From contig JAZLBY010000059.1 in the NCBI GenBank assembly GCA_045613965.1, positions 1-56,285 of the forward strand: DNA of 56,285 bases, in the 5' to 3' direction. Position numbers and translations under genes: made by a program. This document shows, one piece after another, positions 1 to 56,285 of the stretch; positions within the stretch are counted from its first letter, which is position 1, and each line of letters opens with the position of its first letter. The DNA is from Candidatus Scatovivens sp. (GTDB lineage Bacteria > Bacillota > Clostridia > TANB77 > CAG-508). Under the pieces are notes generated by a model that was not told the DNA's origin, did not search any database, and saw only the letters and a list, made by a program, of their open reading frames with translations.

Positions 1-76
1 ATATTTACCTAATATTAGCAGAGCAGAAATTAAAGCATTAGTAATAAGAAATAGAGAAAGTGAGGAAGTGATATAA

Positions 77-523
77 ATGCCAGATTTAGATGATGAAGAA
101 TTAAGGGCAACAAGAAAGTTGTATAAAGTAGATGTTGTTACCGGCGAAAATGTCGGTAACATACAAATAGGGGAATATGTAAGAATTAATAAAGATAGAA
201 GATACATTGGAATTGGAAAACTTGTAAGAATCTCTAGCGCAGATAAGACAATATATGTAGAAATGAGTGTAAATAGCTTGCCTATATCCTATGATAAAGA
301 ACAAATAACAAAACATAGCAAAAATATAATAGACCTAATAGAAGTAGGCGACTATGTAAATGGAGAAAAGGTGTTATGTTTTAAAAATGAAAATTGTGAT
401 TATGATATTGGAACAGAATATAGTGATGATTTTGGAGAATATTATGGATATAATGAAGAAGAGATTAAAACAATAGTAACAAAAGAACAATTTAATGCAA
501 TAGAATATAAAGTAGAGGAGTAA
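77..523 (+). CDS. hypothetical protein; member of a small paralog family (IDLIEVGDYVN motif)
   Basis: ATG with GAGGAAG RBS. Shares KHS.NIIDLIEVGDYVN and about 50 nt of near-identical DNA with the ORF at 56004. Confidence 0.6.
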   Translation: MPDLDDEELRATRKLYKVDVVTGENVGNIQIGEYVRINKDRRYIGIGKLVRISSADKTIYVEMSVNSLPISYDKEQITKHSKNIIDLIEVGDYVNGEKVLCFKNENCDYDIGTEYSDDFGEYYGYNEEEIKTIVTKEQFNAIEYKVEE

Positions 524-526
524 ATA

Positions 527-781
527 ATGTTAAAAATAAAAGATAATGTAGATTTAAAAGAATTAGAAAAGTTTGGTTTTAAGTACGATAAAGAAATGAA
601 TTATTATTATAAACATTGTCTAGGTACATTTAATAAGTTTATTGTATTAATAGAAGAAGATATAGATAGTTTTAGAGGGCAAATTGTTTTTTATAATGAT
701 AGTGCATTTAATACAACATTATATATGAGTACATTATATGATTTAATACAAGCAGGTTTAGTAGAAAAAGTGGAGGAATAA
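527..781 (+). CDS. hypothetical protein
   Basis: ORF with GAGGAG RBS, tightly packed in a same-strand gene train. Confidence 0.55.
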   Translation: MLKIKDNVDLKELEKFGFKYDKEMNYYYKHCLGTFNKFIVLIEEDIDSFRGQIVFYNDSAFNTTLYMSTLYDLIQAGLVEKVEE

Positions 782-782
782 G

Positions 783-1109
783 ATGACGAAAATAATTTAT
801 GATAGAATTCCAACGTATGAAGAGCTAAAATCATTAGATAAAAACTATGAATATAGTTACATAATATATAATATAGCAGGTTCTGGATATATTAGAATTT
901 ATTATAATGAAGATGGATATGGCAAAATATCAGTAGACTATATGGAAGGTGGATATTTACATGGTATACATTTACCAATATGTACTAAAACTGATATTAT
1001 AGAAAACGAATTCTATAACTTAAACAAAAAGAATTACAACAAAATAATTAAATTCATAAAAGTATCAAGAGATGCTATCATAGAAGAATTAAATAAATAT
1101 GATATATAA
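783..1109 (+). CDS. hypothetical protein
   Basis: ORF with GGAGGA RBS in a tight gene train. Confidence 0.55.
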   Translation: MTKIIYDRIPTYEELKSLDKNYEYSYIIYNIAGSGYIRIYYNEDGYGKISVDYMEGGYLHGIHLPICTKTDIIENEFYNLNKKNYNKIIKFIKVSRDAIIEELNKYDI

Positions 1110-1122
1110 GGAGGCGAATTTA

Positions 1123-1341
1123 ATGAACGAAGAAGAAAATTTAAAGCAATATAGTATCGCAGGTTTAAAAAATGGTACAGAAAAATGGTACAGAGAAGGA
1201 AAATTTAGAGATGTAGAAAGTGCAAAGCATTTCTTTAAACATCACAGAAAAGACTTCAAAAATTATTCAAAGCTAAAAATACAATCAAGAACTATAACAA
1301 AATGGGAAGATGAAATGGAGGTTGATTGGTTAGATGAATAA
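1123..1341 (+). CDS. hypothetical protein
   Basis: The in-frame ATG at 1123 follows an AAGGAGG RBS. The track start at 1099 has no RBS. Confidence 0.5.
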   Translation: MNEEENLKQYSIAGLKNGTEKWYREGKFRDVESAKHFFKHHRKDFKNYSKLKIQSRTITKWEDEMEVDWLDE

Positions 1342-1753
1342 TATGCGAGAAATTAAGTACAGAGCAAAAGTAAAAGAAAAAGGATTAGACAACTTTTGGG
1401 AATATGGTGGAATAATTCATATTACAGAGAAATATAAAGATGAAGAAGACTTTGAAGAATGTGATATATGGCAGCTTATAAACGAAAGTGGTGTAGGATT
1501 TAATATAGATAAAGACACAATAGGACAATTTACAGGGTTATATGATAAAAACGGAAAAGAAATATATGAGGGAGATATAGTAAAATTTAAAATGTATGAT
1601 GGAGAATATGAAAACTATAAAATAGTATTTAGAAATGCAGAATTTGAAGCCATCAATGAAGATGATACAAACTTTATTTCTACAGATATTTGGAATGTGT
1701 ATGGAGAAGTAATAGGAAATATATATAATAATCATGAATTGTTGGAGGAGTAA
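1334..1753 (+). CDS. YopX-family protein
   Basis: IGQFTGLYDKNGKEIYEGDIV ... GNIYNNHELLE is the typical YopX domain pattern. Confidence 0.75.
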   Translation: MNNMREIKYRAKVKEKGLDNFWEYGGIIHITEKYKDEEDFEECDIWQLINESGVGFNIDKDTIGQFTGLYDKNGKEIYEGDIVKFKMYDGEYENYKIVFRNAEFEAINEDDTNFISTDIWNVYGEVIGNIYNNHELLEE

Positions 1754-1754
1754 T

Positions 1755-1907
1755 ATGGTAAAAAAAGAAGATATAAAAGTGTTATTAGATAGAAGAAAAG
1801 AATTACAAGAAAAAATAAACAAACTAAATGCAGAATATACAGCATTAGGAAATTTGCTAGAAGAAATAATAAAACATGAAGAAAAGGAGAGAGATGATGG
1901 AAGATGA
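1755..1907 (+). CDS. small coiled-coil protein (50 aa)
   Basis: ATG 4 nt after the YopX stop, with a GGAGGAG RBS. Not in the track because it is under 60 aa. ATGA overlap with the next ORF. Confidence 0.4.
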   Translation: MVKKEDIKVLLDRRKELQEKINKLNAEYTALGNLLEEIIKHEEKERDDGR

Positions 1908-2125
1908 ATGAAGAAGAAATACAAGGAGCAGTAATAGATAGAATACATGATTTTTTAATGAAAGAAGGAGAAAGAATAAAAGCAGACAAAACTAAATCTC
2001 TTGAACAAAAATTATTAGAAGTAGATGTATTATTAGATACAATGAAATTTCTAGGAAAATATAAAAAGAATATTAAAGTGCTGCAAGAAGATTTATCAAA
2101 GAAAAAATATGAAAGGGAGATGTAA
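1904..2125 (+). CDS. hypothetical protein
   Basis: ORF in the gene train with a translationally coupled start. Confidence 0.5.
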   Translation: MNEEEIQGAVIDRIHDFLMKEGERIKADKTKSLEQKLLEVDVLLDTMKFLGKYKKNIKVLQEDLSKKKYEREM

Positions 2126-2129
2126 ACTA

Positions 2130-2402
2130 ATGAATTTAATAGAAAAACTTGAAGAAGAAATTTGGCAACAAACAAGAAATGGCAGAAAGTCTATTTATGT
2201 AGAGGCTGATGACCTTAGAACATTAGGTTATAATATAGATAAAAATAAAAAAGGCAGAACTTTTGTTGACTTAGAAGAATTAAGAGCGTATATGAAAAGA
2301 TACAAATTTAAAAATGATTTAAAAGTAGATGTAAAACCTGAAATAACATATAAACAATTAGAAGATGAAATTAAAAATATTGAAAGAGGTAGAGAAGATT
2401 AA
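2130..2402 (+). CDS. hypothetical protein
   Basis: ATG at 2130 is preceded by an AGGGAG RBS. The track start at 2109 overlaps the upstream ORF. Confidence 0.5.
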   Translation: MNLIEKLEEEIWQQTRNGRKSIYVEADDLRTLGYNIDKNKKGRTFVDLEELRAYMKRYKFKNDLKVDVKPEITYKQLEDEIKNIERGRED

Positions 2403-2424
2403 TAACAAAGGAGAGTAATAGGCA

Positions 2425-2766
2425 ATGTTTCAATTATATGCACAACATAAATTAAAAGGCTGGGTAGATGAAGATAAAGATATAAGAAAAGGAAGATTTA
2501 TTTCAGAGGATTTAGATGAATTAGTATTATTAGCTGAAAAACTTGACCCACATAATTATTATGAATATATGATTATAGAACATAGAAAAGATGGAGATAG
2601 AACTGTTAGAAATCAACAGCTGTATCAGGAATGTGAAGTAGAATACTCTGATGATGTAAAAACAAGTTTTGAAGTAAAAGCAACAACATTTAAGGTAAGC
2701 AGAACAAAGAAGAAAGAAGAACTAAAAAAAGAAATAGACAAATACTATAACGGAGAGGAAATATAA
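2425..2766 (+). CDS. hypothetical protein
   Basis: ORF with AAGGAG RBS. Confidence 0.55.
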   Translation: MFQLYAQHKLKGWVDEDKDIRKGRFISEDLDELVLLAEKLDPHNYYEYMIIEHRKDGDRTVRNQQLYQECEVEYSDDVKTSFEVKATTFKVSRTKKKEELKKEIDKYYNGEEI

Positions 2767-2768
2767 TT

Positions 2769-2903
2769 ATGGGAGGTTTAAAAATATTTATGATATTTAT
2801 GATAATATCTATAATAGTATTATCAATTCAATTATATGTAATTTTTGAACTTTTAGAAACATTTAAAGAAGGAGAAAAAAGATGGGAGAAATTAAAATTT
2901 TAG
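2769..2903 (+). CDS. small membrane protein (44 aa)
   Basis: ATG directly after the upstream stop. The hydrophobic core IFMIFMIISIIVLSIQLYVIF fills an otherwise unexplained gap. Confidence 0.35.
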   Translation: MGGLKIFMIFMIISIIVLSIQLYVIFELLETFKEGEKRWEKLKF

Positions 2904-4807
2904 AATTATTTGGTGGTATAGGAGCAATAAGAAAAGCTTTTGAAAGACAAAATATACCACATAAAGTTGTAGATTATGTGGAAATAGATAAATATGCAGT
3001 TGCAAGTTATAATGCAATGTTTAATGAAAATTTTGAACCACAAGATATAACAAAATGGGATAAAAATATAGATGTAGATTTTATAATGCACGGTAGTCCT
3101 TGTCAAGATTTTTCAGTTGCTGGAAAACAAGCAGGTGGAGATTTAGGTAGTGGAACAAGGTCAAGTTTAATGTACGAAACAATAAGAATAGTAGGCAAAT
3201 TAAGACCAAAATATGTAATGTGGGAAAATGTAAAGAATTTATTGTCAAGTAAACATAAACACAATTTTGATGCTTATATAGAAACTATGGATATATTAGG
3301 ATATAATTCATATTATCAAGTTTTAAATGGAAAAGATTATGGAATACCACAAAATAGAGAAAGAGTTTATACAATATCTATTAGAAAAGACATAGATAAA
3401 GGAAATTTTGTATTCCCAGAGAAAGAAGAACTTAAATTAAGACTAAAAGATATGTTAGAGCCAAAAGTAGATGAAAAATATTATTTAAGTGATGATAAGG
3501 TTTCTAAAATAGAATGTAGTAATTTTATGCAAGAAAGAAAGAGAATACAAGAAAAGGAATACTCTGATACTATTTTAGCAAGAGATTGGAAAGACCCTAA
3601 ATGTGTAAGAGTTGGTGGAATATTTGATGATGAAAAATCTAAACACCAAGCAGGCAGTATATACGACAAAGAAGGTTTAGCTCCTACATTAGATGTTATG
3701 CAAGGTGGTTGGAGACAACCTAGTATCGTAGAAGAAAAATTACCAGGAGCTTATGGTAGAAATTTTGGTAGTAAAGGTAAAATACAAGATACAAATGGAG
3801 AATGTGATACATTACAAGCAGCAATGGGAAATGGTGGTGGAAATGTACCAATAATTAAAACAATAGGAAATTATATGCCAAGTGGACACGATGCAAGCAG
3901 AATAGTTGATAGTGAAGGTATAGCACCAACAGTTAAAGAAAATCATGGAACAGTAACAGCTATTGCTGAGCCATCAATAATAACACATAATATTGTTCAA
4001 AAAGTATTAGTTAGAAAGTATCCAGTTGACATAGAAAAATTAAAAGAAATATTAAGAGATGCTAAATTAGAAACAGAATTAACTAATAATGAACTTGCAG
4101 AAGAATTAAATATACCAAGAACTCAAATAGAACATTATTTTAGAAAAGATAATAGTTTTGCAATACCAGACCCTAATATTTGGTTTAGATTAAAACAATT
4201 ATTAAATATAAAAACCAATGAATTTGATGAAAGTATAATGACATTTGAAGAAAAAGAAGGAGTTTATGAAAAAGCTAATAGAGTATATGATGAACAAGGA
4301 ATTGCTCCAACATTAACTCAACAAGAAGAAAAAATAATAGAATATGAAAGAACTCCACTTAAATTTTTAAATAGAAATCAAAAAAATATTGAAGGAGATT
4401 ATGCTTATTGTATAGATAGTAGCAACACTGGTGGAATAAAAGAAACAACATATTTAGTAAAACCTGAATTAACAAACAATGATAAAAGATTAAAAAAATT
4501 AGTAGAAAATACTGACTTTGAAGAAGGAAAAGTTTTAAATTTAGATACATATAATCAAACTACTAACGAAAATATAAGTCAAACATTAACAGAACCAAAT
4601 CATAATACTCAAAGATTATTTGATGGCTATAGAATAAGAAAACTTACTCCAAAAGAATGTTGGAGACTTATGGGATTTAATGATGAAGATTTTGAAAGAG
4701 CAGAGAAAATAAATAGTAATACACAATTATATAAACAAGCAGGAAATTCTATTATCGTAAATGTATTAGAAAAAATATTGACAAATTTATTCGACAATCG
4801 AAAATAA
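2882..4807 (+). CDS. dcm: DNA (cytosine-5)-methyltransferase with a greatly expanded variable region (three TRD-like modules plus an HTH-like insert)
   Basis: Motif I FGGIG, motif IV SPCQDFS, motif VI ENV, motif VIII QNRERV, motif IX RKLTPKECWRLMGF, motif X QAGNSI. About 400 aa lie between motifs VIII and IX, containing EGLAPTL, EGIAPTV and QGIAPTL. Confidence 0.9.
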   Translation: MGEIKILELFGGIGAIRKAFERQNIPHKVVDYVEIDKYAVASYNAMFNENFEPQDITKWDKNIDVDFIMHGSPCQDFSVAGKQAGGDLGSGTRSSLMYETIRIVGKLRPKYVMWENVKNLLSSKHKHNFDAYIETMDILGYNSYYQVLNGKDYGIPQNRERVYTISIRKDIDKGNFVFPEKEELKLRLKDMLEPKVDEKYYLSDDKVSKIECSNFMQERKRIQEKEYSDTILARDWKDPKCVRVGGIFDDEKSKHQAGSIYDKEGLAPTLDVMQGGWRQPSIVEEKLPGAYGRNFGSKGKIQDTNGECDTLQAAMGNGGGNVPIIKTIGNYMPSGHDASRIVDSEGIAPTVKENHGTVTAIAEPSIITHNIVQKVLVRKYPVDIEKLKEILRDAKLETELTNNELAEELNIPRTQIEHYFRKDNSFAIPDPNIWFRLKQLLNIKTNEFDESIMTFEEKEGVYEKANRVYDEQGIAPTLTQQEEKIIEYERTPLKFLNRNQKNIEGDYAYCIDSSNTGGIKETTYLVKPELTNNDKRLKKLVENTDFEEGKVLNLDTYNQTTNENISQTLTEPNHNTQRLFDGYRIRKLTPKECWRLMGFNDEDFERAEKINSNTQLYKQAGNSIIVNVLEKILTNLFDNRK

Positions 4808-4873
4808 GACACTTTTATATTATAAACAGCAAATTACAAATGATAAGTTGTAAAAATGATTTAGGAGGCAATT

Positions 4874-5047
4874 ATGCGTTATTTTTATGTATTTGATAGA
4901 ATAGCAAAGAGCAGTAAAAAATTTGGAACTATTAGTGAAGCAAAACACGAAGCTGAAAGAATAATGAAAATTTATTTAAGATTAAATAATAGAGTAAAAA
5001 TGAGGAAGGTCAATGATAATTTTTACATTGAACTAGAGAGGAGTTAA
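4874..5047 (+). CDS. hypothetical protein (57 aa)
   Basis: ATG after a TAGGAGG RBS. Ends 1 nt before the next start. Below the track size cut-off. Confidence 0.45.
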   Translation: MRYFYVFDRIAKSSKKFGTISEAKHEAERIMKIYLRLNNRVKMRKVNDNFYIELERS

Positions 5048-5048
5048 T

Positions 5049-5237
5049 ATGAAAATAAAAGTATATGCACCAGATAATATAACCTTTGAAAGATTAAGAC
5101 CAGGAACAAATTGGTTTGGAAAGCTAGTATTTATACCATTTGATGGGCTTAATGATGAAGAAGCAAAAGAATTATTAAATATTTTACATTCAAACAGAAT
5201 AATACTTGATATAAAAGCAGAGGAGAAAGAAAAATGA
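5049..5237 (+). CDS. hypothetical protein
   Basis: ORF with GAGAGGAG RBS. Confidence 0.5.
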   Translation: MKIKVYAPDNITFERLRPGTNWFGKLVFIPFDGLNDEEAKELLNILHSNRIILDIKAEEKEK

Positions 5238-5374
5238 TAGTTAGATGTGAAAAATGTAAAGAAACCATTGATATAAAAAGTTTTCTAATGATACAAGCTT
5301 TTGTAAAAGATGGAATGCCAATAATGTGCAGCAAATGTGGAAACGAAATTTATTACAAGGAGGAACAAAAATGA
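5234..5374 (+). CDS. small zinc-ribbon protein (46 aa)
   Basis: CEKC ... CSKC pairs. ATGA overlaps on both sides. Confidence 0.45.
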   Translation: MIVRCEKCKETIDIKSFLMIQAFVKDGMPIMCSKCGNEIYYKEEQK

Positions 5375-5694
5375 AAAATGATAAAAACGAATTAATAAAA
5401 TTAGTAAAAGAAAACCCTGATTTACCTCTTGTTTTTATGGTAGATAATGACCAAATTGCTTGGGATTATGGAGCTACAGTATATCAAGATTTTTGGTGCT
5501 ATGTATCAGAAGTATATGTACTAGAAGAAGAATGGTCTGATGATTTTGATTATGTTGTAGAAAAATTTTCAAATGACTTATGCGATGATGAGAAATACAA
5601 AGATATGACAGATGAAGAATTCAATAAAGCAATGCAAGACTATGTAAACGAAAATGTAGAACATTATAAAGCAATAGTAGTAAATGTAGGGTAA
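5371..5694 (+). CDS. hypothetical acidic protein
   Basis: ATG at 5371 follows an AAGGAGGA RBS. The longer track ORF from 5326 lacks an RBS. Confidence 0.55.
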   Translation: MKNDKNELIKLVKENPDLPLVFMVDNDQIAWDYGATVYQDFWCYVSEVYVLEEEWSDDFDYVVEKFSNDLCDDEKYKDMTDEEFNKAMQDYVNENVEHYKAIVVNVG

Positions 5695-5707
5695 ATGGAG
5701 GAATATT

Positions 5708-6091
5708 ATGGAGAAAGACATAGAAATATTACAAACTTTTTTACTTGCTGATATACCTGAAATAATAACACAAGAAGAATTTGATGATGTAAAGCAATCA
5801 ATACAAAATTTATTAAATAGAAATAAGAAATTAGAAATAAGTGATATGAGTAAAGAAAAGAGTTCTATGAATTATTATAATTTATATAAAGAAGAAAAAG
5901 CTACTAATATGGAATTGCTTACACGATTAAGGTCAGATAGTTTTTTAGATAGAGATAATTATTGGAAAGATAAAATAAGAAAATTCATAAAAGAAGAACT
6001 GCCTGATGATGAAATAATGGAAGTCTGCAGTTGTTATGATGTAAACGGAGTATCATTAAGGAGAGAATTAGAAAAAATGTTGAAGGAGTAA
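5708..6091 (+). CDS. hypothetical protein
   Basis: ORF with GGAGGA RBS. Confidence 0.55.
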   Translation: MEKDIEILQTFLLADIPEIITQEEFDDVKQSIQNLLNRNKKLEISDMSKEKSSMNYYNLYKEEKATNMELLTRLRSDSFLDRDNYWKDKIRKFIKEELPDDEIMEVCSCYDVNGVSLRRELEKMLKE

Positions 6092-6094
6092 AAC

Positions 6095-6445
6095 ATGAAA
6101 GAAGATGAAATAAAAGAAATATTAGAAGAAGCTGAAGAAATAGCTAAAGATTTTGATGGTGGCTGGTGGAATTATAGAGTTATAGAAAAAACAGAAAAAT
6201 GGGACAGCCCTTTTGATAGAAAAATACATACAGAAAATTATTACGAAATACATGAAGTTTATTATAATGGAAAAGGAGAAATTATAGCTTGGAGCGAGAA
6301 TTCAATAAGCTTATACTTTGAAAGTTATAGAGATTTTAAAGACACATTAAAACATATAAAACAAGCTACTAAGAGAAGTGTTCTTAAATTAGAAGATGAT
6401 AAATTAGAAGATACACATAAGTTGTTAAAATTTAGGAGTTATTAA
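6095..6445 (+). CDS. hypothetical protein
   Basis: ORF with AAGGAG RBS. Confidence 0.55.
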   Translation: MKEDEIKEILEEAEEIAKDFDGGWWNYRVIEKTEKWDSPFDRKIHTENYYEIHEVYYNGKGEIIAWSENSISLYFESYRDFKDTLKHIKQATKRSVLKLEDDKLEDTHKLLKFRSY

Positions 6446-6446
6446 A

Positions 6447-6758
6447 ATGTTTAATATAAAGCAAATATTAAAGCAAAGAAAACTAAAAAAAGAAAGAAAA
6501 TTACATGATAAACCTTATTTAGATAAACCAATAGAGTTATTAGAGCCAAAACATTTTGAATACAAAATAGTATATGATACAAATGAAATACAAGAAGGAG
6601 AGTGCATCGTAAATTACGAAGATGACTTAGCAGAAATGTTTTTAAGAAATAAGTATACTATATGTAATAACAACGAAAATTTCATTTGGTATAACTCTGA
6701 TAGAATATTATTTTTTGAAGCAAAAGAAATAAAGAAAGATAAGAAAGGAGAAAAATAA
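6447..6758 (+). CDS. hypothetical protein
   Basis: ORF with TAGGAG RBS. Confidence 0.55.
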   Translation: MFNIKQILKQRKLKKERKLHDKPYLDKPIELLEPKHFEYKIVYDTNEIQEGECIVNYEDDLAEMFLRNKYTICNNNENFIWYNSDRILFFEAKEIKKDKKGEK

Positions 6759-6761
6759 ACT

Positions 6762-6986
6762 ATGTATACAATAAGATTAGAAATGCTTGAAATATTAAAA
6801 GATGGAAGAACTAATAATTATCTTGGAGACCAATTAGGAATATCTCCACAACATATTTGTAATATTTTAAAAGGTCATAAATGCACATATTTAACTGCAA
6901 AATCATTAATAAGTATGAAAGAAAAGATAGCAATTAATGATGATAAAATGGAAGAATTATTAAATTACTATTTTGATAAAATTTAA
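6762..6986 (+). CDS. small HTH (XRE/Cro-like) DNA-binding protein
   Basis: YLGDQLGISPQHICNILKG resembles a helix-turn-helix. Confidence 0.5.
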   Translation: MYTIRLEMLEILKDGRTNNYLGDQLGISPQHICNILKGHKCTYLTAKSLISMKEKIAINDDKMEELLNYYFDKI

Positions 6987-7000
6987 TAGGAGGAAGAAGT

Positions 7001-8467
7001 ATGATTAGTTTGACAGAAAAAAGAAGTGAGCTAGATTTAATAGCTATAAATAAAAAAGAAAACAAACAAAATTTAGATATACCATATACTTGGATAACTG
7101 TCAATGAAAAGCCTGCAAAAGATGAAGATTATGTAAAAAGAGAATATACTTTAAATCCTATGGAACTAGCAAACTGGATAAGAAACAATACTGATTATAT
7201 TTTTGTTAGAGGAAATGCTAGTGAAGGCACACTTACATATATATACATAAATGGTTATTATAAATATATCTCTGATAACGAATTTAAAAGCTTTATAAAA
7301 TCATTTATTCCTTACCAATTAAGAAAAACTAGAGATATAAATGAAATCTTTTCAGACTTAACAACTGATATGAAGTTTGTTGATTATGAACAACTAAATT
7401 CTGATGAAGATATAATAAATTTTCAAGATGGAATATTAAACTTAAAAACATGGGAATTAGAACCACATTCTTCTGATATATTATCTACAATCCAAATTCC
7501 AGCAAAATATAGAGATATAGAAGAAGCAGATGCAACTGCTGTTGAATTTGAAAAATATATGATGACATTATGCGATAATGATATAGAAACATATTTATTA
7601 TTATTAGAATGCTTAGGTTTAATAATTTCTAATATTTATGGGTATAGAACAAAAAAAGCTTTGTTTTTAGTTGGAAAAGGAAACACAGGTAAATCTCAAT
7701 TAAAAAAGTTGGCAGAATTTCTTGTGGGAAATGATAATGTTTCAAATATAGATTTAAAGAAAGTAAACGAAAGATTTGGAGCAGCAAGTTTATACCAAAA
7801 AAGATTATCTGGTTGTAACGATATGAGTTATCAAAGAATAGAAGATATGAGCATATTCAAGCAATTAACTGGTGGAGATAGTATAGAAATAGAATTTAAA
7901 AACAAGAACCCTTTTAATTTCTTGTACAAAGGCTTCTTATGGTTCAATTGTAACAAATTGCCTTTATTTGGTGGAGACACAGGCAAATGGGTATACGATA
8001 GAATTATGCCAGTATATTGTAATAATGTAATAGAAAAGAAGGACCAAGACCCTTTCTTATTCGATAAAATATTAGAAGAAAAGAATTCAATACTAAAGAA
8101 TATATTAATAGCACTAAAACAATTTATAAATAATGAATACAAGTTTGATGAACCTGAAAAAATGCGTGAAAGCAGAGAAAAATATGAAATAGAAAACAAT
8201 ACATTATTAACTTTTATTAAAGAATGCTGCGAATTAAAATATGAGGTTTCTCCTTATTCAAGAACTAAAAGAAGAGTATTCAAAGATGCTTACGATGTTT
8301 GGATAAAGAAAAACAACAATGGAAAAGGAAAACTTAATTCAAAAGAAGTTAGTAAAATACTTGAAGAAAGATATGAAGAATATGGAGTAAAAAGCAACGG
8401 CACAATGTATATGTCAAAATTAATAGTAAAACCAGAGGCGTTAGAAGAATTAGGCATATATGAATAA
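7001..8467 (+). CDS. D5 / P4-family primase-helicase (SF3 NTPase)
   Basis: Walker A VGKGNTGKS, then a Walker B-like region and a C-terminal winged-helix-like tail. Size and layout match phage/plasmid primase P4-family C-terminal domain proteins. Confidence 0.75.
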   Translation: MISLTEKRSELDLIAINKKENKQNLDIPYTWITVNEKPAKDEDYVKREYTLNPMELANWIRNNTDYIFVRGNASEGTLTYIYINGYYKYISDNEFKSFIKSFIPYQLRKTRDINEIFSDLTTDMKFVDYEQLNSDEDIINFQDGILNLKTWELEPHSSDILSTIQIPAKYRDIEEADATAVEFEKYMMTLCDNDIETYLLLLECLGLIISNIYGYRTKKALFLVGKGNTGKSQLKKLAEFLVGNDNVSNIDLKKVNERFGAASLYQKRLSGCNDMSYQRIEDMSIFKQLTGGDSIEIEFKNKNPFNFLYKGFLWFNCNKLPLFGGDTGKWVYDRIMPVYCNNVIEKKDQDPFLFDKILEEKNSILKNILIALKQFINNEYKFDEPEKMRESREKYEIENNTLLTFIKECCELKYEVSPYSRTKRRVFKDAYDVWIKKNNNGKGKLNSKEVSKILEERYEEYGVKSNGTMYMSKLIVKPEALEELGIYE

Positions 8468-8676
8468 AAGAGGTGGTAGATATACATAAGACAGATGAAT
8501 TATTTTTATATGGAAAATTAAGAGATAAAAGTAAAGCAGTTGCGTATTGTGAGCTGCATAAATGTTACCTAGAACCAATCGATATAAAAGAGAAAAAATG
8601 TAACTTCAAGAAATGCAAGTATAGAAAGGATTTGTAAAAAAATAAAAAACTTTTTTAGGAAATTTTTTAAAACCCC

Positions 8677-8705
8677 TTGACAATATTTTAAAATTATGGT
8701 ACAAT
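8677..8705 (+). promoter_or_regulatory. sigma-70/sigA-type promoter with extended -10
   Basis: TTGACA, 17 nt spacer, TACAAT, preceded by TGg (TGGTACAAT). Confidence 0.6.
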
Positions 8706-8734
8706 TAAGAAAATAGAGAAAGGGGAGTGAATAT

Positions 8735-8842
8735 ATGAGTTGGGAAAAAGTTATGAAATTATTTAAAAAATCAGACAAGTTTTTAGATAAGGTTCAAAAA
8801 CTTGCAGACCAAGCAAAAAAAGAAGCGAAGAATTTTAAATAA
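8735..8842 (+). CDS. small basic protein (35 aa)
   Basis: ATG 7 nt after GGGGAG, immediately downstream of the promoter at 8677. Confidence 0.35.
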   Translation: MSWEKVMKLFKKSDKFLDKVQKLADQAKKEAKNFK

Positions 8843-8887
8843 TTCTTCCTTCAAAAAAAATATAAAAAAGAAAGGTTGGGAAAGGTT

Positions 8888-9118
8888 ATGGTTAAATTAA
8901 ATGTACCAAAAAAATATCAAAAATATTTCGGAATGTTGGAGGCAGAAGCAGACTTAATAGATGATTGCAAATATATGTTATATTTTGCTAAAGGATATGC
9001 GTGGGAAGGAGAATACCCTATAGTACCCGTAAGAAGTAAAAAAGAAGCATTAGAATATTTAAAAAATGCTTATCCAGAAAAAGGATATGAAGAACTTAAA
9101 GCGAAAGGATTGGTGTAA
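8888..9118 (+). CDS. hypothetical protein
   Basis: In-frame ATG. The track ORF begins at a TTG at 8876. Confidence 0.5.
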   Translation: MVKLNVPKKYQKYFGMLEAEADLIDDCKYMLYFAKGYAWEGEYPIVPVRSKKEALEYLKNAYPEKGYEELKAKGLV

Positions 9119-9119
9119 C

Positions 9120-9332
9120 ATGTGGTCAATAATCCAATTAAGAGATAGAAATGAAACACCATTGTTTGAAGAAGATGACTATGAAGATGGCTTAATCCTA
9201 GATGGCTATACTACAAAAAAAGAAACTTTAGATGAAGTTAAAAATATGAGATTTGTCCAAAACCTAGCTATAGGTTTTGGGCTACAAGACAAAAAATATA
9301 GATGGGAAATAGTAAGAGAGGAGGAAATATAG
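9120..9332 (+). CDS. hypothetical protein
   Basis: ATG at 9120 abuts the previous stop. The track start at 9066 would overlap by 53 nt. Confidence 0.5.
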   Translation: MWSIIQLRDRNETPLFEEDDYEDGLILDGYTTKKETLDEVKNMRFVQNLAIGFGLQDKKYRWEIVREEEI

Positions 9333-9333
9333 T

Positions 9334-9570
9334 ATGGAGTATATAATGTTTATTTTAATAGGAATGATTGCTGGAATATTATTAACAGCAACAATAGCAT
9401 ATGAAATAATTAACAAGTTAAAAGATACAATTAATTCAAGTGTTGATGCACTAGAGTTAGGAGAAGATATAATAATGTCTCAATCAGAGGCAATAACAAA
9501 CCTAGAAGCAAATTTAGAGTTTGTAACAAATAATTTATCAGCTAGAAATAAAAAAGATAATAGGAATTAA
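9334..9570 (+). CDS. small membrane protein
   Basis: N-terminal TM segment FILIGMIAGILLTATIAY. GAGGAGGA RBS. Confidence 0.55.
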   Translation: MEYIMFILIGMIAGILLTATIAYEIINKLKDTINSSVDALELGEDIIMSQSEAITNLEANLEFVTNNLSARNKKDNRN

Positions 9571-9587
9571 ATAAGGAGTTGATGTGT

Positions 9588-9728
9588 ATGTATCAAATAG
9601 TAATGCTAAACAAAGATGGTACAAAATTTGAAAAAAGATTTGAAAGTGAATATTTATATAACAAATTTTTAAACAAAGTCAAACATAGTAAAACTCTAAC
9701 ATTATTATATTATGGAAAGGAGGGTTAA
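9588..9728 (+). CDS. hypothetical protein (46 aa)
   Basis: ATG 10 nt after AAGGAG. Fills the gap before 9733. Confidence 0.4.
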   Translation: MYQIVMLNKDGTKFEKRFESEYLYNKFLNKVKHSKTLTLLYYGKEG

Positions 9729-9732
9729 AAAA

Positions 9733-10299
9733 ATGAGAATATGTATAGTTTGTGGAAAAGAACATAATACTAGAAGTAAAAAATATTGTTGTAAAGAATG
9801 TAGAGATAAAGATTATAATCACAGATATTATTTAGAAAACATTGAAAGAAAAAAAGAGCGTGATAGAATAAAATATGAAAAAATAGTAGCAGAAAAATTA
9901 GAAAAAGAAAGAATATATTATGAAGAGCATAAGGAAGAAATCGAAGAGAAAAAAAGAATAAAAGAACAAGAAAGAATTGCTCATAGAAAAGAATATGCTA
10001 AAGAGTATGCTAAAAACAATAAAGACAAAATTAATGCTACAGTAAGAAAATGGTATAAGAATAATCCTGAAAAAAGGAAAAACAACGCTAAAAAATATAG
10101 GGAAAAATACCCAGAAAAAGTAAAAGAAATGAATAGAAGATACAGAGAAAACAACAAAGATAAGCTTAAAGAATATTACGAAAATAACAAAGAACATATA
10201 AATCAAATGCACAAAGAATATTACCAACTTCATAGAGAAGAAATTTTAGAAAAATTAAAATTAAAATATAGGGAGGAAAAAGAAAATGGAAGAAAATAA
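9733..10299 (+). CDS. zinc-ribbon protein with a long K/E/R/Y/N-rich repeat region
   Basis: N-terminal CIVCGK ... CCKEC, followed by reiterated K..Y..NN.EK / YRENNKDK-type units. Confidence 0.6.
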   Translation: MRICIVCGKEHNTRSKKYCCKECRDKDYNHRYYLENIERKKERDRIKYEKIVAEKLEKERIYYEEHKEEIEEKKRIKEQERIAHRKEYAKEYAKNNKDKINATVRKWYKNNPEKRKNNAKKYREKYPEKVKEMNRRYRENNKDKLKEYYENNKEHINQMHKEYYQLHREEILEKLKLKYREEKENGRK

Positions 10300-11005
10300 A
10301 GAAAATGTTTCTATCGAAAAAATAATAGAAAGTGTAAATGGCAAAATACATCAAGACCCAAATAATGCTAAAACTGAAAGTGGAAGTTCAACACCAACAA
10401 AAACTACAGAGCTTGTAGTAGATGATGTTAACAGAAATAAAACTATTGAACCAGCAGAACAACCAAAATCAGAATTACAAATATTTGGAGATAACTGGAG
10501 AATTGCTACACAACTTGCAAAATCATCTCTTATTCCAGATAACTATAAAAACAAGCCAGAGAATGTTATTATAGCATTAGGTATGTCTCAAAAATTAGGA
10601 CTTGATGCGTTTACTTGTATGCAAAACCTTAATGTTATTAAAGGTAAGACAAGCTGGAGTGGTAGTTTTTGTAAGACTTTAATTGAAAAAAGCAATAAAT
10701 TTAAAGACTTGGAACTTAACTATATAGGAGAAAAAGGTAAAGACACTTATGGTTGTTATTTATCTGCCACAAGAATTTCTGATGGAAAAATAATAAAAGG
10801 TCCAGAAGTTACAATGTTAATGGCAAAAGAAGAGGGTTGGACAACAAATAAGAAATGGCTTACACTAACAGATTTAATGTTGGCTTACAGATGTCAAAGC
10901 TTTTTTGCTAGAGTATATTGTCCTGAGGCAATGAACGGTATTTACACAGATGATGAAGTTGCAGAAATACAATCTGAAAAAAGAGTTGTAGAAGATGTTT
11001 TATAA
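10286..11005 (+). CDS. RecT/Red-beta-type single-strand annealing protein (putative)
   Basis: LAKSSLIPDNYKNKPENVIIALGMSQKLGLDAFTCMQNLNVIKGKTSW resembles the conserved SSAP core. A nuclease gene lies nearby. Confidence 0.5.
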   Translation: MEENKENVSIEKIIESVNGKIHQDPNNAKTESGSSTPTKTTELVVDDVNRNKTIEPAEQPKSELQIFGDNWRIATQLAKSSLIPDNYKNKPENVIIALGMSQKLGLDAFTCMQNLNVIKGKTSWSGSFCKTLIEKSNKFKDLELNYIGEKGKDTYGCYLSATRISDGKIIKGPEVTMLMAKEEGWTTNKKWLTLTDLMLAYRCQSFFARVYCPEAMNGIYTDDEVAEIQSEKRVVEDVL

Positions 11006-11031
11006 AAAAATATAAAATTTTAAAAATGTTA

Positions 11032-11060
11032 TTGACATTATATCAACTTAGTGGTATCAT
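11032..11060 (+). promoter_or_regulatory. sigA-type promoter with extended -10
   Basis: TTGACA, 17 nt spacer, TATCAT, preceded by TGg. Confidence 0.55.
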
Positions 11061-11092
11061 ATAAAAAATCGTAAAAGTGAGGTAATAAATTT

Positions 11093-11338
11093 ATGGTAAT
11101 ACAAGGAGAAATAAGTAATTTAAAGAATGGTAAATATGGTTTAGAATTTAATGGTTATTTATTCTTTGATGGAGAAATTACAATAACTCCAGAACAATCA
11201 GAATTTAGTGGAACTCAAATAGTTATCGATAAAAAATCAGCACTAGAAATAGCATATACTTTATTTGATAGTATAGGAATGCTAAGTAATCAGGCTGAAA
11301 AATTATTAGAACAAATAGAAGAAAGGATAATTGAATAA
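11093..11338 (+). CDS. hypothetical protein
   Basis: ORF with GTGAGG RBS, first gene after the promoter. Confidence 0.5.
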   Translation: MVIQGEISNLKNGKYGLEFNGYLFFDGEITITPEQSEFSGTQIVIDKKSALEIAYTLFDSIGMLSNQAEKLLEQIEERIIE

Positions 11339-11559
11339 TGGATTTTAAAAAACAAATAAATAAAGAATTTTATAAAGCACAAATAGAAAGTGCTGCAAAT
11401 AATTTAATAAGTAGAGCAGATGATATTTTAGAAGATTGGGATAAGGGAGTAAGAGCAATTCATTTTGACATAGATATTACACCTTGTTCAAACGCTATTG
11501 TAACTATTACAAAAGAATATACTGCAAGGGAGGTAAATAAAGATGCAAATAACAGATAG
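11338..11559 (+). CDS. hypothetical protein
   Basis: ATG overlaps the previous stop (TAATG). Confidence 0.5.
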   Translation: MDFKKQINKEFYKAQIESAANNLISRADDILEDWDKGVRAIHFDIDITPCSNAIVTITKEYTAREVNKDANNR

Positions 11560-11731
11560 AAAAATACAAAGAAATTTTTTAAAGAAATATATGGGAAGTA
11601 ACAGAATAAGAAAAGCTTGGAGAGATTTCCAAATACATAAATACGGATTAGAACAATATGTAGATATGTATAATAGAAATCAAAATAAAAAAACTAAAAG
11701 AATTACACCTTATAATGCAAATATGATTTAG
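11543..11731 (+). CDS. hypothetical basic protein
   Basis: ORF with GGGAGG RBS. Confidence 0.45.
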   Translation: MQITDRKIQRNFLKKYMGSNRIRKAWRDFQIHKYGLEQYVDMYNRNQNKKTKRITPYNANMI

Positions 11732-11741
11732 GAGGTAATAT

Positions 11742-12581
11742 ATGGAATTAGTAGAAGAAAATTATTTTAGTGATGCTGCTAGAAAACTTTATACTGGTAG
11801 CTCAGAAATTAAATCTTTCATGGATTGTGAAGCTAGAACAATGGCAGAAATAAATGGAGATTGGAAAGAAGAACCTAATAAGGCTATTTTAGTTGGAAGT
11901 TATGTTGATGCAGGAGTATCTCAAACTTTAGACAAATTTAGAGAAGAGCACCCAGAATTATATACACAAAAAGGAACTTTAAAGGCAGAATTTTTACAAG
12001 CCGAATATATTTTAAGCAGAATTGATAGAGATGAATTGTTTAAAAAATATATTTCTGGAGACCATCAAACAATTATGACAGCAGCTTATAGTATAAAAAG
12101 TGGAATGTGGTTTTCAGAAAAAGAAATGCCTATGAGTGATAATCCTGATATAATTTATGTAAAAATAAAAATAGATAGTTATTTTCCACATAAAGCAATC
12201 GTAGATTTAAAATGTATAAAAGATTTTCAACCTCTATGGAATGATAAAACAAAGGAAAAAGAAAATTTTGTAGACTATTGGAAATATCATTTACAAGGTG
12301 CTTTATACCAAAAAGTAGTAGAAGTCAATACAGGAGAGAAATTACCTTTCTTTATTGCTGCAGTAACAAAAGAAGCTGAGCCAGATATTGCAATTTTAAG
12401 TATTGACCAAGATACATTAGATAATCAATTAAATATTATAGAACAAATTTTACCTAGAGTTAATGCTTTGAAATTAGGCTCAGAAGAACCTACAAGATGT
12501 GAACATTGTAATTATTGCCGTTTTACTAAGAAATTAACTCAAATAATTGATTATAAATATCTAGGAAAGGAGGAATTGTAA
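11742..12581 (+). CDS. PD-(D/E)XK exonuclease, Cas4/RecB-like, with a Cys cluster
   Basis: IVDLKC (D/E-x-K), QGALYQ (QxxxY). One N-terminal Cys (MDCEAR) plus C-terminal CEHCNYC. Confidence 0.65.
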   Translation: MELVEENYFSDAARKLYTGSSEIKSFMDCEARTMAEINGDWKEEPNKAILVGSYVDAGVSQTLDKFREEHPELYTQKGTLKAEFLQAEYILSRIDRDELFKKYISGDHQTIMTAAYSIKSGMWFSEKEMPMSDNPDIIYVKIKIDSYFPHKAIVDLKCIKDFQPLWNDKTKEKENFVDYWKYHLQGALYQKVVEVNTGEKLPFFIAAVTKEAEPDIAILSIDQDTLDNQLNIIEQILPRVNALKLGSEEPTRCEHCNYCRFTKKLTQIIDYKYLGKEEL

Positions 12582-12582
12582 T

Positions 12583-12939
12583 ATGATAGCAACAATTTTA
12601 TTAGTTATTGCCAATTGCTTATTTTTATTAGGTGCAATAATTGCAACTTTAACAAATAAAAGATTAAAAGATTATAATGAATTACTTGAACAATCTAATA
12701 AAGATTTATCAGAAGAATTAGCAAAAACTAAAAATGAACTAAAAGAGCAAAAAGAAAAGTTAGAAGCATTCCAACTTACATATTCAACTTTAGATAATAA
12801 ATATTCTGAATTAGAAAAACAAGCTAAGAAAAAAATAAAAGCTTCTGATAAAAAAACTACAACTAGAAAAACAACTAAAAAAGAAGAAACTAAAAAAACT
12901 ACAACTAGAAAACCTAGAACTAAAAAGGAGGACAAATAA
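12583..12939 (+). CDS. membrane-anchored coiled-coil protein with a K/T-rich basic tail
   Basis: N-terminal TM segment, heptad-like middle section, KKTTTRK repeats. A 21-nt DNA repeat AAAAAAACTACAACTAGAAAA occurs twice. Confidence 0.55.
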   Translation: MIATILLVIANCLFLLGAIIATLTNKRLKDYNELLEQSNKDLSEELAKTKNELKEQKEKLEAFQLTYSTLDNKYSELEKQAKKKIKASDKKTTTRKTTKKEETKKTTTRKPRTKKEDK

Positions 12940-12941
12940 TT

Positions 12942-13181
12942 ATGCGAAAACAAAAAGAAATTCAAGAATATTTAGATGAAGCATTTGATAAAGTATGGTT
13001 ATGTAGAAGCCACCCTTGTAATGATGAGAATATTGAAAGAAATAGAATGCAAAAAGTAGCAGAAATACTTTCAAATTACAAGGATATTCCAGAAAGCGAT
13101 TGGGATTACGGATATTGGAGTGGAATATTAGCTGCTTTAAGATGGGTTTTAGGAGAAGAAAAAGATTTTTTAGATACATAA
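12942..13181 (+). CDS. hypothetical protein
   Basis: ORF with AGGAGGA RBS. Confidence 0.5.
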   Translation: MRKQKEIQEYLDEAFDKVWLCRSHPCNDENIERNRMQKVAEILSNYKDIPESDWDYGYWSGILAALRWVLGEEKDFLDT

Positions 13182-13195
13182 TGGGAGGATAAATT

Positions 13196-13591
13196 ATGAA
13201 CAAAGTAGTATTAATGGGAAGATTGACAAAAGATGTTGATACAAGATATACACAAACAACAAATACTTTAGTAGCTAATTTTACATTAGCAGTTAATAGA
13301 AGATTTGTTAAAGAAGGAGAAGAAAGACAAGCAGACTTCCTTCCAGTTATAGCTTTTGGTAAAACTGGAGAATTTTGTAGTAAATATTTTAAAAAAGGTC
13401 AACAAGTAGGAGTAATAGGAAGAATTCAAACAAGAAACTATGATGATGACCAAGGACAAAAACATTATATAACAGAGGTAGTAGCAGAAGAAGTTTATTT
13501 TGCAGATAGCAAAAGAGATGATAACCCAGCTCCTATTAATGTTGAACCTCAACCAACTTTTGAAGGGGATAATTTAGATTTACCTTTCTAG
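13196..13591 (+). CDS. ssb: single-stranded DNA-binding protein
   Basis: MNKVVLMGRLTKD ... FTLAVNR OB-fold N-terminus and an acidic C-terminal tip ending DLPF. Confidence 0.9.
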   Translation: MNKVVLMGRLTKDVDTRYTQTTNTLVANFTLAVNRRFVKEGEERQADFLPVIAFGKTGEFCSKYFKKGQQVGVIGRIQTRNYDDDQGQKHYITEVVAEEVYFADSKRDDNPAPINVEPQPTFEGDNLDLPF

Positions 13592-13602
13592 TAGAAGATA
13601 TT

Positions 13603-13640
13603 AAGGCATATTACTTATAAAAGTATATGCCTTTTATATT
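13603..13640 (+). terminator. rho-independent terminator
   Basis: AAGGCATAT / ATATGCCTT stem, 13-nt loop, TTTTATATT tail. Confidence 0.55.
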
Positions 13641-13674
13641 AAAATGTCTTAAAATCGATTTTGGAGTGAATGAT

Positions 13675-14238
13675 ATGGAGAAAAACAGATGCAAAGGTTG
13701 TATTTTTCTAAAAAAATACGAAGAAGATAAAATATTTGGTTATTGTGTAAACGATAAATGTAAGAGACAATCAAAACAATTGATAAGTGAACTTTCTGCA
13801 GCATGTAGATATAAAGAAACTGTGGAAAATGTGGAAAAACCTGTGGAAAAATTAAGCAATAAAAAGCTTGGAAGTAATTTTGAAAATGATTTTGCAGAGT
13901 ACCTTTCTAAAAAAGGTTATTGGGTCGCTCAGTTCCCAGGAAAGGATTATACGAATTCTCAACCAGCAGATATGATAGCCTGCAAAAATGATAAACCTTA
14001 TTTAATAGATTGTAAAACTCTTGCAAATAAGAGTGGAACATTTACTTTAGATAGATTAGAACAAAATCAAAGAATGGCTTATAAAAGATTTATACAAGCA
14101 GGAAATAAAAAATATTACTTAGCAATTCTTTGGAACAATAATGTGTATCTAGTAAGCTTAAACAAAATTGATTTGAGATGGAAAAGTTTTAATGTTAAAG
14201 ATTATACTTGTATTAAGGAGAACTTTTATGAAGGTTAA
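13675..14238 (+). CDS. RecU/Hjc-like Holliday-junction resolvase with an N-terminal zinc ribbon
   Basis: CKGC ... C..DKC, then NFENDFAEYL ... ADMIAC ... YLIDCKT ... FTLDRLEQNQ, which fits the PD-(D/E)XK RecU pattern. Start chosen after a GGAG RBS. The track start at 13627 lies inside the terminator. Confidence 0.6.
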   Translation: MEKNRCKGCIFLKKYEEDKIFGYCVNDKCKRQSKQLISELSAACRYKETVENVEKPVEKLSNKKLGSNFENDFAEYLSKKGYWVAQFPGKDYTNSQPADMIACKNDKPYLIDCKTLANKSGTFTLDRLEQNQRMAYKRFIQAGNKKYYLAILWNNNVYLVSLNKIDLRWKSFNVKDYTCIKENFYEG

Positions 14239-15607
14239 AGTAGATAGTAGAATAGAAATAATAAATCCTAATAAAGATATTGTACAATATTGTAGACAAT
14301 TTCTTACTATAAAGAACCCAGAAATTCAAAAGAAAAAAGCTATGGGTTTCTGGACAGGAAATCTGCCAAAAGATATAAAAATGTATTCTTTAAATGGAAA
14401 TAATTTAATTATTCCTATGGGTTGCATCGATGATATTTGGAACATATATCCACATAAAGAAGATTATTCTATAAACTTTGGAAAGCATGATAAGATTGAA
14501 TTTCCAGATAATTTAATAAAACCTTATGACTATCAAGAGCAAGCAATTCAAAAGATGTTAAAAGCAAAAAGAGGAATATTAAATGCAAGATGTGGCTCTG
14601 GAAAAAGTATTATGGCTTTAGAAATAATTAGAAGAATAGGTTATAAAGCTTTAATTGTATGCCATACAACAGAATTACTAAACCAATTCAAGGATTATTT
14701 AGTTAATGATTTAGGGTTAAGTAAAGGAGAATACGGAATTATTGCAGCAGGTAAAGTTGAAATAGGTTCTTTAGTAACAGTTGCTTTGAGACAAACATTA
14801 GTTAATATAGATTTGCTTCAATATAAATTTGAATGGGGAACTATAATAATAGATGAATGTCATAATATAGCTGGAAATACTACTTATGTATCTCAATATC
14901 AAAAAATATTAAACAATTTAGCTGCTGAATACAGAATAGGTCTTACAGCAACAGCATTTAGAAATGATGGACTTACTAATTGTATGTTCTCATTAATCAA
15001 CAAAGTTAAAGCAGTTGTTGATGAAAAAGATATCGCAGACAAAATAATCAAAGCAGAAATAAAACCTATTTATACTAATTATGAAATCCCTTTTTATGCT
15101 ACCAAAACTGATGGAACATTAGACTATGTTAAGATGCCTACTTGTATGGCAGAAGATAAGGAAAGAAATGAACTTATATTAGATTTATTAAGAAAAAATA
15201 AAAATAATTATTGTTTAATTTTATCAGACAGATTAGTAGGCTTACAATATCTTAGAGAAAAATTAGGAGAAGGTTTATTAATTGATGGTTCTCAGAATTC
15301 TAAAAAAGCTAAAAAAGAAAGAGAAGAAGCAATAAATAAAATGAGAAATAAAGAAGAACACTATTTGTTTGCAACGCTTCAACTAGCAAGGGAAGGATTA
15401 GATATAAAGCCATTAAATAGATTATTCTTAATAGCTCCAACTAAAAACAAAGCTGTCTTAATACAAGCAGTAGGTAGAGTTGAAAGAAAAGATGAGGGAA
15501 AGAAAACTCCTATTGTCTATGATTTTGTAGATAATGATTTATATTATGACAAAGCTTTTAAATCAAGAAAAACAATTTATAAAAAAAATGGAAATATTTT
15601 AATTTAA
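14228..15607 (+). CDS. SF2 DEAD/DEAH-box DNA helicase
   Basis: Walker A CGSGKS, IIIDECH (DExH), LTATAFR, QAVGRVERK (motif VI). Confidence 0.8.
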   Translation: MKVKVDSRIEIINPNKDIVQYCRQFLTIKNPEIQKKKAMGFWTGNLPKDIKMYSLNGNNLIIPMGCIDDIWNIYPHKEDYSINFGKHDKIEFPDNLIKPYDYQEQAIQKMLKAKRGILNARCGSGKSIMALEIIRRIGYKALIVCHTTELLNQFKDYLVNDLGLSKGEYGIIAAGKVEIGSLVTVALRQTLVNIDLLQYKFEWGTIIIDECHNIAGNTTYVSQYQKILNNLAAEYRIGLTATAFRNDGLTNCMFSLINKVKAVVDEKDIADKIIKAEIKPIYTNYEIPFYATKTDGTLDYVKMPTCMAEDKERNELILDLLRKNKNNYCLILSDRLVGLQYLREKLGEGLLIDGSQNSKKAKKEREEAINKMRNKEEHYLFATLQLAREGLDIKPLNRLFLIAPTKNKAVLIQAVGRVERKDEGKKTPIVYDFVDNDLYYDKAFKSRKTIYKKNGNILI

Positions 15608-15628
15608 TATCAAGAAAGGAAAATAAAA

Positions 15629-15829
15629 ATGAAAGAAATGTATATTTTAAAAGAAAATCTAGTTATTGAAAACCAAACAGATTTCGCAGAAAAAGTAGGT
15701 ATAGCCCTCGAAACATTGTCAAGAATATTATCAAGAAAACAAAAATGCTCAAAAGTTACAGCTTATTCTATAGCTAAACATTATAACGAACATAGAGATA
15801 TAGAAAATTATTTTGAAAGAGTGGATTAG
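15629..15829 (+). CDS. small HTH DNA-binding protein
   Basis: QTDFAEKVGIALETLSRILS resembles a helix-turn-helix. Confidence 0.45.
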   Translation: MKEMYILKENLVIENQTDFAEKVGIALETLSRILSRKQKCSKVTAYSIAKHYNEHRDIENYFERVD

Positions 15830-15830
15830 T

Positions 15831-16361
15831 ATGAATGTTGTAAAAGAACAATTGTTAAGCATATTAAATATGCAAGATGTTTTAACTAAATATGGTGTTA
15901 AACCTGAAAGAGGTGGAATGTTTCATTGTCCTTTTCATGGAATAGATAAAAATGCCTCTTCAAAGTGTTATAAAAATAGTTTTTATTGCTTCACATGTAA
16001 TAAACATGGCGATTTTATTCAGTTTGTTCAATATTTATATAATCTTAATTTTCAAGAAGCTATGAATAAAATAATAGATGACTTTAATTTAGGAATAAAA
16101 ACTACTGGTTATTATAATAAATCTAAAATTTTAGAAATGCAAAGACAAAGAGAACTTGAAATTCAAAAAAAAGAAGAACAAAGAAAATACTTTATAAAGT
16201 TATGTAATAGAAAAGATTTATATAATAGATTAGCAGAAAATTGTGAAGCTCAATTAAATAAAGATAATTGGGAAGAACAAACTTATCTTTCATCTTATTA
16301 TAGAAATAGAGCCAATTTATTAGAAATATATATTTGTGATAAATACAATATACAATATTAA
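15831..16361 (+). CDS. CHC2 (DnaG-type) zinc-finger protein without a recognisable TOPRIM domain
   Basis: FHCPFHGIDKNASSKCY ... FYCFTCNKHGD is the primase CHC2 finger. The remainder is coiled-coil-like. Confidence 0.65.
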   Translation: MNVVKEQLLSILNMQDVLTKYGVKPERGGMFHCPFHGIDKNASSKCYKNSFYCFTCNKHGDFIQFVQYLYNLNFQEAMNKIIDDFNLGIKTTGYYNKSKILEMQRQRELEIQKKEEQRKYFIKLCNRKDLYNRLAENCEAQLNKDNWEEQTYLSSYYRNRANLLEIYICDKYNIQY

Positions 16362-16400
16362 AAGAGCTATTCATAAAATTGAACAGCTCTTTATTTTTAT
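16361..16400 (+). terminator. terminator at the convergence point of the two arms
   Basis: AAAGAGCT / AGCTCTTT stem followed by ATTTTTATT. Lies between convergent genes. Confidence 0.55.
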
Positions 16401-16418
16401 TAATCAACTATTGGTCAA

Positions 16419-17375
16419 TTAATTAAATAATTTATAACCTGTCTCTGGTCCATATACACCATCTACATTTAAGTCATTATTTCCTTGGAATACTTTTATA
16501 GCATATTCTGTACCATCTCCATATATTCCATCTATTCCATTGCAATCATATCCTCTACAATATGCCATTGACTGAATAGCTTTTACTATATCTCCTCTAG
16601 AGCCTTTTCTTAATATAGGAGTTTCTTCTTTAGTATTTTCTCCAAATATTCCATCAACATCTAAATTTCCTTTATATTTATAATTGATTTCTATTTGATA
16701 TACAGAAGTTAATCCCCATTGTGTTTGAGGTCCAAAGAAACCATCTACTGCTATATTAGCTCCATAAGTATTTACCCATTCTTGTATTTCTCTTATTGTA
16801 TCATCTCCACTTGGTTCTGGAGGTGTTGGTCCTGGGTCTTCATTATAATCTGGTCTTGCATAACCATAAATATAACCACTTGTTTTATAATATTCTTTTT
16901 GTGCTACTTTTCCACCATTTGCTACAAGTCCTGTAGTTCCTGATGTATTTCCTTCTACTGTATAGATTTTTTTGTCATCTGTGTCCATTACTATTCCTAT
17001 ATGTTCACAATTTCCAAAAAATACTAAATCTCCTGGTTTTGGATTATTTATAGTTCTTCCTGCAGCTTTGAAAGTATTATAAGCTTGTGTACAACTTGCT
17101 GTCCAATCTAATAATAATTCTGCAGCTCTATCTGTACCGAAAGATTGAACAAAACACCAGTCTACAAATACTTTACACCAAGCATAACCTTGTTTAGGAC
17201 CATTATAAACTGCTAGGTCGTCCATCTCTTTAGCATATTTTGTAACATTGTCTCTTCCTGCTCCTGCTACTTTATCGTATATTATTGTAGGGTCATTGTT
17301 ATATGCTTCCCAAGATTTTTCTAAATAATCTACTTCATCTATAGCAGTTGTTCGTAAAATATCTATTTCTGCCAT
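16419..17375 (-). CDS. endolysin: N-terminal CHAP amidase/peptidase plus C-terminal PG_binding_1-type repeats
   Basis: GYAWCKVFVDWC (catalytic Cys), GDLVFFGNCEHIGIV ... VEGNT (His). Repeated DG.FGP.T / DGIYGDGT / DGVYGPETG motifs. Confidence 0.85.
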   Translation of the reverse strand: MAEIDILRTTAIDEVDYLEKSWEAYNNDPTIIYDKVAGAGRDNVTKYAKEMDDLAVYNGPKQGYAWCKVFVDWCFVQSFGTDRAAELLLDWTASCTQAYNTFKAAGRTINNPKPGDLVFFGNCEHIGIVMDTDDKKIYTVEGNTSGTTGLVANGGKVAQKEYYKTSGYIYGYARPDYNEDPGPTPPEPSGDDTIREIQEWVNTYGANIAVDGFFGPQTQWGLTSVYQIEINYKYKGNLDVDGIFGENTKEETPILRKGSRGDIVKAIQSMAYCRGYDCNGIDGIYGDGTEYAIKVFQGNNDLNVDGVYGPETGYKLFN

Positions 17376-17376
17376 A

Positions 17377-17589
17377 TTATTTTTCCTCCTTATTTTTATT
17401 ATAGGTAATTGTTGATATGCCTAAAATCGCACCTAAAAATGTTTGAATTGCTGCTATTGTTCCAATTACTTGTTCTGCATAAGGAAATCCCCATATTCCA
17501 CTTAATGCAAAATATAATGCAGATATGGCTGGTAACAATATAATAGTTATCCATTTAAGCACATTATAAACATTGTCTGGTAATTTCAT
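17377..17589 (-). CDS. holin (Dp-1 / LL-H-like)
   Basis: MKLPDNVYNVLKWITIILLPAISALYFALSGIWGFPY ... two TM segments, directly upstream of the endolysin. Start chosen after a GGAGGAG RBS. Confidence 0.75.
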   Translation of the reverse strand: MKLPDNVYNVLKWITIILLPAISALYFALSGIWGFPYAEQVIGTIAAIQTFLGAILGISTITYNKNKEEK

Positions 17590-17611
17590 AATATCTCCTC
17601 CTTTTTTGTTC

Positions 17612-17640
17612 ATTATATCAGACTAAAAAATAAAAAACAA
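17612..17640 (-). promoter_or_regulatory. possible promoter of the lysis genes
   Basis: On the minus strand: TTGTTT, 17 nt spacer, TATAAT, with a TGa extended -10. Confidence 0.35.
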
Positions 17641-17674
17641 TAGCAGTATTATAATTTATTATAACTTGCTATTG
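17624..17674 (-). terminator. rho-independent terminator
   Basis: CAATAGCA / TGCTATTG stem followed on the minus strand by TTTTTTATTTTTT. Confidence 0.5.
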
Positions 17675-17750
17675 CTTTAGATATAATTTGAAAAGCCAGA
17701 CTTTTATAAATCATTTATAAAAACCTAATGAAATTATACTTGACTATCTT

Positions 17751-18081
17751 TTAAAAGTCAATAATATTATATAGATTTTCTAAATATTCTTTTACTATTC
17801 TATTAATAGAATTATTACTAAATGCCACTAATTCACATACATCTTCATATCCAAAAGTTTCATCATTATTTTGATTAGTATGTCCATTTTCATATAGCCA
17901 AACGTGCATAAGCTCATGTTTCAATGTAATCATCATTTGATTAGAATTTCCGTTTTTCAATATAAATTATTCCTTTTTCATATTGAGATTGACCTACATA
18001 AGAGTTTTTACCTTCTATTTTATCAACATTATATATAGTATATATATGATTATTAATTATAAATTTGCATATTTCTTTCAT
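17751..18081 (-). pseudogene. HExxH (SprT/ImmA-like) small metallopeptidase split by a 1-nt frameshift
   Basis: The N-fragment (18081-17941) has ATG with a GAGG RBS. The C-fragment carries LKHELMHVW and has no ATG or RBS. The frames overlap by 20 nt around GAAAAACGG. Confidence 0.55.
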
Positions 18082-18099
18082 AGTTACCTCTAAAAATGT

Positions 18100-18174
18100 T
18101 GGAGGCGTGAATAGGAATTGAACCTATGTATAAAGTTTTGCAGACTTTCTCCTCAACCACTCGGACATCACGCC
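18100..18174 (-). tRNA. tRNA-Cys (GCA)
   Basis: Folded by hand. Acceptor GGCGUGA/UCACGCC, anticodon stem AAAGU/ACUUU, loop CUGCAAA, T-arm AUAGG-UUCAAUU-CCUAU, discriminator U73, encoded CCA. Confidence 0.85.
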
Positions 18175-18204
18175 ATTAAAAAGGTTGCCTATTAAACCTT
18201 ATTG

Positions 18205-18561
18205 TTATTTTTCCACTATTTGTTTAATGTATTTATAGTTTTCTTTTTCTTTTTCTGCTATTTTCATTAACATATTTTTATCTTGTGCATCGGTAGCCAT
18301 TTCAGCAATATCTTCTAGTTTTCTATATCCTTCGTGCATATCTTCCATAACCATTTCTAGTTCTTCATGATAATCTTCACGATAGTTTCTATAGTTTCTG
18401 TAATTTCTATTGTTTATTCTGCCGCCTCTTCTATCATAATCCCTTCTGTAATCATCTCTATAGTCATCTCTATAGTCATCTCTATAATCATATCTATAAT
18501 TATCTCTGTAATCTTCTCTGTTGTTTCTATAATCATCTCTATTTGCATACATTTCGTTCAT
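18205..18561 (-). CDS. R/D/Y-repeat protein with an alpha-helical C-terminal domain
   Basis: NREDYRDNYRYDYRDDYRDDYRDDYRRDYDRRGG ... NYRNYRNYR, then a helical tail. AAGGAG RBS. Confidence 0.6.
   Translation of the reverse strand: MNEMYANRDDYRNNREDYRDNYRYDYRDDYRDDYRDDYRRDYDRRGGRINNRNYRNYRNYREDYHEELEMVMEDMHEGYRKLEDIAEMATDAQDKNMLMKIAEKEKENYKYIKQIVEK
18379..18545 (-). repeat. in-frame 9-bp and 12-bp tandem repeats
   Basis: atagtttct x3, then several atctctatagtc-like units. These encode NYR and RDDY repeats. Confidence 0.7.
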
Positions 18562-18578
18562 AACTTATTTCTCCTTTC

Positions 18579-19049
18579 TTAGTATGGTATAGTAGTAAAA
18601 TAATTAAATATTTTACCTTCTTTGGCATCTTCATCTAATATAAAATCCTTTGATAAGCAAATATACATTTCTAATTCTTCCTCTTTGTTTTTTGAGAATT
18701 TTTCAATTGTATCTCTATTGTCATTAAATTTGCTATTCATGACTATAAAAAAATCAACTGGTCTTATATTGTCTATTCCATATTCTTCTTGAATTTCTTT
18801 TGTTTCTTCTATAGTCCATCTTTGCCCATAAGGTTTCATTTTAGAGACAATTGTTTCTGCCATTTGGCGATTTAAAACAGAACCATAAGCCATTTTATAT
18901 ATGTACATTTCATATTTTTTATATGCTTCTTCATCATATTCTTTAAGTATTTCCATTAAATCAACTAAGATTTCTGTTAATTTTATCATTTCTTTTATAT
19001 CGCCATCTTCTGCTATTTTTTTAATGCAATCTCTTATGTCTATGTCCAT
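18579..19049 (-). CDS. hypothetical protein
   Basis: ORF with AAAGGAG RBS. No motif that I can name. Confidence 0.55.
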   Translation of the reverse strand: MDIDIRDCIKKIAEDGDIKEMIKLTEILVDLMEILKEYDEEAYKKYEMYIYKMAYGSVLNRQMAETIVSKMKPYGQRWTIEETKEIQEEYGIDNIRPVDFFIVMNSKFNDNRDTIEKFSKNKEEELEMYICLSKDFILDEDAKEGKIFNYFTTIPY

Positions 19050-19050
19050 A

Positions 19051-19248
19051 TTATTTTTCTCCTTTCAGAAGGCTTAATATTTCTTTGTTTTGTCCAATAA
19101 TTTCATCTAATAATTGGTCTTGATGTTTCAAATATTTCATCAAATCTGTATTATTAAAATCATTTACTAATATTTGATAACTTAATATTTGTAAAATATT
19201 TGATATTCTTTCTAAATTTTTATCAAATTCGCTTTCATAATCATTCAT
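19051..19248 (-). CDS. hypothetical protein
   Basis: ORF abutting its neighbours in the gene train. Confidence 0.45.
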   Translation of the reverse strand: MNDYESEFDKNLERISNILQILSYQILVNDFNNTDLMKYLKHQDQLLDEIIGQNKEILSLLKGEK

Positions 19249-19258
19249 ATTAAATTAC

Positions 19259-19462
19259 CTATGCAAGTCTAGTTATACTTATTTCTGCATTTTTCAAAAT
19301 TGGTATTTGAGTATCTGTTACAATTGGAGTAGCTCCACCACTATAAACTATTGTTGGTAATGAAGTTATTGCTAAATTTAATGTTCCTTTGCAACATACT
19401 TTTATTTTCTTATCAAAACTTATATTTTCCCAATCTCCTGCTGCTGCAATTACTGCGTCCAT
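19259..19462 (-). CDS. C-terminal fragment of a BclA-C-terminal-domain (C1q/TNF-like) protein
   Basis: No RBS of its own. Ends ...NAEISITRLA, like BclA-CTD proteins. The frame is offset by 1 nt from the upstream fragment. Confidence 0.45.
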   Translation of the reverse strand: MDAVIAAAGDWENISFDKKIKVCCKGTLNLAITSLPTIVYSGGATPIVTDTQIPILKNAEISITRLA

Positions 19463-19463
19463 T

Positions 19464-19730
19464 TCAGTTCCGAGGGACTAAAGTTCCATCAGCGAAAAGT
19501 CCTACTGCCAAAGAGCCTGCAGTATTTGAGGTTATATTCCCATTGAATGTTACTTCATAAACTCCACCTTCTAAAATGCTAAATAATGCACTTCCTTGAT
19601 TATGATTTATAAAACCACAACAATTCATTGCACTTCTTGTTCTTAAATCTGTTACAGCAAATGGTACTGATGCTGTATTAGAAGTTAATGTTACTTCTGG
19701 TTCTTGTACTGCTTGAATAACACCATTCAT
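19464..19730 (-). CDS. N-terminal fragment of a BclA-C-terminal-domain (C1q/TNF-like) protein
   Basis: GGVYEVTFNGNITSNTAGSLAVGLFADGTLVP... resembles the G.Y.IT ... NGVPVPGT pattern of BclA CTD. AAGGAGG RBS. Confidence 0.5.
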   Translation of the reverse strand: MNGVIQAVQEPEVTLTSNTASVPFAVTDLRTRSAMNCCGFINHNQGSALFSILEGGVYEVTFNGNITSNTAGSLAVGLFADGTLVPRN

Positions 19731-19746
19731 ATTAATTTCCTCCTTT

Positions 19747-19782
19747 ATAATAAAATAAAGAGAATAAGACTTGCTTATTCTC
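19747..19782 (-). terminator. rho-independent terminator or attenuator
   Basis: Perfect 9-bp stem GAGAATAAG / CTTATTCTC, 5-nt loop, minus-strand tail TTTATTTTATT. Confidence 0.55.
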
Positions 19783-19856
19783 CTATGTTAGCAAGTTCTC
19801 GTATTCGAGGTTGTCTTTAAAAAGACTTTTTGCTATAATTTAATTAAATATTTTTA

Positions 19857-20735
19857 TTAAACTAATGTGTTACCAAATGTGTTTCCACACCCACAACTAT
19901 TTCCGTTGCAAGTAAATATTGGTGTTCTACCATATACTGGTGTTGATGGTACTGGACAATTACTTAATCTGTTGTATAATTGGTCAACTTCATTTGCAAA
20001 TCCTTGGGCAATAAATGCGTTTTGTTCAATTTGACTTGCTTTTAAATCTGCCATTTGTAATTGTCTTTGTAGGTCTGATATTTTTTCGTTTTTAGCATCA
20101 ATTTTGTCTTGACATAATTGGTCTAATATTCTTTGAGTAGCAGCTGTTTGGTTAGATATAATATCTCTAATTCCATTGCTTAACGCTTCTCTATCAGCAC
20201 AATTTTCTGATATAATTGTAGAATTTAATCCTGCAATTCCTAATCTGTTATCAGCACTTGCATTAGCTAATTGTGTACTTAATGCAAAGTTTTGTTGCAT
20301 ATCAGCCATTTGTCTACTATTTGCTGCTATTTCAGCATTATAGAAGCCATTTGATACTGTTTGGTTCATATCTGCACAACAATTACATAATTGGTTAGAT
20401 AGTCCATATATGCCATCTCTTACTCCTTCAACTTGGTTACTTAGATGCAATGTGTTAAATCCTTCATTTGTATTTTGCATTATTTCTTTTTGTCCATTTG
20501 ATAGCCATGCGTAATCGTTATTAAAACCACCACCAAAGCCATTTCCATTTCCATTAAATCCTCCACATAATATAAGAATTAAAATAATCCAAAGCCAACT
20601 ACCATCTGCACCAAATCCGTTTCCAAATCCATTTCCATACATAGGCATTACTGGATATCCATAACCAAAATTATTTCTATCAGTATTTCCTACTACGGCA
20701 GCTACATCAGCTGGAGACATTCCGCTATCGTTCAT
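19857..20735 (-). CDS. G/N-rich membrane protein with a long helical C-terminal region and a Cys-rich tip
   Basis: GNGFGNGFGADGSWLWIILILILCGGFNGNGNGFGGGF (one TM segment), a Q/N/A-rich heptad-like region, and a CNGNSCGCGNTFG end. AAGGAGG RBS. Confidence 0.6.
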   Translation of the reverse strand: MNDSGMSPADVAAVVGNTDRNNFGYGYPVMPMYGNGFGNGFGADGSWLWIILILILCGGFNGNGNGFGGGFNNDYAWLSNGQKEIMQNTNEGFNTLHLSNQVEGVRDGIYGLSNQLCNCCADMNQTVSNGFYNAEIAANSRQMADMQQNFALSTQLANASADNRLGIAGLNSTIISENCADREALSNGIRDIISNQTAATQRILDQLCQDKIDAKNEKISDLQRQLQMADLKASQIEQNAFIAQGFANEVDQLYNRLSNCPVPSTPVYGRTPIFTCNGNSCGCGNTFGNTLV

Positions 20736-21043
20736 ATTGGGTTTCCTCCTTTCTTTTGAGAATATTTATAATAAAGTACAACAAATACAATATTTTTTTG
20801 TCGCACATTATTAACTACTTCATATTTTGTATTTGTGCTAAAATATTTTCTGGTGCACCGATAATTTCGTGCTTGTCTTAATATTCCTTCTCTTTGTTCA
20901 GGAGAGATATTTTCCATAACTTGTTGTAATAGTTGTTGTGGATTTCCATTATTTTGCATTAGGGCGTTTATTGTTTGAAAATTTTGAGGGTTTTTGGCTT
21001 GAAGCTGTCTCATTAGCGACTGAATTAATACGTTCGGTTGCAT
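20732..21043 (-). CDS. Q/N-rich small protein; the 3' part of the ORF is probably read-through caused by a frameshift
   Basis: MQPNVLIQSLMRQLQAKNPQNFQ... with a GGAG RBS. After ...RQARNY the ORF runs through the next gene's RBS. An alternative frame gives GAPENILAQIQNMK and stops at 20815. Confidence 0.5.
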   Translation of the reverse strand: MQPNVLIQSLMRQLQAKNPQNFQTINALMQNNGNPQQLLQQVMENISPEQREGILRQARNYRCTRKYFSTNTKYEVVNNVRQKNIVFVVLYYKYSQKKGGNPI

Positions 21044-21461
21044 TTACAACATCTCCTTTCATCTCTTGATTTTGTTTCATTTCTTCTATTTGTTTTTTTA
21101 ACATATATATTTCTTTATCTTTTTCATCTAACTCAATTATTTCTTCTGTTTTAAAAGTTCTAATGTTTCCACTAACATCTTTTATCCATAAAGAAGAAAA
21201 ATCTTTATTAATAAATACTCCTGTTTTCATAACGAAAGTTTTTTTAACATCATCAATATTATCAACAAATTTACTTTCTAATTCGTTATTATTAGTCTGG
21301 GGAGTTATTTGAAAATTTTGAGTTATAGGTTGAGCAATAGGTTGACTTTGTTGTTGAATTTGTTGTTGTTGAATTTGCTGCATTTGTCTATCAATTCTAT
21401 CTCTCATATTTTGCAATTCATTGATGACCATTGGTCCATTACTATACATTGGATAATTCAT
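20949..21461 (-). CDS. Q-rich hypothetical protein
   Basis: TAGGAGGAAAAT RBS. A QQIQQQQIQQQSQP tract. The 3' end overlaps the next ORF by 95 nt. Confidence 0.55.
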   Translation of the reverse strand: MNYPMYSNGPMVINELQNMRDRIDRQMQQIQQQQIQQQSQPIAQPITQNFQITPQTNNNELESKFVDNIDDVKKTFVMKTGVFINKDFSSLWIKDVSGNIRTFKTEEIIELDEKDKEIYMLKKQIEEMKQNQEMKGDVVNATERINSVANETASSQKPSKFSNNKRPNAK

Positions 21462-21738
21462 ATTTTCCTCCTATTAAAAAAAGACAATACAATGTATTGC
21501 CTATTATATGAAACAAAGAGAAAAACAAATAAAATAACAATAGGCAGTTATTAAATTGTTTTTCTCTCCTTTCTGGAAAATATTATATAAAATACAAAAT
21601 TTTATTTCTACACAGTGTATAGCAAAAAATATATATTTTTTTAAAAAAAATACCAAAAAAACGACCTTCGAGAATGAAAAATAAGGCGTTTTTATTTTAA
21701 AGACAACATCTTATATGTCTTGATTTTACTGATTTTAA

Positions 21739-21775
21739 GCATAAAAAAAGTTCATGTCATAAAACACGAACTTTT
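21739..21775 (-). terminator. rho-independent terminator ending the XhlA/AgrB-like cassette
   Basis: AAAGTTC / GAACTTT stem followed by a T-run on the minus strand. Confidence 0.5.
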
Positions 21776-21787
21776 ATATTTAAAATT

Positions 21788-22354
21788 TTAAATTCCACAA
21801 TATAATCTTAATGCAAAACTTATTCTATCAAGTTTTTCTGTAATTCTGTTAGTTTGAATGTCTAATTTATCTCCTATCTCTTCAAATGTTAAATTGTCTC
21901 TGAACCTATATTTATAAATTAGATAATCAAGATTATCTTGTTCTTTAATTTTCTTTTCAAATTCAATTAATTTATCATTAAATGAATTATATTTTATATA
22001 TTCATCTATGTCTTTATATTTGGTAGATTTACCTTTCCACATAAAGATATCTGAAATGTTACCTTTACTGGTTAATATACATGCACAAAATACGGTCATT
22101 AAAATACAAACTATTATATCAGCTTTTGCAAGTTCAAACAAACTAAGAAAAACTAATGCACTCCACATCATACACTTGTACCAATCTTTATAGTGCATTG
22201 CTCCGCCTAATTTTATTCTTATAATTGCAAATAATACAAATATCATCGCTAATGTTTGAATATTAAGGTCTAATAGCATGCCTATTAATGCTATAACAAT
22301 GACCTCAACAACATTGAATATGATACTTGGTAAATATAAAAGTATCTTTTTCAT
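21788..22354 (-). CDS. membrane protein with an AgrB-like motif fused to a C-terminal sigma-70-region-4/ArpU-like HTH
   Basis: About 100 aa with 3-4 TM segments containing IRIKLGGAMHYKDWYKCMMWS. Compare S. aureus AgrB RRHAHGAHAPSSFWCYVES (quoted from memory), where H and C are also 7 residues apart. C-terminus: YLIYKYRFRDNLTFEEIGDKLDIQTNRITEKLDRISFALRL. Confidence 0.45.
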   Translation of the reverse strand: MKKILLYLPSIIFNVVEVIVIALIGMLLDLNIQTLAMIFVLFAIIRIKLGGAMHYKDWYKCMMWSALVFLSLFELAKADIIVCILMTVFCACILTSKGNISDIFMWKGKSTKYKDIDEYIKYNSFNDKLIEFEKKIKEQDNLDYLIYKYRFRDNLTFEEIGDKLDIQTNRITEKLDRISFALRLYCGI

Positions 22355-22357
22355 ATG

Positions 22358-22408
22358 TTACTCTCCATCTTCTGTGTTACAGAAAAATAAAACAGACCAT
22401 ATTGGCAT
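22358..22408 (-). CDS. 16-aa peptide MPIWSVLFFCNTEDGE (candidate signalling or leader peptide)
   Basis: ATG 7 nt after AAGGGAGGTGG. Wedged between the 6-TM gene (stop 16 nt upstream) and the AgrB-like gene (start 3 nt downstream). Confidence 0.35.
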   Translation of the reverse strand: MPIWSVLFFCNTEDGE

Positions 22409-22424
22409 ATAAATCCACCTCCCT

Positions 22425-22982
22425 TTATTTAATATTATTTGTTATATAAAGACAAACTATGTTGACAGCACATATAAATAAATTTAAGAGTATTAAACTT
22501 ATATTCCTTAATGTTATACTTTTTATTGCTCTTTTCTGTTTATCATTTCTATTCCACAAACTACAATATTTCTTATACAAAATATTAAATTTGTTTCTAA
22601 ATATGAAAGGCACAAACATTAATATTCTAAGAATTATATAACATATATAATAATTGATATTGAATGCAAGACCTGCAAAATAACATAAAGTAGACAACAA
22701 ACATAAAATTCCAAATATTATACTAAAAACAAATACATCTATGATTTGTGTTTTCTTTCTATACAATAGTTTCAGGATTAAATATACTAAACCTATAAAT
22801 GCAAAGTAATAAATTACTTGATACCTTTGTATGAATAAACATAAAACATAAGCGACTGCTATTAGTATGCCTAACCCCAGTCGCTTTTCTTTTATATTCT
22901 TAGTATAAATCAAAAATAATGTAAAGTATAACACTTCTGGTAGCAAACCTAAAATAAAACTTATTATTATTTGTAATAACAT
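22425..22982 (-). CDS. polytopic (about 6 TM) membrane protein
   Basis: Six hydrophobic segments. A basic loop RNKFNILYKKYCSLWNRNDKQKR. No soluble domain. Confidence 0.6.
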   Translation of the reverse strand: MLLQIIISFILGLLPEVLYFTLFLIYTKNIKEKRLGLGILIAVAYVLCLFIQRYQVIYYFAFIGLVYLILKLLYRKKTQIIDVFVFSIIFGILCLLSTLCYFAGLAFNINYYICYIILRILMFVPFIFRNKFNILYKKYCSLWNRNDKQKRAIKSITLRNISLILLNLFICAVNIVCLYITNNIK

Positions 22983-22998
22983 TAACTTTTTTCTCTTC

Positions 22999-23304
22999 CT
23001 ATTTCATACTTTGTATAACAAAAACGATTGCTCCGATTACTATAGAGATAATGCTAGCTCCGACTGTTCTCCAAAGCCATTGTTGAGCATCTTCAAGTTT
23101 TTTTAGTCGAGCTTCATGAACAGCTATATCTTTGGCTAATAAATCATTCTTCAAATTTTCTTTTTCTAATCTTTCTTGGAGTATAGTTTTTATTTCAGCA
23201 ATTCCTACTTGAATACTACCTATTGATTTATTAACAAATAGCTGTAACTCATTTTCTTTTTCTTCTAATTTAGTTACTCTTTGCTCTAACTCTTTAATCT
23301 CCAT
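22999..23304 (-). CDS. xhlA: XhlA-like (haemolysin XhlA family) coiled-coil protein with a C-terminal TM anchor
   Basis: N-terminal LEQRVTKLEEKENELQ coiled coil and a C-terminal TM segment SIISIVIGAIVFVIQ. The architecture matches XhlA of the PBSX lysis cassette. Confidence 0.55.
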   Translation of the reverse strand: MEIKELEQRVTKLEEKENELQLFVNKSIGSIQVGIAEIKTILQERLEKENLKNDLLAKDIAVHEARLKKLEDAQQWLWRTVGASIISIVIGAIVFVIQSMK

Positions 23305-23334
23305 AATCTTTTTTCCCCTTTGTTAACTAAAATT

Positions 23335-23363
23335 ATTATATCAAACTTTTTTTATTTTGTCTA
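23335..23363 (-). promoter_or_regulatory. promoter of the XhlA/AgrB-like cassette
   Basis: On the minus strand: TAGACA, 17 nt spacer, TATAAT, with a TGa extended -10. Confidence 0.5.
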
Positions 23364-23391
23364 CACTTTTTTAAAATTCAATTATATTATT

Positions 23392-23577
23392 TTATTCTTC
23401 AATAAGCTCAATTTTTTCATCAGTTTCTTCATAAGTATAATTAGAACTTTCTATATCTATTGCTTCATCAAATATATCATTAGTTTCTAATTGTTTTATT
23501 TTATAATTCTCATCAGAATATGTTCTATATAATTTTATTCCATCTTCTCTTTCTCTATAAAATTCTTTAATTATCAT
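23392..23577 (-). CDS. hypothetical protein
   Basis: ORF with GAGGTG RBS directly after the fibre gene. Confidence 0.5.
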   Translation of the reverse strand: MIIKEFYREREDGIKLYRTYSDENYKIKQLETNDIFDEAIDIESSNYTYEETDEKIELIEE

Positions 23578-23581
23578 TTAA

Positions 23582-25093
23582 CTACACCTCACTTGCTTTA
23601 ATTATATAACTTGTATAGTTAGACCAGTTTGTACTTTCTTTCCATGTAGTGTATAAACTATCTGGAACTACAATTTTACAATCATTAGGTATATTATTAA
23701 ATGCATTTTTATTTGCTAATGTTGGAATTGATGTAAAATTTGAAAAATCATAAAATTTCATACCTTGGCAATTATTAAATGTATTAGCTGTAATAGTAGT
23801 TATTTCATTTGGAACTACTATCCTATATAATGAACGGCAAGCATTTAAAATTCCAGTCCCAATAGTAGTTATTGTATTTGATAGTGTTATATTAGTTAAT
23901 GAATAGCAATAATAAAATACATTATTTCCAAGAGAAGTAACTGAATTTGATAATGTTATATTAGTTAATGAATAACAATAAGAAAGCATATTATCTGGAA
24001 AATTAGTCACTCCATTTGGTATTGTTATACTTTCTAATGCATAGCAATATCTACAAAGTTGAGAACCTAAAGTAGTTACTGAATTTGGTATTGTTATACT
24101 TTTTAATGTATAACAATCATAAAAAGCACTATCTCCAATAGTAGTCACTCCATTTGGTATTGTTATATTTTTTGATGCATAGCAATCATAAAAAGCAGCA
24201 TTCCCAATAGTAGTCACTCCATTTGGTATTGTTATACTCTTTAATGTATAGCAACCAGCAACTGTACGCTCTTCAATAGTAGTTACTCCATTTGGTATTG
24301 TTATACTTTCTAATGCATAGCAATACATAAAAGCGAAACTTCCAATAGCAGTCACTTCATTTGGTATTGTTATACTTTTTAATGCATAGCAACTATGAAA
24401 AGCACGACTTCCAATAATAATATTATTTCCTAATTCTATTTTCTTTATGCAAGTTAAATATGCTATGTTTTCATTTTCAACAGAAGAATTTTTTCCAAGA
24501 ATACTACTCATAGTTTGTCCAATTAAATAAACATTATCATTACTTGAAATTTTTATTATATAGTTCCCAACATTTGAATATGTATGTTGTGTATATATAA
24601 GGACATCTGTTGCACTTCCTGTTACATTTTCAGTATTTCCATCTCCCCAATCTATTGTTAATGTTCCATTTACTGCAAAACCTAAATATGGTTCTAATCT
24701 TCCTTCTTCTAATGTTATATATATTCTTGTTTTATTATCATCAGTTACATACATTTGCCCTATATTTAATTTATTATAACTTGTAACATATGTTTTTGCA
24801 TCTGATAAAGACCAGTTCCAGCCCTGTGATGTTAATCCTGTGTGTGTAGGATTGCTAGGTAAACTTGTCAACGCTAAAAATTCAGATTTACTATATGATT
24901 TAACTAATGTTCCATCATAATCATAAAAATTTACATCATTTTCAGTTGGACTTCCAGTTGGAATACTATTTATTGTATTTGCTAAATTTGCACTATTTTG
25001 TGCTACAGGGAGGGTTGCCCCTTTATTCCCTGCAGCAGTATAAGCATTTGATATATTTGTATTTATTCTTGTAATTTCACTTGCTATACTCAT
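23582..25093 (-). CDS. tail fibre / receptor-binding protein with BspA-type leucine-rich repeats (LRR_5)
   Basis: At least 8 tandem 23-aa units ITIPNGVTTIG..AF..CY.L.S. An N-terminal fibre-like segment. Confidence 0.7.
   Translation of the reverse strand: MSIASEITRINTNISNAYTAAGNKGATLPVAQNSANLANTINSIPTGSPTENDVNFYDYDGTLVKSYSKSEFLALTSLPSNPTHTGLTSQGWNWSLSDAKTYVTSYNKLNIGQMYVTDDNKTRIYITLEEGRLEPYLGFAVNGTLTIDWGDGNTENVTGSATDVLIYTQHTYSNVGNYIIKISSNDNVYLIGQTMSSILGKNSSVENENIAYLTCIKKIELGNNIIIGSRAFHSCYALKSITIPNEVTAIGSFAFMYCYALESITIPNGVTTIEERTVAGCYTLKSITIPNGVTTIGNAAFYDCYASKNITIPNGVTTIGDSAFYDCYTLKSITIPNSVTTLGSQLCRYCYALESITIPNGVTNFPDNMLSYCYSLTNITLSNSVTSLGNNVFYYCYSLTNITLSNTITTIGTGILNACRSLYRIVVPNEITTITANTFNNCQGMKFYDFSNFTSIPTLANKNAFNNIPNDCKIVVPDSLYTTWKESTNWSNYTSYIIKASEV
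23800..24420 (-). repeat. tandem 69-bp repeats (LRR coding units)
   Basis: ccatttggtattgttatact recurs at exact 69-bp spacing near 24010, 24079, 24148, 24217, 24286 and 24355. Confidence 0.8.
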
Positions 25094-25094
25094 A

Positions 25095-25280
25095 TTACAC
25101 CTCCGATAATAAACTTTCTATGTCTCCTACTAAATCGTATACGCACTTAGCAGTAGGATATTGAGTATCCGTACTGCTAGATGATATACTTGTAACTTTG
25201 TTGCTTGCTAATTCTCTTAGGTCTACATATTCTTTTGTTACAATGTCTTTATTATTGCTTATAGATGATAAATTTTTCAT
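25095..25280 (-). CDS. hypothetical tail-fibre-associated protein
   Basis: Small ORF with AAGGAGAG RBS between two fibre genes. Confidence 0.45.
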   Translation of the reverse strand: MKNLSSISNNKDIVTKEYVDLRELASNKVTSISSSSTDTQYPTAKCVYDLVGDIESLLSEV

Positions 25281-25294
25281 TAAACATCTCTCCT

Positions 25295-26587
25295 TTATCC
25301 AATTACAACAACTCTATAACTATCACTAGATGTTGGTGCTACTCCAAATGTTACTGTTATTGCACTTGTTGATGTTCTCACTATGTCTACTACTATTTCT
25401 TCATAAGTTGTTGCATCATATACATTAACAACTACATCTCTGCTTCCTAAATTATGATTTATTGTAAATGCTGTTGTTGCTCCATCTCCTTCTATTGTTG
25501 ATGCGTATTTCTTTGTGTATCCTTGGTCTGATGCACTTGTTACTCTACCATAACTATCTATTGTTAAGCCTTGATATGTTCCAGCTGTTACTCCAGAATT
25601 ATCTAATGCAATTGTTCCTGTAGTTGTTATAGTGCCTCCTGTTAATCCAGTTCCAGCTGTAACACTTGTTACTGCTGTGTCATCTGCTGATGGAACATAT
25701 GTCCAAGTAACTGTACTTCCACTTACTACTGCTATAAATAAGTCTCCTATTTTTGCTGCTTGACCATCGTAAGTTCCAGCTTCTGCTACTTTATATGTAT
25801 CTCCATTTTTTACTCCTGTTGATGGTAATGTTCCTCCACTTATTGTACCTTCATAGTGCATTGCACCCTCTAAATCAGATATTGCATCTTGTACGAATGC
25901 TGTAGTTGCAATTTGAGTTGTATCTGTTCCTTTAGTTGCTGTTGGAGCTGTAGGTGTTCCAGTTAATGCTGGAGATGCTAATTTTGCATAAGTTGTATCA
26001 ATTTGATTTCCATCTTTATCTTGTTTAGCTTTTAATGTATAACCTGCAGTACCATCTGTATATGTTGTATCACTAAACGCTTCTGCTGGTAATCTTTGAT
26101 ATTTTTCAGTTGAAGCATCATATAAATAATCTGTATTTGAAATAGCTGTATTTGCATCTTTGTTTGCACTTGAAAATGCTGGAACTAATCCATCTTTTGT
26201 TGTAGAAACCACTCCCAATGCTGAGCCATATTCTGTAATATGTCCATTTTTATCTATTTTAATTGGGTAAATTCCTGATGTTGTTTGTGCATTATCTAAT
26301 ACGTTGCTATGTCCTATTGTTATTGTTCCTGAATTTGTAATTGGGCTTCCTGATACTGATAATCCTCCGTTTGTATCATTTGAAACAGCAACACTTGTTA
26401 CTGTTCCTCCACCTGTTCCCATTTCGTCCCAATCTGAACCAGTATATACTCTAAATCTGTTTGTTGTTGTGTTGAAATATACTTGACCTGGAACTGGATT
26501 GCTTGGGTCAGATGCTAAGTTTTGAATAACTCCATTTTGTAATTCATTTTTGTTTAAATTAATGTCTACTAAAAAATTTTTTGCCAT
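25295..26587 (-). CDS. tail fibre protein
   Basis: N-terminal NKNELQNGVIQNLASDPSNPVPGQVYFNTTTNRFRVYTGSDW and TQIATTAFVQDAI motifs, both common in phage fibres. T/G-rich body. Confidence 0.7.
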   Translation of the reverse strand: MAKNFLVDINLNKNELQNGVIQNLASDPSNPVPGQVYFNTTTNRFRVYTGSDWDEMGTGGGTVTSVAVSNDTNGGLSVSGSPITNSGTITIGHSNVLDNAQTTSGIYPIKIDKNGHITEYGSALGVVSTTKDGLVPAFSSANKDANTAISNTDYLYDASTEKYQRLPAEAFSDTTYTDGTAGYTLKAKQDKDGNQIDTTYAKLASPALTGTPTAPTATKGTDTTQIATTAFVQDAISDLEGAMHYEGTISGGTLPSTGVKNGDTYKVAEAGTYDGQAAKIGDLFIAVVSGSTVTWTYVPSADDTAVTSVTAGTGLTGGTITTTGTIALDNSGVTAGTYQGLTIDSYGRVTSASDQGYTKKYASTIEGDGATTAFTINHNLGSRDVVVNVYDATTYEEIVVDIVRTSTSAITVTFGVAPTSSDSYRVVVIG

Positions 26588-26603
26588 TTTTAATTTCCTC
26601 CTT

Positions 26604-26975
26604 TTAATTTAATGTTGCAGTACCTTTAAATGCACCGCTAAAAGTTATAGTTATTTGATTTAAAGAATTATAGTTTACTTCTCCTATAACTTCATCTCCT
26701 GCACTATTTATAATAGTTACAGAAGGATATTTATCAAGATTATGAGTTATAACCCATTCACTTGAAGCCTCATTTTGTGTATATAGAAATGTTTTATCAT
26801 TTTCTATTCCTAAATCTTCTGATGCTACATTTCCACTTAATTCCACATTATTTATTTTTGGTTTATTTGTTAATTCATTATAATTAGTAGTTCCGACAAA
26901 AACTGTTTCATTTGTATCAATATTTATTTCGTTGTTGTCGTTTTCTAAATTAATTATTATTTCTTGATTATCCAT
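26604..26975 (-). CDS. tail fibre / baseplate-associated protein
   Basis: The NYNELTNKPKINNVELSGN motif is typical of fibre proteins. Confidence 0.5.
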   Translation of the reverse strand: MDNQEIIINLENDNNEINIDTNETVFVGTTNYNELTNKPKINNVELSGNVASEDLGIENDKTFLYTQNEASSEWVITHNLDKYPSVTIINSAGDEVIGEVNYNSLNQITITFSGAFKGTATLN

Positions 26976-27339
26976 TAGACCACCTCATTGTTGTAAATTT
27001 ATCAGTTACAATAAACTTACCTACTACTTTTTGTTTTGGTTTAATTCCATCATAATAAACTGTAATGTCATAGCCATATTCTTCATTAAGTAATAATTCT
27101 TTTGTGTCTATACTATTTATTGTTATATCATATTTTCCTGTATCTTGGTTATATACAATTCCATTTTCTAATGTTTTTTGAAACTTAAATTCTTCATCTT
27201 CTGGTGAATGCCTAACTGTCATAAATAATAAATCATCATTGCCTAATGGAGTAAGTTGTTTTTGAGTATCTAGAAAACCAACAGAAATTATCTGATAATC
27301 TTCTTTTGGAATTTTTATATCATATTTTTTTGTACTCAT
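26968..27339 (-). CDS. hypothetical structural protein
   Basis: ORF in the tail module with an overlapping start. Confidence 0.45.
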   Translation of the reverse strand: MSTKKYDIKIPKEDYQIISVGFLDTQKQLTPLGNDDLLFMTVRHSPEDEEFKFQKTLENGIVYNQDTGKYDITINSIDTKELLLNEEYGYDITVYYDGIKPKQKVVGKFIVTDKFTTMRWSNG

Positions 27340-27351
27340 ATTTCCTCCTTT

Positions 27352-27693
27352 CTATACATCATTTGCATTTTTATATTTATCTATTGTTTTTAAATATTCA
27401 TAAGCATTTTCTATTGTCATATCTTCATCATAAGGTAATTGTATAAAATCAGCTTCTATATATACATTTATTCCATTATTTAATATTTCTTGCTCTTCTT
27501 GCGTTAATTGTTCTTCGTTAGCACTTTTCATTTGTGCTTCTTGATATTCCTTTTCTTTTTGTCTTTGATTTTCATTTATATAAGAATTTACTTCTATAGT
27601 ATTTGATATATTTGTTATTTTATTTAAACTTGTTATCCTATGATAATTTAAAATTATTCCATTTTCTAATTCTATTCCTTTTTGTAATGCCAT
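27352..27693 (-). CDS. hypothetical structural protein
   Basis: ORF in the tail module. Confidence 0.45.
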   Translation of the reverse strand: MALQKGIELENGIILNYHRITSLNKITNISNTIEVNSYINENQRQKEKEYQEAQMKSANEEQLTQEEQEILNNGINVYIEADFIQLPYDEDMTIENAYEYLKTIDKYKNANDV

Positions 27694-27703
27694 AATTTAC
27701 CTC

Positions 27704-30700
27704 CTATCTATATCCATCTATTCTAACTATTTTTACATAATTTGTATTGCTTTGTCCAGAAAGAGCATTATTTGATACATTTACATAAGAATTATATTCA
27801 TAAGATACAGTAGTTGTACTTATTTTTACTCTTGATATTCTAAACGAAATTCCTCCATTTGAATAACTTTCTCCTATAAATAATTGGGTACTTTTTCCAT
27901 TTGGAGAATATACATCAATACTTTCTTGAAATGCTTTGTTATTATCCATAAAATATATTCTTATAAAAGCAAAGTTAGCTGCACTTTCAGATAATGTTAC
28001 TGAACCAGATGTTCCAGAAGAATTATCATATAGATTTTTATAACGAAGTATTCTCTCCCAACCTGTCCAACTATTACCAGATTGCTTTCTTAAAAAAAGC
28101 CCATTATTTAAACTAGTCATTGCAGTCATAAATTGCATTCCGTAACTTACACCATCGTTATTTCCGTTACGATGTCTTATATTAATTAAATCATACCAAG
28201 TATTACTAATATAAGCTGAATATAAACCACTTCTTTGTAATGCTTTTCCACTTCCTACATCATCAAAACTAAGTCCGCTATCTTCTTTTGTATTAGCTTT
28301 TGAATATCCGTCTACTATATTTAAGCCATTACCATCTGCAGTAGCTTTTGATGCATTAGTAGCGTTCGTAACACTATCCTTTGAATATAAAACAGTATCT
28401 GTTCCATTTATTTTTAATGTTCCAATAGCATTTCCACTTGTTTGTGTTGCTGTATAAGATGTTGTTCCTGTATTAAGAATTGTACCACCCGTAGCTGGTA
28501 AAGTATGAGAAATTGCACTTGTTGTATTTGCAGCTAATATTTGAGAATAGCTAGTACTACTTGAATATAATCTCAAATAACCTTTTTTGTTTAAATCAGT
28601 TCCTGTTGCAGAACTATTTCCTAAAGCTAAAACACTTCTTCCTTCTGCTTCTGTTGTTCCACCTTTTGTTTCGTATCTAAATCCATCATTTGTTCTAATA
28701 GGATAATTTGTACTTGCTGTATTTCCACTTAAAAATGTACCATAATAAGTAGTACCTGATGATGGATTAGTAGGCGTTGTTCTTACATTAGTTGAATAAG
28801 TACTTGATGAAGCATTGCCATCAAAAGAACTGGCTTTAACTGCACCATTTACTTGTAATTTTTCACCTGTACTTGTGTTATATTGTTGTCCTATTGCTAC
28901 ATTATCTTTATAAATTGCAATAGCAGGAGTTCCTGACCCCAATGTTACCTGATATTCCTCAGATACATCAAGCTTATCAGTTGCTTTTATTTTTATAAAA
29001 TAAGATGCTGTTACATCAAATCCTAATGTTTCTGTGTCTCCTTCTATAACTAAACTTCCATTAAAGTTTCCACTACTTGTTGTCCAAGTTATAGTTGTAG
29101 TTCCTGTTGTCCAAGTATTAGTTGTTGATTTTCTATAATAATATTTTATATTTTGAATATCATTTGAAGTTGAGCCAAAATTGTCATTCCACCAATTTCC
29201 AGCAAATGTTAATGTTACTGTTTCTCCAACTCCATTATTACTTCTAACTGCTGTCATACTTGTTATTGCAGGTTTTACATAATTTTTAATTGTTGCGGTT
29301 TTTGTTACTGATTTTCCAAGACCTCTACTATCATTTGCTGTTACTTTTATTGAACTATTAGTAACTTTATTCAATGATAATGTTACTTCACTGCTTGAAC
29401 TATAATTAGCTTGTGCTGATTGAGTTCCTATTGACAACACATAGTTTTTCATTGTTGCACTATTATTTGCAGTTGCTTTATTACTTGTAGATATTGTTGC
29501 TGTTACATTTGAATAGCCACTTACAAGTATTTGATTATTTCCAGTTAACGCCGTTGTTGTTGAATTTGTATCTGCGTAAGTAAAATCACTAAATGTTGGT
29601 ACTTCTGTTCCTATTATCTTATAAGAATATGTATTACTAGATGTTGTTTTTGTACTACTTCCATATATTACAGAATAAACACAATAAGAGCTTGTGGTAT
29701 TTGGAATACTTGCATATAGTGTATTTGCTGTTGGTGTAAATGTAATTGATGTTCCACTTGTTGTTCCACTATACAATTCAGTTCCGCTTGTATTTGTTTG
29801 ATACATTTTAACTGTTACGCTTCTTGAAAGAGGATTATATAATGTTAATGTTTGGCTATTTCCTATAACTAATGATGATGTTCCAACTCCAGTAACGTAT
29901 GGGTAATCATAAGTAGCTACGCTTAAAGCTGCTGTATCATATGTTGTTTGAGTTGCTTTTCTTCTTACTCTTGTTTTTATTTGATATGTTGTGTTTGCAC
30001 TTAAGTTACTTATTGTATAACTTCCACTTGTACCATCTGTAACATCTATTCCTGTCCAAGAGCTTCCGTTGTTTGTACTATACCATATATAGTCTATCGT
30101 ACTATCTGCACTCCAATTCATCTTAATACTTGTTTCTGTTTTTGTATTTAATGCTTGTGTTGGTGCTTTATAAGTAGTTACGCTTAAAGTTGCTGTGTCA
30201 TATGTTGTTTGAGAAGCACTTCTTCTTACTCTTGTTTTTATATTATAAGATGTATTTGGGCTTAATCCCGTTATTGTATAACTTCCAGTTGTTCCACTTA
30301 CAGCTCCTACCGCTGTCCAAGAGCTTCCATTATTTATAGAATACCATATATAATCAGCTGTACTATCTACACTCCATGATATAGTTGCTCTATTTTCTGT
30401 TTTACTTGATAATGATTGTGTAGGTACTTTATAAGTTGATTGACTTACTGTTCCACTATCTGTTGTTAATTGGCTATCTTTTCTTCTTACTCTTAATTTA
30501 AAATTATAAGCTGTATTTGGGCTTAATCCACTTACAACAAAACTAGCACTTGTTCCATCAGTTATGTCTACACCTGTCCAATTTCCACCATTATTAGTAC
30601 TATACCATACATAATCGCAAGTGTCTGCTGCTGTAAAGCTATAGGTTACACTTGTTTCATTTCTTTTTGATACTGTAAATGATGTAATGCTTGTATATCT

Positions 30701-31069
30701 TGGTATATCATCTAATTCCCATTGTTCTATTGTGTCTAATGTTCCGCTGTAATTATATATACCACCATACATTTCTACTATTAAGTGTCCAACATTGTTT
30801 TGATTAATATTCATATTGCCTTGACCCATAATAGTTCCTTCAGAAACAGCAACGCTAGATGCTTGATATGCGTCATATAAAACTTCTGTATCATTTATAA
30901 GAACTTGGTTATTGTGATGATAATATGTAGAAGAACTACCTCCAACGGCTGTTACTTTATACCAAATATTTCTTACATTTGTTGCTGAATTTACGCTATT
31001 TGTTCCCCATTCAAATCTTACACATCTGCCTTGATATGAACCACTATCTACGCTTCCATGATTAGCCAT
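27704..31069 (-). CDS. large tail / host-recognition protein with three tandem FN3-like domains
   Basis: 1121 aa. Three repeats of about 88 aa (...DY.WYS.NNG.SWT....G.T.S..I.GLSPNT.Y..K.RVRR...). Confidence 0.65.
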   Translation of the reverse strand: MANHGSVDSGSYQGRCVRFEWGTNSVNSATNVRNIWYKVTAVGGSSSTYYHHNNQVLINDTEVLYDAYQASSVAVSEGTIMGQGNMNINQNNVGHLIVEMYGGIYNYSGTLDTIEQWELDDIPRYTSITSFTVSKRNETSVTYSFTAADTCDYVWYSTNNGGNWTGVDITDGTSASFVVSGLSPNTAYNFKLRVRRKDSQLTTDSGTVSQSTYKVPTQSLSSKTENRATISWSVDSTADYIWYSINNGSSWTAVGAVSGTTGSYTITGLSPNTSYNIKTRVRRSASQTTYDTATLSVTTYKAPTQALNTKTETSIKMNWSADSTIDYIWYSTNNGSSWTGIDVTDGTSGSYTISNLSANTTYQIKTRVRRKATQTTYDTAALSVATYDYPYVTGVGTSSLVIGNSQTLTLYNPLSRSVTVKMYQTNTSGTELYSGTTSGTSITFTPTANTLYASIPNTTSSYCVYSVIYGSSTKTTSSNTYSYKIIGTEVPTFSDFTYADTNSTTTALTGNNQILVSGYSNVTATISTSNKATANNSATMKNYVLSIGTQSAQANYSSSSEVTLSLNKVTNSSIKVTANDSRGLGKSVTKTATIKNYVKPAITSMTAVRSNNGVGETVTLTFAGNWWNDNFGSTSNDIQNIKYYYRKSTTNTWTTGTTTITWTTSSGNFNGSLVIEGDTETLGFDVTASYFIKIKATDKLDVSEEYQVTLGSGTPAIAIYKDNVAIGQQYNTSTGEKLQVNGAVKASSFDGNASSSTYSTNVRTTPTNPSSGTTYYGTFLSGNTASTNYPIRTNDGFRYETKGGTTEAEGRSVLALGNSSATGTDLNKKGYLRLYSSSTSYSQILAANTTSAISHTLPATGGTILNTGTTSYTATQTSGNAIGTLKINGTDTVLYSKDSVTNATNASKATADGNGLNIVDGYSKANTKEDSGLSFDDVGSGKALQRSGLYSAYISNTWYDLINIRHRNGNNDGVSYGMQFMTAMTSLNNGLFLRKQSGNSWTGWERILRYKNLYDNSSGTSGSVTLSESAANFAFIRIYFMDNNKAFQESIDVYSPNGKSTQLFIGESYSNGGISFRISRVKISTTTVSYEYNSYVNVSNNALSGQSNTNYVKIVRIDGYR
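29897..30688 (-). repeat. three tandem repeats of about 264 bp (FN3-like coding units)
   Basis: Protein-level repeats at roughly aa 128-391 of the 1121-aa ORF. The DNA is visibly similar. Confidence 0.65.
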
Positions 31070-31084
31070 ATTTTTTTCTCCTTT

Positions 31085-33127
31085 CTACAAACTACTAAAC
31101 CAAGTTTGACTTCCTATTTTTTGTATTAAAATACTTCCTGATATTTTCGCATCTTTTTTTACTATTAATTCTTCTGTTTCAGTTCCATATTTTGTAAATT
31201 CTGCTACTACATTGCTACTATTCAAGTTCTTAATAGATATACCATCTGAAACCGCTTCAAATTCTGTGTCTGCTCCTGTTGATTTTATCTTTATACCTTT
31301 ACCAATTTGAACTGTATCTGTGTAGCTTTCATTTGCATTTTGAGACCAGCTTACTTGAATATTTCCTTCTACTAGCATAAAATCAGTTATTAAGCAGGCA
31401 CTATTCATATCAGAAGTTATTTCTATTCTTATATTATTACCAGTTATATCAACTAATTGTCCTACACTTGTCCATTCTTCTTCATTTAAAGATATTTCAG
31501 TTTCATTTATTTTTAAAGTACATGTTGCACTACTTATTATTTTTTTGTATATAAGAGATAAATAATATTCTCCATTTTTTATTTCAGTTATATTTTGGTA
31601 TATTGTCTCATTTTTTAATTCTAATGCACTTCCAGAAATACCATTTTGTTTTACTTCTGTAGATGTATTTCCTATTACATTTCCTTCATGTTCTTCATCT
31701 ATTTGCCAATATTCATTTCCAAAATAACCAACAGAGTTTTTAATTAAGTTTTGTCCACCTATAACTGTTTTGTCTGTAATTATTCCTTCTAATGTTGTTT
31801 TTACTTCAGTTATTTCATCTTGTAAATCATCTGTAGTATCTTTTACTTCAAGTTTATATCCTTCTAAATCTTGTTCTACTCTTGTTATTTTTTCTCCATT
31901 TTCATTAGTTAATTGTACAACACTTTGTATTGTTTGATTTTGTTTATCAACAATTATTTGAGTATTTCTTATTTCTTGTGTTACTTCTGGAATATATCTA
32001 TATAATGTTTCAGTTTTAGTTAATGCTGGTGTTTGTACTTCATCTAATGTAGCTCCATTATATGTTATAATATGATTAAATAAATATGTTACAAAGTATT
32101 CATCTTGCATTGTTTTAAATCTTATTTTGTCTTTGCAATTAAGATAAGCATATCCAATTAAAGATACATCATTTACTGGCATATATGTAAATCCATATAA
32201 TTCTGTTCCTGCTTGTATTAATTGTTCTCTTTTTTCTTGTGTATATGCAAAAGGATTGTCAACTATTACTAATTCTGTTGCTCCATATTGTTCAATACTT
32301 TCAGCATCTTCTAAAGTTACATTTTCTCCTTCTGCTTCACTTTCTCTAATTATTATTCTGTTTATAGGTCCATAAGAAAGTTCAGCAGTATTTAGATTGT
32401 AATAATTATCATAATCTATTTCTTCTGTTACATCATTTACAATCCCTAAATCAAAATGTAAAACATTTTCTTCATCTATTCTTGCCCAAGAAAATGCAGA
32501 AAGTGCTATTCCTTGTAATACATTTCTAAATGTTTCTCCATTAACAAATTGATTGTCAACTACAACAAAATCTTCATTTCTAAAATTTTCTGCTGCTAAT
32601 TCTATTCCTAATTGTGAACATATATTTTCTGCTAATTGTCTTAAAGTACAAGGGTATTGTATTTCATCATTATATGTTTGATTAAATCTTATCATATAAT
32701 CTAATCCAACAAATGTTGTATTATCATTTGTGGTTTCATTTTCAGGGTGCTGAATTATATATGTTCCATATTTTATATAATATTCATTTATAACAATTTC
32801 TTCATCTACTTCTTCAGCTAATTTAACTCCTATATACACTTCTATATCTTGGTCTTCAAGAGAAATCCCCATATCTTCATTATTTAAGTTTATTTCTACT
32901 TTTTTAGCAACACATTGTCCAAAAATTCCTTCTTCTGGAACAAATCTTAATTCGCTAAGTTCTATATCTTTTATATAATCATCTTGTGTAAGTATAATTT
33001 CTGTGTTTAAAACCTTAATAAAAGCATATGTTATTCCTGTTTTAAATTCTTGTTTTACTCTTGCTATTGTTTGAGCATCAGATAAAGGAGAAAGTCCTTC
33101 ATCTGTCTTTTGATAAATTGTATACAT
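31085..33127 (-). CDS. tail tip / minor structural protein (Tal-like)
   Basis: 680 aa, two genes downstream of the TMP, the usual Tal position. No catalytic motif recognised. Confidence 0.45.
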   Translation of the reverse strand: MYTIYQKTDEGLSPLSDAQTIARVKQEFKTGITYAFIKVLNTEIILTQDDYIKDIELSELRFVPEEGIFGQCVAKKVEINLNNEDMGISLEDQDIEVYIGVKLAEEVDEEIVINEYYIKYGTYIIQHPENETTNDNTTFVGLDYMIRFNQTYNDEIQYPCTLRQLAENICSQLGIELAAENFRNEDFVVVDNQFVNGETFRNVLQGIALSAFSWARIDEENVLHFDLGIVNDVTEEIDYDNYYNLNTAELSYGPINRIIIRESEAEGENVTLEDAESIEQYGATELVIVDNPFAYTQEKREQLIQAGTELYGFTYMPVNDVSLIGYAYLNCKDKIRFKTMQDEYFVTYLFNHIITYNGATLDEVQTPALTKTETLYRYIPEVTQEIRNTQIIVDKQNQTIQSVVQLTNENGEKITRVEQDLEGYKLEVKDTTDDLQDEITEVKTTLEGIITDKTVIGGQNLIKNSVGYFGNEYWQIDEEHEGNVIGNTSTEVKQNGISGSALELKNETIYQNITEIKNGEYYLSLIYKKIISSATCTLKINETEISLNEEEWTSVGQLVDITGNNIRIEITSDMNSACLITDFMLVEGNIQVSWSQNANESYTDTVQIGKGIKIKSTGADTEFEAVSDGISIKNLNSSNVVAEFTKYGTETEELIVKKDAKISGSILIQKIGSQTWFSSL

Positions 33128-33145
33128 CTAAACTTTCTCCTTTCT

Positions 33146-33529
33146 TTAATGTTCTATTAAACTAAATTGTTGAAAATCTATCATTCTTTGACCTCCATAT
33201 ATTATTGGTTTATATTTTAAGTCTGTATGATAGAAAGTTCCTGTTTCATATCTGTCATAATCTTCATTATAATATTCTACTGATAAAAACATGCTGTCTA
33301 AAACTGCATAATAAACTCTAAATTGTTCTGGTGTCATAACAGGAAATTGAATAACTAATTTTGTAGGTCTATGTGGTAATTGTTTTATAATTAATTTCCC
33401 ACTTGCTACACGACCTGTATCTGTTACTTGTTCTAAGTGTGGTTGTACTTCATATCCTTCCCTTTGTAAAGCAGGAGAATTAAAAGTACAATTGCCTATT
33501 TTCATATAATATCCATTAAAATTGCTCAT
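33146..33529 (-). CDS. distal tail protein-like (small)
   Basis: Call based on its position immediately after the TMP. At 127 aa it is short for a Dit. Confidence 0.35.
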   Translation of the reverse strand: MSNFNGYYMKIGNCTFNSPALQREGYEVQPHLEQVTDTGRVASGKLIIKQLPHRPTKLVIQFPVMTPEQFRVYYAVLDSMFLSVEYYNEDYDRYETGTFYHTDLKYKPIIYGGQRMIDFQQFSLIEH

Positions 33530-33538
33530 ATTCTCCTC

Positions 33539-36500
33539 CTATACTCTTATTACATTCTTTCCATACATATTGTTTTCTGTATTTGCATATTCTCCATAGC
33601 CAGAATATACTTTTTTATTTCCAATATATACATTTACTGGTTGATTTTTGTTTCCACCACTCATTGCTTGTGATACACCTGCACTAACACCTTGTGTAAT
33701 ACCTGCAATAATTTGGTCGTTGTTTGCTACTGCTGTTCTATTTCCTATTCTACCTATAAGCTCAGGTCCATCTTCTCTAGCTATAAATGCTTCGCCTTCT
33801 GTTGGAAAACCACCTGTAGCATATTGAGAAACATTCGGAGTTGATACTGTTATTCTTGCATTATAACTTCTATTTAAGCTTTGTAAATAATAGCCTGTAT
33901 CACTCAATTTTCGATTTAAACTATCTACATCACTTGTATCGATATTAATTGGAACATATGTATCTGAAAGTTTATTTAATGTGTCTGTTGTGTCTTGTGT
34001 TGCATTATTAAGTCCAGCTATTACATTTTTTGTATGCTCAATATAATTGTCAACGCTTGTAAAAGTTCCTTCATAATTTGCAGCAATTTCTTTATTCCTT
34101 AGCATTATTTCTGTTCCATTATTTCCCATTCCAGTTAGAATGTCTCTCCACAATTTTTGCCAAGCTCCTAATTGTTCTCCTGTACTAGCATCTACTTCAT
34201 TGAAAATATCGGATTTTTGTTTTTTCATTTCTTGAACTAAATCTAAATGTTGTTGTTCTGCTGCTGCCATTGTTTCAGATAATTGTTTTTTTGCACTTTC
34301 AACAACAACATCTCTTGTTTTTTCTGCTAAAAGAATTTGCTCTCCACTTAACTTATCTTTGTTTTTCATTATTTCATCATATTCATTTTGAGCTGTATTA
34401 ATTAAACTTTCATATTGTTCTTTTGCATTTTTTATTGTTTCATTTTTTAAATTAATACTTCTTGTTAATAAATCACTTGCTTGTTTCTTACTAATATTTT
34501 CTTTTTGTTGACCATAATCGTCCATTATATCTTTTCGTTCTTTTTCATTTTTACTAGCTATATTTGTGCTCGCAATTTGATATTTATTATCAAGGTCTTC
34601 CAAATTTTGAAGATGTTTAGCATAATCTTCTGCATTTGCATTTCTTAAAGCTTCTAATTCTTCATTATATTTTTTCTCATCTTTTTTAGCTTCATTTATT
34701 CTTTCTGAATAACTTTCTGCTAAAATTCTAAGCATTTCATTTTTTTCTTCTTCTCTCAAAGTAGTATTGTTTTCTATTGCTCTTTTTTGTTGATTATATT
34801 GTTCAGTTTCTAGATTTATGTATTCTTGAATTATTGTTGCAAAATTACTTTTTAAAGTAGCTATATCTTCTTCAGAAGGAGAAATGTAATGCCATTCCAT
34901 TTTAGATAAAATTTCATTAGTACTTTCTAATGCAGAATAAGTTTCTTTTAATGCTTCAGTAGTTTGTTCAGAAGCTCCTCTAAACACATCTACTTCTTGA
35001 TATCCTTTTGTAAAATCTTCTATTACTAATCCTAATGCCCCACCTAATAACATAAGTCCAGGTATAAATGCACCTGTGCATATTAAAGCAATTCCACCTA
35101 TAGCTGCTGTAAGTTCTAATGCAATTTTTATTGTTTCTGCCATTGTAGTATTTCCATTAGTTAACCAATCAATAAATCCTCCTAGAGTAAATCCAATTAT
35201 TGCACCTGCAAGTAATGCTATAGTTCCTTTTAATATACTTGCTACTGTATTTAAAGTTGTCATAGTTGAGCTTGCAAATCCTATTGATTTGCCTAATTGA
35301 GTTAAATTATTAACGATGCTTAACAATTTTATAGCTCCTATAGCAGTTGCAAGCATTGCTAATACAGGTAATATTCCTTTTAATTTTGCTTCTACTGCAT
35401 CTAAATTTTGGTTTAAAGCATTTGATAAAGCATCATATTCCAATAGAGGAATATCTAAATCTCCTGCTCCAGCTCCTCCTCCAGCTCCTCCTCCAGATGA
35501 GCCTTTATCAAAATCTATAACATTTAATTCATCAAATGGTGCTAACATTTTCTTTAATTCTTTTGTTGCTCCACTTGCAGCATCTTCAACATCTTCTAAT
35601 CCTGATACTGCAGCACTTAATCCTGAAGTATCTATTGTTGGAAGTTCAAATCCAAATAAATTAGCTATACTTTGTGCTAATGCTGTTAGCCATTTAGTAA
35701 GAACCATAACATAAGGTATTGCTGCTGTTAATGCTGGAATAAATATGTTTCCTATCGCTCTTGCAAGTAATGTGAATTGTTCTTTCAATACTCTTATTGC
35801 GTTTGCTGGTTGTAATAATGTTCTAGCCATATCTCCTTGCATTGTAGTTGTTCTTGACATCATTTGATAATATAACAATTGAGTTTTTTGAGCTCTTGTC
35901 ATTGTTGCTACGCTTTGTTCTATTCCTAATCTATAAGCTGTTTCTTGTAATGTAGCTTGGTCTAGTGCAACACCAACTGCTCTCATTGGTTCAATCTCTC
36001 CAGAAAAACCAGATTTGATTTTTTGCATAGCTTGGTCTATTGGTATATTTAAGAAAGAACTCATATCGTAAGATAATTGAGTTAAATTTTTACTCATAAT
36101 ATAAGCTTTTTCACTAGATATTCCAAAACCTTCTGCTAAAGTATTGAACATACCCATATAACGCATAACATTTGATGGGTCTACTCCTAGTACATCGCTA
36201 AAATTTTCAGCAAATTCTTTTGCCTTATCAGCAGTTTTTCCCATAGAAACATAGAATAGATTTAAGTTTTCTATATATTCATTACTTTTGTTAATTGCAC
36301 TTCCAATAGTGTTTGTTAAAGCTCTAAGTCCTCCAATTATTGCAGTTACACTAGCTAATTTACTTAAACTTGATACAAAATAATTGAATTTGCTAGTTTT
36401 AGCAGCTGCATTATTTACTTTAGACACAGAGCTAGAAACTTGATTTAACTGTCCAGGTAAATTGTTCAAAACATTTCCTACGCTTAATAGGTTTTTAGAT

Positions 36501-36880
36501 AATGGTTCTAATTTTCTAGTCAATTCTTCAATTTTATTTCCAAATTCTTCTATCGTTGTACTATCTAATCTAGCAGTAATTTCAGGTATTCTTTCAAGTT
36601 GTTCTAATACATTTTTTAAATTGTTAACTTTTCCTATTTCTTGTAAAGGTTTAAAACCTTCTGCAATGTTCTTTATTCCGCTAGTATCTATAGTTCCTAT
36701 TGATTTTATACTATCGCTTATTTCTTTTATGCTTTTGCTTAGATTTTCTAATTTAGATGTAGGTGTTCCTAAACTCCTAGATAAAGTATCAAGAGTTTTC
36801 ACTAATGAATTTAAGCTATTGCTAGATTTGTCTGCATTACTCTCTATTTCAACAACTACACTATCTATCGTTGTTTCCAT
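33539..36880 (-). CDS. tape measure protein
   Basis: 1113 aa, helical and repetitive, with internal TM-like stretches and a GGGAGGGAGAGD tract. Preceded by the G/GT chaperones. Confidence 0.85.
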   Translation of the reverse strand: METTIDSVVVEIESNADKSSNSLNSLVKTLDTLSRSLGTPTSKLENLSKSIKEISDSIKSIGTIDTSGIKNIAEGFKPLQEIGKVNNLKNVLEQLERIPEITARLDSTTIEEFGNKIEELTRKLEPLSKNLLSVGNVLNNLPGQLNQVSSSVSKVNNAAAKTSKFNYFVSSLSKLASVTAIIGGLRALTNTIGSAINKSNEYIENLNLFYVSMGKTADKAKEFAENFSDVLGVDPSNVMRYMGMFNTLAEGFGISSEKAYIMSKNLTQLSYDMSSFLNIPIDQAMQKIKSGFSGEIEPMRAVGVALDQATLQETAYRLGIEQSVATMTRAQKTQLLYYQMMSRTTTMQGDMARTLLQPANAIRVLKEQFTLLARAIGNIFIPALTAAIPYVMVLTKWLTALAQSIANLFGFELPTIDTSGLSAAVSGLEDVEDAASGATKELKKMLAPFDELNVIDFDKGSSGGGAGGGAGAGDLDIPLLEYDALSNALNQNLDAVEAKLKGILPVLAMLATAIGAIKLLSIVNNLTQLGKSIGFASSTMTTLNTVASILKGTIALLAGAIIGFTLGGFIDWLTNGNTTMAETIKIALELTAAIGGIALICTGAFIPGLMLLGGALGLVIEDFTKGYQEVDVFRGASEQTTEALKETYSALESTNEILSKMEWHYISPSEEDIATLKSNFATIIQEYINLETEQYNQQKRAIENNTTLREEEKNEMLRILAESYSERINEAKKDEKKYNEELEALRNANAEDYAKHLQNLEDLDNKYQIASTNIASKNEKERKDIMDDYGQQKENISKKQASDLLTRSINLKNETIKNAKEQYESLINTAQNEYDEIMKNKDKLSGEQILLAEKTRDVVVESAKKQLSETMAAAEQQHLDLVQEMKKQKSDIFNEVDASTGEQLGAWQKLWRDILTGMGNNGTEIMLRNKEIAANYEGTFTSVDNYIEHTKNVIAGLNNATQDTTDTLNKLSDTYVPINIDTSDVDSLNRKLSDTGYYLQSLNRSYNARITVSTPNVSQYATGGFPTEGEAFIAREDGPELIGRIGNRTAVANNDQIIAGITQGVSAGVSQAMSGGNKNQPVNVYIGNKKVYSGYGEYANTENNMYGKNVIRV

Positions 36881-37645
36881 CTAATTTACCACCTGCCTCT
36901 TTTTCAAAATGTTTTCTTGTGGCTTTTTCCCAAGCATTAAAGTTCAAAATAGCTTTAAGTCTTTCATTTTCAGCCTCTTGTTTTTTCTCTTCTTCAGTTT
37001 TTTCCTTATCTTTTTCCATTCCATATGGTTTAGTTGGATAAGGTAGAGGTTTTGTACCTTTTTTAGAAAAAGCGTGTAATATAGGAGATACATCACATAA
37101 TGCCTCGTATACATACACGCCTTGTTTCCACATATGCCATTCTTGTATTTGTGTTTCTCTTTCCATTTTCATTCGATATGCTTTTAGATACATTTTTGCT
37201 ATTTCTAAATCTCCATACCAAAATTCTTCATAAGTACAACCTATTGAAAGAAAGAATGGACATAATTCTTTAAAAGTATCAGTAAGGAAGGCATACTCTA
37301 CCTTTTTGTATTTATCTTCTAAACTACCTTCCAGTCGATGTTTCCCTCGTTATCTTCTGGGTCATCTTGTAAACTACTATATGTTTCATTTAACATTTCT
37401 GCTATTGTTTGAATTAATGCTTGTTTATTTTCAAATTTATCATAAATTTTATCAACTTGTGATTTTTGTATATTTTTATGATTTTTGAAAAACAATCCTT
37501 CAAAAGCCATTGGTAACATTAACATTGGTTTTGTGGCAAGTTCGGAAATTACAAATCCTTGTCTTTCCATAAACTCAACGGCTTTTCTGTTATATTCTAA
37601 CACATATTCTTTGCCCTCATATTTAAACTCTATTTTTTTACTCAT
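36861..37645 (-). CDS. tail assembly chaperone GT (product of a -1 programmed frameshift)
   Basis: The -1 frame is open from the heptamer down to 36861 and contains the track ORF 36861..37193. No independent RBS. Confidence 0.7.
37319..37645 (-). CDS. tail assembly chaperone G
   Basis: 108 aa between the major tail protein and the TMP. Contains the slippery heptamer near its 3' end. Confidence 0.75.
   Translation of the reverse strand: MSKKIEFKYEGKEYVLEYNRKAVEFMERQGFVISELATKPMLMLPMAFEGLFFKNHKNIQKSQVDKIYDKFENKQALIQTIAEMLNETYSSLQDDPEDNEGNIDWKVV
37340..37346 (-). promoter_or_regulatory. -1 slippery heptamer G_GGA_AAC
   Basis: X_XXY_YYZ in the zero frame of gene G (GAG GGA AAC), 19 nt before the G stop. 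Confidence 0.7.
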
Positions 37646-37677
37646 TTCCTTTTATTCCTTTCTTTATTCAATTATTT

Positions 37678-38151
37678 CTAAGCTGTTGGTTTTGCAGCTC
37701 TTACTGGTGCACCAGTTGGAGTAATATAGTTTGTTATTTCTAATACACTATTTACTTCTGTTTCTGGTATTCCCATATCTGATGGATTTCCAGGGAAATA
37801 TAAACCATTTGTTAATCCTGGAATATCAATTAAGAACCATACTGCTTTTCCAGATGCTTTTGCTGTTGCATAAGCTGTCATTAAAGCTTCCCAAGTTGTT
37901 ACTAATTCTTGTGTTAAGTTGAATGTAAACTCTAATGCTCCACCTAAATCTTTTAAACCATCAATATATGTTTTATATTCTGTTTCGTTTAATGTTGTTG
38001 TTTCTAGTGTGTCTGGGCTTGGGTTTAGGTTTGGAGTTGATTTTACTCCTGTTAAATCTGTGTAATCAGCAGCTGCTGTTGGTCTTGTTCCTGCTGTTGC
38101 CTCAACAGCATATTTTAAATGAATACCTGCGGTACTTAAATTTATTGCCAT
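37678..38151 (-). CDS. major tail protein
   Basis: 157 aa with an AAGGAGG RBS, directly upstream of G/GT. The T/A/G-rich composition is typical. Confidence 0.7.
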   Translation of the reverse strand: MAINLSTAGIHLKYAVEATAGTRPTAAADYTDLTGVKSTPNLNPSPDTLETTTLNETEYKTYIDGLKDLGGALEFTFNLTQELVTTWEALMTAYATAKASGKAVWFLIDIPGLTNGLYFPGNPSDMGIPETEVNSVLEITNYITPTGAPVRAAKPTA

Positions 38152-38165
38152 AATAAATTCCTCCT

Positions 38166-38474
38166 TTAATTTTTATATATTGTATTAGTGTCTAGTTCTA
38201 ATACACAAGTATATCTTAACGAATACTTAATTACTGTTTTATCTTGTACTAAAGGCATTAGTACTGGTGTTCCAATTCTTGTCATCTTATAATTTGGTCC
38301 ACCTAAAACTTTATTGACTACTCTTCCCATTAGCATAGCACTTTCTGTAGCTTGCATAACTTCTGTATTTCTACTATAACAATCAATTTGATAACTTAAA
38401 CTTGAAACTTTCTCGCCATCAGCAGTAGAAAATCTTTCATTTTCGCTATTATCTAATTCAAATATTGTTATCAT
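38166..38474 (-). CDS. tail terminator-like (DUF3168-like) protein. This is the ATG-bounded part of a longer open frame.
   Basis: The frame stays open about 180 nt upstream of this ATG and encodes sensible sequence (...IYDENPPVKYPMITIFEL) without any ATG/GTG/TTG. See the finding for 38166-38670. Confidence 0.5.
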   Translation of the reverse strand: MITIFELDNSENERFSTADGEKVSSLSYQIDCYSRNTEVMQATESAMLMGRVVNKVLGGPNYKMTRIGTPVLMPLVQDKTVIKYSLRYTCVLELDTNTIYKN

Positions 38475-38650
38475 TGGGTACTTTACAGGTGGATTTTCAT
38501 CATATATACCTTTAATTATAGTATTTATATAATTATCTAATTTATAATCTTTTGTATCATCATAATCTTCTGGTTTTATGAAATTAAAACTTTTATCTAC
38601 ATAAATGCTTGAAGAAAATTCAGTTTGTAAATCTTGTTTTATTTGTGATA

Positions 38651-39181
38651 TTAAAGTTTCGATAAAGCATCGCCTACTCTCTTTTTAATAATTGATATTT
38701 TTTTGCCTTTTAAAATTACGGCTGCATTGAATACTTCTTTTCCTGCTGGAATACCTTGTGTGTATACTGGGTTTCCACTTTTATCTTTGTATACCCAATA
38801 AAGTTCTCCATTTTTAGAGTTTACTTTTATTTTTTCTCCAGTATTATATCCTTTAAGACCAAACTCGTTTTTCATAGGGTGTGGTGCATTTAAACCTTCT
38901 GTACCTGTACCAAACTCTCTATATAAAACTTGTGTGCCTCTAACTCCAACTATTATCTTTTTATCTTTTTTTTCCTTAAAAAAAGCAACATCATCATTAC
39001 CATCTGTATAAGGACTAGCTGCATAATTGTTTTGTATTTGTGTTTCTACTAAACTAGCCATATCTTCTTTTACTAGCTGTTCAGCTTCTTCAAGATTTTT
39101 AGATAGATTGATTACTTTTTCTTTTAATTCTTTAATTCCAGATTGAGATAATTTTGTTTTAATAGTTTTCATTTTGACCAT
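38651..39181 (-). CDS. HK97 gp10-like tail completion protein
   Basis: Size, position and a general pattern resembling the gp10 family. Confidence 0.5.
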   Translation of the reverse strand: MVKMKTIKTKLSQSGIKELKEKVINLSKNLEEAEQLVKEDMASLVETQIQNNYAASPYTDGNDDVAFFKEKKDKKIIVGVRGTQVLYREFGTGTEGLNAPHPMKNEFGLKGYNTGEKIKVNSKNGELYWVYKDKSGNPVYTQGIPAGKEVFNAAVILKGKKISIIKKRVGDALSKL

Positions 39182-39524
39182 CTCCTGTTAGTCTTTTAAG
39201 AGATATTTTAGAACTATTAAGAGTATTTATTGGATTTCCATCAACATAAAAATCTGCATCTTCACATAATGGATTGTGATTTTCTGGTGGATTTACATAT
39301 ACATAGCATCTATCTCCATTAGAAAAGTTTTCTCCAACTTCAATTATATCTTCTATTTTTAAATATTGAGTATATTCAGGTCCTATCGAAATTATTTCTC
39401 CTGTACTACTTATAGGTTGGTAATCTGTTAGTATAATTACTGGTTCTTCATATTTAGTAATATTATTTTCTATGTATTTTTTACATAAATATAATTTTCT
39501 TTTATTTCTTTTAAGAGTAGTCAT
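39159..39524 (-). CDS. head closure / head-tail adaptor protein
   Basis: Call based on position in the connector module. TAGGAGG RBS. Confidence 0.45.
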   Translation of the reverse strand: MTTLKRNKRKLYLCKKYIENNITKYEEPVIILTDYQPISSTGEIISIGPEYTQYLKIEDIIEVGENFSNGDRCYVYVNPPENHNPLCEDADFYVDGNPINTLNSSKISLKRLTGDGQNENY

Positions 39525-39535
39525 AACTATACCTC

Positions 39536-39922
39536 CTACATATTAGGGCTTCCAGCTAAAGGTACTATCTCTTGTAAAAGTGCTTTAGGATATGTAGAAC
39601 CTCCATCATAACCTCTGCTAATACCATTTTCACTATGAGAAGTTTGACCTTCTGCTCCATATTTAGAAATAGCACATATAGCAAGTCTTACTATTAAACT
39701 ATTGTACTTTTCTTCAAATAAGGTTTCTTCTGTAGGTACAAATCTTCTTCTTTCATTTACAGCAGATATAGCATCTAATACTTCATCTACTGCTGTGTCG
39801 TTATCAATATTAAAACCTCTAGCAACACATTTCCTTTTTAATGTTGCAGCTAATTCAGCTATATTTGGGTATTTAGTTATAATTTCTTCGTTCTTTTCAT
39901 CTTCAACATTAAAACTTGCCAT
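39536..39922 (-). CDS. gp6-like head-tail connector protein
   Basis: Call based on position after the capsid genes. ATG at 39922 lies 8 nt after TAGGTG. Confidence 0.45.
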   Translation of the reverse strand: MASFNVEDEKNEEIITKYPNIAELAATLKRKCVARGFNIDNDTAVDEVLDAISAVNERRRFVPTEETLFEEKYNSLIVRLAICAISKYGAEGQTSHSENGISRGYDGGSTYPKALLQEIVPLAGSPNM

Positions 39923-39935
39923 AAATAGCACCTAC

Positions 39936-40178
39936 TTACTTTCCTAACTTTTCATCATCTAGTTTTTTATTTCTTAAACCAAAGCTTTTTTCTGATAACA
40001 TTTCATAAGCTTCATCTATTGATATTTCAGAGAATGTATCTGCGTTTCCATACACTTCGATTATTTCATCATCTGTAGTAACAACATTATATTCTCCGTT
40101 TTTATCTTTTTTTATGTTTACTGGTATAAACTTTTCAGAAACTCTTACATATATTTTTTTATTTCTTGTGTAAAGCAT
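39936..40178 (-). CDS. hypothetical protein
   Basis: ORF in the head module. Confidence 0.45.
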   Translation of the reverse strand: MLYTRNKKIYVRVSEKFIPVNIKKDKNGEYNVVTTDDEIIEVYGNADTFSEISIDEAYEMLSEKSFGLRNKKLDDEKLGK

Positions 40179-40184
40179 AATAAC

Positions 40185-40520
40185 CTACTTTCTTTTTGAA
40201 GATGATTTATTTTCTAATGCTTTTTCCATTATAGTTTTTTCTTTTTTATTATCATCTGCAAAATTTTCTATATTTTCGCCTATTATATTTACATTTAAGC
40301 TTTCAGATGTTACAACATCTTCTTTTTCTATTTCTTTGTTTTTATCTTTTTCTTCTTTAATTAATTTTTCTTCTTTATTATCAATTATTTTTTTATCAGA
40401 AGAAGCTTTTTTAGCTTCTTCTGAATTATTTATTACTTGATAACCTAGTTTCTTAAACATGTCTTCATAAGTACATTTTGAAACTGTTAGAACTTGTGAA
40501 CCTTTCTTTATTTGTATCAT
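40185..40520 (-). CDS. hypothetical K/E-rich protein
   Basis: ORF after the capsid gene. Confidence 0.45.
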   Translation of the reverse strand: MIQIKKGSQVLTVSKCTYEDMFKKLGYQVINNSEEAKKASSDKKIIDNKEEKLIKEEKDKNKEIEKEDVVTSESLNVNIIGENIENFADDNKKEKTIMEKALENKSSSKRK

Positions 40521-40537
40521 AAGAAAGTCCTCCTTTC

Positions 40538-41578
40538 CTAGATTACATCAGCAATTATAATTTGGTCTGCTGCTTCAAATGAAGGCATACAAATTTGAGA
40601 TACTTTAGTTTCTACTGATACTGGGTCAACTAATTCTGTTGTTGTAACAGCTACACCTGTATCTACTATTGAAACTTTTGCATTGTCAGAATTCATTAAA
40701 TCTGCTTCTTCTGGAGTTGTTCCGAAAACTGTTTTTCCTAATTCTCCATCTGGGATTAAGATGAATAAGTCTTCTGCTATAAATCTTGTAACTGTTCCAT
40801 CTAATGCTTTATATTTCTTTTCATATACTTCAATTGTTACACCTGTTTGGTCAGCGATGTAAGCTCTTAAAGCATTTTCATTTAATGCTACTGTTCCTTG
40901 TGAGAATACATATACTGCATTTTTGATGCTAGAGTTTTTCATTAAATCTCTTAGAACTTTTCTTGATGTGATAGCTCTTGTTGGTCTACCATATCCTTCT
41001 GCTTCTATAATATCTTGCCATGCAATGATATCTCCGATTGGGTCAGAGTTTGCATTATCCCAAGTTATTGATGGAGTAACTTTATGACTTACTGGTAAGT
41101 TATAATCGTAATTATATTCTTGACCATTGTTAGCCATAACAATTGTTCCTGTTGAGATTAATTGCATTCTCATTTTTTCTCTTGTTACTGCTGCATCTTC
41201 GATAAGTACAGCTGTATCTTGGAATATGTTAGATAATATTTTATCTATATATTGTCTATTTCCTGCTTGGATTGCTATTAATAGTTTTTGTCTTAATTCT
41301 TCATCTATTGACATAGAGTTTTTGAAGAAAGGCATTCTTGTTTTTACTTCTGTGAAGCCAATTCTGTTTTTCTTGATTGCTTTTGCATCAAAAGCAGATA
41401 AGTTTAATTCAACTGGCATTCCTTTTGCACCTTTAATATAGCTTAGGTCTAAACCTAATTGTTGTTCTGATGGGAATAATACATCTCCTAAGTATGGAGG
41501 CATTCCTTGTTCAGCTTGTCTTGTTTCCCAATAAGCTGCAATTTCTTGTGCAACTACATAATCAAATATTGTATTCAT
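40538..41578 (-). CDS. major capsid protein, lambda gpE-like family
   Basis: N-terminus ...IAAYWETRQAEQGMPPYLGDVLFPSEQQLGLDLSYIKGAKGMPVELNLSAFDAKA matches the Phage_cap_E pattern as I recall it. 346 aa. Confidence 0.8.
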   Translation of the reverse strand: MNTIFDYVVAQEIAAYWETRQAEQGMPPYLGDVLFPSEQQLGLDLSYIKGAKGMPVELNLSAFDAKAIKKNRIGFTEVKTRMPFFKNSMSIDEELRQKLLIAIQAGNRQYIDKILSNIFQDTAVLIEDAAVTREKMRMQLISTGTIVMANNGQEYNYDYNLPVSHKVTPSITWDNANSDPIGDIIAWQDIIEAEGYGRPTRAITSRKVLRDLMKNSSIKNAVYVFSQGTVALNENALRAYIADQTGVTIEVYEKKYKALDGTVTRFIAEDLFILIPDGELGKTVFGTTPEEADLMNSDNAKVSIVDTGVAVTTTELVDPVSVETKVSQICMPSFEAADQIIIADVI

Positions 41579-41593
41579 ATTTCTTTCCTCCTT

Positions 41594-41998
41594 CTATACA
41601 GCACTTCCACTGATAAATTTAATTCCTTCTGCTTTTAGAGCAGTAATAGCTTCTGTTGTAATTAATGCTTGAACATCGCTATCAAGTTTTAATTTATCAA
41701 TATGTCCTACTGAAATTATTGTTCCATTTTCATCTCCTGCAGTTACATCTACATCATGTAATAGAACTGCATTAGCATTTGATACTCCTTCAGTTGTTGA
41801 AGCTTTAACAAATGCTGTATCTCTGTCTAATAGACTTCCATATACTGGAGTTCCAGCTTTTAATATTTTTCTTCCGTTAGCATCAGCACTAACACCTGCG
41901 TTTCCAATTTGTGCACCAAATGTTACGGCTGTTTCATCAGCTACAAGTATTTGTTTTTGTGGTGCACCATAAGTATTTGTTTTTACCATGTTTGCCAT
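41594..41998 (-). CDS. head decoration protein (putative)
   Basis: 134 aa immediately upstream of a gpE-type capsid gene. Confidence 0.5.
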   Translation of the reverse strand: MANMVKTNTYGAPQKQILVADETAVTFGAQIGNAGVSADANGRKILKAGTPVYGSLLDRDTAFVKASTTEGVSNANAVLLHDVDVTAGDENGTIISVGHIDKLKLDSDVQALITTEAITALKAEGIKFISGSAV

Positions 41999-42015
41999 GT
42001 TATTTTCCTCCTTTA

Positions 42016-42639
42016 TTATATTTTAAAATATGGATTTTTGGCATTTTCTATTCTATTACTTTTTGCAAGTCTTTGTCCTAGACTGCCATCATTTCCATTA
42101 GCGTCATTGTTTTCATTCTTCTTGAAGTTTCCCATATTTGCCATTTTTTGCTTTGTTGCATCAGCTTGACCTTTTTCGTAAGCTGCTTTGACAATTTTGT
42201 TTATGTAAGAACTTACTTCTGTTGTTTTTGTTTCATCATCACTTACAATCTTTTCTAAGAAACTTGTGAATTCTGCATCATCATCTTTGATGTTTGCATT
42301 TTGTCTAGCTTCAGCTGTTAATCCAAAAGCTTTATTACTATTTCCAGATAATATACTCTTTGCAAGTTGTTCTTTTAAATCTTGCAATTCTTTGTCTTTA
42401 GCAGCTTGTGCTAAAGCTTGTTTTTCTTCATCTGTCATTTTAGCTTTTAAAGCATTTTCTTTTTCTTCAATTTGCTTTTGAAGCTTATTTTTTTCAGCTT
42501 CTGCCATTTGTTTGTTTACATAGTTTCCGCTTTCTAATACAGACTTTTCTCCTGCTTTTTGGAAAAATTCTTGTACTTCAGCTGCTGTCATTCCTTCATG
42601 ATAATTTTCTCCTAGTAGTTGTTTTAATTCTTCTTCCAT
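42016..42639 (-). CDS. scaffolding protein (DUF4355/GP20-like)
   Basis: Helical, charged, 207 aa, between the portal and decoration/capsid genes. Confidence 0.6.
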   Translation of the reverse strand: MEEELKQLLGENYHEGMTAAEVQEFFQKAGEKSVLESGNYVNKQMAEAEKNKLQKQIEEKENALKAKMTDEEKQALAQAAKDKELQDLKEQLAKSILSGNSNKAFGLTAEARQNANIKDDDAEFTSFLEKIVSDDETKTTEVSSYINKIVKAAYEKGQADATKQKMANMGNFKKNENNDANGNDGSLGQRLAKSNRIENAKNPYFKI

Positions 42640-42664
42640 AATGGTACTCCTTTCATTCTCTGGC

Positions 42665-42763
42665 GATTATAGGTCTTCCCTGACCAACAGATATTCATTG
42701 ATATAGCCCCAATGACAAGGCAATTTTTCTTGCTAGAGATTATAGGTCTTCTCTGACCAATAG
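42665..42763 (-). repeat. two 26-nt direct repeats (24/26 identical), 73 bp apart, each forming a small hairpin
   Basis: GATTATAGGTCTTCCCTGACCAACAG at 42665-42690 and GATTATAGGTCTTCTCTGACCAATAG at 42738-42763. Each has a GGTC/GACC stem. Confidence 0.8.
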
Positions 42764-42766
42764 CAT

Positions 42767-44221
42767 TTATTTTGAAGTTTCAACGACTTTTTTATTGTTA
42801 TTTAAGTCATTTCCACTTTCATTAACATTAGTTGTTTGGGTTTGACTTTCTTTTGCTTCATCTTCCCAATATTTTTTACCTTTTGCTGCAATTTCTACAC
42901 TATCTGTAGTCATATCTGCAATAGTTAAAGCATCTTCTGGCGTTATTGTCTTTGTTCCAACTAAAGTAGCATAGCTTTGAGCTTTTGATTGTAAATTGTC
43001 ATTTTTATTTCTACTAAACTTAATATCCATATCAATAGTTTTTATTGAATTGTTTATTAAATTTAATTTTTGCAATATTGTAATTATTACTGCTAATTGT
43101 TTTTTCTTAGCAATTTTGAAATAGTTTTCTTTAATTCTAGCAACGATTTCAATATCAGCCCAGCCATCTCTTAATTTAACAGCATCGCCTGTGTCTCCAC
43201 CGCCACCGCCTCTAGTCTTTCTGTCTGGTATTCCTATTATTGTTTTATATGCTTCTTCAAAATATTCACGCAAATTTTCAATTCCCATAGCATCTAGCTG
43301 TTGGTATATGAATTTTGCATCTACATTTTGTCCTATGTTTCCTACTATTTCTAATATTCTATTTTTCTTTATTTTTTCTGCTGTATTATCATTTAATTCA
43401 GCATTTATTATTACAAGTAAGCTTTTTATAACATTTTCTACATCATTTACGCTATCAGAAGCGATTTGATTTAAAGCATTTAATACGCTAATGGCTGTTT
43501 CAAAATCTCCCATTAGGAAATTATTGTTTTGGACCATTATAATAGGATTTAAACCTAGAGGGTTTACATCTACTTCTATTAATTCTGCTTGATTACTTAA
43601 AGAGTTATTTCCTTTGCAAGTAATTCTATAGATTTCTGTATCTGTAAAGCATAAGAAGTATGTGTTTATTTTATCTGTGTAATATGTACAGCTTAATATA
43701 TCTGGATTTCCCATTTTAGCTGATTGTATAATAAATGTTGATAAAATATCTAAACTATTTATTTTTAAAGGAATATCTGGCATATAGTCAGAATACAATT
43801 CTTCTGTAGGTAATGTGCAAATATAACCAATGCCTGTGATTGCAGCCATTGTAGCAACTTCATTGTCTACTGTACTTGAATTTTCATATTCCATTATATC
43901 TGCAATTTTTTCTATATCTTTTTTATATTTTGTTTTTCTTTGAATTATTTGTGTAGGCTTTCCAAAAGTATAACCTACTAAATCTCTTATGCTAGAATAA
44001 GCATAATTTACTGTAATTTTATTGTTTATTCCAGAAGCATAAGCAGGATTTCTCTTTGATATGTCTTGTTGTCCTTTATAATAATCTATAAGGTACTTCA
44101 TATCTCTAACATTTTCTCTATGATAGCTCCAAGCTTCATTTAAAACATCAATTATAGTATCTTTATTTATTTCTTTATCAATTATTATTTTTCTTCTACC
44201 TTGACCTATCAAATCTCCCAC
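42767..44221 (-). CDS. portal protein (SPP1 gp6-like)
   Basis: 484 aa, in the usual position downstream of terL. Exact start uncertain (GTG at 44221 or TTG at 44212). Confidence 0.8.
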   Translation of the reverse strand: MGDLIGQGRRKIIIDKEINKDTIIDVLNEAWSYHRENVRDMKYLIDYYKGQQDISKRNPAYASGINNKITVNYAYSSIRDLVGYTFGKPTQIIQRKTKYKKDIEKIADIMEYENSSTVDNEVATMAAITGIGYICTLPTEELYSDYMPDIPLKINSLDILSTFIIQSAKMGNPDILSCTYYTDKINTYFLCFTDTEIYRITCKGNNSLSNQAELIEVDVNPLGLNPIIMVQNNNFLMGDFETAISVLNALNQIASDSVNDVENVIKSLLVIINAELNDNTAEKIKKNRILEIVGNIGQNVDAKFIYQQLDAMGIENLREYFEEAYKTIIGIPDRKTRGGGGGDTGDAVKLRDGWADIEIVARIKENYFKIAKKKQLAVIITILQKLNLINNSIKTIDMDIKFSRNKNDNLQSKAQSYATLVGTKTITPEDALTIADMTTDSVEIAAKGKKYWEDEAKESQTQTTNVNESGNDLNNNKKVVETSK

Positions 44222-44287
44222 CTCTTAAATATAAAAAAAGCACGACTATAAAACCTATTATAGTTATGCTCTCTGGCATTGTTATTA

Positions 44288-44443
44288 TTAGCTCTCAGGC
44301 TTATTTTTAAAATCTTTTGCGTTATCTATATATATTTCTTTTTTACATCTTCTGCACCATAGATAAACTTTTTTCATTTCCCCATTTTCTTCAACTTTGC
44401 CAATTATTTTATGGCAAATTGGGCAAAAAATTGTATTTTTCAT
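44288..44443 (-). CDS. small zinc-ribbon protein (51 aa)
   Basis: CPIC ... CRRC. ATG 8 nt after GAGGGA. The longer track ORF to 44602 crosses a terminator and promoter-like sites. Confidence 0.5.
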   Translation of the reverse strand: MKNTIFCPICHKIIGKVEENGEMKKVYLWCRRCKKEIYIDNAKDFKNKPES

Positions 44444-44513
44444 ATTATTTTCCCTCATATTAAATATACTTGACTTGTATTGATTTGTCAATACTTTTTT
44501 GATTAAAAATTGC

Positions 44514-44551
44514 AAAAAAAGAGTATGTCCAATAAAATATCGTACATACTC
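44514..44551 (-). terminator. rho-independent terminator downstream of terL
   Basis: GAGTATGT / ACATACTC stem followed by TTTTTTT on the minus strand. Confidence 0.45.
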
Positions 44552-44632
44552 CTCGGAATTAGTTAATGTGTATAACAATAATACTAATGCTACCACTTCC
44601 AATTCTACTTGATAATCTTTATTTTGTCAATA

Positions 44633-46426
44633 CTAAATTCCAAGTTCTTCTCTACTATGGTTGCTATGTACTTCTCCCATAGTGCTTTTGCAACCTAGAA
44701 CATTTTGAGCTAAACTAGCTAAGCTATCTGGAATATCATCATGTTGTTTTCCTTGTACTTTCTCTGTTTGGCTAAATTTAAACAACATGTCTAAGAAATA
44801 ATTGTACATCATATTATTTTTTATCATTAGTCTTTTCTTAATCATCAGTCTGTATTGGCTTCTTTGTGCTCCTGTTATAAATCCTACTGATGCAAGTATT
44901 CTATCTAATTTACTCTTTGTTGTTGGAGCTTTGCTACAAGTTATTGCACACCATGTTATTCCTTTTTTCTTTAGTTCTTCTTTTACTGCTTCTGCATACA
45001 TATCTCCACCATTGTTTGCTTCAAAATGGCAATGTGTTATGTGATATTCTATTATTTTATTTACTACCATTGGGATTGTTTCTTCTTTTTTATCTTTGCT
45101 TACATAAACATCTATTAAAGGACAATCCCCATTTTTATATTCACTACATATTGGCATTGATAAATCATCTCCGCCACCCCAAGCTACATCGACTGCAGCT
45201 ACATTCCTTACAAATTCTTTTTCATCATCATATTGCTCATATTTATTCATTTCATCTTCACTAAATAATATTCCTAGTCTCTCAATTGGGTGTTGTTGTA
45301 TTAAACACTCAAAACTTACTGTGTCCATTAAGTCTTTATCTTCCAAAAACATCTCCGTAGTTATTGCAAATCCATATTTATAATTGAAATTGCTCTCGTT
45401 TTTCTCATTTAGACCAGGTATTTTAATTACTTTTATTCTTTGTGGTGCAGTTTTTCTATAATACTCAATAATTCTGCTTAATGGGTCATTTATACTAAAT
45501 ATTGTTCCAATTAAAAGCAGCTTGCATCTACCCTGCATACGCTTTTTAAGAGTACCTGTGAATTCCTCCCATTTCTTATCCATTACATCTTTATTACTTG
45601 CTTCTTCTATGTTCTTTACCAAGTCATCTACATACAATATGTCATGTGCTCTAGTTCTACCTGTGATTGAACCATCAAATCCTGCACAATACAATGTATA
45701 TTCTGAATGTTTGCTCTTTTTCCCATCATTTCTACAATCAAGAGACATTGTGTCAGCACTCTTATATGTTATTTCTAATTTTGGGAATATCTTTTGATAA
45801 TTCTCGTTTTCATCTTCTATTAATGTCATTACTCCATTGTAAAACTTATCTTTTGCTATATTTGCAGAATATGATACCATCATTTTAGGTAAATCTGGAT
45901 TTTTACCTATTGCCCATGCCATAAATCTCTTTCCTGCCTCTGTTTTGCCTGTTCCTTGTGGCATTGATATTGTCATTACTGCTCTTTCTTTATAATAAAA
46001 CTTAGTTAGTTCCCAATTCACATAATATAATACACAAGTTCTTGGTGCTAAAAATTGTTTTTCCTTCTCTATTCCAAATTCTAGTGCTATTGCAAAGTAA
46101 GAATATAAATATCTTGCTAAATAATAGTAATTTTGCTTCATTATTTCGTTTAATTTTATCTTATTTTCTAATAATTCCTCTTTTTTTATCAAATTTTCTA
46201 GTTCTTGTATTAAAAATATCGAAATTTTCAAGCTTTCAGTATAAACAAGGTTGTCTTTAAACATATCATATTTTACTTTGTCTTCTTCTTTTTCTATTTC
46301 TCCTAAATAATCTCTTAACAAATTTAACTTCTGTGCTCTTAGTAAATTTGGCATTTTTTCTTGTAATTGTGTCCTAAGTAAATTTATATTAGAGTTTATC
46401 TGGTTAATATCTCTATTTTCTTCCAT
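44633..46426 (-). CDS. terL: terminase large subunit
   Basis: Walker A-like MPQGTGKTE, 597 aa, upstream of the portal. TAGGAGG RBS. Confidence 0.85.
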   Translation of the reverse strand: MEENRDINQINSNINLLRTQLQEKMPNLLRAQKLNLLRDYLGEIEKEEDKVKYDMFKDNLVYTESLKISIFLIQELENLIKKEELLENKIKLNEIMKQNYYYLARYLYSYFAIALEFGIEKEKQFLAPRTCVLYYVNWELTKFYYKERAVMTISMPQGTGKTEAGKRFMAWAIGKNPDLPKMMVSYSANIAKDKFYNGVMTLIEDENENYQKIFPKLEITYKSADTMSLDCRNDGKKSKHSEYTLYCAGFDGSITGRTRAHDILYVDDLVKNIEEASNKDVMDKKWEEFTGTLKKRMQGRCKLLLIGTIFSINDPLSRIIEYYRKTAPQRIKVIKIPGLNEKNESNFNYKYGFAITTEMFLEDKDLMDTVSFECLIQQHPIERLGILFSEDEMNKYEQYDDEKEFVRNVAAVDVAWGGGDDLSMPICSEYKNGDCPLIDVYVSKDKKEETIPMVVNKIIEYHITHCHFEANNGGDMYAEAVKEELKKKGITWCAITCSKAPTTKSKLDRILASVGFITGAQRSQYRLMIKKRLMIKNNMMYNYFLDMLFKFSQTEKVQGKQHDDIPDSLASLAQNVLGCKSTMGEVHSNHSREELGI

Positions 46427-46453
46427 TTGTGCCTCCTACAAAACAAGACTAGC

Positions 46454-46633
46454 CTAATCAGCTAGCCCCATATATTCTTTTACAGCTTTCGATATTATCT
46501 CGTTCATACTTTCAAAATTGTTAGTTCCCCTTGTGCTTTCACTTCTTGCCTTAAGCCATTGATGTTGATAATATGGAAGTCTAACACTAAATCTTATTGT
46601 TTTCCCTAGTTTTTCTTTATTTTCTCTAGCCAT
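46454..46633 (-). CDS. ribbon-helix-helix (CopG/Arc-like) protein (59 aa)
   Basis: KTIRFSVRLP (beta strand), then two helices (QWLKARSE, MNEIISKAVKEYM). Sits immediately upstream of terL. Below the track cut-off. Confidence 0.45.
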   Translation of the reverse strand: MARENKEKLGKTIRFSVRLPYYQHQWLKARSESTRGTNNFESMNEIISKAVKEYMGLAD

Positions 46634-46679
46634 TTTATCTCTCCTTTATATTATCATAAACCCTTTGACTTTTCAATAT

Positions 46680-46934
46680 CTATTGTGGCATTTTTATAAC
46701 TATTCCAGTTTCTTTAGTTTTTAATGCTCTATCTATTACTGCTTCTAATACATTTAAAACTTCCATTGCTCTTTCTTCTGTTTCATATTCTCCTAATTGT
46801 ACAACTTCCATTCTATCTCCTATAGCAACAATACTATTTAATTCTCCTGTTGCTTTTTGACCATATAAAGATATATTCTTTCTAGTACAATCAACTAAAG
46901 ACACTCCTGTTTTAGTTCGTATTTTTATATCCAT
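46680..46934 (-). CDS. hypothetical protein
   Basis: ORF in the gene train. Confidence 0.5.
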   Translation of the reverse strand: MDIKIRTKTGVSLVDCTRKNISLYGQKATGELNSIVAIGDRMEVVQLGEYETEERAMEVLNVLEAVIDRALKTKETGIVIKMPQ

Positions 46935-47133
46935 AATATTCTTCCCCTTCTACATGTTTATACCATAATTCATTTATTCTACAACACTCTTTATAGCCTT
47001 TCTCAAATTGCACCAATATAAAATTCTTATATATACCTACAACAATGGCGTTTTGTGTTCGTATTATTTTCTCTCTTGTTTCTCCATTTTTGTAAGGTCT
47101 TATTACTTTTACTGGCATTCCTATTTCTACCAT
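46912..47133 (-). CDS. hypothetical protein
   Basis: ORF with GGGAGG RBS. Confidence 0.5.
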   Translation of the reverse strand: MVEIGMPVKVIRPYKNGETREKIIRTQNAIVVGIYKNFILVQFEKGYKECCRINELWYKHVEGEEYYGYKNTN

Positions 47134-47166
47134 ACTTTTGACCTCCCAAAACTTTAAAATAATTAA

Positions 47167-47242
<76 letters not shown>

Positions 47243-47286
47243 ATATACGCAACTAAGTCTACATGAGACCTAGTTACTAATCTTTT

Positions 47287-47724
47287 TTATTTTCCTGTGC
47301 TTCCAAAGCCTCCAGTTCTTTCTCCATCTGCTGCATCATCTTCTGTTGTGCCATATTCTACAAATATTCCTTGCATCATTTTTTCTCCTGCTTTAAGTAC
47401 AATGTCTTCATCTCTCATATTATAGAACAATCCTGCTATTTCCCCTTCATTATCTTCGTTGTTATAATAGTCTGCATCAACTACCCCAACTCCATTTAAG
47501 ATAATAAGTCCTTTTTTCTTTGGATTAGAACTTCTATTGAATAACAATAATGTTTCATTATCTGGGAATATTGCTTTTACACCACTCTTTACCATTGTTA
47601 TTTCATGGCTTTTACATATTGTGTCTTCTGGTACTATAAAATCATAACCTGCACTTTTTGCTGTACTTCTTCTTGGTAATTCAATCTCCCCTTCTATTCT
47701 ACTTACTTTTTCAAATTTTCTCAT
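47287..47724 (-). CDS. dut: dUTPase
   Basis: SAGYDF, GVGVVDADYYN, MMQGIF, GGFGSTGK motifs. Confidence 0.85.
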   Translation of the reverse strand: MRKFEKVSRIEGEIELPRRSTAKSAGYDFIVPEDTICKSHEITMVKSGVKAIFPDNETLLLFNRSSNPKKKGLIILNGVGVVDADYYNNEDNEGEIAGLFYNMRDEDIVLKAGEKMMQGIFVEYGTTEDDAADGERTGGFGSTGK

Positions 47725-48266
47725 ATTCCTTTTTCCTCCTTATTTAAACATTTTCTACATATTGGGTAATATTTATCTTTGTCTCCGACTAATGTGTCTC
47801 CATTTTTCTTTATCTTGCACATTGTATATTCTGCTGCTTCTCCACATTTTTCACATTTTGCCTTTAGCAGCTCTATTTCATCAGCTATTCCCATTATTTC
47901 ACACATCTTCCCAAAAGGCTTTAGCTCACTTGTTGTCCTTAATCCTCCTACATATATCGTGTAACCTGCTCTATTTAAGTCTTCTAGCAGCATATAGTCG
48001 CCTTCAATAAATTGTGCTTCATCTATGATTATAACTTTTGTCGCTTCTTCTAATTTTCCTACAATGTCTTCAAATCTTTCTACTACATCTGCCTCTATTC
48101 TTATGTCTGTCTCCCTACTCTTTATATACGACTTGTCTCTCTTGTCTTTACTTGGCTTAAAACATTGTAAGTTTACTCCTTTGTTTATTTGTATATACAT
48201 CATGCCAATCTGTATTAGCCTTCCACTCTTTCCACTAAACATCGGTCCTGTTACTACATATATCAT
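47721..48266 (-). CDS. tdk: thymidine kinase
   Basis: VTGPMFSGKS P-loop, IIIDEAQF, C-terminal CEKCG ... CRKC zinc site. Confidence 0.9.
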   Translation of the reverse strand: MIYVVTGPMFSGKSGRLIQIGMMYIQINKGVNLQCFKPSKDKRDKSYIKSRETDIRIEADVVERFEDIVGKLEEATKVIIIDEAQFIEGDYMLLEDLNRAGYTIYVGGLRTTSELKPFGKMCEIMGIADEIELLKAKCEKCGEAAEYTMCKIKKNGDTLVGDKDKYYPICRKCLNKEEKGI

Positions 48267-48466
48267 TATTTTATTCTCCCTAAATATTCTAATCCTTTTT
48301 CTGTCTTTACTACTATGTAGTTTGATTTTATTAGTCTTCTAAACTTCCCTTCACTTATCTTCCCATCTCTTGTTATCTTTTGTCTATTTCTTGGTCTTAG
48401 TTCTATTCCTTTCTCAAACTCCCATTCATTTAATGTTTTTGTCTCCCTTTGTGGTTTTATATACAT
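48266..48466 (-). CDS. hypothetical basic protein
   Basis: ORF with AAGGAGG RBS. Confidence 0.5.
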   Translation of the reverse strand: MYIKPQRETKTLNEWEFEKGIELRPRNRQKITRDGKISEGKFRRLIKSNYIVVKTEKGLEYLGRIK

Positions 48467-48488
48467 AACTATTTCCTCCTTATTTATC

Positions 48489-48749
48489 TTATTTGTTTTT
48501 ATTTAATATTTCTTTTGTTCTCTCTATCTCCGCTTCTAGGTCCATTATAGTTGCCGCTAAACTCTTCATCGAACTTTCTAATAACTCTACTCCACTTACA
48601 CTCTCTAATTCATCATGTATCTTCCCTAGCTCGTTTAAATGGTACTTCATCGCTTTTATCGTTTTGCTCGTTCCTTTTATGTTTATTCTTAATATCTTAT
48701 CACAATCTTCTTCTAACTTCCCATTTAGCAACTCTTCTACTATATTCAC
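48489..48749 (-). CDS. hypothetical coiled-coil protein
   Basis: The GTG at 48749 follows a GGAGGG RBS. The track start (GTG at 48779) has none. Confidence 0.45.
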   Translation of the reverse strand: MNIVEELLNGKLEEDCDKILRINIKGTSKTIKAMKYHLNELGKIHDELESVSGVELLESSMKSLAATIMDLEAEIERTKEILNKNK

Positions 48750-49142
48750 TCTTTTCCCTCCATACCACTTAATACTCACTATGTAAGAAAGTAATAACTT
48801 ATTCCCATCTCAACCAATTAAAGCATGCCCTCATTGGTACTCTCGCACAGGTTTCTGTGTCGCTAGGTAGCTCTCCCTAGTCTTACTACACCCTTCTTTA
48901 CTTCCCTACATACTAAATATTAAATATTATTTGTAAGAGTAACTAGAATTCCCTTACTCTACAATATACCGATTGGCTAAGACCAAATCAACAACAAATG
49001 ATTTGTAAATGTATTCAAAACATTGGTAATCTCTTACCTAGAAAGGAGTAAACATGCGATATTAAATGCGTTTTTTCGTTTCACATATTTACTTAGGTTG
49101 GGTTTCTTTTTTTTGATGATATCTAGTATCTCATCTTCTTAT

Positions 49143-49171
49143 TTTATATCATAGTGGTATCAAAATGTCAA
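49143..49171 (-). promoter_or_regulatory. strong promoter facing the late arm
   Basis: On the minus strand: TTGACA, 17 nt spacer, TATAAA, with a TGa extended -10. About 390 nt upstream of the first CDS. Confidence 0.5.
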
Positions 49172-49347
49172 CCCCTTTTTATATTTTTTTAAAAAAAATT
49201 TTTATAGGTTTTTAGGGAGGGGTATAGTGGTATCATTTTGATTTTTGTGTTTTTCGGTGGAAGAGAGGTTGACTACGCCGCCCCTGTCGATTTTGTCGAA
49301 ATAGGGGGCGGGGTGTGTTGGGTGTGGTGGTTTTTGTCTTGTTTTCT

Positions 49348-49402
49348 TGTAATATTTTTGTAACAATTCTGTAATATTTCTGTAACAAAAATGTAATATT
49401 TA
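49348..49402 (+). repeat. five exactly phased 11-bp repeats, TGTAATATTTy alternating with TGTAACAAwwm
   Basis: Units start at 49348, 49359, 49370, 49381 and 49392. The array ends 15 bp before the -35 box. Confidence 0.85.
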
Positions 49403-49417
49403 ATTTTAATAAAAGCA

Positions 49418-49446
49418 TTGACTTTTTAAAAAAATCATGGTAAAAT
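49418..49446 (+). promoter_or_regulatory. promoter of the opposite-strand cassette
   Basis: TTGACT, 17 nt spacer, TAAAAT, preceded by TGg. Confidence 0.55.
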
Positions 49447-49592
49447 TATTATAATAAAAGAAGAGGAAAAAGAAGCGGCGTAATGGTGTTATTGGTAAAA
49501 GTAGAAAAAGCCCCGCAACATTCCAAAAAACTTTTATTATAAAAAAATTATAAAATAGAAAGGCAGGGGAAACCCTGGAAAAGGTGGTTAAT

Positions 49593-49967
49593 ATGGACTA
49601 TAATTATTTTGAAAATGTAAAAGAAGACATTAAGGAAGCAATCAAAGAAAGATATGAAAAAGAAGAAATTCTAGGAGATGAAATAGAGCAAGATGCTCTT
49701 TATGATGATTTATTTATTGATGACAGCGTAACAGGTAACGCCTCAGGCTCTTACACATTCAGCACATATAAGGCAGAGGAATACATCGCACACAATTTAG
49801 ACTTGTTAAAAGAAGCAATTGAAGAATTCGGCGGAGAATATGGAGAAGCCTTAGAGCGTGGGGCTGAATTCTGCGATGTAACCATCAGGTGCTATGTATT
49901 AGGGCAAGCTATAGGGGAAGCAATAGAAGAATTAAAAGAAGAACTTGAAGAAGAAGCGGAGGCGTAA
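49593..49967 (+). CDS. highly acidic protein of unknown function
   Basis: ATG after AAAGGTGG. D/E-rich throughout. The sequence is G+C-richer than the bulk genome. Confidence 0.6.
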   Translation: MDYNYFENVKEDIKEAIKERYEKEEILGDEIEQDALYDDLFIDDSVTGNASGSYTFSTYKAEEYIAHNLDLLKEAIEEFGGEYGEALERGAEFCDVTIRCYVLGQAIGEAIEELKEELEEEAEA

Positions 49968-49970
49968 GAG

Positions 49971-50099
49971 ATGAAAAAAAAGTTAATAAAAAATATTAAA
50001 CTTTTAATCGGTGGAATAATTGGAACGGCTGCAATTTTTGGAGTAATTGCAATAATTCAATTAATAGTAAATACAATTTGCAGCGTAATATTAAAATAA
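49971..50099 (+). CDS. small membrane protein (42 aa)
   Basis: TM segment LLIGGIIGTAAIFGVIAIIQLIV. Starts 3 nt after the previous stop. Confidence 0.4.
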   Translation: MKKKLIKNIKLLIGGIIGTAAIFGVIAIIQLIVNTICSVILK

Positions 50100-50113
50100 A
50101 AGGGGTGTAAAAT

Positions 50114-50266
50114 ATGAAAAATTTTAAAATAATAATATTAAATGGTGCAGGCTGTGAGATTTACAATAAAATCATAAAAGCAGAAAATGAAAACAAAGCA
50201 ATTATTGAAGTTTTAGACAATGAAGTTATTTATTCAGATGATACAATAACAATTGAAGAAGTTTAA
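50114..50266 (+). CDS. hypothetical protein (50 aa)
   Basis: ATG after an AGGGGTG RBS. Confidence 0.4.
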   Translation: MKNFKIIILNGAGCEIYNKIIKAENENKAIIEVLDNEVIYSDDTITIEEV

Positions 50267-50294
50267 AAAATAGAAAGGTTAAAAGGTGGAAAAT

Positions 50295-50618
50295 ATGGAA
50301 AAATTAAAAAATAATATTAATAAATTAATAATCGATGGAGTTAGACCAGAACAACTTGAAAATTTAGAAGAGTTACAAGCTCGTTACGATGCAAGGCAAA
50401 GCTTTTACAAAAAAGCTTATACAGGTACTTACTTAAATTGTCTATATTTAAAAAGTTATAATACTATTGTTGCTTGTATATTTCAAAATCAATTAAGAAT
50501 TTATGGTGCATTCTCACAAACAACAGCAAGACACATAAGAGAATTTGCAAAACAAAACGGATTTGATGGTATAATAACATATCAAGACATGAAAAACACA
50601 TGCGTAATAAGTAAATAA
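50295..50618 (+). CDS. hypothetical protein
   Basis: ATG after AAAGGTGGA. Contains the SYNTIVA ... SQTTARHIREF motif, which I cannot assign to a family. Confidence 0.55.
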   Translation: MEKLKNNINKLIIDGVRPEQLENLEELQARYDARQSFYKKAYTGTYLNCLYLKSYNTIVACIFQNQLRIYGAFSQTTARHIREFAKQNGFDGIITYQDMKNTCVISK

Positions 50619-50646
50619 TAAAAAAACAGGTTAGGAGGTGGAAGCC

Positions 50647-51228
50647 GTGGGCTTAAATGATAACACTAAAAATATTGAACTAGCACTAAAAGAGAAAAAC
50701 AGCATACAAAAGCAAAAAGAAGCGGAAAAGCTAAGAAAACAGGAAGAAAAAGAAAACGCCGAGAGATTGGCGGAAGATATCAAAGAAGCAATCAAAACAG
50801 AATTTCGCAGGTATTTAGATATTGCAGGCGTAACTTATGCGATAGAGTTTTACAGCATAGAACGAAAAAACGAAATTTTGCAAGATATACTAGCAACATT
50901 TGGAGCGGTTGGCACTATGGAGCTAAAAAAAGAAGGGTACACAGGAACAAAAATCCAATTTTGCAGCAACAAAAAAGAGATTGAGAAGGTGTTCAATGAT
51001 AATTATTATAAAATACTAAAACAAGAAGAGGCGGCTTATAAGTTAAATGATAAATACTTATATCATAAACAATTGCAGGAATTCAAAGAAGAGCCAGCAG
51101 AAGAAAGAAGCGGGGCGGATTGGTTCAAAGTATTAAAATATATCTTTTACATAATAGGCGGCGTGGTATTCTTTCCAATTGTATTTATAGGATTTTTAAT
51201 CCTTGCAGTGTGTAAAAGTAGCAAATAA
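50647..51228 (+). CDS. coiled-coil protein with a C-terminal TM anchor
   Basis: GTG 8 nt after TAGGAGGTGG. C-terminus YIFYIIGGVVFFPIVFIGFLILAV. Confidence 0.55.
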   Translation: MGLNDNTKNIELALKEKNSIQKQKEAEKLRKQEEKENAERLAEDIKEAIKTEFRRYLDIAGVTYAIEFYSIERKNEILQDILATFGAVGTMELKKEGYTGTKIQFCSNKKEIEKVFNDNYYKILKQEEAAYKLNDKYLYHKQLQEFKEEPAEERSGADWFKVLKYIFYIIGGVVFFPIVFIGFLILAVCKSSK

Positions 51229-51257
51229 AAAGAAGGTTCAAGCCTTCTTTTTATTTG
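51229..51257 (+). terminator. rho-independent terminator
   Basis: AGAAGG / CCTTCT stem with a TTTTTATTT tail. Confidence 0.55.
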
Positions 51258-51264
51258 GTATATT

Positions 51265-51301
51265 GAAGCGGTCAAATGCTTAATTTTGCCGCTTCTTTTT
51301 G
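51265..51301 (+). terminator. second terminator hairpin
   Basis: GAAGCGG / CCGCTTC stem with a TTTTTG tail. Confidence 0.45.
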
Positions 51302-51551
51302 TTGCTCAAATAATCAAAAATAAGCCGTTTTATGATTTAGACATATAAGTATATTTCTAAAAAAATAAAATGGCTTAAAATCGATTTTCATTGATTTAAA
51401 ATCAAGTTGATTTTTAAAAAATCGTTGATTTTCTGCGAAACATTGCACAAAATACTAATTTTGTGCAGTTTACATAATAGGTTACAACCTGCCCTGGTGG
51501 GTGGGTATTTTTTTTGTCGGTGGTCCGCTTCCAGATTTCAAAAAAAGCCCG

Positions 51552-51704
51552 AAAGTCGAAAGTCGTAGCAAAATTTTGAAAAAAAATTTTTTCAAAAAGT
51601 CGCAAAAGTCGTAAAGTCGCAAAAGTCGTATAATTTTTCCAATTAAAACACACCCCAAAGTCGTAGGCAAAAGTCGTAAAAGTCGTAGCTATTCCTGAAA
51701 GTCG
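51552..51704. repeat. array of 10 same-orientation AAAGTCG(YA) motifs
   Basis: Copies start at 51552, 51559, 51596, 51605, 51613, 51622, 51657, 51670, 51679 and 51698. Consensus AAAGTCGTA. Confidence 0.9.
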
Positions 51705-52285
51705 CCGATGTTTCCTAAATCGATAAGAGAAGCGGAACTACTTTCAGGTAATTCTGGCATTGCATTCAAAATTTCATTCTCATCATTTGGTTTAGCAGCA
51801 TCACTAATTGGTCCAGCTTGAATTTCTTGTACATCTTTCATGTCATAGAAGTTTTTAGCCCTGAAAATATAAACTGGTGCATTAACCTTATTCAAAGTCG
51901 CCATCGAAGCATCATAATTGCATACATAATCCTTTGCTTTTTTTATAGTGTTCGTGAACTCAACGTTGTACTTACCCTGTTCAATTTCATAAAAAGTCGT
52001 TCTGCACCAACCTGAGCAAAGAGCGAGACCTTCAACAGTAGGAGGCAAACTTTCCTCAGAGCACATAGAGAGGTAATCGATAAATCTATTTTGAAGTTCT
52101 TCGACAGACTTAGGTTTTTCCATACCCATTTTCATAACTTCAAGATTAAATTTCAAAACTTTTTTAGCGATTTCTCTGTCTTTATCAGTTTTAGGTTTGT
52201 TGTCATGAAGAGCTCCGATATTTCTTCTACCCATTTTAAAAGGTTTAGCATCATTATCTAGTATTTCTGTATCATCATCAAACAT
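51689..52285 (-). CDS. terS: terminase small subunit
   Basis: LPPTVEGLALCSGWCRTTFYEIE ... FTNTIKKAKDYV ... VYIFRAKNFYDMKD fits the Firmicute-phage TerS pattern (P.T.eGLAL.LG.sr.T ... iKrAk ... iF.LKN) as I recall it. ATG lies 9 nt after GAGGTG. Confidence 0.7.
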   Translation of the reverse strand: MFDDDTEILDNDAKPFKMGRRNIGALHDNKPKTDKDREIAKKVLKFNLEVMKMGMEKPKSVEELQNRFIDYLSMCSEESLPPTVEGLALCSGWCRTTFYEIEQGKYNVEFTNTIKKAKDYVCNYDASMATLNKVNAPVYIFRAKNFYDMKDVQEIQAGPISDAAKPNDENEILNAMPELPESSSASLIDLGNIGDFQE

Positions 52286-52334
52286 ATTAAATAACACCTC
52301 ACATTAAAACATTAAAAATATTTCTTTAAGAGAA

Positions 52335-52363
52335 ATTTTATCAAAAGAGACAAAAAAAGTAAA
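52335..52363 (-). promoter_or_regulatory. possible terS promoter
   Basis: On the minus strand: TTTACT, 17 nt spacer, TAAAAT, with a TGa extended -10. Confidence 0.3.
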
Positions 52364-52413
52364 GAGAGAAAAAGAAAAAAAATATAATATAAAAAATGGA
52401 AAAAAATGGAAAA

Positions 52414-52678
52414 CTCCCTAAAAAGGGCATTTTCTCCCTAACTCCCTAAAAACTCCCTGGGTTTTGCCTTACTCTCTCAAGGGATAGGGAGAAAGGGAGG
52501 TTTTTTTCTTTAAGTTTAATAAAATAAAATATAATAAAATAAAATATATATATAAATATATATAAGAAGTAGGAGGGGGTATTTTTTGAAAAAAGCTCCC
52601 TAACACTAATGATATCAACGAAAAATGGCAGGGAGTTTTTATTTTTAAAACTCCCTAACTCCCTAAAAAACTCCCTAA
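52414..52678. repeat. two clusters of CTCCCTAA direct repeats (7 exact and 1 variant) plus inverted copies
   Basis: Exact copies at 52414, 52434, 52442, 52596, 52651, 52659 and 52671. Variant CTCCCTGG at 52453. Inverted TAGGGAG at 52485 and CAGGGAG at 52629. Confidence 0.9.
52515..52565. other. 51-nt tract containing only A and T
   Basis: ttaataaaataaaatataataaaataaaatatatatataaatatatataa lies between the two CTCCCTAA clusters. Confidence 0.8.
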
Positions 52679-52981
52679 AAGTATTGAAAAACGCTGTTTA
52701 TGATAAACTAGGACTAAAATAAAAAATAGTGAAAAATTAACAAGAAAATTTATTTTTGATAAAATTATGAGAAAAAAAATGGTAAAAAATGATAAAAATG
52801 ATATATTTTTTTTTACAACACACTTTTCACTTTTATAGAAAAAAATTTTTTTTAAAAGAAATATTCCAACTAATAAAAGTCGTAAAGTTGTGAAAGTCTT
52901 AATTGGTAAGAGAAACAAACATAATTTACATAATTACATTAACTGGAATTAAAATTATTTTAATTATTTTTCAAAAAGGTA

Positions 52982-53010
52982 TTGACAAAAGAAAAAAGTT
53001 ATTATAAGAT
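52982..53010 (+). promoter_or_regulatory. promoter of the + strand (early) arm
   Basis: TTGACA, 17 nt spacer, TAAGAT. The first + strand gene follows at 53044. Confidence 0.5.
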
Positions 53011-53043
53011 AAGAGTATCAAATCAAGAAAGGAGTTGGGAGGA

Positions 53044-53271
53044 ATGGATTTAGGAATAAAGCTTCAGCTAAATGAAATGGAGGACAAAATAAACACAATT
53101 AAAGAGGAACTAGACTTTATAGGAAGCCAGAACTTGCTAATAATAAAGCAAAATGCAGCAAATGAACTGATGAATAGGGTAATACTAAATAAACTGGGAA
53201 TTGAGCCAGAAACAATTGATGAAATGATTAATGACATTAAAGAAAAAATAGACAAAGAATTTGGTGTTTAA
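53044..53271 (+). CDS. hypothetical coiled-coil protein (paralog of 53628..53807)
   Basis: ATG 9 nt after AAAGGAG. The IIKQNAANELMNRVILNKLGIEPETIDEMI segment resembles the paralog. Confidence 0.5.
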   Translation: MDLGIKLQLNEMEDKINTIKEELDFIGSQNLLIIKQNAANELMNRVILNKLGIEPETIDEMINDIKEKIDKEFGV

Positions 53272-53293
53272 GAAAGAAATGGAGGTGTTTGAA

Positions 53294-53611
53294 ATGGAAG
53301 AGATTATAAAAAAAGGAGAATATTGTAGGACCAGTAAAGGAATAATATTTCAAGCAGAAGCAACATTCTTATATGATGAACAATATAAAACTATGTTTGA
53401 ATGTGAGATTTGTGAACATAATGAAAGATTAGCTGTAATAATACACCCTAGAGACAAGGTCAATGGAAAAGTCTTAGTACAAAAGGAATACAATAATGAT
53501 GATACTTATATTTTTTATCTGCATGGTGGTTGTATTATAGGAGAAAATGATGTAGAAACAGTTTTGGCAAGAGAATACTTAGATAATGGAATATTTAAAG
53601 TAAAAAAATAA
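53294..53611 (+). CDS. hypothetical protein
   Basis: ATG after GGAGGTG. The N-terminus MEEIIKKGEYCRTSKGII resembles that of the ORF at 56004. Confidence 0.5.
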   Translation: MEEIIKKGEYCRTSKGIIFQAEATFLYDEQYKTMFECEICEHNERLAVIIHPRDKVNGKVLVQKEYNNDDTYIFYLHGGCIIGENDVETVLAREYLDNGIFKVKK

Positions 53612-53627
53612 AGGAGAATTAGTTAAT

Positions 53628-53807
53628 ATGGAAGAAAAATTAGATAATATAATTGAACAAAATAAACATATAATTAAACAAAACGATGCAATACTGATTA
53701 TGATGCAAGGAATTATGCTAAGGCAAGGATTTTCAGAAGAAGATTTAGAAACTATTATAAAAAATACAGAAAAAATAGTAAAAAGTAGATGGAGTGAGGA
53801 GAATTAG
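53628..53807 (+). CDS. hypothetical protein (59 aa)
   Basis: ATG after AAGGAG. IIKQNDAILIMMQGIMLRQGFSEEDLETII is paralogous to 53044..53271. Confidence 0.45.
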   Translation: MEEKLDNIIEQNKHIIKQNDAILIMMQGIMLRQGFSEEDLETIIKNTEKIVKSRWSEEN

Positions 53808-53809
53808 TT

Positions 53810-54352
53810 ATGGGAAAAAGAGATATGAAAAGAGCAATTAAAGTATTAAAAAGTCGCAGAGATGACATGATGAGAGCTATTGATAGTATAGACCATCTGC
53901 TTGAATGCAGCTTAAATAATTATAATTTTATGATAGACTTTGCAATCAAAAAAGGATTTAAAAGAGTTATTGATATAGGTTGTGCTTATGGTTATCAATC
54001 AGAATTATGCGAAGGTAAAATTGACTATGTTGGAGTAGATGAAGATTTGGTAAATTTCTATAATCAAGAGAGATATGACTATTATGTAGGTAAATATCCA
54101 CAAAAAATATCTTTTTTGATGGACGAAAGCGAAATAGCAATATCAAATCTAGCAATAGGTTGGAATTGCTATGTAAATGAAAAAGAATTTGAAAAACAAT
54201 GTAAAGCATTAGTAGAAGACTTTAAGGCTTGTTTGCTATATTTACCAACAGATAGAGAAAAAATATTGAATAAATATTTTAACCATGTAGAGATATATAA
54301 AAAAGAAGAAAGCAAATTTGTACCAACAGCATTTTACTATTGCTATAATTAG
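53810..54352 (+). CDS. possible SAM-dependent methyltransferase
   Basis: RVIDIGCAYGYQ resembles motif I (vlDiGcG.G). Nothing else is diagnostic. Confidence 0.35.
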   Translation: MGKRDMKRAIKVLKSRRDDMMRAIDSIDHLLECSLNNYNFMIDFAIKKGFKRVIDIGCAYGYQSELCEGKIDYVGVDEDLVNFYNQERYDYYVGKYPQKISFLMDESEIAISNLAIGWNCYVNEKEFEKQCKALVEDFKACLLYLPTDREKILNKYFNHVEIYKKEESKFVPTAFYYCYN

Positions 54353-54370
54353 GAAAGGAGTTAGATTAGT

Positions 54371-54802
54371 ATGAGATTGTGGCATTATCAATTAATACCA
54401 GTGTTACCAAATAAAATGTTAGTAAGTCAATGGCGAGAATGTATAGCGATAAAAAGACAATGGGAAAAAGGGACATTAAAACATAGACTTGTAAGTTATG
54501 TAATGGAGTATAATAAAGAATATTTTTTACAATATGTTCAGAATGTTGTTAGAGAACTAGATAAAAGAAATATACAATATAAAAAGGTTTATTATCAAGA
54601 AATAGATGAATTTTGTTGGCAAGATAAATTTTCTTTTGAATTATGTAATTACCCTGAACATAATCATAGATATTTAAAACAATGTTTCTATAATTTACAA
54701 GAAAAATATGACAGAGGTATTATTAGTGAAAAAGAATGGCAAAAAATATTAGATTATTTAGATTTTGATGTAAAATTTAGTCTTGTATTTGATACAAAAT
54801 AA
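54371..54802 (+). CDS. pyrimidine-dimer DNA glycosylase-like (DenV/TIGR02328-like) protein
   Basis: MRLWHYQLIPVLPNKMLVSQWREC matches the N-terminal signature MRLWH..LI..LP...L..Q.RE of that family as I recall it. Confidence 0.5.
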   Translation: MRLWHYQLIPVLPNKMLVSQWRECIAIKRQWEKGTLKHRLVSYVMEYNKEYFLQYVQNVVRELDKRNIQYKKVYYQEIDEFCWQDKFSFELCNYPEHNHRYLKQCFYNLQEKYDRGIISEKEWQKILDYLDFDVKFSLVFDTK

Positions 54803-54816
54803 GGAGAGTGAAACGA

Positions 54817-54993
54817 ATGATAACATTAGCATTTTGGAAAAAAGTTGAAGTAGAGAGCTATATAAGTTATTTAGGAGTAATATTGGTATCAATATTAACA
54901 ATAGTAGCAGATATTGTATTACTACCATTTGAAATATTAGCATTTTTATTACATTGGTTATTAGAAGGAGATTGGAGGGAATGGAATGAGTAA
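54817..54993 (+). CDS. small membrane protein
   Basis: ATG 10 nt after AAGGAG. Hydrophobic core. Confidence 0.45.
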   Translation: MITLAFWKKVEVESYISYLGVILVSILTIVADIVLLPFEILAFLLHWLLEGDWREWNE

Positions 54994-55243
54994 AACAAGT
55001 AGTACAACAGGAGAAAGTTTAAACTATACAATAAATAAAATAGATTATGTACAACAAGGTTGGCAATGTCCAATATGCAAAAGAGTATTAGCACCATTTG
55101 TAAGCATGTGTCCATGTAGTGGATTAAGCTGCAAAACAACAATGACTGTAGATGATTTATACAAATCTATAACAATAGATGCAAAAGAATTAGAAGAATA
55201 TTATGAAAAATGGAAAAATTGCAAAATAAAGGAGGAAAAATAA
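54986..55243 (+). CDS. small zinc-binding protein
   Basis: CPICKR ... CPC cluster. GGAGGG RBS. Confidence 0.5.
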   Translation: MSKTSSTTGESLNYTINKIDYVQQGWQCPICKRVLAPFVSMCPCSGLSCKTTMTVDDLYKSITIDAKELEEYYEKWKNCKIKEEK

Positions 55244-55244
55244 A

Positions 55245-55661
55245 ATGATATTATTAATTATAGCAATAATAGTAGTAATTATAGGATTTTGGTTATTATC
55301 ACAAAGTAAGAAAATAAATCAATTTGCAAAATCAACTTATTTTTTTGAGAGTGATATGTTTTATGCAGAGAACTTGCAACTTATAGCAGCAGGATTTTTA
55401 ATTGTAGGATTTACAGCATTAGGAATAGAATTAATAACTTTAGGGTTTAAGCCTATAGATTATAAGAAATTTAAAGTAGAATATGATGTAGTAAGAGAAA
55501 CAATAACAAATTCAGCAGATATGAGAGACACAAATTATACACAAAAATTAATCGAATTAAACACAGAAATAATGACAAATAGGGAATGGAAAGATAATCT
55601 TTGGGTAGGAATATATTATAATGAAAAAATAGCTGAATTAGATTTATTAAGGAAGGAATAG
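55245..55661 (+). CDS. membrane protein
   Basis: Two TM segments (ILLIIAIIVVIIGFWLL and LIAAGFLIVGFTALGIELI). Confidence 0.55.
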   Translation: MILLIIAIIVVIIGFWLLSQSKKINQFAKSTYFFESDMFYAENLQLIAAGFLIVGFTALGIELITLGFKPIDYKKFKVEYDVVRETITNSADMRDTNYTQKLIELNTEIMTNREWKDNLWVGIYYNEKIAELDLLRKE

Positions 55662-55664
55662 ATT

Positions 55665-55835
55665 ATGGAAGTAAATTTAAAAAGTTCAGAATGGTGCATA
55701 AATAAAATAGAACCAAAAAGCAAATTGAAAGTAACAGAGAATCTAAGTATAATGACAGAGAAGAAATATAATTGGTTACAGAAGAAAATGTGGAAGATGT
55801 TACTAAATATAGAGATAGAAGATATAAAGGAGTAG
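55665..55835 (+). CDS. hypothetical protein (56 aa)
   Basis: ATG 3 nt after the previous stop. Fills a gap. Confidence 0.4.
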   Translation: MEVNLKSSEWCINKIEPKSKLKVTENLSIMTEKKYNWLQKKMWKMLLNIEIEDIKE

Positions 55836-55838
55836 GTT

Positions 55839-56000
55839 ATGGAAGAAGAAGAAGATGGAATTATAGAAATGTTAGGAAACAGATATAAAATAGGCAATTT
55901 TAATGCTGAAACAGGAGCAATTGAATTTATAAAACTAAAAAAAGATGGAATATTTAAAAGAGCTTATAAAAAAATTATAAATAAATTAAAAGGTAGGTAA
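55839..56000 (+). CDS. hypothetical protein (53 aa)
   Basis: ATG after AAGGAG. Fills a gap. Confidence 0.4.
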   Translation: MEEEEDGIIEMLGNRYKIGNFNAETGAIEFIKLKKDGIFKRAYKKIINKLKGR

Positions 56001-56003
56001 ATT

Positions 56004-56285
56004 ATGGAAGAAATAAAAGTAGGAGATTATATAAGAACAAAAAAAGGAATTATTGCAAAATGTATTAGAGAACAACATGATAGATATGTTTTTAATAAAA
56101 TCATATTAGAAGAAGGATATTATATTGATTACATATTTAAAGATATTCCTAAATTACCTGAATATATAATAAAACATAGTCCAAATATAATAGACTTAAT
56201 AGAAGTAGGCGATTATGTTAATGAAGAATATGTTGGAAGTGTTAGCAAAGAAACTAAAACAGTGGAGATTGGCGAAGGTTGGACA
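56004..56285 (+). CDS. paralog of ORF 77..523, running off the window end
   Basis: KHSPNIIDLIEVGDYVN motif. No stop before the window end. Confidence 0.55.
   Translation, partial: MEEIKVGDYIRTKKGIIAKCIREQHDRYVFNKIILEEGYYIDYIFKDIPKLPEYIIKHSPNIIDLIEVGDYVNEEYVGSVSKETKTVEIGEGWT

Follow-up and report, generated by a model that had tools for sequence, protein, structure and literature searches.

A phage module combining a six-helix membrane protein, a micro-ORF and an AgrB-type domain fused to a sigma-region-4-like helix-turn-helix

Layout and conservation of the locus

The window analysed here, a 56,285-nucleotide stretch of phage DNA, carries four open reading frames (ORFs) on the minus strand between a promoter and an intrinsic terminator. 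Their positions, and those of the two signals, were borne out by the ORF list and a signal scan as given in the initial annotation.

23335..23363, minus strand: cassette promoter, sigma-A-type with extended -10 (TAGACA-17-TGaTATAAT)
22999..23304, minus strand: XhlA-like gene, 101 aa (Pfam XhlA match)
22425..22982, minus strand: gene for a six-transmembrane (6-TM) protein, 185 aa (ORF list)
22415..22423, minus strand: Shine-Dalgarno (SD) sequence of the micro-ORF, GGGAGGTGG
22358..22408, minus strand: micro-ORF encoding MPIWSVLFFCNTEDGE (ORF list)
21788..22354, minus strand: gene 4, 188 aa, AgrB-type half plus helix-turn-helix (HTH; ORF list)
22055..22354, minus strand: gene 4 residues 1-100, AgrB-type four-helix membrane peptidase domain (R46, G50, H54, C61)
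21788..22021, minus strand: gene 4 residues 112-188 and stop, sigma-70-region-4-like HTH of class 1b, recognition helix QTNRITEKLDRIS
21739..21775, minus strand: cassette intrinsic terminator, a 13-bp stem (terminator scan, 21746-21775) followed by a T run

The promoter scores 11/12 with its TG, the top of the region, and its -35 is preceded by GTG, such that it reads GTGTAGA, like half of the operator described below. Two terminators were observed in the region against 0.3 expected. The lysis genes lie about 5.4 kb from the cassette, a distance first given in the initial annotation and confirmed by the coordinates.

17377-17613: holin (Phage_holin_Dp1 match)
16419-17375: endolysin (profile match)

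Three of the four ORFs, the 6-TM gene, the micro-ORF and gene 4, form a triad that is present in all 39 distinct related loci and in all six further loci. Conservation of the gene order and of the micro-ORF, both named at the outset as checks to be made on relatives, thus extends to every related locus examined, and the module appears to be the core regulatory part, three genes in size, of a widespread lineage of ~57-kb phages. The XhlA-like gene was correctly named (PF10779, 36.2 bits against a cut-off of 34.7, 7e-9; it also matches PHROG holin and hemolysin families), but it is not the constant member of the cassette that it was taken for, as a homologue lies directly upstream of the module in only 7 of 38 distinct loci. 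It is co-transcribed with the module here and stands outside the conserved core as an optional, frequent neighbour.

The 6-TM protein is an obligate partner of the module, its gene lying immediately upstream of the micro-ORF in every locus examined. The AF2 model (pLDDT 84) has seven helices, of which six are the membrane spans originally proposed and one is amphipathic. No family was found for it in Pfam, PHROG, NCBIfam or PADLOC, and neither fold searches of PDB and BFVD nor a sequence search of PDB returned a match. Its own family comprises 202 representative clusters; none of them is longer than about 200 aa or fused to another domain. A cytoplasmic loop is conserved (WNR...KIKSITxRN), with W143 and R159 invariant.

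Given its position between the tail-fibre genes and the holin and endolysin, the module could in principle belong to the lysis machinery, with the 6-TM protein and the membrane half of gene 4 acting alongside XhlA and the holin in timing permeabilisation, and with an incidental likeness to AgrB. The XhlA-like gene directly upstream, in the window phage and in six other loci, and a weak PHROG holin match of gene 4 (E = 0.009) would fit such a role, but 31 of the 38 loci have no XhlA at this position, and the holin has its own promoter and is parted by a terminator (19758-19784) from the operon that follows the cassette. A lysis function would also account for neither a DNA-binding domain with a dedicated operator nor a conserved AgrD-like peptide, and we regard it as very improbable.

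The AgrB-type half of gene 4 and the micro-ORF peptide

The N-terminal half of gene 4 scores above the gathering threshold of the Pfam AgrB family (PF04647; 27.1 bits against 23, E = 3e-6), the outcome of a search suggested in the initial annotation, and the family matches 94 of 96 gene 4 relatives (best 5e-11). The match covers profile positions 28-132 of 185. Within the motif R46-x3-GG-x2-H54-x6-C61, all 96 sequences compared keep H54 and C61, and at least 90% of them keep R46 and G50. In S. aureus AgrB, for which residue roles have been described, the corresponding motif comprises R70, G75 and the catalytic pair H77/C84 (PMC10196373). The His-to-Cys spacing of 7 in gene 4 equals that of this pair, as had been noticed from the sequence, and the Arg-to-His spacing is one residue longer. 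An hhalign comparison placed the R, GG, H and C of gene 4 in register with those of the AgrB of phage phiCDHM1. The AF2 helices span residues 2-27, 32-49, 58-76 and 80-97 and are followed by the soluble domain; with four helices only, gene 4 falls short of the full AgrB architecture of ~190 aa and six membrane segments. A basic stretch, WKGK, is retained after helix 4 and corresponds in position to the K129-131 loop. These comparisons identify the N-terminal half as a true AgrB homologue truncated to four helices, which would work as a cysteine peptidase of the AgrB type on the cytoplasmic side of the membrane. Since the last two canonical helices are missing, it is perhaps not a complete cyclase alone.

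The micro-ORF starts 6 nt behind its SD, and an SD of the GGAGG or GAGGTG type lies 5-8 nt upstream of the start in 39 of 39 distinct loci; so strong a private SD suggests that the peptide is made in quantity. In 23 of 39 loci, 2-3 nt separate the micro-ORF stop from the gene 4 ATG, and in none does the gap exceed 51 nt. The micro-ORF is kept in 39 distinct versions as well as in the six further loci, and encodes 14-21 residues (13 in one divergent locus) with a common pattern: a variable N-terminus, a Ser (once Cys), four hydrophobic residues, [CFY], [DSN] and a tail ending in (E/D)GE. Of the 36 aligned peptides, 35 have Ser at the conserved position and one has Cys, and a Ser or Cys codon is found there in all 39 distinct loci, preceded by 2-9 residues. 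The next four residues are mostly aromatic or aliphatic and are followed by C, F or Y, and the tail fits [DSN]-x(0-2)-[EDK]-[DE]-G-E in all loci. The acidic tail keeps a constant distance from the Ser, and the N-terminal and ring residues are hypervariable. Codons of both the TCN and the AGY family are used for the conserved Ser, and synonymous variation is seen at the Gly and Glu codons, a pattern indicating that the micro-ORF is under selection at the amino-acid level.

The product had first been described as a 16-residue Cys peptide. Cys10 is not conserved, as most relatives have F or Y there; conservation falls on Ser5, which takes the place of the Cys as the candidate for ring formation. 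Hydrophobic residues and an acidic ...(E/D)GE tail come after Ser5, and the peptide thus resembles a miniature AgrD precursor that lacks a leader, with MPIW as the exocyclic part, SVLFF or SVLFFC as the candidate ring and an acidic tail. The AgrB half would most likely trim this tail and close the peptide into a lactone through the Ser; the product proposed for the window phage is (M)PIW[SVLFF] or (M)PIW[SVLFFC]. Known autoinducing peptides (AIPs) include Ser-lactones and 5- or 6-residue rings that end in hydrophobic residues, as in RIPT[STGFF], NSA[SSWVA] and [CVLVTL] (PMC12312760).

Alternatively, the AgrB half could be a degenerate anchor or sensor, the micro-ORF a regulatory uORF encoding a coupling or arrest peptide, and gene 4 a tethered transcription factor similar to ToxR, CadC and BcrR. 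In most loci the micro-ORF stop is as close to gene 4 as is usual in translational coupling, the AgrB domain is truncated, and SD-sequestering leaders in this phage group indicate that translational control is common here. A dead enzyme, however, would not be expected to keep an invariant His and Cys and an Arg and Gly that are at least 90% conserved across 96 divergent sequences, and the pattern of Ser/Cys, hydrophobic residues and acidic tail has been selected in the amino acids while the nucleotides drift. The strong private SD likewise suggests abundant synthesis of the peptide itself. We therefore consider a degenerate anchor improbable, and prefer an active peptidase with its own small substrate.

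The helix-turn-helix, its candidate operator and the downstream operon

The C-terminal domain of gene 4 was modelled by AF2 with a pLDDT of 87-95, and almost all of the 50 Foldseek matches listed from the PDB are sigma factors or sigma-4 domains. For the local matches, the probabilities are 0.94-0.99, the rmsd values 0.7-3.1 Å and the target TM-scores 0.62-0.79, with E-values that all exceed 0.1 because the domain is small. Gene 4 reaches 15 bits (E = 0.018) with the Pfam Sigma70_r4 profile (PF04545), short of the cut-off of 24.1; among the 96 relatives, 17 are matched at E <= 0.05 (best 5.5e-5). NCBIfam returned weak FliA/WhiG and ECF matches to the domain, and a profile of the C-terminal half found no sigma factor among PDB sequences. 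The fold matches and the hits among relatives agree with the sigma-region-4-like character first ascribed to this half, which the model presents, with confidence, as a cytoplasmic HTH of that type. Gene 4 has neither sigma region 2 nor region 3 and is thus not a sigma factor; family HMMs detected no sigma-2-like partner or paralogue of it in the window.

The cassette had been called self-contained, but the HTH is tied to a promoter immediately downstream (P_down), which precedes a presumed target operon.

21607..21621, minus strand: 15-bp palindromic candidate operator TATACACTGTGTAGA, class B, its promoter-proximal half overlapping the -35
21605-21610, minus strand: P_down -35 hexamer, TAGAAA (TAGAAA-17-TATAAT)
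21582..21587, minus strand: P_down -10 box, TATAAT, 17 nt from the -35
21462..21580, minus strand: structured 5' leader of the presumed target operon (fold -34 kcal/mol, z = -5.6)
21482-21502, minus strand: terminator-like hairpin in the leader (terminator scan)
19857..21461, minus strand: presumed target operon, three genes (ORF list)
20949-21461, minus strand: operon gene 1, 170-aa Q/N-rich protein (ORF list)
20732-21043, minus strand: 103-aa protein of the operon (ORF list)
19857-20735, minus strand: 292-aa membrane, coiled-coil, Cys-rich protein of the operon (phrog_16490)
19758-19784: terminator at the end of the operon (terminator scan)

P_down scores 10/12, and its layout recurs in related loci. 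The element TATACACTGTGTAGA is present once in the 56-kb window; in the related phages, too, each genome has a single copy of the element, placed at a -35 whose promoter has a consensus -10. Four HTH classes could be distinguished, each with its own -35-overlapping element downstream (class 1a with element A, 24/24; 1b with B, 8/8; 2 with C, 5/5; 3 with D, 2/2), and there were no exceptions in 40 classified loci, although part of this co-variation could be plain linkage, since HTH and operator lie only 60-170 bp apart. L063/L064, one distinct locus, combines a class 1a HTH with a variant of element A.

Mosaic genomes bear on the question of linkage. L050 and either L059 or L046, and likewise L049 and L053, are 88-100% identical in DNA from the -10 onward and differ in both HTH class and element. 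L045 shares its peptide class and AgrB half with L046 and L059 and differs from them in HTH class and element, the HTH domain recombining independently of the N-terminal half of gene 4. Conversely, the window phage and L002 differ everywhere save in the HTH (85-92% identical) and the element. These comparisons indicate that the element follows the HTH rather than the flanking sequence, and the breakpoints on both sides argue against plain linkage without proving binding. Between the window phage and L033, the main differences are in the recognition helix (QTNRIT versus SNPRIV) and the half-site (TACAC versus TAGTC), which suggests a candidate code in which SNPRIV would prefer TATAGTCGGACTAGA and QTNRIT TATACACTGTGTAGA. 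The pairing of four HTH classes with -35 elements is new here. As the target is a 15-bp palindrome, which implies binding by a dimer, the HTH, most likely as a dimer, would bind the class-specific palindrome over the P_down -35 and thereby control, by activation or repression, the three-gene operon behind the cassette.

Of 38 loci, 35 have the 170-aa gene of this operon downstream of the module and 25 have the 292-aa gene; the 170-aa protein belongs to a family of at least 1194 unnamed members. In the leader, a CCTATT segment is complementary to two copies of AATAGG, the second of which is the SD, and related leaders are visible in related loci. RNA devices that sequester the SD occur among the related leaders of the phage group.

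Within 4.5 kb on either side of the module in 38 loci, the only conserved neighbours are the 6-TM gene and the downstream operon, and no AgrC-like kinase is among them. Among the window ORFs of at least 300 aa scanned individually against PHROGs, those outside the structural and packaging block, no kinase was matched, the assignments being to replication, tail and lysis. The search for AgrCA covered the phage window and the related loci; the host may encode AgrCA of its own. The lack of an AgrC kinase remarked on earlier thus holds for the surroundings of the module and for the 6-TM family, which is never fused to a kinase.

Our data are most consistent with a membrane-anchored regulator that is linked to peptide processing and controls the three-gene operon. 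In the form that we favour, with somewhat better than even confidence, the 6-TM protein, the mini-AgrD, the AgrB-HTH protein, the class-specific operator and the operon make up a one-component agr-like switch. Because enzyme and DNA-binding domain share one polypeptide, peptide processing or occupancy at the membrane probably sets the activity of the HTH, and the AgrB-HTH protein would replace the AgrC/AgrA kinase relay; the 6-TM protein would most likely serve as exporter, receptor or scaffold for the peptide. The idea of a membrane-tethered transcription factor whose activity or release is tied to peptide processing, put forward in the initial annotation, is plausible and is strengthened by the operator evidence.

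Peptide divergence, on the other hand, tracks the 6-TM gene best (r = 0.60, partial 0.38; HTH, r = 0.15), and since it follows that gene and not the HTH, the peptide need not act on the HTH. It might instead be an exported cyclic effector, made and exported by the AgrB half and the 6-TM protein, or countered by them as immunity, and aimed at host agr receptors, as a mimic or cross-inhibitor, or at competing bacteria; the HTH would then merely couple the neighbouring operon or act independently. The ring is hypervariable and the tail constant, as among agr specificity groups, and three different peptides occur alongside one identical HTH; both observations fit this proposal as well. AIPs are known cross-group inhibitors (PMC12312760), and phiCDHM1 is a phage that has agr genes at the corresponding place in its genome, behind the lysis genes. 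An effector would leave unexplained, however, why the fusion of peptidase and HTH is strict and universal and has a dedicated operator; the hosts are uncultured and have no known receptor, and the module looks core to the phage lineage rather than like a sporadic moron. We judge an effector function unlikely.

Returning to the one-component switch, we can envisage, more speculatively, a new cell-cell or phage-phage signalling circuit, in which the AgrB-HTH protein, as a "synthase-regulator", would gauge the peptide load directly and turn a dedicated promoter on or off, the 6-TM protein would be an AIP exporter or specificity receptor, and allelic peptides would tell kin from non-kin and adjust a late-acting operon. 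Such a circuit is possible, if doubtful.

Comparison with known systems

The initial annotation knew of no described family joining an AgrB motif to a DNA-binding domain, and in the literature that we searched we likewise found no prior description of the 6-TM/peptide/AgrB-HTH architecture; the family is named in no source. To our knowledge, agr-type signalling has been described only as a relay from peptide to kinase to response regulator, and an AgrB-HTH fusion with a co-varying operator would show peptide processing wired straight to transcription.

The module resembles the agrBD loci of Firmicutes (S. aureus, and clostridial loci with agrBD only) in having a cysteine peptidase with the motif R...G(G)..H-x6-C, its catalytic residues predicted where helix 2 ends on the cytoplasmic side and helix 3 begins, beside a gene for a small precursor. 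Like AgrD, this precursor carries a nucleophilic Ser or Cys, a hydrophobic ring region, an acidic C-terminal tail and hypervariable alleles. AgrD is defined, however, as a protein of 40-50 aa with an N-terminal amphipathic leader of 24-25 aa (PMC12312760), whereas the module peptide has 13-21 aa and no such leader, and its tail has 5-7 residues instead of 14-15. Gene 4 differs from AgrB in that helices 1-4 are kept and helices 5-6 are replaced by a DNA-binding domain, and the locus differs from agrBD loci in its unrelated, obligate 6-TM partner, in the absence of AgrC/AgrA and in being phage-encoded. An AgrD-like substrate of ~15 residues without a leader bears on what AgrB must recognise, and the four-helix enzyme would define a minimal catalytic core. 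The exit of AIPs from the cell is still unexplained (PMC12312760), and the obligate 6-TM partner is a candidate for AIP export or reception.

The C. difficile phage phiCDHM1 (HG531805) similarly carries an AgrB homologue and a small peptide gene, in an accessory region adjoining its lysis genes. Its AgrB is a full-length protein of 197 aa, accompanied by a 37-aa AgrD and an AgrC histidine kinase, without an HTH fusion or a 6-TM partner, and aligns with gene 4 over ~92 residues only, at 24% identity.

In ToxR, CadC and BcrR, TM helices hold a DNA-binding domain at the membrane and sense a signal directly, without phosphotransfer; the HTH of these proteins is N-terminal, of the winged-helix or XRE type, and they have no enzymatic membrane domain. 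Gene 4 has instead a C-terminal, sigma-4-like HTH and a membrane part that is predicted to be an enzyme of the peptide-processing type with its own substrate gene. As in sigma-70 region 4 and the -35-binding domain of ECF factors, a three-helix HTH fold is predicted, and it appears to read a -35 element beside a normal -10; unlike in those factors, the target is palindromic and the protein is anchored in the membrane. The four HTH/operator classes, especially QTNRIT/TACAC versus SNPRIV/TAGTC, point to a specificity code and to orthogonal regulator/promoter pairs.

Arbitrium (AimP/AimR) of Bacillus phages uses a linear hexapeptide that is cut from a signal-sequence pro-peptide, secreted, taken up again through Opp and bound by a soluble TPR receptor. 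Both systems pair a short phage peptide with a phage DNA-binding regulator of a neighbouring promoter, and in both the phages carry allelic variants; the two are non-homologous, and arbitrium has neither a membrane enzyme nor cyclisation. The module described here is core to a large group of ~57-kb metagenome phages, and because gene callers never annotate its micro-ORF, phage peptide signalling in anaerobic Firmicutes may be more common than arbitrium and phiCDHM1 suggest.

Cassette layout and genomic setting

Comparison with related loci from other phages and MAGs shows that the cassette encodes a catalytic core of the AgrB type, a micro-peptide resembling AgrD and an HTH predicted to be cytoplasmic, and that the next promoter carries a candidate operator specific to the HTH class. 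The initial annotation had described four minus-strand ORFs running from an extended -10 promoter to a terminator. ORF calling returned all four at the same coordinates, the promoter (TAGACA-17-TGaTATAAT) scored 11/12 and was the top sigma-A match of the region, and the terminator behind gene 4 was recovered with a 13-bp stem, two terminators being observed in the region vs 0.3 expected. The micro-ORF was likewise present behind the SD proposed for it, GGGAGGTGG, 6 nt away.

Features of the cassette and its surroundings (window coordinates)
23335-23363, minus: cassette promoter
22425-22982, minus: gene 2, 6-TM protein
22358-22408, minus: micro-ORF
21788-22354, minus: gene 4, AgrB-HTH protein
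21746-21775: terminator after gene 4
21607-21621: class element (candidate operator), overlapping the -35 of P_down, the promoter just downstream
21462-21580, minus: 5' leader of the target operon
21461-19857: target operon (Q/N-rich 170-aa protein, 103-aa protein, 292-aa membrane protein)
19758-19784: terminator of the target operon
18103-18174, minus: tRNA gene (Rfam tRNA, 63 bits)
47170-47242, minus: tRNA gene (Rfam tRNA, 70 bits)
17733-17761: separate promoter
17377-17613: holin (Phage_holin_Dp1)
16419-17375: endolysin

At ~56 kb the window has the look of a complete phage genome: it encodes a methyltransferase, primase, helicase, RecT, exonuclease and terminase as well as tail proteins. 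The ORFs scanned include no integrase, and outside the structural block no unassigned ORF of integrase size is left. None of 50,697 phage records matched the cassette in blastn, and PADLOC returned no defence-system hits of note. Searches with gene 4 yielded 32 IMG/VR and 3 MAG loci, the 6-TM gene a further 13 complete loci, and exact-protein look-ups of other genes of the block another 6. The contigs concerned cluster at 55-58 kb in length, which marks them as one widespread phage lineage with this block among its core parts. One module, L035 (CALXXG010000153.1), is on a 4-kb contig binned in a MAG labelled 'uncultured Rickettsiales'; its surroundings are AT-rich and of Firmicute-phage type, so it is almost certainly a piece of phage DNA binned by mistake. 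Upstream of the cassette in the window (23582-25093, minus) lies a gene for a 503-aa protein with about ten tandem repeats of ~22-25 residues (type ITIPNGVTTIGxxAFxxCxxL) that resemble BspA-type leucine-rich repeats; it matches only PHROGs without an assigned function and is probably a receptor-binding tail protein.

One rival explanation assigns the module a role in lysis. Gene 1, annotated as XhlA-like, does score above the Pfam XhlA threshold; XhlA lies directly upstream of the module in only 7 of 38 distinct loci. The ~5.4-kb separation from the lysis genes was also confirmed, and the idea that P_down drives holin and endolysin is ruled out by the intervening terminator and the separate promoter. 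P_down drives the three genes of the target operon through a structured leader. Downstream of the module, the Q/N-rich protein gene is found in 35/38 loci and the 292-aa membrane protein gene in 25/38; the Q/N-rich family has at least 1194 members, none named, and the module is upstream in each of the four loci fetched through this family. For the target operon, scanning with Pfam, PHROG and NCBIfam together with a full search for homologues returned unnamed proteins only. Nearby on the minus strand are a 118-aa protein composed largely of (D/R)DYR repeats (YRDDYRDDYRDDYRRDY; 18205-18561), with no family match, and two adjoining short ORFs of 88 aa and 67 aa (19259-19730), the first with a weak BclA_C (C1q/TNF-like) match. 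Related loci L063/L064 have a single 132-aa BclA_C-like gene at the equivalent position, so the window copy may be frameshifted.

The AgrB half, the micro-peptide and the 6-TM protein

The AgrB likeness of gene 4, first noticed by motif, was borne out by Pfam (27.1 bits vs a gathering score of 23), residues 10-116 aligning to AgrB profile positions 28-132 of 185. A homologue search returned 127 proteins of 121-207 aa (most 187-201), none named and all metagenomic; 94 of 96 aligned relatives match the AgrB profile individually (best 5e-11). F13, H54, C61, W64 and W106 are invariant in these 96 sequences, down to 43% identity, R46 and G50 are kept in at least 90% of them, and hhalign places the R, GG, H and C in register with AgrB of phage phiCDHM1. 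They correspond to R70, G75, H77 and C84, which S. aureus AgrB needs for proteolysis and which sit where helix 2 ends on the cytoplasmic side and turns into helix 3 (PMC10196373). AF2 positions those of gene 4 likewise (helices 2-27, 32-49, 58-76 and 80-97), and by the positive-inside rule the N-terminus, catalytic loop and C-terminal domain would be cytoplasmic; we found no solved AgrB structure for comparison. In L033, the closest MAG relative (Clostridia MAG CAKOVG010000004.1, ~4400-4420), an in-frame TAA separates the AgrB half from the HTH (KE*DNLDY vs KEQDNLDY in the window), with the HTH frame intact past the stop. The TAA may stem from an error of sequencing or from a recent nonsense mutation, or gene 4 may exist there in a split or read-through form; the 138-aa cluster representative P0072 reflects the same truncation.

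In all loci found, the 6-TM gene and gene 4 are separated by an ORF of 13-21 codons, which is invariably preceded by a GGAGG- or GAGGTG-type SD. The predicted peptides, for example MPIW-SVLFFC-NTEDGE (window), MWN-SWFFIF-DVEEGE, MEPWD-SWFWIY-NPEDGE and MRNAWPPIH-CLFWFC-DTKDGE, all start with a variable stretch, continue with a conserved Ser (replaced by Cys in one case), four hydrophobic residues, C/F/Y and D/S/N, and finish in a tail ending (E/D)GE; the annotated 'Cys peptide' was a misnomer, Cys10 not being conserved. Of the codons for the conserved Ser, 13 are TCN and 25 AGY, and those for Gly and the final Glu vary synonymously, a pattern pointing to selection at the amino-acid level. A rival explanation, in which gene 4 is a dead enzyme and the micro-ORF a regulatory uORF, has to be weighed against this codon pattern and the invariant His and Cys of gene 4. 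We read the micro-ORF, from its sequence, as a conserved, leaderless, AgrD-like peptide. Its layout is like that of known autoinducing peptides (AIPs), which include Ser-lactones and 5- or 6-residue rings, as in RIPT[STGFF], NSA[SSWVA] and [CVLVTL] (PMC12312760). It falls outside the size range of canonical AgrD, the AIP precursor (40-50 aa, with a leader of 24-25 aa and a tail of 14-15 aa). A further rival, in which the peptide is an exported effector or an agr mimic, has to be set beside the DNA-element pairing of the HTH described below.

The 6-TM protein, always present in module loci, has no Pfam, PHROG, NCBIfam or PADLOC family, no PDB or BFVD fold match and no PDB sequence match. An HMM search of 1.84 billion proteins gave 202 representative clusters, never fused to another domain. 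Its conserved parts are predicted cytoplasmic loops, chiefly WNR...KIKSITxRN, in which W143 and R159 are invariant down to 22% identity. For lack of evidence we rejected both a second AgrB (no match to gene 4 in profile-profile comparison) and an AgrC-like sensor (the exhaustive HMM search gave only stand-alone proteins of up to ~200 aa and zero kinase fusions). Divergence of the peptide correlates most closely with that of the 6-TM gene (r = 0.60) and most weakly with that of the HTH (r = 0.15), as would be expected if peptide and 6-TM protein were paired for specificity, although adjacency on the DNA may contribute. The near-identical phages L065-L068 share HTH and operator and carry three peptides (MPWGSWLWVYDAKDGE, MPWNSWLWAYDVEDGE and MGSWDSWFWFYDAKDGE), suggesting rapid allelic turnover of the peptide, as in agr specificity groups.

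HTH classes, the candidate operator and the leader RNAs

AF2 models gene 4 residues 112-188 with pLDDT 87-95, and nearly all of the 50 listed Foldseek PDB matches to the C-terminal half are sigma factors; local matches to isolated sigma-4 domains (8jzt, 2h27, 3vfz, 6jhe) have probabilities of 0.94-0.99 and rmsd 0.7-3.1 A, with every E-value >0.1. Pfam Sigma70_r4 gives E = 0.018 for the window protein and E <= 0.05 for 17/96 relatives, and the C-terminal profile found no sigma factor among PDB sequences. Because the sequence support is weak, we term the domain a sigma-4-like HTH and not a Sigma70_r4 member. It recombines apart from the AgrB half, with a breakpoint near residue 105.

In nearly all loci the gene 4 terminator is followed by a promoter that combines a good TATAAT with an unusual -35 region 17-18 nt upstream of it. 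This -35 region falls into four classes matching four HTH classes set by the recognition helix.

HTH classes and the elements at the downstream promoter
Class 1a: helix NPRI(V/A)E; element tAGTCnnACTAGA or AGTCAGACTGACA; 24/24, plus L063/L064 (one distinct locus) with a variant
Class 1b: helix TNRIT; element TATACACnGTGTAGA; 8/8
Class 2: helix QRIsEE...HFIEYSIRL; element ATCCGTTrTAGA; 5/5
Class 3: helix NTIIKxEC...PLNLPP; element AGGAACCCTrACA; 2/2

Mosaic pairs of loci indicate that linkage alone does not explain this pairing. L050 (1a) and L059/L046 (2), and likewise L049 (1a) and L053 (3), are 88-100% identical from the -10 on and differ in both HTH class and element, and L045 shares peptide class and AgrB half with L046/L059 while HTH class and element differ. 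The window and L002 are 40-67% identical over the cassette, 85-92% over the HTH, and share the element. The window and L033 differ chiefly in recognition helix (QTNRIT vs SNPRIV) and half-site (TACAC vs TAGTC). The elements of HTH classes 1a and 1b (element classes A and B) are 15-bp palindromes (TnTA-xyz-N-z'y'x'-TAnA), implying that the HTH would bind as a dimer; self-association has been reported for AgrB (PMC10196373). The window and each related locus contain a single copy of the element. These data argue that the HTH has a dedicated, class-specific candidate operator on the next promoter, a pairing that is new here. Autoregulation of the cassette promoter is unsupported in general: relatives have ordinary promoters there (TTGAAA/TTGACA-17-TGnTATAAT) without a class element, and the GTGTAGA at the window's cassette -35 (5 copies in the window vs 4.1 expected) may be coincidence. 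An RRE-like peptide-recognition role of the HTH was rejected because its divergence is uncorrelated with that of the peptide (partial r = -0.11, windowed r = 0.01-0.19) and it co-varies with the DNA element instead.

About a third of related loci (L001, at 3288-3395, and L004, L021, L031, L049, L053, L044, L046, L050, L059 and L048) have a conserved structured leader of ~100 nt that separates a sigma-A promoter from the 6-TM gene and that the window lacks. In it, a 7-nt CTCCATT is complementary to two AATGGAG copies 9-10 nt apart, the second overlapping the SD; RNAalifold found compensatory changes at 10/13 pairs, and all three copies change together across five variants (the main form, CTCCAAT/ATTGGAG, GTCCGTT/AACGGGC, GCTCATT/AATGAGC and CCTGAC/GTCAGG). 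AATGGAG was rejected as an HTH operator, being present alike with HTH classes 1, 2 and 3; its co-variation with the complementary upstream segment marks it as RNA pairing. The leader has no match in Rfam 15 and resembles a riboregulator, as yet undescribed, that sequesters the SD and has a decoy site. The target-operon leader (-34 kcal/mol, z = -5.6 vs shuffles) repeats this design of anti-SD, decoy and SD, in that its CCTATT can pair with either of two AATAGG copies, of which the downstream one is the SD (TAATAGGAGG); it also contains a hairpin resembling a terminator (21482-21502). Many related loci show similar leaders (GCCTATT...AATAGGCAA plus hairpin).

Proposed working and relation to agr systems

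We propose that the AgrB half would cut off the acidic tail and close the peptide as a Ser-lactone, that the 6-TM protein would export, receive or present it, and that the state of the AgrB half would set HTH activity at P_down. No source searched has a name for the module, and we found no literature on this phage module, on a fusion of AgrB to an HTH or on an AgrD lacking its leader, in a search whose coverage was incomplete, so that an earlier description may exist; we see a substantial, though less than even, chance that the logic of the circuit is categorically new. When tested for membership, the module has neither a full-length AgrB nor a canonical AgrD. Phage phiCDHM1 carries ordinary agrB, agrD and agrC, and a complete agr system includes the AgrC/AgrA that the module lacks. 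In its biosynthetic half the module would work like agrBD.

Follow-up and report, generated by a model that had tools for sequence, protein, structure and literature searches.

What is the function of a dense array of identical, co-oriented heptamers at the 3' end of a small terminase gene, and which protein reads it? The array was found in the window, by which we mean the whole analysed stretch of 56,285 bases. The heptamer AAAGTCG has 15 exact matches on the two strands of the window, compared with 1.99 +/- 1.52 expected from 100 dinucleotide-preserving shuffles; the shuffles gave at most 7 matches, and none of the 100 reached 15. An earlier, sequence-only reading of this DNA had held the motif to be locally enriched, and the count of 15 against about 2 bears this out. 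Forms of AAAGTCG with one mismatch are at the chance level (106 found, 107 expected), hence the enrichment is specific to the exact heptamer. In a scan of the whole window for clusters of 6-mers, the heptamer array ranks first.

Ten of the matches are packed into 153 bp at positions 51552-51704, and all ten share one orientation, as that reading had reported; they are perfect and lie on the plus strand. They start at 51552, 51559, 51596, 51605, 51613, 51622, 51657, 51670, 51679 and 51698, with start-to-start spacings of 7 / 37 / 9, 8, 9 / 35 / 13, 9 / 19. The spacings are near those of the sub-clusters described previously, but the third group is looser (13, 9) and the tenth copy stands alone (19). 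On the coding strand of terS, the small terminase gene, the heptamer reads CGACTTT, and the majority of the array copies extend to TRCGACTTT. The features of the array and of its surroundings are as follows.

51552..51704, minus strand: heptamer array, ten perfect copies of CGACTTT on the terS coding strand, arranged as an abutting pair (51552-51565), a group of four (51596-51628), a group of three (51657-51685) and a single copy (51698-51704)
51552..51565, minus strand: distal pair of abutting copies, CGACTTTCGACTTT, better conserved than any other unit of the array
51574..51598, no strand: imperfect A/T-rich palindrome AAAATTTTGAAAAAAAATTTTTTCAAAA, lying between the distal pair and the group of four
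51632..51648, minus strand: conserved box CTTTAATTGGAAAAA (minus-strand reading), separating the proximal and central heptamer groups
51894-51900 and 51993-51999, minus strand: in-gene pair of exact AAAGTCG, encoding the conserved peptides MATL and TTF
52876..52899, minus strand: upstream mini-cluster AAAGTCGTAAAGTTGTGAAAGTCT, one perfect copy and two with one mismatch, oriented like the array

The array straddles the terS stop codon. The stop TAG (CTA on the plus strand) occupies 51689-51691, between copies 9 and 10. Copy 9 (51679-51685) lies 3 nt downstream of the stop, and copy 10 (51698-51704) coincides with the codons for Asp-Phe in the TerS C-terminus, ...GDFQE; the last copy was thus wrongly taken to overlap the stop codon itself. 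As a whole, the array occupies the intergenic region that follows terS, where the flanking genes converge, and a plus-strand terminator at 51487-51515 adjoins it. The spacings are irregular (7-37 bp) and the unique spacers are conserved, unlike in a microsatellite, a simple tandem repeat whose identical units adjoin head to tail. The box at 51632-51648 recurs on the minus strand upstream of the late operon (48814-48822), and this second copy is kept in a related phage locus (L325). Its word CTTTAATTGG was considered as a general late-promoter element and rejected, as it is not enriched in the window. Whether the in-gene copies at 51894 and 51993 serve as sites is uncertain; another related locus, L001, has two CGACTAT words at the equivalent MATM codons of terS. 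The weaker cluster at 52876-52899, also noted from the letters alone, is present about 590 bp upstream of the terS start and is possibly a second, weaker site.

The gene that adjoins the array and the two other genes of the packaging machinery found nearby are listed here.

51689..52285, minus strand: terS, predicted P22 gp3-type small terminase, 198 aa (Pfam, PHROG and fold)
44633..46426, minus strand: terL, large terminase subunit, best cultured match Maintenon TerL (36.5% identity)
42767..44221, minus strand: SPP1-type portal (Pfam/PHROG)

Profile matches and the predicted fold indicate that the product of the open reading frame at 51689..52285 is a genuine P22-gp3-type small terminase. It matches the Pfam family PF16677 (GP3_package) with 33.9 bits (cut-off 29.4, E = 3.6e-8) and PHROG 606, annotated as 'terminase small subunit'; nearly all of its 109 homologues have PF16677. 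In the protein, a basic and disordered N-terminal arm (KMGRRNIGAL) precedes a helical core, which contains an HTH-like segment PPTVEGLALCSGWCRTTFYEIE, and the C-tail is acidic. Among the homologues the arm takes the forms KMGRRNIGAL and KGRGGxxNFP. An AlphaFold monomer model built with 26 homologues has a confident helical core (pLDDT >90). The top five Foldseek matches to this model in the PDB are all chains of 3P9A, the P22 gp3 nonamer (probability 0.98-1.00, TM 0.52-0.56 on the target, E about 0.1-0.4), and the next matches have a probability of about 0.1 or less. The start codon at ATG 52285, preferred in the sequence-only reading, is likely the true one, since the homologues begin with MFDD and it is preceded, at a distance of 9 nt, by a GAGGTG ribosome-binding site; the GTG start at 52297 proposed by the ORF tool falls inside this site.

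The large terminase, the presumed partner that cuts and translocates DNA, is encoded on the same strand as terS, 5.3 kb downstream of it. The gap between terS and terL is occupied by a plus-strand gene island (49584..51228), a thymidine kinase, a dUTPase and a tRNA-Thr. No terminal overlap was found in the window.

Phage loci for comparison were collected by a pattern scan of IMG/VR for the array and by a TerS-based scan, and include loci from MAGs. About 20 IMG/VR and MAG loci have a CGACTTT array at the terS stop codon or a few bases from it, always on the coding strand; their TerS proteins are 27-73% identical and their G+C content varies from 25 to 54%. The first copy begins exactly 2 nt past the terS stop in twelve loci, and overlaps the last terS codons in the window, L049 and L077. 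The array layout is kept in the nearer relatives, metagenomic contigs of ~50-59 kb with TerS 40-73% identical; one of them, of 56,486 bp, was binned with a Clostridia MAG from a Hadza gut. In these phages the abutting CGACTTTCGACTTT pair always ends the array (L210, L325, L326, L328, L329 and the window), and in L328 it is the sole remnant of the array. The pair is held in a hairpin loop in L325, L326 and L328, with stems that differ between phages (GCTAG/CTAGC, CCTCCA/TGGAGG, TGTG/CACA). The A/T palindrome at 51574-51598, which the earlier reading had recognized as separating the clusters, is indeed present, but it is conserved only in an A+T-rich sub-clade (L001, L210, L325, L326); the high-G+C relatives have a CGACTAT-bearing sequence in its place. 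Upstream of terS, single same-strand copies occur at a distance of 78-253 bp in L327, L328 and L329, and in the high-G+C clade copies are located directly before the ribosome-binding site and over the terS start codon.

A further sample was obtained by choosing loci by TerS peptides only, which gave 29 TerS clusters (below 85% identity). With an array defined as at least three same-strand (CG/TA)ACT[TA]T words within 700 bp after the stop, arrays of CGACTTT, CGACTAT or GTAACTT were found behind terS in 16 of the 29 clusters, always on the coding strand. The co-travelling of the array with terS, which the earlier reading had raised as a matter for comparison, therefore holds for these 16 clusters and fails for the other 13, and this latter fraction counts against a role of the array in packaging. 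The TerS cores of two array-less loci, L002 and L003, are nearer to that of the window than those of the high-G+C clade are. Across all TerS loci, a sample that partly contains loci found via the motif itself, the motif density is 18.3 per kb between -40 and +300 bp of the terS stop, 0.75 per kb outside that zone and 0.63 per kb on the opposite strand.

The word varies by clade (CGACTTT, CGACTAT, (AT)GTAACTT(T)), while its position is unchanged. In L330 a quite different word, AAATCTGGTAATA, occupies the same position, and the first GTAACTT copy of L248 and of L275 includes the TAA stop codon. The only constant neighbour of the array is terS; every other adjoining gene changes. Genes downstream of the array are convergent in the clade of the window; those of the high-G+C clade are unrelated and run in the direction of terS. 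In L001 the array has survived the insertion of an HNH/NUMOD4 homing endonuclease between it and terS. L265 is a recombinant that received the array along with the 3' end of terS: its TerS has a core like that of L256, of the CGACTAT class, and a C-terminus and array of the L120 class. This combination would agree with a reader that tolerates CGACTWT as well as with plain physical linkage. Over a large group of uncultured phages of gut Clostridia, the array is conserved, and the variants of its word are specific to clades.

No TerS columns that track the motif variant were found in the HTH-like helix, the N-arm or the C-tail in an alignment of 36 representatives, and TerS proteins that are 60-68% identical precede CGACTTT, CGACTAT or GTAACTT arrays alike, which counts against packaging recognition. 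The copy number of the array ranges from 2 to 14 across the loci, so there is no fixed match to a nonamer, and this too counts against it.

At the sensitivity of blastn, no cultured phage resembled the window in its DNA, and protein-level matches were limited to Clostridium phage Maintenon and uncultured faecal contigs. A pattern scan of a genome collection gave 120 matches, only 5 of which are true relatives. Most of the 120 were perfect tandems of CGACTTT with a period of 7-8 bp in Bacteroidota, cyanobacteria and others, and were set aside as unrelated, having no adjacent TerS. The ends of the contigs cluster near the flanks of terS, some of them inside arrays, but not at homologous nucleotides. 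They are equally likely to be assembly breaks, and contig ends were rejected as a proxy of physical ends because their positions are not homologous.

Maintenon is the closest cultured relative (TerL 36.5% and TerS 27% identical) and the only experimental anchor for the locus. For this phage, PhageTermVirome gave 'DTR short (478 bp), 27,277' (PMC10197239, Table 2). Its terS gene occupies 26,723-27,472 in the GenBank record. If the table uses the GenBank frame, the repeat begins at codon 185 of the 249 codons of terS and spans the 3' end of the gene and about 280 bp behind it; a packaging terminus would then lie where the window has the array. The values given for other phages in the same table (PMC10197239) are consistent with the GenBank frame. 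As in the window, the Maintenon terS is located away from terL (3 kb), with repeat-bearing intergenic regions on both flanks. Unlike the window, Maintenon has no heptamer array, only 2-3 repeats of the TTGTTAGC type, and its TerS has an extra N-terminal HTH domain.

The existence of the array, its density beyond chance, its conservation, and the linkage of its position and orientation to terS are thus observations in need of an explanation. On balance, we favour the view that the array is a terminase packaging-recognition signal, which may be pac-like or may belong to a short terminal repeat as its recognition part; this view seems to us somewhat better than an even proposition. It is suggested by the retention of array position and orientation behind terS in very divergent phages while other neighbours change, by the adjoining gene, which appears to encode a genuine P22-gp3-type small terminase, and by the read-mapped terminal repeat of Maintenon, which would lie at the 3' end of terS. 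As is expected of pac- and cos-type signals, the array is located at the terminase genes and conserved with them. From the linkage we infer TerS as the binder; cutting would presumably take place at the array, in either a headful or a short DTR mode.

Repeated terminase-recognition words that adjoin terS are already known. In SPP1, sets of direct repeats of the pac region adjoin terS and flank a non-repeat segment that is cut by TerL (PMC4737164). The pac of SPP1/SF6 (pacL-pacC-pacR; boxes a, b and c) likewise consists of short direct repeats by terS, and ring-shaped TerS is thought to contact several pac repeats (PMC4737164; PMC9611059). A packaging signal in the window would follow the same logic, with direct repeats around the cut site by terS. 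However, the SPP1 repeats are located upstream of terS and over its 5' end, are few, and differ between boxes, whereas the window has one heptamer in an array that reaches 10-14 copies at the 3' end of terS. The TerS fold also differs, being of the P22 gp3 type in the window and of the G1P type in SPP1.

P22 has a small terminase of the same family (GP3_package; 3P9A), and its signal is likewise physically tied to terS. The P22 pac, however, has no array and consists of a single asymmetric site of 22 bp midway along gene 3, which counts against the packaging function proposed here; in place of a single ~22-bp mid-gene site, the window has a multi-copy array at and after the stop codon. The terS and terL genes overlap in P22 and are 5.3 kb apart in the window. 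The critical core of P22 pac is AAGATTTATCTG (PMC10996546). The P22 pac GAAGATTTATCTGAAGTCGTTA contains AAGTCG. This likeness to the heptamer was dismissed as a coincidence, given the core AAGATTTATCTG and the different place in the gene: by profile alignment, P22 pac codons 90-97 correspond to residues about 112-119 of the TerS of the window, where there is no copy of CGACTTT.

In P1 pac, hexamer repeats flank the cut, and in lambda cosB the elements R1-R3 are the sites of gpNu1; both systems likewise have several short words bound by a recognition subunit near the site of cleavage. The P1 hexamers are Dam-methylation sites inside pacA, and lambda has three 16-bp R elements together with an IHF site, and cohesive ends. 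Neither the P1 nor the lambda terminase is known to be related in sequence to that of the window. Binding of TerS to pac in vitro is weak and non-specific in P22, Sf6, SF6 and SPP1 (PMC9611059), which also counts against specific recognition of the array by TerS. Searching the literature in full text, we found no description of a heptamer array at the 3' end of a P22-type terS, and the form, with one heptamer repeated up to 10-14 times at this position, appears to be new.

If the array is a packaging signal, an oligomeric P22-gp3-type TerS would load onto multiple CGACTTT sites of concatemeric DNA and recruit TerL, which would make the initiating cut in or near the array. The candidate cut regions would be the non-repeat spacers, namely the A/T palindrome or the CTTTAATTGG box, and packaging would then run in the direction from terS to terL. 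We also put forward, far more tentatively and as something we would not ourselves expect to hold, the idea that the P22-gp3-type TerS family reads modular NNACTWT heptamers at the 3' end of the gene that encodes it, each subunit or arm of the ring taking one word, with the variants CGACTTT, CGACTAT and GTAACTT forming a natural specificity series.

The main rival is an operator or roadblock bound by another phage DNA-binding protein, for instance a ribbon-helix-helix repressor, that controls transcription at the 3' end of terS by convergent block or termination and might autoregulate terS via the upstream copies. Omega, MetJ and ParR are proteins that bind tandem short repeats, and spacings of 7-9 bp are typical of such binders. 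An Arc-like ORF (46454..46633; PHROG 3180, E = 4e-4) is encoded just upstream of terL. No counterpart of it was detectable in the other array-bearing loci, so that it was discarded as a conserved partner, and no candidate regulator accompanies the array. The position of the window array between convergent transcription units, by the plus-strand terminator at 51487-51515, would suit a roadblock, but in the high-G+C clade the downstream genes are co-directional with terS, and a convergent roadblock is thus not a general explanation. In L261, two extra arrays of a related word, GTAACTAT, with an 11-bp period, occupy the promoter regions of other genes and look like operators, which also counts against the packaging function. 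In the same direction point the copies that flank the terS ribosome-binding site and start codon in the high-G+C clade, and, in the window, five TGTAAYA repeats in exact 11-bp phase upstream of the strong island promoter (49418-49446). For a general operator, however, a strict tie to the terS stop codon is unexpected, and we consider this explanation rather unlikely. The Spo0A 0A box is TGTCGAA. It was compared with the array by inspection and rejected: only the abutting pair gives GTCGAA, and the conserved AAA flank and the GTAACTT variants do not fit.

Three further explanations were weighed, all of them improbable. Co-oriented short repeats next to an A+T-rich palindrome could be the iterons of a replication origin, with the palindrome as the unwinding element of a phage initiator; the phage does encode a D5_N/DUF5906 primase-helicase (7001..8467), and the same intergenic region has further repeated words (TTGATTT, AAAATCGAT) and a conserved palindrome. 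But the inter-cluster spacer is not A+T-rich in the high-G+C relatives, and the heptamer is nearly constant across phages with differing replication modules, whereas iterons normally co-vary with their initiator. A better origin candidate is found upstream of terS, at 52414-52677, with phage-specific words in both orientations around an A+T-rich spacer: CTCCCTA occurs 13 times in the window (2.7 expected), and 8 of these copies are within this region. The origin-like region adjoins a DUF927/HTH_56 or D5-type helicase gene in L327, L330, L054 and L086. An iteron origin at the array is not supported, and we regard it as improbable. Still less credit is given to a function of the repeats as RNA, in which CGACUUU words in the terS 3' UTR, and in some relatives near the start codon, would be bound in a TRAP-like manner by a ring protein, possibly TerS, with an effect on mRNA stability or translation. 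The terS transcript includes the array, which in relatives is followed by terminator-like hairpins, and the repeats are predicted to be unpaired; single copies or the pair are found in hairpin loops with differing stems in L001, L210, L325, L326 and L328, and the copies at the ribosome-binding site and start codon in the high-G+C clade would also be suitably placed. Yet the array transcripts of the window and of five relatives fold with no better energy than shuffles do (z from -1.6 to +0.35), a comparison of 48500-53200 with Rfam gave nothing at E <= 1, and small terminases are not known to bind RNA. The loops may simply be the free positions of a terminator embedded in a dense array of DNA sites. 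Least probable of all is a parS-like centromere of a plasmid-like prophage. Centromeres are frequently arrays of short direct repeats, but a Pfam or PHROG scan of ~38 ORFs of the window (small ORFs in part) revealed no ParA, ParB, ParM or TubZ, the array is linked to terS and to no partition gene, and relatives such as Maintenon are integrated prophages (PMC10197239). Among the binders named in the sequence-only reading, TerS in packaging is therefore the favoured one, and replication initiators and ParB-like proteins are left without support.

It is a recognized open question how small terminases select viral DNA (PMC9611059). Binding and structural studies would have a much stronger substrate in a dense array, with its up to 10-14 identical words, than in the single site of P22. 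If the family does read NNACTWT words, it would offer a multi-copy, sequence-defined TerS site in the P22 family, and a tractable system for the specificity of ring-shaped TerS. If the packaging function is confirmed, packaging sites, genome ends and likely start points of transduction would become predictable from metagenomic phage sequence, and assemblers and annotators would be warned that such arrays break contigs. Should the array prove to be an operator instead, it would still be a conserved regulatory element of this phage family.

The genes for the small and large terminase subunits, terS and terL, are 5.3 kb apart in the window (44633-52285), with a converging plus-strand gene island, a thymidine kinase, a dUTPase and a tRNA-Thr gene between them. 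A terS-terL gap of 3-5 kb is also kept in the metagenomic relatives and in Maintenon, the closest cultured relative. As a single gene, terS faces both its neighbours in the window's clade. The features of these regions are the following.

52400-52700, both orientations: second repeat system, upstream of terS
51639-51647 and 48814-48822, both minus strand: box CTTTAATTGG, non-coding in both places
51487-51515, plus strand: intrinsic terminator
51443-51467: palindrome TTGCACAAAATACTAATTTTGTGCA, followed by TTTACATAATA
51333-51430: TTGATTT/AAAATCGAT repeats
49418-49446: strong promoter-like site TTGACT-17-TGgTAAAAT, facing the plus-strand island (49584..51228)
49348, 49359, 49370, 49381 and 49392 (within 49348-49446): five TGTAAYA words in exact 11-bp phase
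48790-49060: relatively G+C-rich non-coding stretch of ~270 nt, upstream of the late operon
46454-46633, minus strand: 59-aa ORF directly upstream of terL, matching Arc-like ribbon-helix-helix repressors
840-1395 of the related phage locus L001, strand opposite to terS: homing endonuclease gene (NUMOD4 and HNH_3)

Conserved non-coding blocks occupy 51333-51515, between the island and the array of CGACTTT heptamers at the 3' end of terS. The TTGATTT/AAAATCGAT repeats and the palindrome with its following motif are kept in four related loci (L210, L325, L327 and L329). The phased TGTAAYA words immediately precede the promoter-like site of the island; similar 11-bp-phased arrays, made of GTAACTAT, lie upstream of the island genes of the related locus L261.

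The box CTTTAATTGG is not enriched overall in the window. One copy is within the array region and the other precedes the first gene of the late operon by ~35 nt, and relatives keep both. The box is possibly an element of the promoter -10 type. The G+C-rich stretch holds blocks strongly conserved with L325, to which the window is 76% identical across the entire intergenic region upstream of the late operon. Its folding is weakly better than that of shuffled sequences (z = -1.75), and it has no match in Rfam; the stretch might represent either a leader or non-coding RNA.

The product of the Arc-like ORF (PHROG 3180, E = 4e-4) is an alternative candidate for binding short tandem repeats; no counterpart of the ORF was found in the other array-bearing loci. 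In L001, the homing endonuclease gene is inserted between terS and the CGACTTT array. Elsewhere in the window, at least five copies of ~12-bp units (TCTATAGTCATC and variants) form a run at 18457-18526, between tRNA-Cys and the ORF at 18579..19049, and the early region (2882-4807) encodes a C5-cytosine DNA methyltransferase of 641 aa with two matched stretches. Each heptamer contains a CpG, which might in principle be methylated.

Contig ends were examined in the IMG/VR loci L245-L324. Of the 13 upstream ends, seven are concentrated 0-400 bp ahead of terS, and about eight of the 14 downstream ends cluster ~100-450 bp past its stop codon. The ends are at non-homologous nucleotides, some of them inside arrays. 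Repeat-induced assembly breaks and physical genome ends are equally likely explanations of this clustering.

In the repeat system upstream of terS, exact CTCCCTA words are at 52414, 52434, 52442, 52596, 52651, 52659 and 52671 on the plus strand and at 52485 on the minus strand. CTCCCTA(A)/TTAGGGAG words in either orientation flank a very A+T-rich stretch at ~52505-52570. The word at the equivalent place differs by relative: L001 has TTTCCCTA, the high-G+C clade of array-bearing relatives AGGTGAG/T, L054 TGAGCGGT and Maintenon TTAAAAGAT. A primase-helicase gene adjoins this repeat region in L327, L330, L054 and L086. The region looks like a replication origin.

Follow-up and report, generated by a model that had tools for sequence, protein, structure and literature searches.

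The divergent gap upstream of terS

The window analysed here is the whole 56,285-nt stretch of contig JAZLBY010000059.1, which belongs to an uncultured family of low-GC phages with genomes of about 56 kb from rumen and gut. In this window terS (51689-52285/52297, minus strand; the listed ORF starts at 52297 and the likely ATG is at 52285) and the first early gene (plus strand, starting at about 53035) diverge from a gap of about 750 to 761 nt, as the preliminary description had it when placing a non-coding region of about 750 bp between terS and the early arm. A promoter-like site for terS (TTTCCA, 17 nt, TATTAT; 52384-52412, minus strand) overlaps a AAAAATGGA repeat at 52391-52413 and adjoins the first iteron. 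At the other end, an early promoter-like site (TTGACA, 17 nt, TAAGAT; 52982-53010, plus strand) bounds the candidate origin region; both sites are matches to the consensus only. Rfam and tRNA scans of the region gave no match, nor did a megablast search of positions 51000-54000 against GenBank phages. Among cultured phages, Clostridium phage Maintenon comes closest in terS and terL (27-37% identity), but its genes are ordered differently, without the divergent gap, so that it is uninformative for the array. In public sequencing runs, relatives appeared only at about 90% identity and as fragmented contigs, and the two raw-read runs yielded 4-10 reads, too little for usable coverage. GC skew was rejected as an origin marker, since in the window it tracks gene orientation.

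The gap is populated by an 8-nt word, CTCCCTAA, of which seven exact copies start at 52414, 52434, 52442, 52596, 52651, 52659 and 52671, all on the plus strand, together with a variant, CTCCCTGG, in the same orientation at 52453. The whole window holds nine exact copies where 1.02 were expected, a number reached in none of 100 shuffles. Counted on both strands of the 761-nt intergenic region, the 6-nt core CTCCCT occurs 11 times against 0.06 expected from mononucleotide shuffles; all 11 cores lie within 52414-52678 and seven of them belong to exact 8-mers, which is within the range of 6 to 12 short iterons known from SaPI origins. Outside the region, one copy at 48276, on the minus strand and thus reading TTAGGGAG, lies 9 nt upstream of the ATG of thymidine kinase (48266), which would be the position expected for a ribosome-binding site; the other, at 49212, is in another non-coding region. 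An exact search for CTCCCTAACTCCCTAA in IMG/VR returned 10 loci, all of them chance matches or matches in other contexts, with different GC content and none related.

The cores flank an A/T tract, six on one side and five on the other. Four direct iterons form the terS-proximal cluster (52412-52460, plus strand), with (AA)CTCCCTAA at 52414, 52434 and 52442 and CTCCCTGG at 52453, and this block is conserved nearly base for base in the related phage contigs L014, L016 and L039. Two inverted cores follow at 52485-52500 on the minus strand, TAGGGAG (52485) and AAGGGAG (52493), right next to the A/T tract; read in the orientation of terS the pair is CTCCCTTTCTCCCTA, and it is invariant in the window and the same three relatives. 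On the early-gene side of the tract a single direct iteron, AGCTCCCTAA (52594-52603, plus strand), faces the pair from the opposite side, the inner arrangement in the window being two inverted copies (52485, 52493) opposed to one direct copy (52596). Beyond it comes the early-side cluster (52629-52678, plus strand), which opens with an inverted core (52629-52635) and continues with three direct iterons at 52651, 52659 and 52671. The corresponding cluster of L014, L016 and L039 consists of four to five direct copies spaced 9-11 nt apart, without an inverted copy.

The tract itself, a proposed DNA unwinding element, comprises 51 nt without G or C (52515-52565) and is the longest such run in the window, the runner-up measuring 34 nt. 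It lies near the centre of the array with iterons on each side, and no 50-mer duplex in the window is less stable than 52515-52564, at −40.5 kcal/mol compared with a mean of −57.3 (sd 3.8) and a next lowest value of −44.4. A G-rich box, GGAGGGGGTATTTT (52572-52585), sits at its edge, and a conserved non-repeat box, TTGATATC, follows at 52611-52618 on the minus strand. Between the iterons and the early promoter-like site, three degenerate AAAGTCG-like copies occupy 52875-52901 on the plus strand. The number, orientation and two-cluster arrangement of the direct copies, the 51-nt stretch and the AAAAATGGA repeats (placed at 52392-52410) all agree with the preliminary description. Of the inverted copies it had listed TAGGGAG at 52485 and CAGGGAG at 52629, which are present, and had missed the third, AAGGGAG at 52493. 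The perfect 9-bp hairpin that it reported, GGGAGTTTT/TATTTTT/AAAACTCCC at 52631-52655, is also there and extends to 11 pairs (52629-52657) with one G-T pair, but it is not an element of its own, since it arises where the inverted core of the early-side cluster pairs with the direct copy that follows. L014, L016 and L039, the closest relatives, do not have it because their early-side cluster contains no inverted copy. A role for the hairpin as a terminator or other separate signal was rejected on these grounds, and no upstream gene reads into it.

A conserved layout with lineage-specific words

Comparison with about 15 related phage contigs from rumen and gut revealed the same layout in about 13 lineages, each with a word of its own that is present in 6-13 copies where fewer than 0.8 would be expected. 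The distal cluster, the G-box, the A/T tract, the inverted copies and the proximal cluster are retained in every lineage. The word is CTCCCT in the window, L014, L016 and L039, TTCCCT in L022 and L025, T[GA]CCCT in L040, L041, L045 and L049, T[GA]CCCC in L043/44 and T[GA]CACC in L024; L019 uses TCTAAC, L020 GTAGGA and L021/23 GTAACA. Between L020 and L019 the word may have been rewritten in place, with the scaffold around it still homologous.

Several elements of the scaffold recur independently of the word. Of the 12 complete intergenic regions that were mapped, 9 have their longest A/T-only run between word copies, and L049 has this layout as well; in L041, L020 and L021 the longest run is elsewhere, and an A/T-rich stretch between the clusters is visible by eye. 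The inner inverted pair is found, with other words, in L024, L045, L019, L040 and L049, and an oppositely pointing pair on each inner side of the tract in L024, L045, L019 and L049. A box of four to seven G beside the tract, in varying orientation, is common to lineages that differ in word and in helicase (L014, L016, L039, L019, L020, L043 and L045). Inspection by eye, without statistics, also detected a (T)TGATAT box in the array region of L016, L019, L020, L021, L023 and L024 (TTGAGAT in L014), between the word clusters and at a variable position relative to the A/T tract.

Proteins that might read the word

The gene at 7001-8467 (plus strand) encodes a P4-family SF3 helicase with D5_N and DUF5906 domains (Pfam) and a winged-helix-like C-terminus; its homologues number roughly 800, and JGI names homologues of it 'P4 family phage/plasmid primase'. 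A profile search matched it to PDB entry 7OLA, the PriRep5 protein of SaPI5, with E = 9e-30. The AlphaFold model of the product (pLDDT 88) has the topology H-S-H-H-S-S in residues 401-476, and its best Foldseek matches were 7OLA and 7OM0 (TM 0.70/0.76, with 433 columns aligned to 7OLA). Sequence and predicted fold thus relate this protein to PriRep5 as a homologue of its helicase part, and the model has the make-up of Rep-type helicases, in which a winged helix forms the C-terminal domain. Among the ORFs scanned, no other candidate initiator was present. In particular, Pfam and PHROGs searches of 27 early, replication and flanking ORFs, a set outside which lie several small ORFs, for example 53628-53807, 54808-56000 and 8473-9728, yielded no Rep_3/RepA-type winged-helix initiator.

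Orthologues of this helicase are encoded beside the array in L024, L040, L041, L043/44, L045 and L049, and the distance from array to helicase operon is 0.2-2.4 kb in L019, L021, L024, L040, L041, L043, L045 and L049. In the window and in L038/L039 it is 10.6 kb, with the array upstream of the helicase operon, and for helicases P0002, P0014 and P0060 the interval is filled by 6-10 kb of accessory genes. All seven further lineages with a D5_N/DUF5906 helicase (49-77% identical to that of the window) have words of the form T-N-C-[CA]-C-[CT], like the window; the 77%-identical helicase goes with an identical word and the 49-70% identical ones with related words. L019, which has a DUF927 helicase with a Cch-HTH, and L021, which has a 486-aa P-loop protein without detectable similarity to the window helicase, use unrelated words. 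In the sequences compared, the iteron word is thus coupled to the helicase type, as a correlation over some ten lineages that is partly confounded by overall relatedness. Identities calculated separately for the N-terminal, core and C-terminal parts of the helicase did not cleanly single out the C-terminal domain as the one that sets specificity.

TerS would be the reader of the word if the array were a packaging recognition site, pac or cosB-like, in which TerS binds the clusters, the A/T tract bends and the large terminase cuts between them. The models for such a site, lambda cosB, SPP1 pacL/pacR and P1 pac, likewise lie beside terS and consist of a bendable central segment flanked by repeat clusters, and they co-vary with terS specificity. 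The array adjoins terS as a terminase recognition site would, directly upstream of the gene in every relative and, in the window, 117-381 nt upstream of the listed ORF start (52297) or, counted from the likely ATG (52285), 129-393 nt; its repeat spacing of 8-12 nt with intervening T-tracts would suit DNA wrapping. The contigs of 6 of 12 close relatives end no more than 750 nt upstream of terS, several of them within the array, which would also fit a packaging site, but assembly breaks are to be expected in an A/T-rich repeat region. Against packaging stands the uncoupling of the word from terS. The helix-turn-helix of TerS (LPPTVEGL.L.SG..RT.F.EI..G) stays near-invariant even between lineages whose words are unrelated, and L025 and L019 are about 90% identical in the DNA of the terS region as far as a sharp breakpoint 86 nt before the ATG, upstream of which their words differ; TerS was rejected as the word reader on these two grounds. 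TerS identity is also a poor predictor of the word (59-62% between lineages with unrelated words, 45% with a related one), and the site does not co-vary with the TerS DNA-binding domain. Judged by its sequence, the array after terS (51548-51704) is the better pac candidate, because its AAAGTCG/CGACTTT motif is constant across all terS relatives and travels with terS. That constancy also favours the view of the preliminary description that the AAAGTCG array implies a second DNA-binding specificity. The pac alternative mentioned there fares worse than an origin, and we regard it as improbable.

The same description had alternatively suggested an operator array for the early/late switch, that is, a regulator on the words controlling the divergent terS and early promoters without a role in replication. 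The array does lie between divergent promoter-like sites, its first iteron adjoining the −35 element of the terS site, and in L019 and L045 the first early gene beside the array encodes a small helix-turn-helix protein. In the window this protein has 74 aa (6762-6986, plus strand); its gene always precedes the helicase gene and belongs to its module. It is the only HTH protein linked to the module, and it does not track the word: L038 shares the word of the window, but the recognition helix of its small HTH protein resembles that of L019, and one HTH family accompanies both D5-type and DUF927-type helicases, whose words are unrelated. It was therefore rejected as the word reader. Moreover, an operator would not typically comprise eleven sites, split into two clusters by 51 nt without G or C, with DnaA boxes in sister lineages, and the nearest iteron is 300 nt from the early promoter. 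An operator is thus unlikely; an initiator bound to the words could still influence the terS promoter secondarily. The two-cluster layout would also suit a centromere-like partition site of a plasmid-prophage, bound by a ParR- or ParB-type adaptor as in R1 parC, and this is all that speaks for partition. Family scans of the early and replication genes found no ParA, ParM, ParB or ParR gene, the word tracks the helicase type and the DnaA boxes of relatives adjoin the array, which makes partition the least probable of these explanations.

A candidate iteron-type origin

We attribute the array at 52412-52678 to a candidate iteron-type replication origin at which a self-loading initiator-helicase would act, with a probability of about three in four on the sequence comparisons above. 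An origin with iterons flanking an A/T-rich unwinding element was also the main reading of the preliminary description, and it gains from the conservation of the layout and the change of the word with the helicase, as well as from the PriRep5 homology of the helicase and the DnaA boxes of sister lineages. We infer that the helicase binds the words, that the A/T tract melts and that the site acts as an origin. In the proposed sequence of events, the SF3 helicase (7001-8467) would recognise the 8-bp CTCCCTAA words through its C-terminal winged-helix domain, by analogy with the Rep proteins of SaPIs, assemble on both clusters, which are opposed across the 51 nt without G or C, melt the A/T tract between them and then serve as the self-loaded replicative helicase. 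As the ORFs scanned included no recognised polymerase gene, primer formation and DNA synthesis would be left to host enzymes and to a separate zinc-ribbon protein of the DnaG type (15813-16361).

At the position equivalent to 52875-52901, L014, L016 and L039 carry three to four DnaA boxes, with TTWTCCACA present four times in L039 (9555-9606), four times in L014 (290-342) and three times in L016 (3458-3498). The window has no TTWTNCACA within 52298-53034 and a trio of DnaA boxes at 13821-13850, which could mark another initiation site; this counts against an origin at the array.

The satellite phage P4 offers a parallel for an initiator gene at a distance: its alpha protein, an SF3 primase-helicase of the P4 family, uses a C-terminal winged-helix domain to bind octamer iterons distant from the gene. 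The window system resembles it in helicase family, winged-helix C-terminus and iterons away from the gene. P4 differs in having two separate iteron regions, ori and crr, where here two clusters surround one A/T tract, and alpha carries its own primase domain. Origins of iteron plasmids (RK2, F, P1, pPS10 and others) also pair direct repeats with DnaA boxes and an A/T-rich unwinding element (PMC4980987), the last likeness being limited to L014, L016 and L039. Their iterons measure 17-22 bp, and the winged-helix initiators that bind them, of the Rep_3 type, bring in the host's DnaB (PMC4980987), whereas no Rep_3-type gene was found among the ORFs scanned here and the proposed initiator is itself a helicase.

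The staphylococcal SaPI origins (SaPI5 PriRep5, SaPI1 Rep1, SaPIbov1/SaPI2 Rep; PMC9371898, PDB 7OLA) are alike in more respects. They consist of 6-12 short iterons around a central A/T-rich region, with opposite iteron directions on its two sides, and Rep binds the iterons through a C-terminal winged helix (PMC9371898). Where the SaPI-type pattern calls for at least two oppositely pointing iterons on each side, the window opposes two inverted copies to a single direct one. As in the phages compared here, the origin word is element-specific and matched to the element's own Rep, and related elements use several unrelated Rep types; the window helicase, homologous in sequence and predicted fold to the helicase part of PriRep5, shares a winged-helix-like C-terminus. 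The present system differs in belonging to a 56-kb phage and not to a satellite island, in a helicase without a fused primase domain, in words of 7-8 nt instead of 5-6 nt, and in a conserved G-box and, in some lineages, DnaA boxes. Furthermore, the SaPI origin lies immediately downstream of rep, and the array is instead upstream of the helicase operon, with the helicase gene 10.6 kb off, a difference that counts against the origin reading. Enterococcus phage Abitsa (Efquatrovirus) is a tailed phage with a PriRep5-like self-loading helicase and an origin predicted from seven iterons around an A/T-rich region (PMC13517437). It belongs to another phage group, has 10-bp repeats and a predicted origin near the genome end, and that prediction is computational only, as is ours; comparative evidence of word swapping was not found in the part of its description consulted (PMC13517437). 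The layout is accordingly no new principle, having precedents in SaPI origins and in the predicted Enterococcus phage origin.

More tentatively, and at somewhat less than even odds, the origin may be a swappable cassette whose genomic site, between the early promoter and terS, is fixed, and which is served by at least three unrelated self-loading helicases with words of their own. The shared scaffold would consist of the G-box, the A/T tract and the TTGATAT box, in which words can be rewritten in place, as between L020 and L019. The helicases would be of the D5/P4 type, the DUF927/Cch type and the unrelated 486-aa P-loop protein, with the initiator gene up to 10 kb away, and the host DnaA boxes of some lineages would mean that the phage helicase and the DnaA of the host initiate jointly.

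In summary, a probable origin can now be placed in an uncultured phage family, apart from the probable packaging signal in the AAAGTCG array, and this separation is of use for annotating and engineering such genomes. The roughly ten matched helicase/word pairs among the relatives lend themselves to a binding-swap or co-variation study of how self-loading SF3/MCM-like initiators read DNA. If the cassette view is true, they would provide a natural matched set of initiators and words from which to approach the recognition code of winged-helix self-loading helicases.

Repeat array and A/T tract next to terS

In the 761-nt gap between terS and the first early gene, the 6-nt iteron core CTCCCT was found 11 times when both strands were counted, against 0.06 expected. 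The full word CTCCCTAA occurs nine times in the 56,285-nt window versus 1.02 expected, a number reached by no shuffle. Two + strand clusters, at 52414-52460 and 52596-52678, comprise seven CTCCCTAA copies and one CTCCCTGG variant. A sequence check recovered all the repeats, the A/T-only tract and the hairpin listed in the preliminary description at their coordinates. Besides the inverted cores already named at 52485 and 52629, which run opposite to the direct copies, the search revealed a third one at 52493 that had been overlooked; the hairpin (52629-52657) is real and is made up of an inverted and a direct iteron. No G/C-free run in the window is longer than that at 52515-52565 (51 nt against 34 nt for the next), which is also the window's least stable 50-mer duplex (−40.5 kcal/mol compared to a mean of −57.3, sd 3.8). 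At the edge of this tract lies a G-rich box, GGAGGGGGTAT (52572-52585), which recurs across lineages with different words and helicases and in either orientation.

Genome context

The window has a G+C content of 27% and appears to be a phage genome that is complete or almost so; bovine gut metagenomes are the source of its related sequences. The + strand carries the early and replication genes, which start at about 53035, cross the window end and continue as far as 16361. These genes encode a methyltransferase, a 74-aa HTH protein (6762-6986), a D5_N/DUF5906 helicase (7001-8467), RecT, an exonuclease, SSB, a resolvase-like protein, an SNF2-type helicase and a DnaG zinc-ribbon protein. Neither a polymerase nor a classical initiator (Rep_3, DnaD, lambda O) was identified among the 27 early, replication and flanking ORFs scanned. 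Lysis and structural genes occupy the - strand between 16419 and 46426 (terL); beyond them come the genes for tRNA-Thr, dUTPase and thymidine kinase. The P22 gp3-like terS (51689-52285, - strand) stands alone between an AAAGTCG array and the origin-like region.

The separation of terS and terL by about 5 kb (44633-52297 in the window) is also seen in the related phage contigs L039, L041 and L049; the stretch contains small genes in opposite orientation, the thymidine kinase, dUTPase and tRNA-Thr genes, and a large non-coding region. A second large non-coding gap (48270-49580, between the late arm and the genes at 49584-51228) gave no Rfam match and carries TAGGGAGGGGTAT, similar to the G-rich box, at 49212-49226, a G/C-rich inverted repeat around 49279-49312, 22-nt tandem repeats at 49348-49401 and a promoter-like TTGACT…TAAAAT. 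Convergent with terS, a 196-aa protein (50638-51228) has a hydrophobic C-terminal stretch resembling a membrane anchor. Its homologues (L014, L015, L017-L020, L022 and L025) keep their position in all close relatives but are only 28-35% identical, far more diverged than their neighbours. The terL products of L041 (12357-15194) and L042 (7210-10047) have 945 aa versus 597 aa in the window, and their faint LAGLIDADG and Hom_end matches suggest an intein or homing-endonuclease insertion. Finally, the 40 nt up to and including the early -35 (52951-52989, …TTTTTCAAAAAGGTATTGACAAA) were found in many otherwise unrelated bovine gut contigs, at a depth of up to 319 and with many loose ends on either side; the pattern suggests either a broadly shared promoter module or a recombination boundary.

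Repeat words and helicase types in related phages

About 15 informative contigs of related rumen and gut phages were retrieved using terS and the helicase as queries. All of them keep the gap from terS to the divergent early promoter, and the layout is kept in the order distal cluster, G-rich box, A/T tract, two inverted copies and proximal cluster; its proximal half is conserved almost base for base in L014, L016 and the window. The repeat word is lineage-specific: CTCCCT in the window, L014, L016 and L039, TTCCCT in L022 and L025, T[GA]CCCT in L040, L041/42, L045 and L049, T[GA]CCCC in L043/44, T[GA]CACC in L024, TCTAAC in L019, GTAGGA in L020 and GTAACA in L021/23, with 6-13 copies per lineage against fewer than 0.8 expected. 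Since the DNA between the repeats of L020 (3584-3686) and L019 (3616-3720) is homologous (77% over 107 nt) and the words nevertheless differ (GTCCTAC versus GTCTAACA), the comparison suggests rewriting of the words in place and not replacement of the whole module.

TerS was rejected as the reader of the word, its HTH (LPPTVEGL.L.SG..RT.F.EI..G) being nearly invariant across all lineages and terS identity not predicting the word. The DNA of L025 and L019 is 90% identical over a stretch that begins 86 nt before the terS ATG and extends past the gene; upstream of this stretch, L025 has TTCCCT and L019 TCTAAC. The 74-aa HTH protein was also rejected: it is present with D5-type and with DUF927-type helicases, and L038 has the window's word, yet a recognition helix like that of L019, not that of the window. 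On sequence comparison, the word does follow the type of helicase. Seven out of seven further D5_N/DUF5906 lineages, with helicases 49-77% identical to that of the window, use T-N-C-[CA]-C-[CT] words as the window does, and the helicase with 77% identity comes with the identical word. The DUF927 + Cch-HTH helicase of L019 goes with an unrelated word, and the different 486-aa P-loop protein of L021, VirE-like by eye only, with another unrelated one. This co-variation is drawn from some ten lineages, whose relatedness partly confounds it; per-domain helicase identity did not isolate a specificity domain. In most lineages, 0.2-2.4 kb separate the array from the start of the helicase operon; in the window and L038/39, the two are set apart by accessory early genes spanning about 10 kb.

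Assignment of the locus

A profile built from the D5-type proteins matched one solved structure, the SaPI5 initiator-helicase PriRep5 (7OLA, E = 9e-30). PriRep5 chains were also the best structural matches of the AlphaFold model of the window helicase (TM 0.70/0.76, 433 columns; pLDDT 88), in which residues 401-476 form a C-terminal helix-strand-helix-helix-strand-strand unit. Origins of staphylococcal pathogenicity islands (SaPI) contain six to twelve short iterons, half of them on either side of an A/T-rich region located near the centre; each side has at least two, and they point in opposite directions (PMC9371898). The SaPI Rep proteins, of three unrelated types, bind the iterons by a winged helix at their C-terminus; origin melting by them proceeds without ATP, and they are self-loading (PMC9371898). 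This description closely fits the locus and its relatives, and the locus shows most features of such origins; by analogy it would work like a SaPI origin. In the window, two inverted copies (52485 and 52493) face a single direct copy (52596) across the tract, and the array lies upstream of the helicase operon, whereas SaPI origins lie immediately downstream of rep. An iteron-plasmid origin was ruled out because no Rep_3 initiator was found among the ORFs scanned and the words are short.

We infer, with a probability of about 75%, that 52412-52678 is an origin served by the 7001-8467 helicase, which would bind CTCCCTAA words on either side of the A/T tract, open the tract and load itself. Priming and synthesis would fall to host enzymes together with the phage's zinc-ribbon primase-like protein.

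That the repeats form a packaging site is quite improbable: the array adjoins terS and contig ends fall in the region, but the word does not co-vary with terS. Just after terS, ten AAAGTCG copies in a single orientation (51552-51704) form an array at 51548-51704, with further copies at 51894, 51993 and 52876 and 15 in the window against 2 expected. AAAGTCG also follows terS in relatives with terS 45-86% identical, irrespective of the origin word. Because this word and the terS HTH are both constant, the AAAGTCG array makes the better packaging-signal candidate, likely a pac or terS-binding site. The weak terL matches to T4-/T7-type terminase domains and an SPP1-type portal in a relative are compatible with headful packaging without establishing it.

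The origin reading is also backed by L039 (9555-9606), L014 (290-342) and L016 (3458-3498), lineages which share the window's word and carry three to four DnaA boxes (TTWTCCACA) in the interval from the distal cluster to the early promoter; one of these boxes is the perfect consensus TTATCCACA. At this position the window has no DnaA box and instead three degenerate AAAGTCG-like copies (52875-52901). Its own trio, TGTGGAAAA three times, is at 13821-13850 in front of a resolvase-like domain. In L038, three boxes including the perfect TGTGGATAA (19403-19432) occupy the space between two ORFs, of 49 aa (zinc-ribbon) and 133 aa, which are fused in the window as 13627-14238. The 13821-13850 trio may serve as a second initiation site or titrate DnaA.

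Together with the HTH result and the number and layout of the sites, the DnaA boxes make an operator array unlikely, in spite of its location between divergent promoter-like sites; initiator binding may possibly affect the terS promoter as a side effect. A partition site is very improbable, no partition genes having been seen in the family scans of early and replication genes.

In Enterococcus phage Abitsa, an origin of this helicase-served kind was predicted in a 2026 paper (PMC13517437). What the present phages add is a natural series of swapped helicase/word pairs at one fixed genome position.
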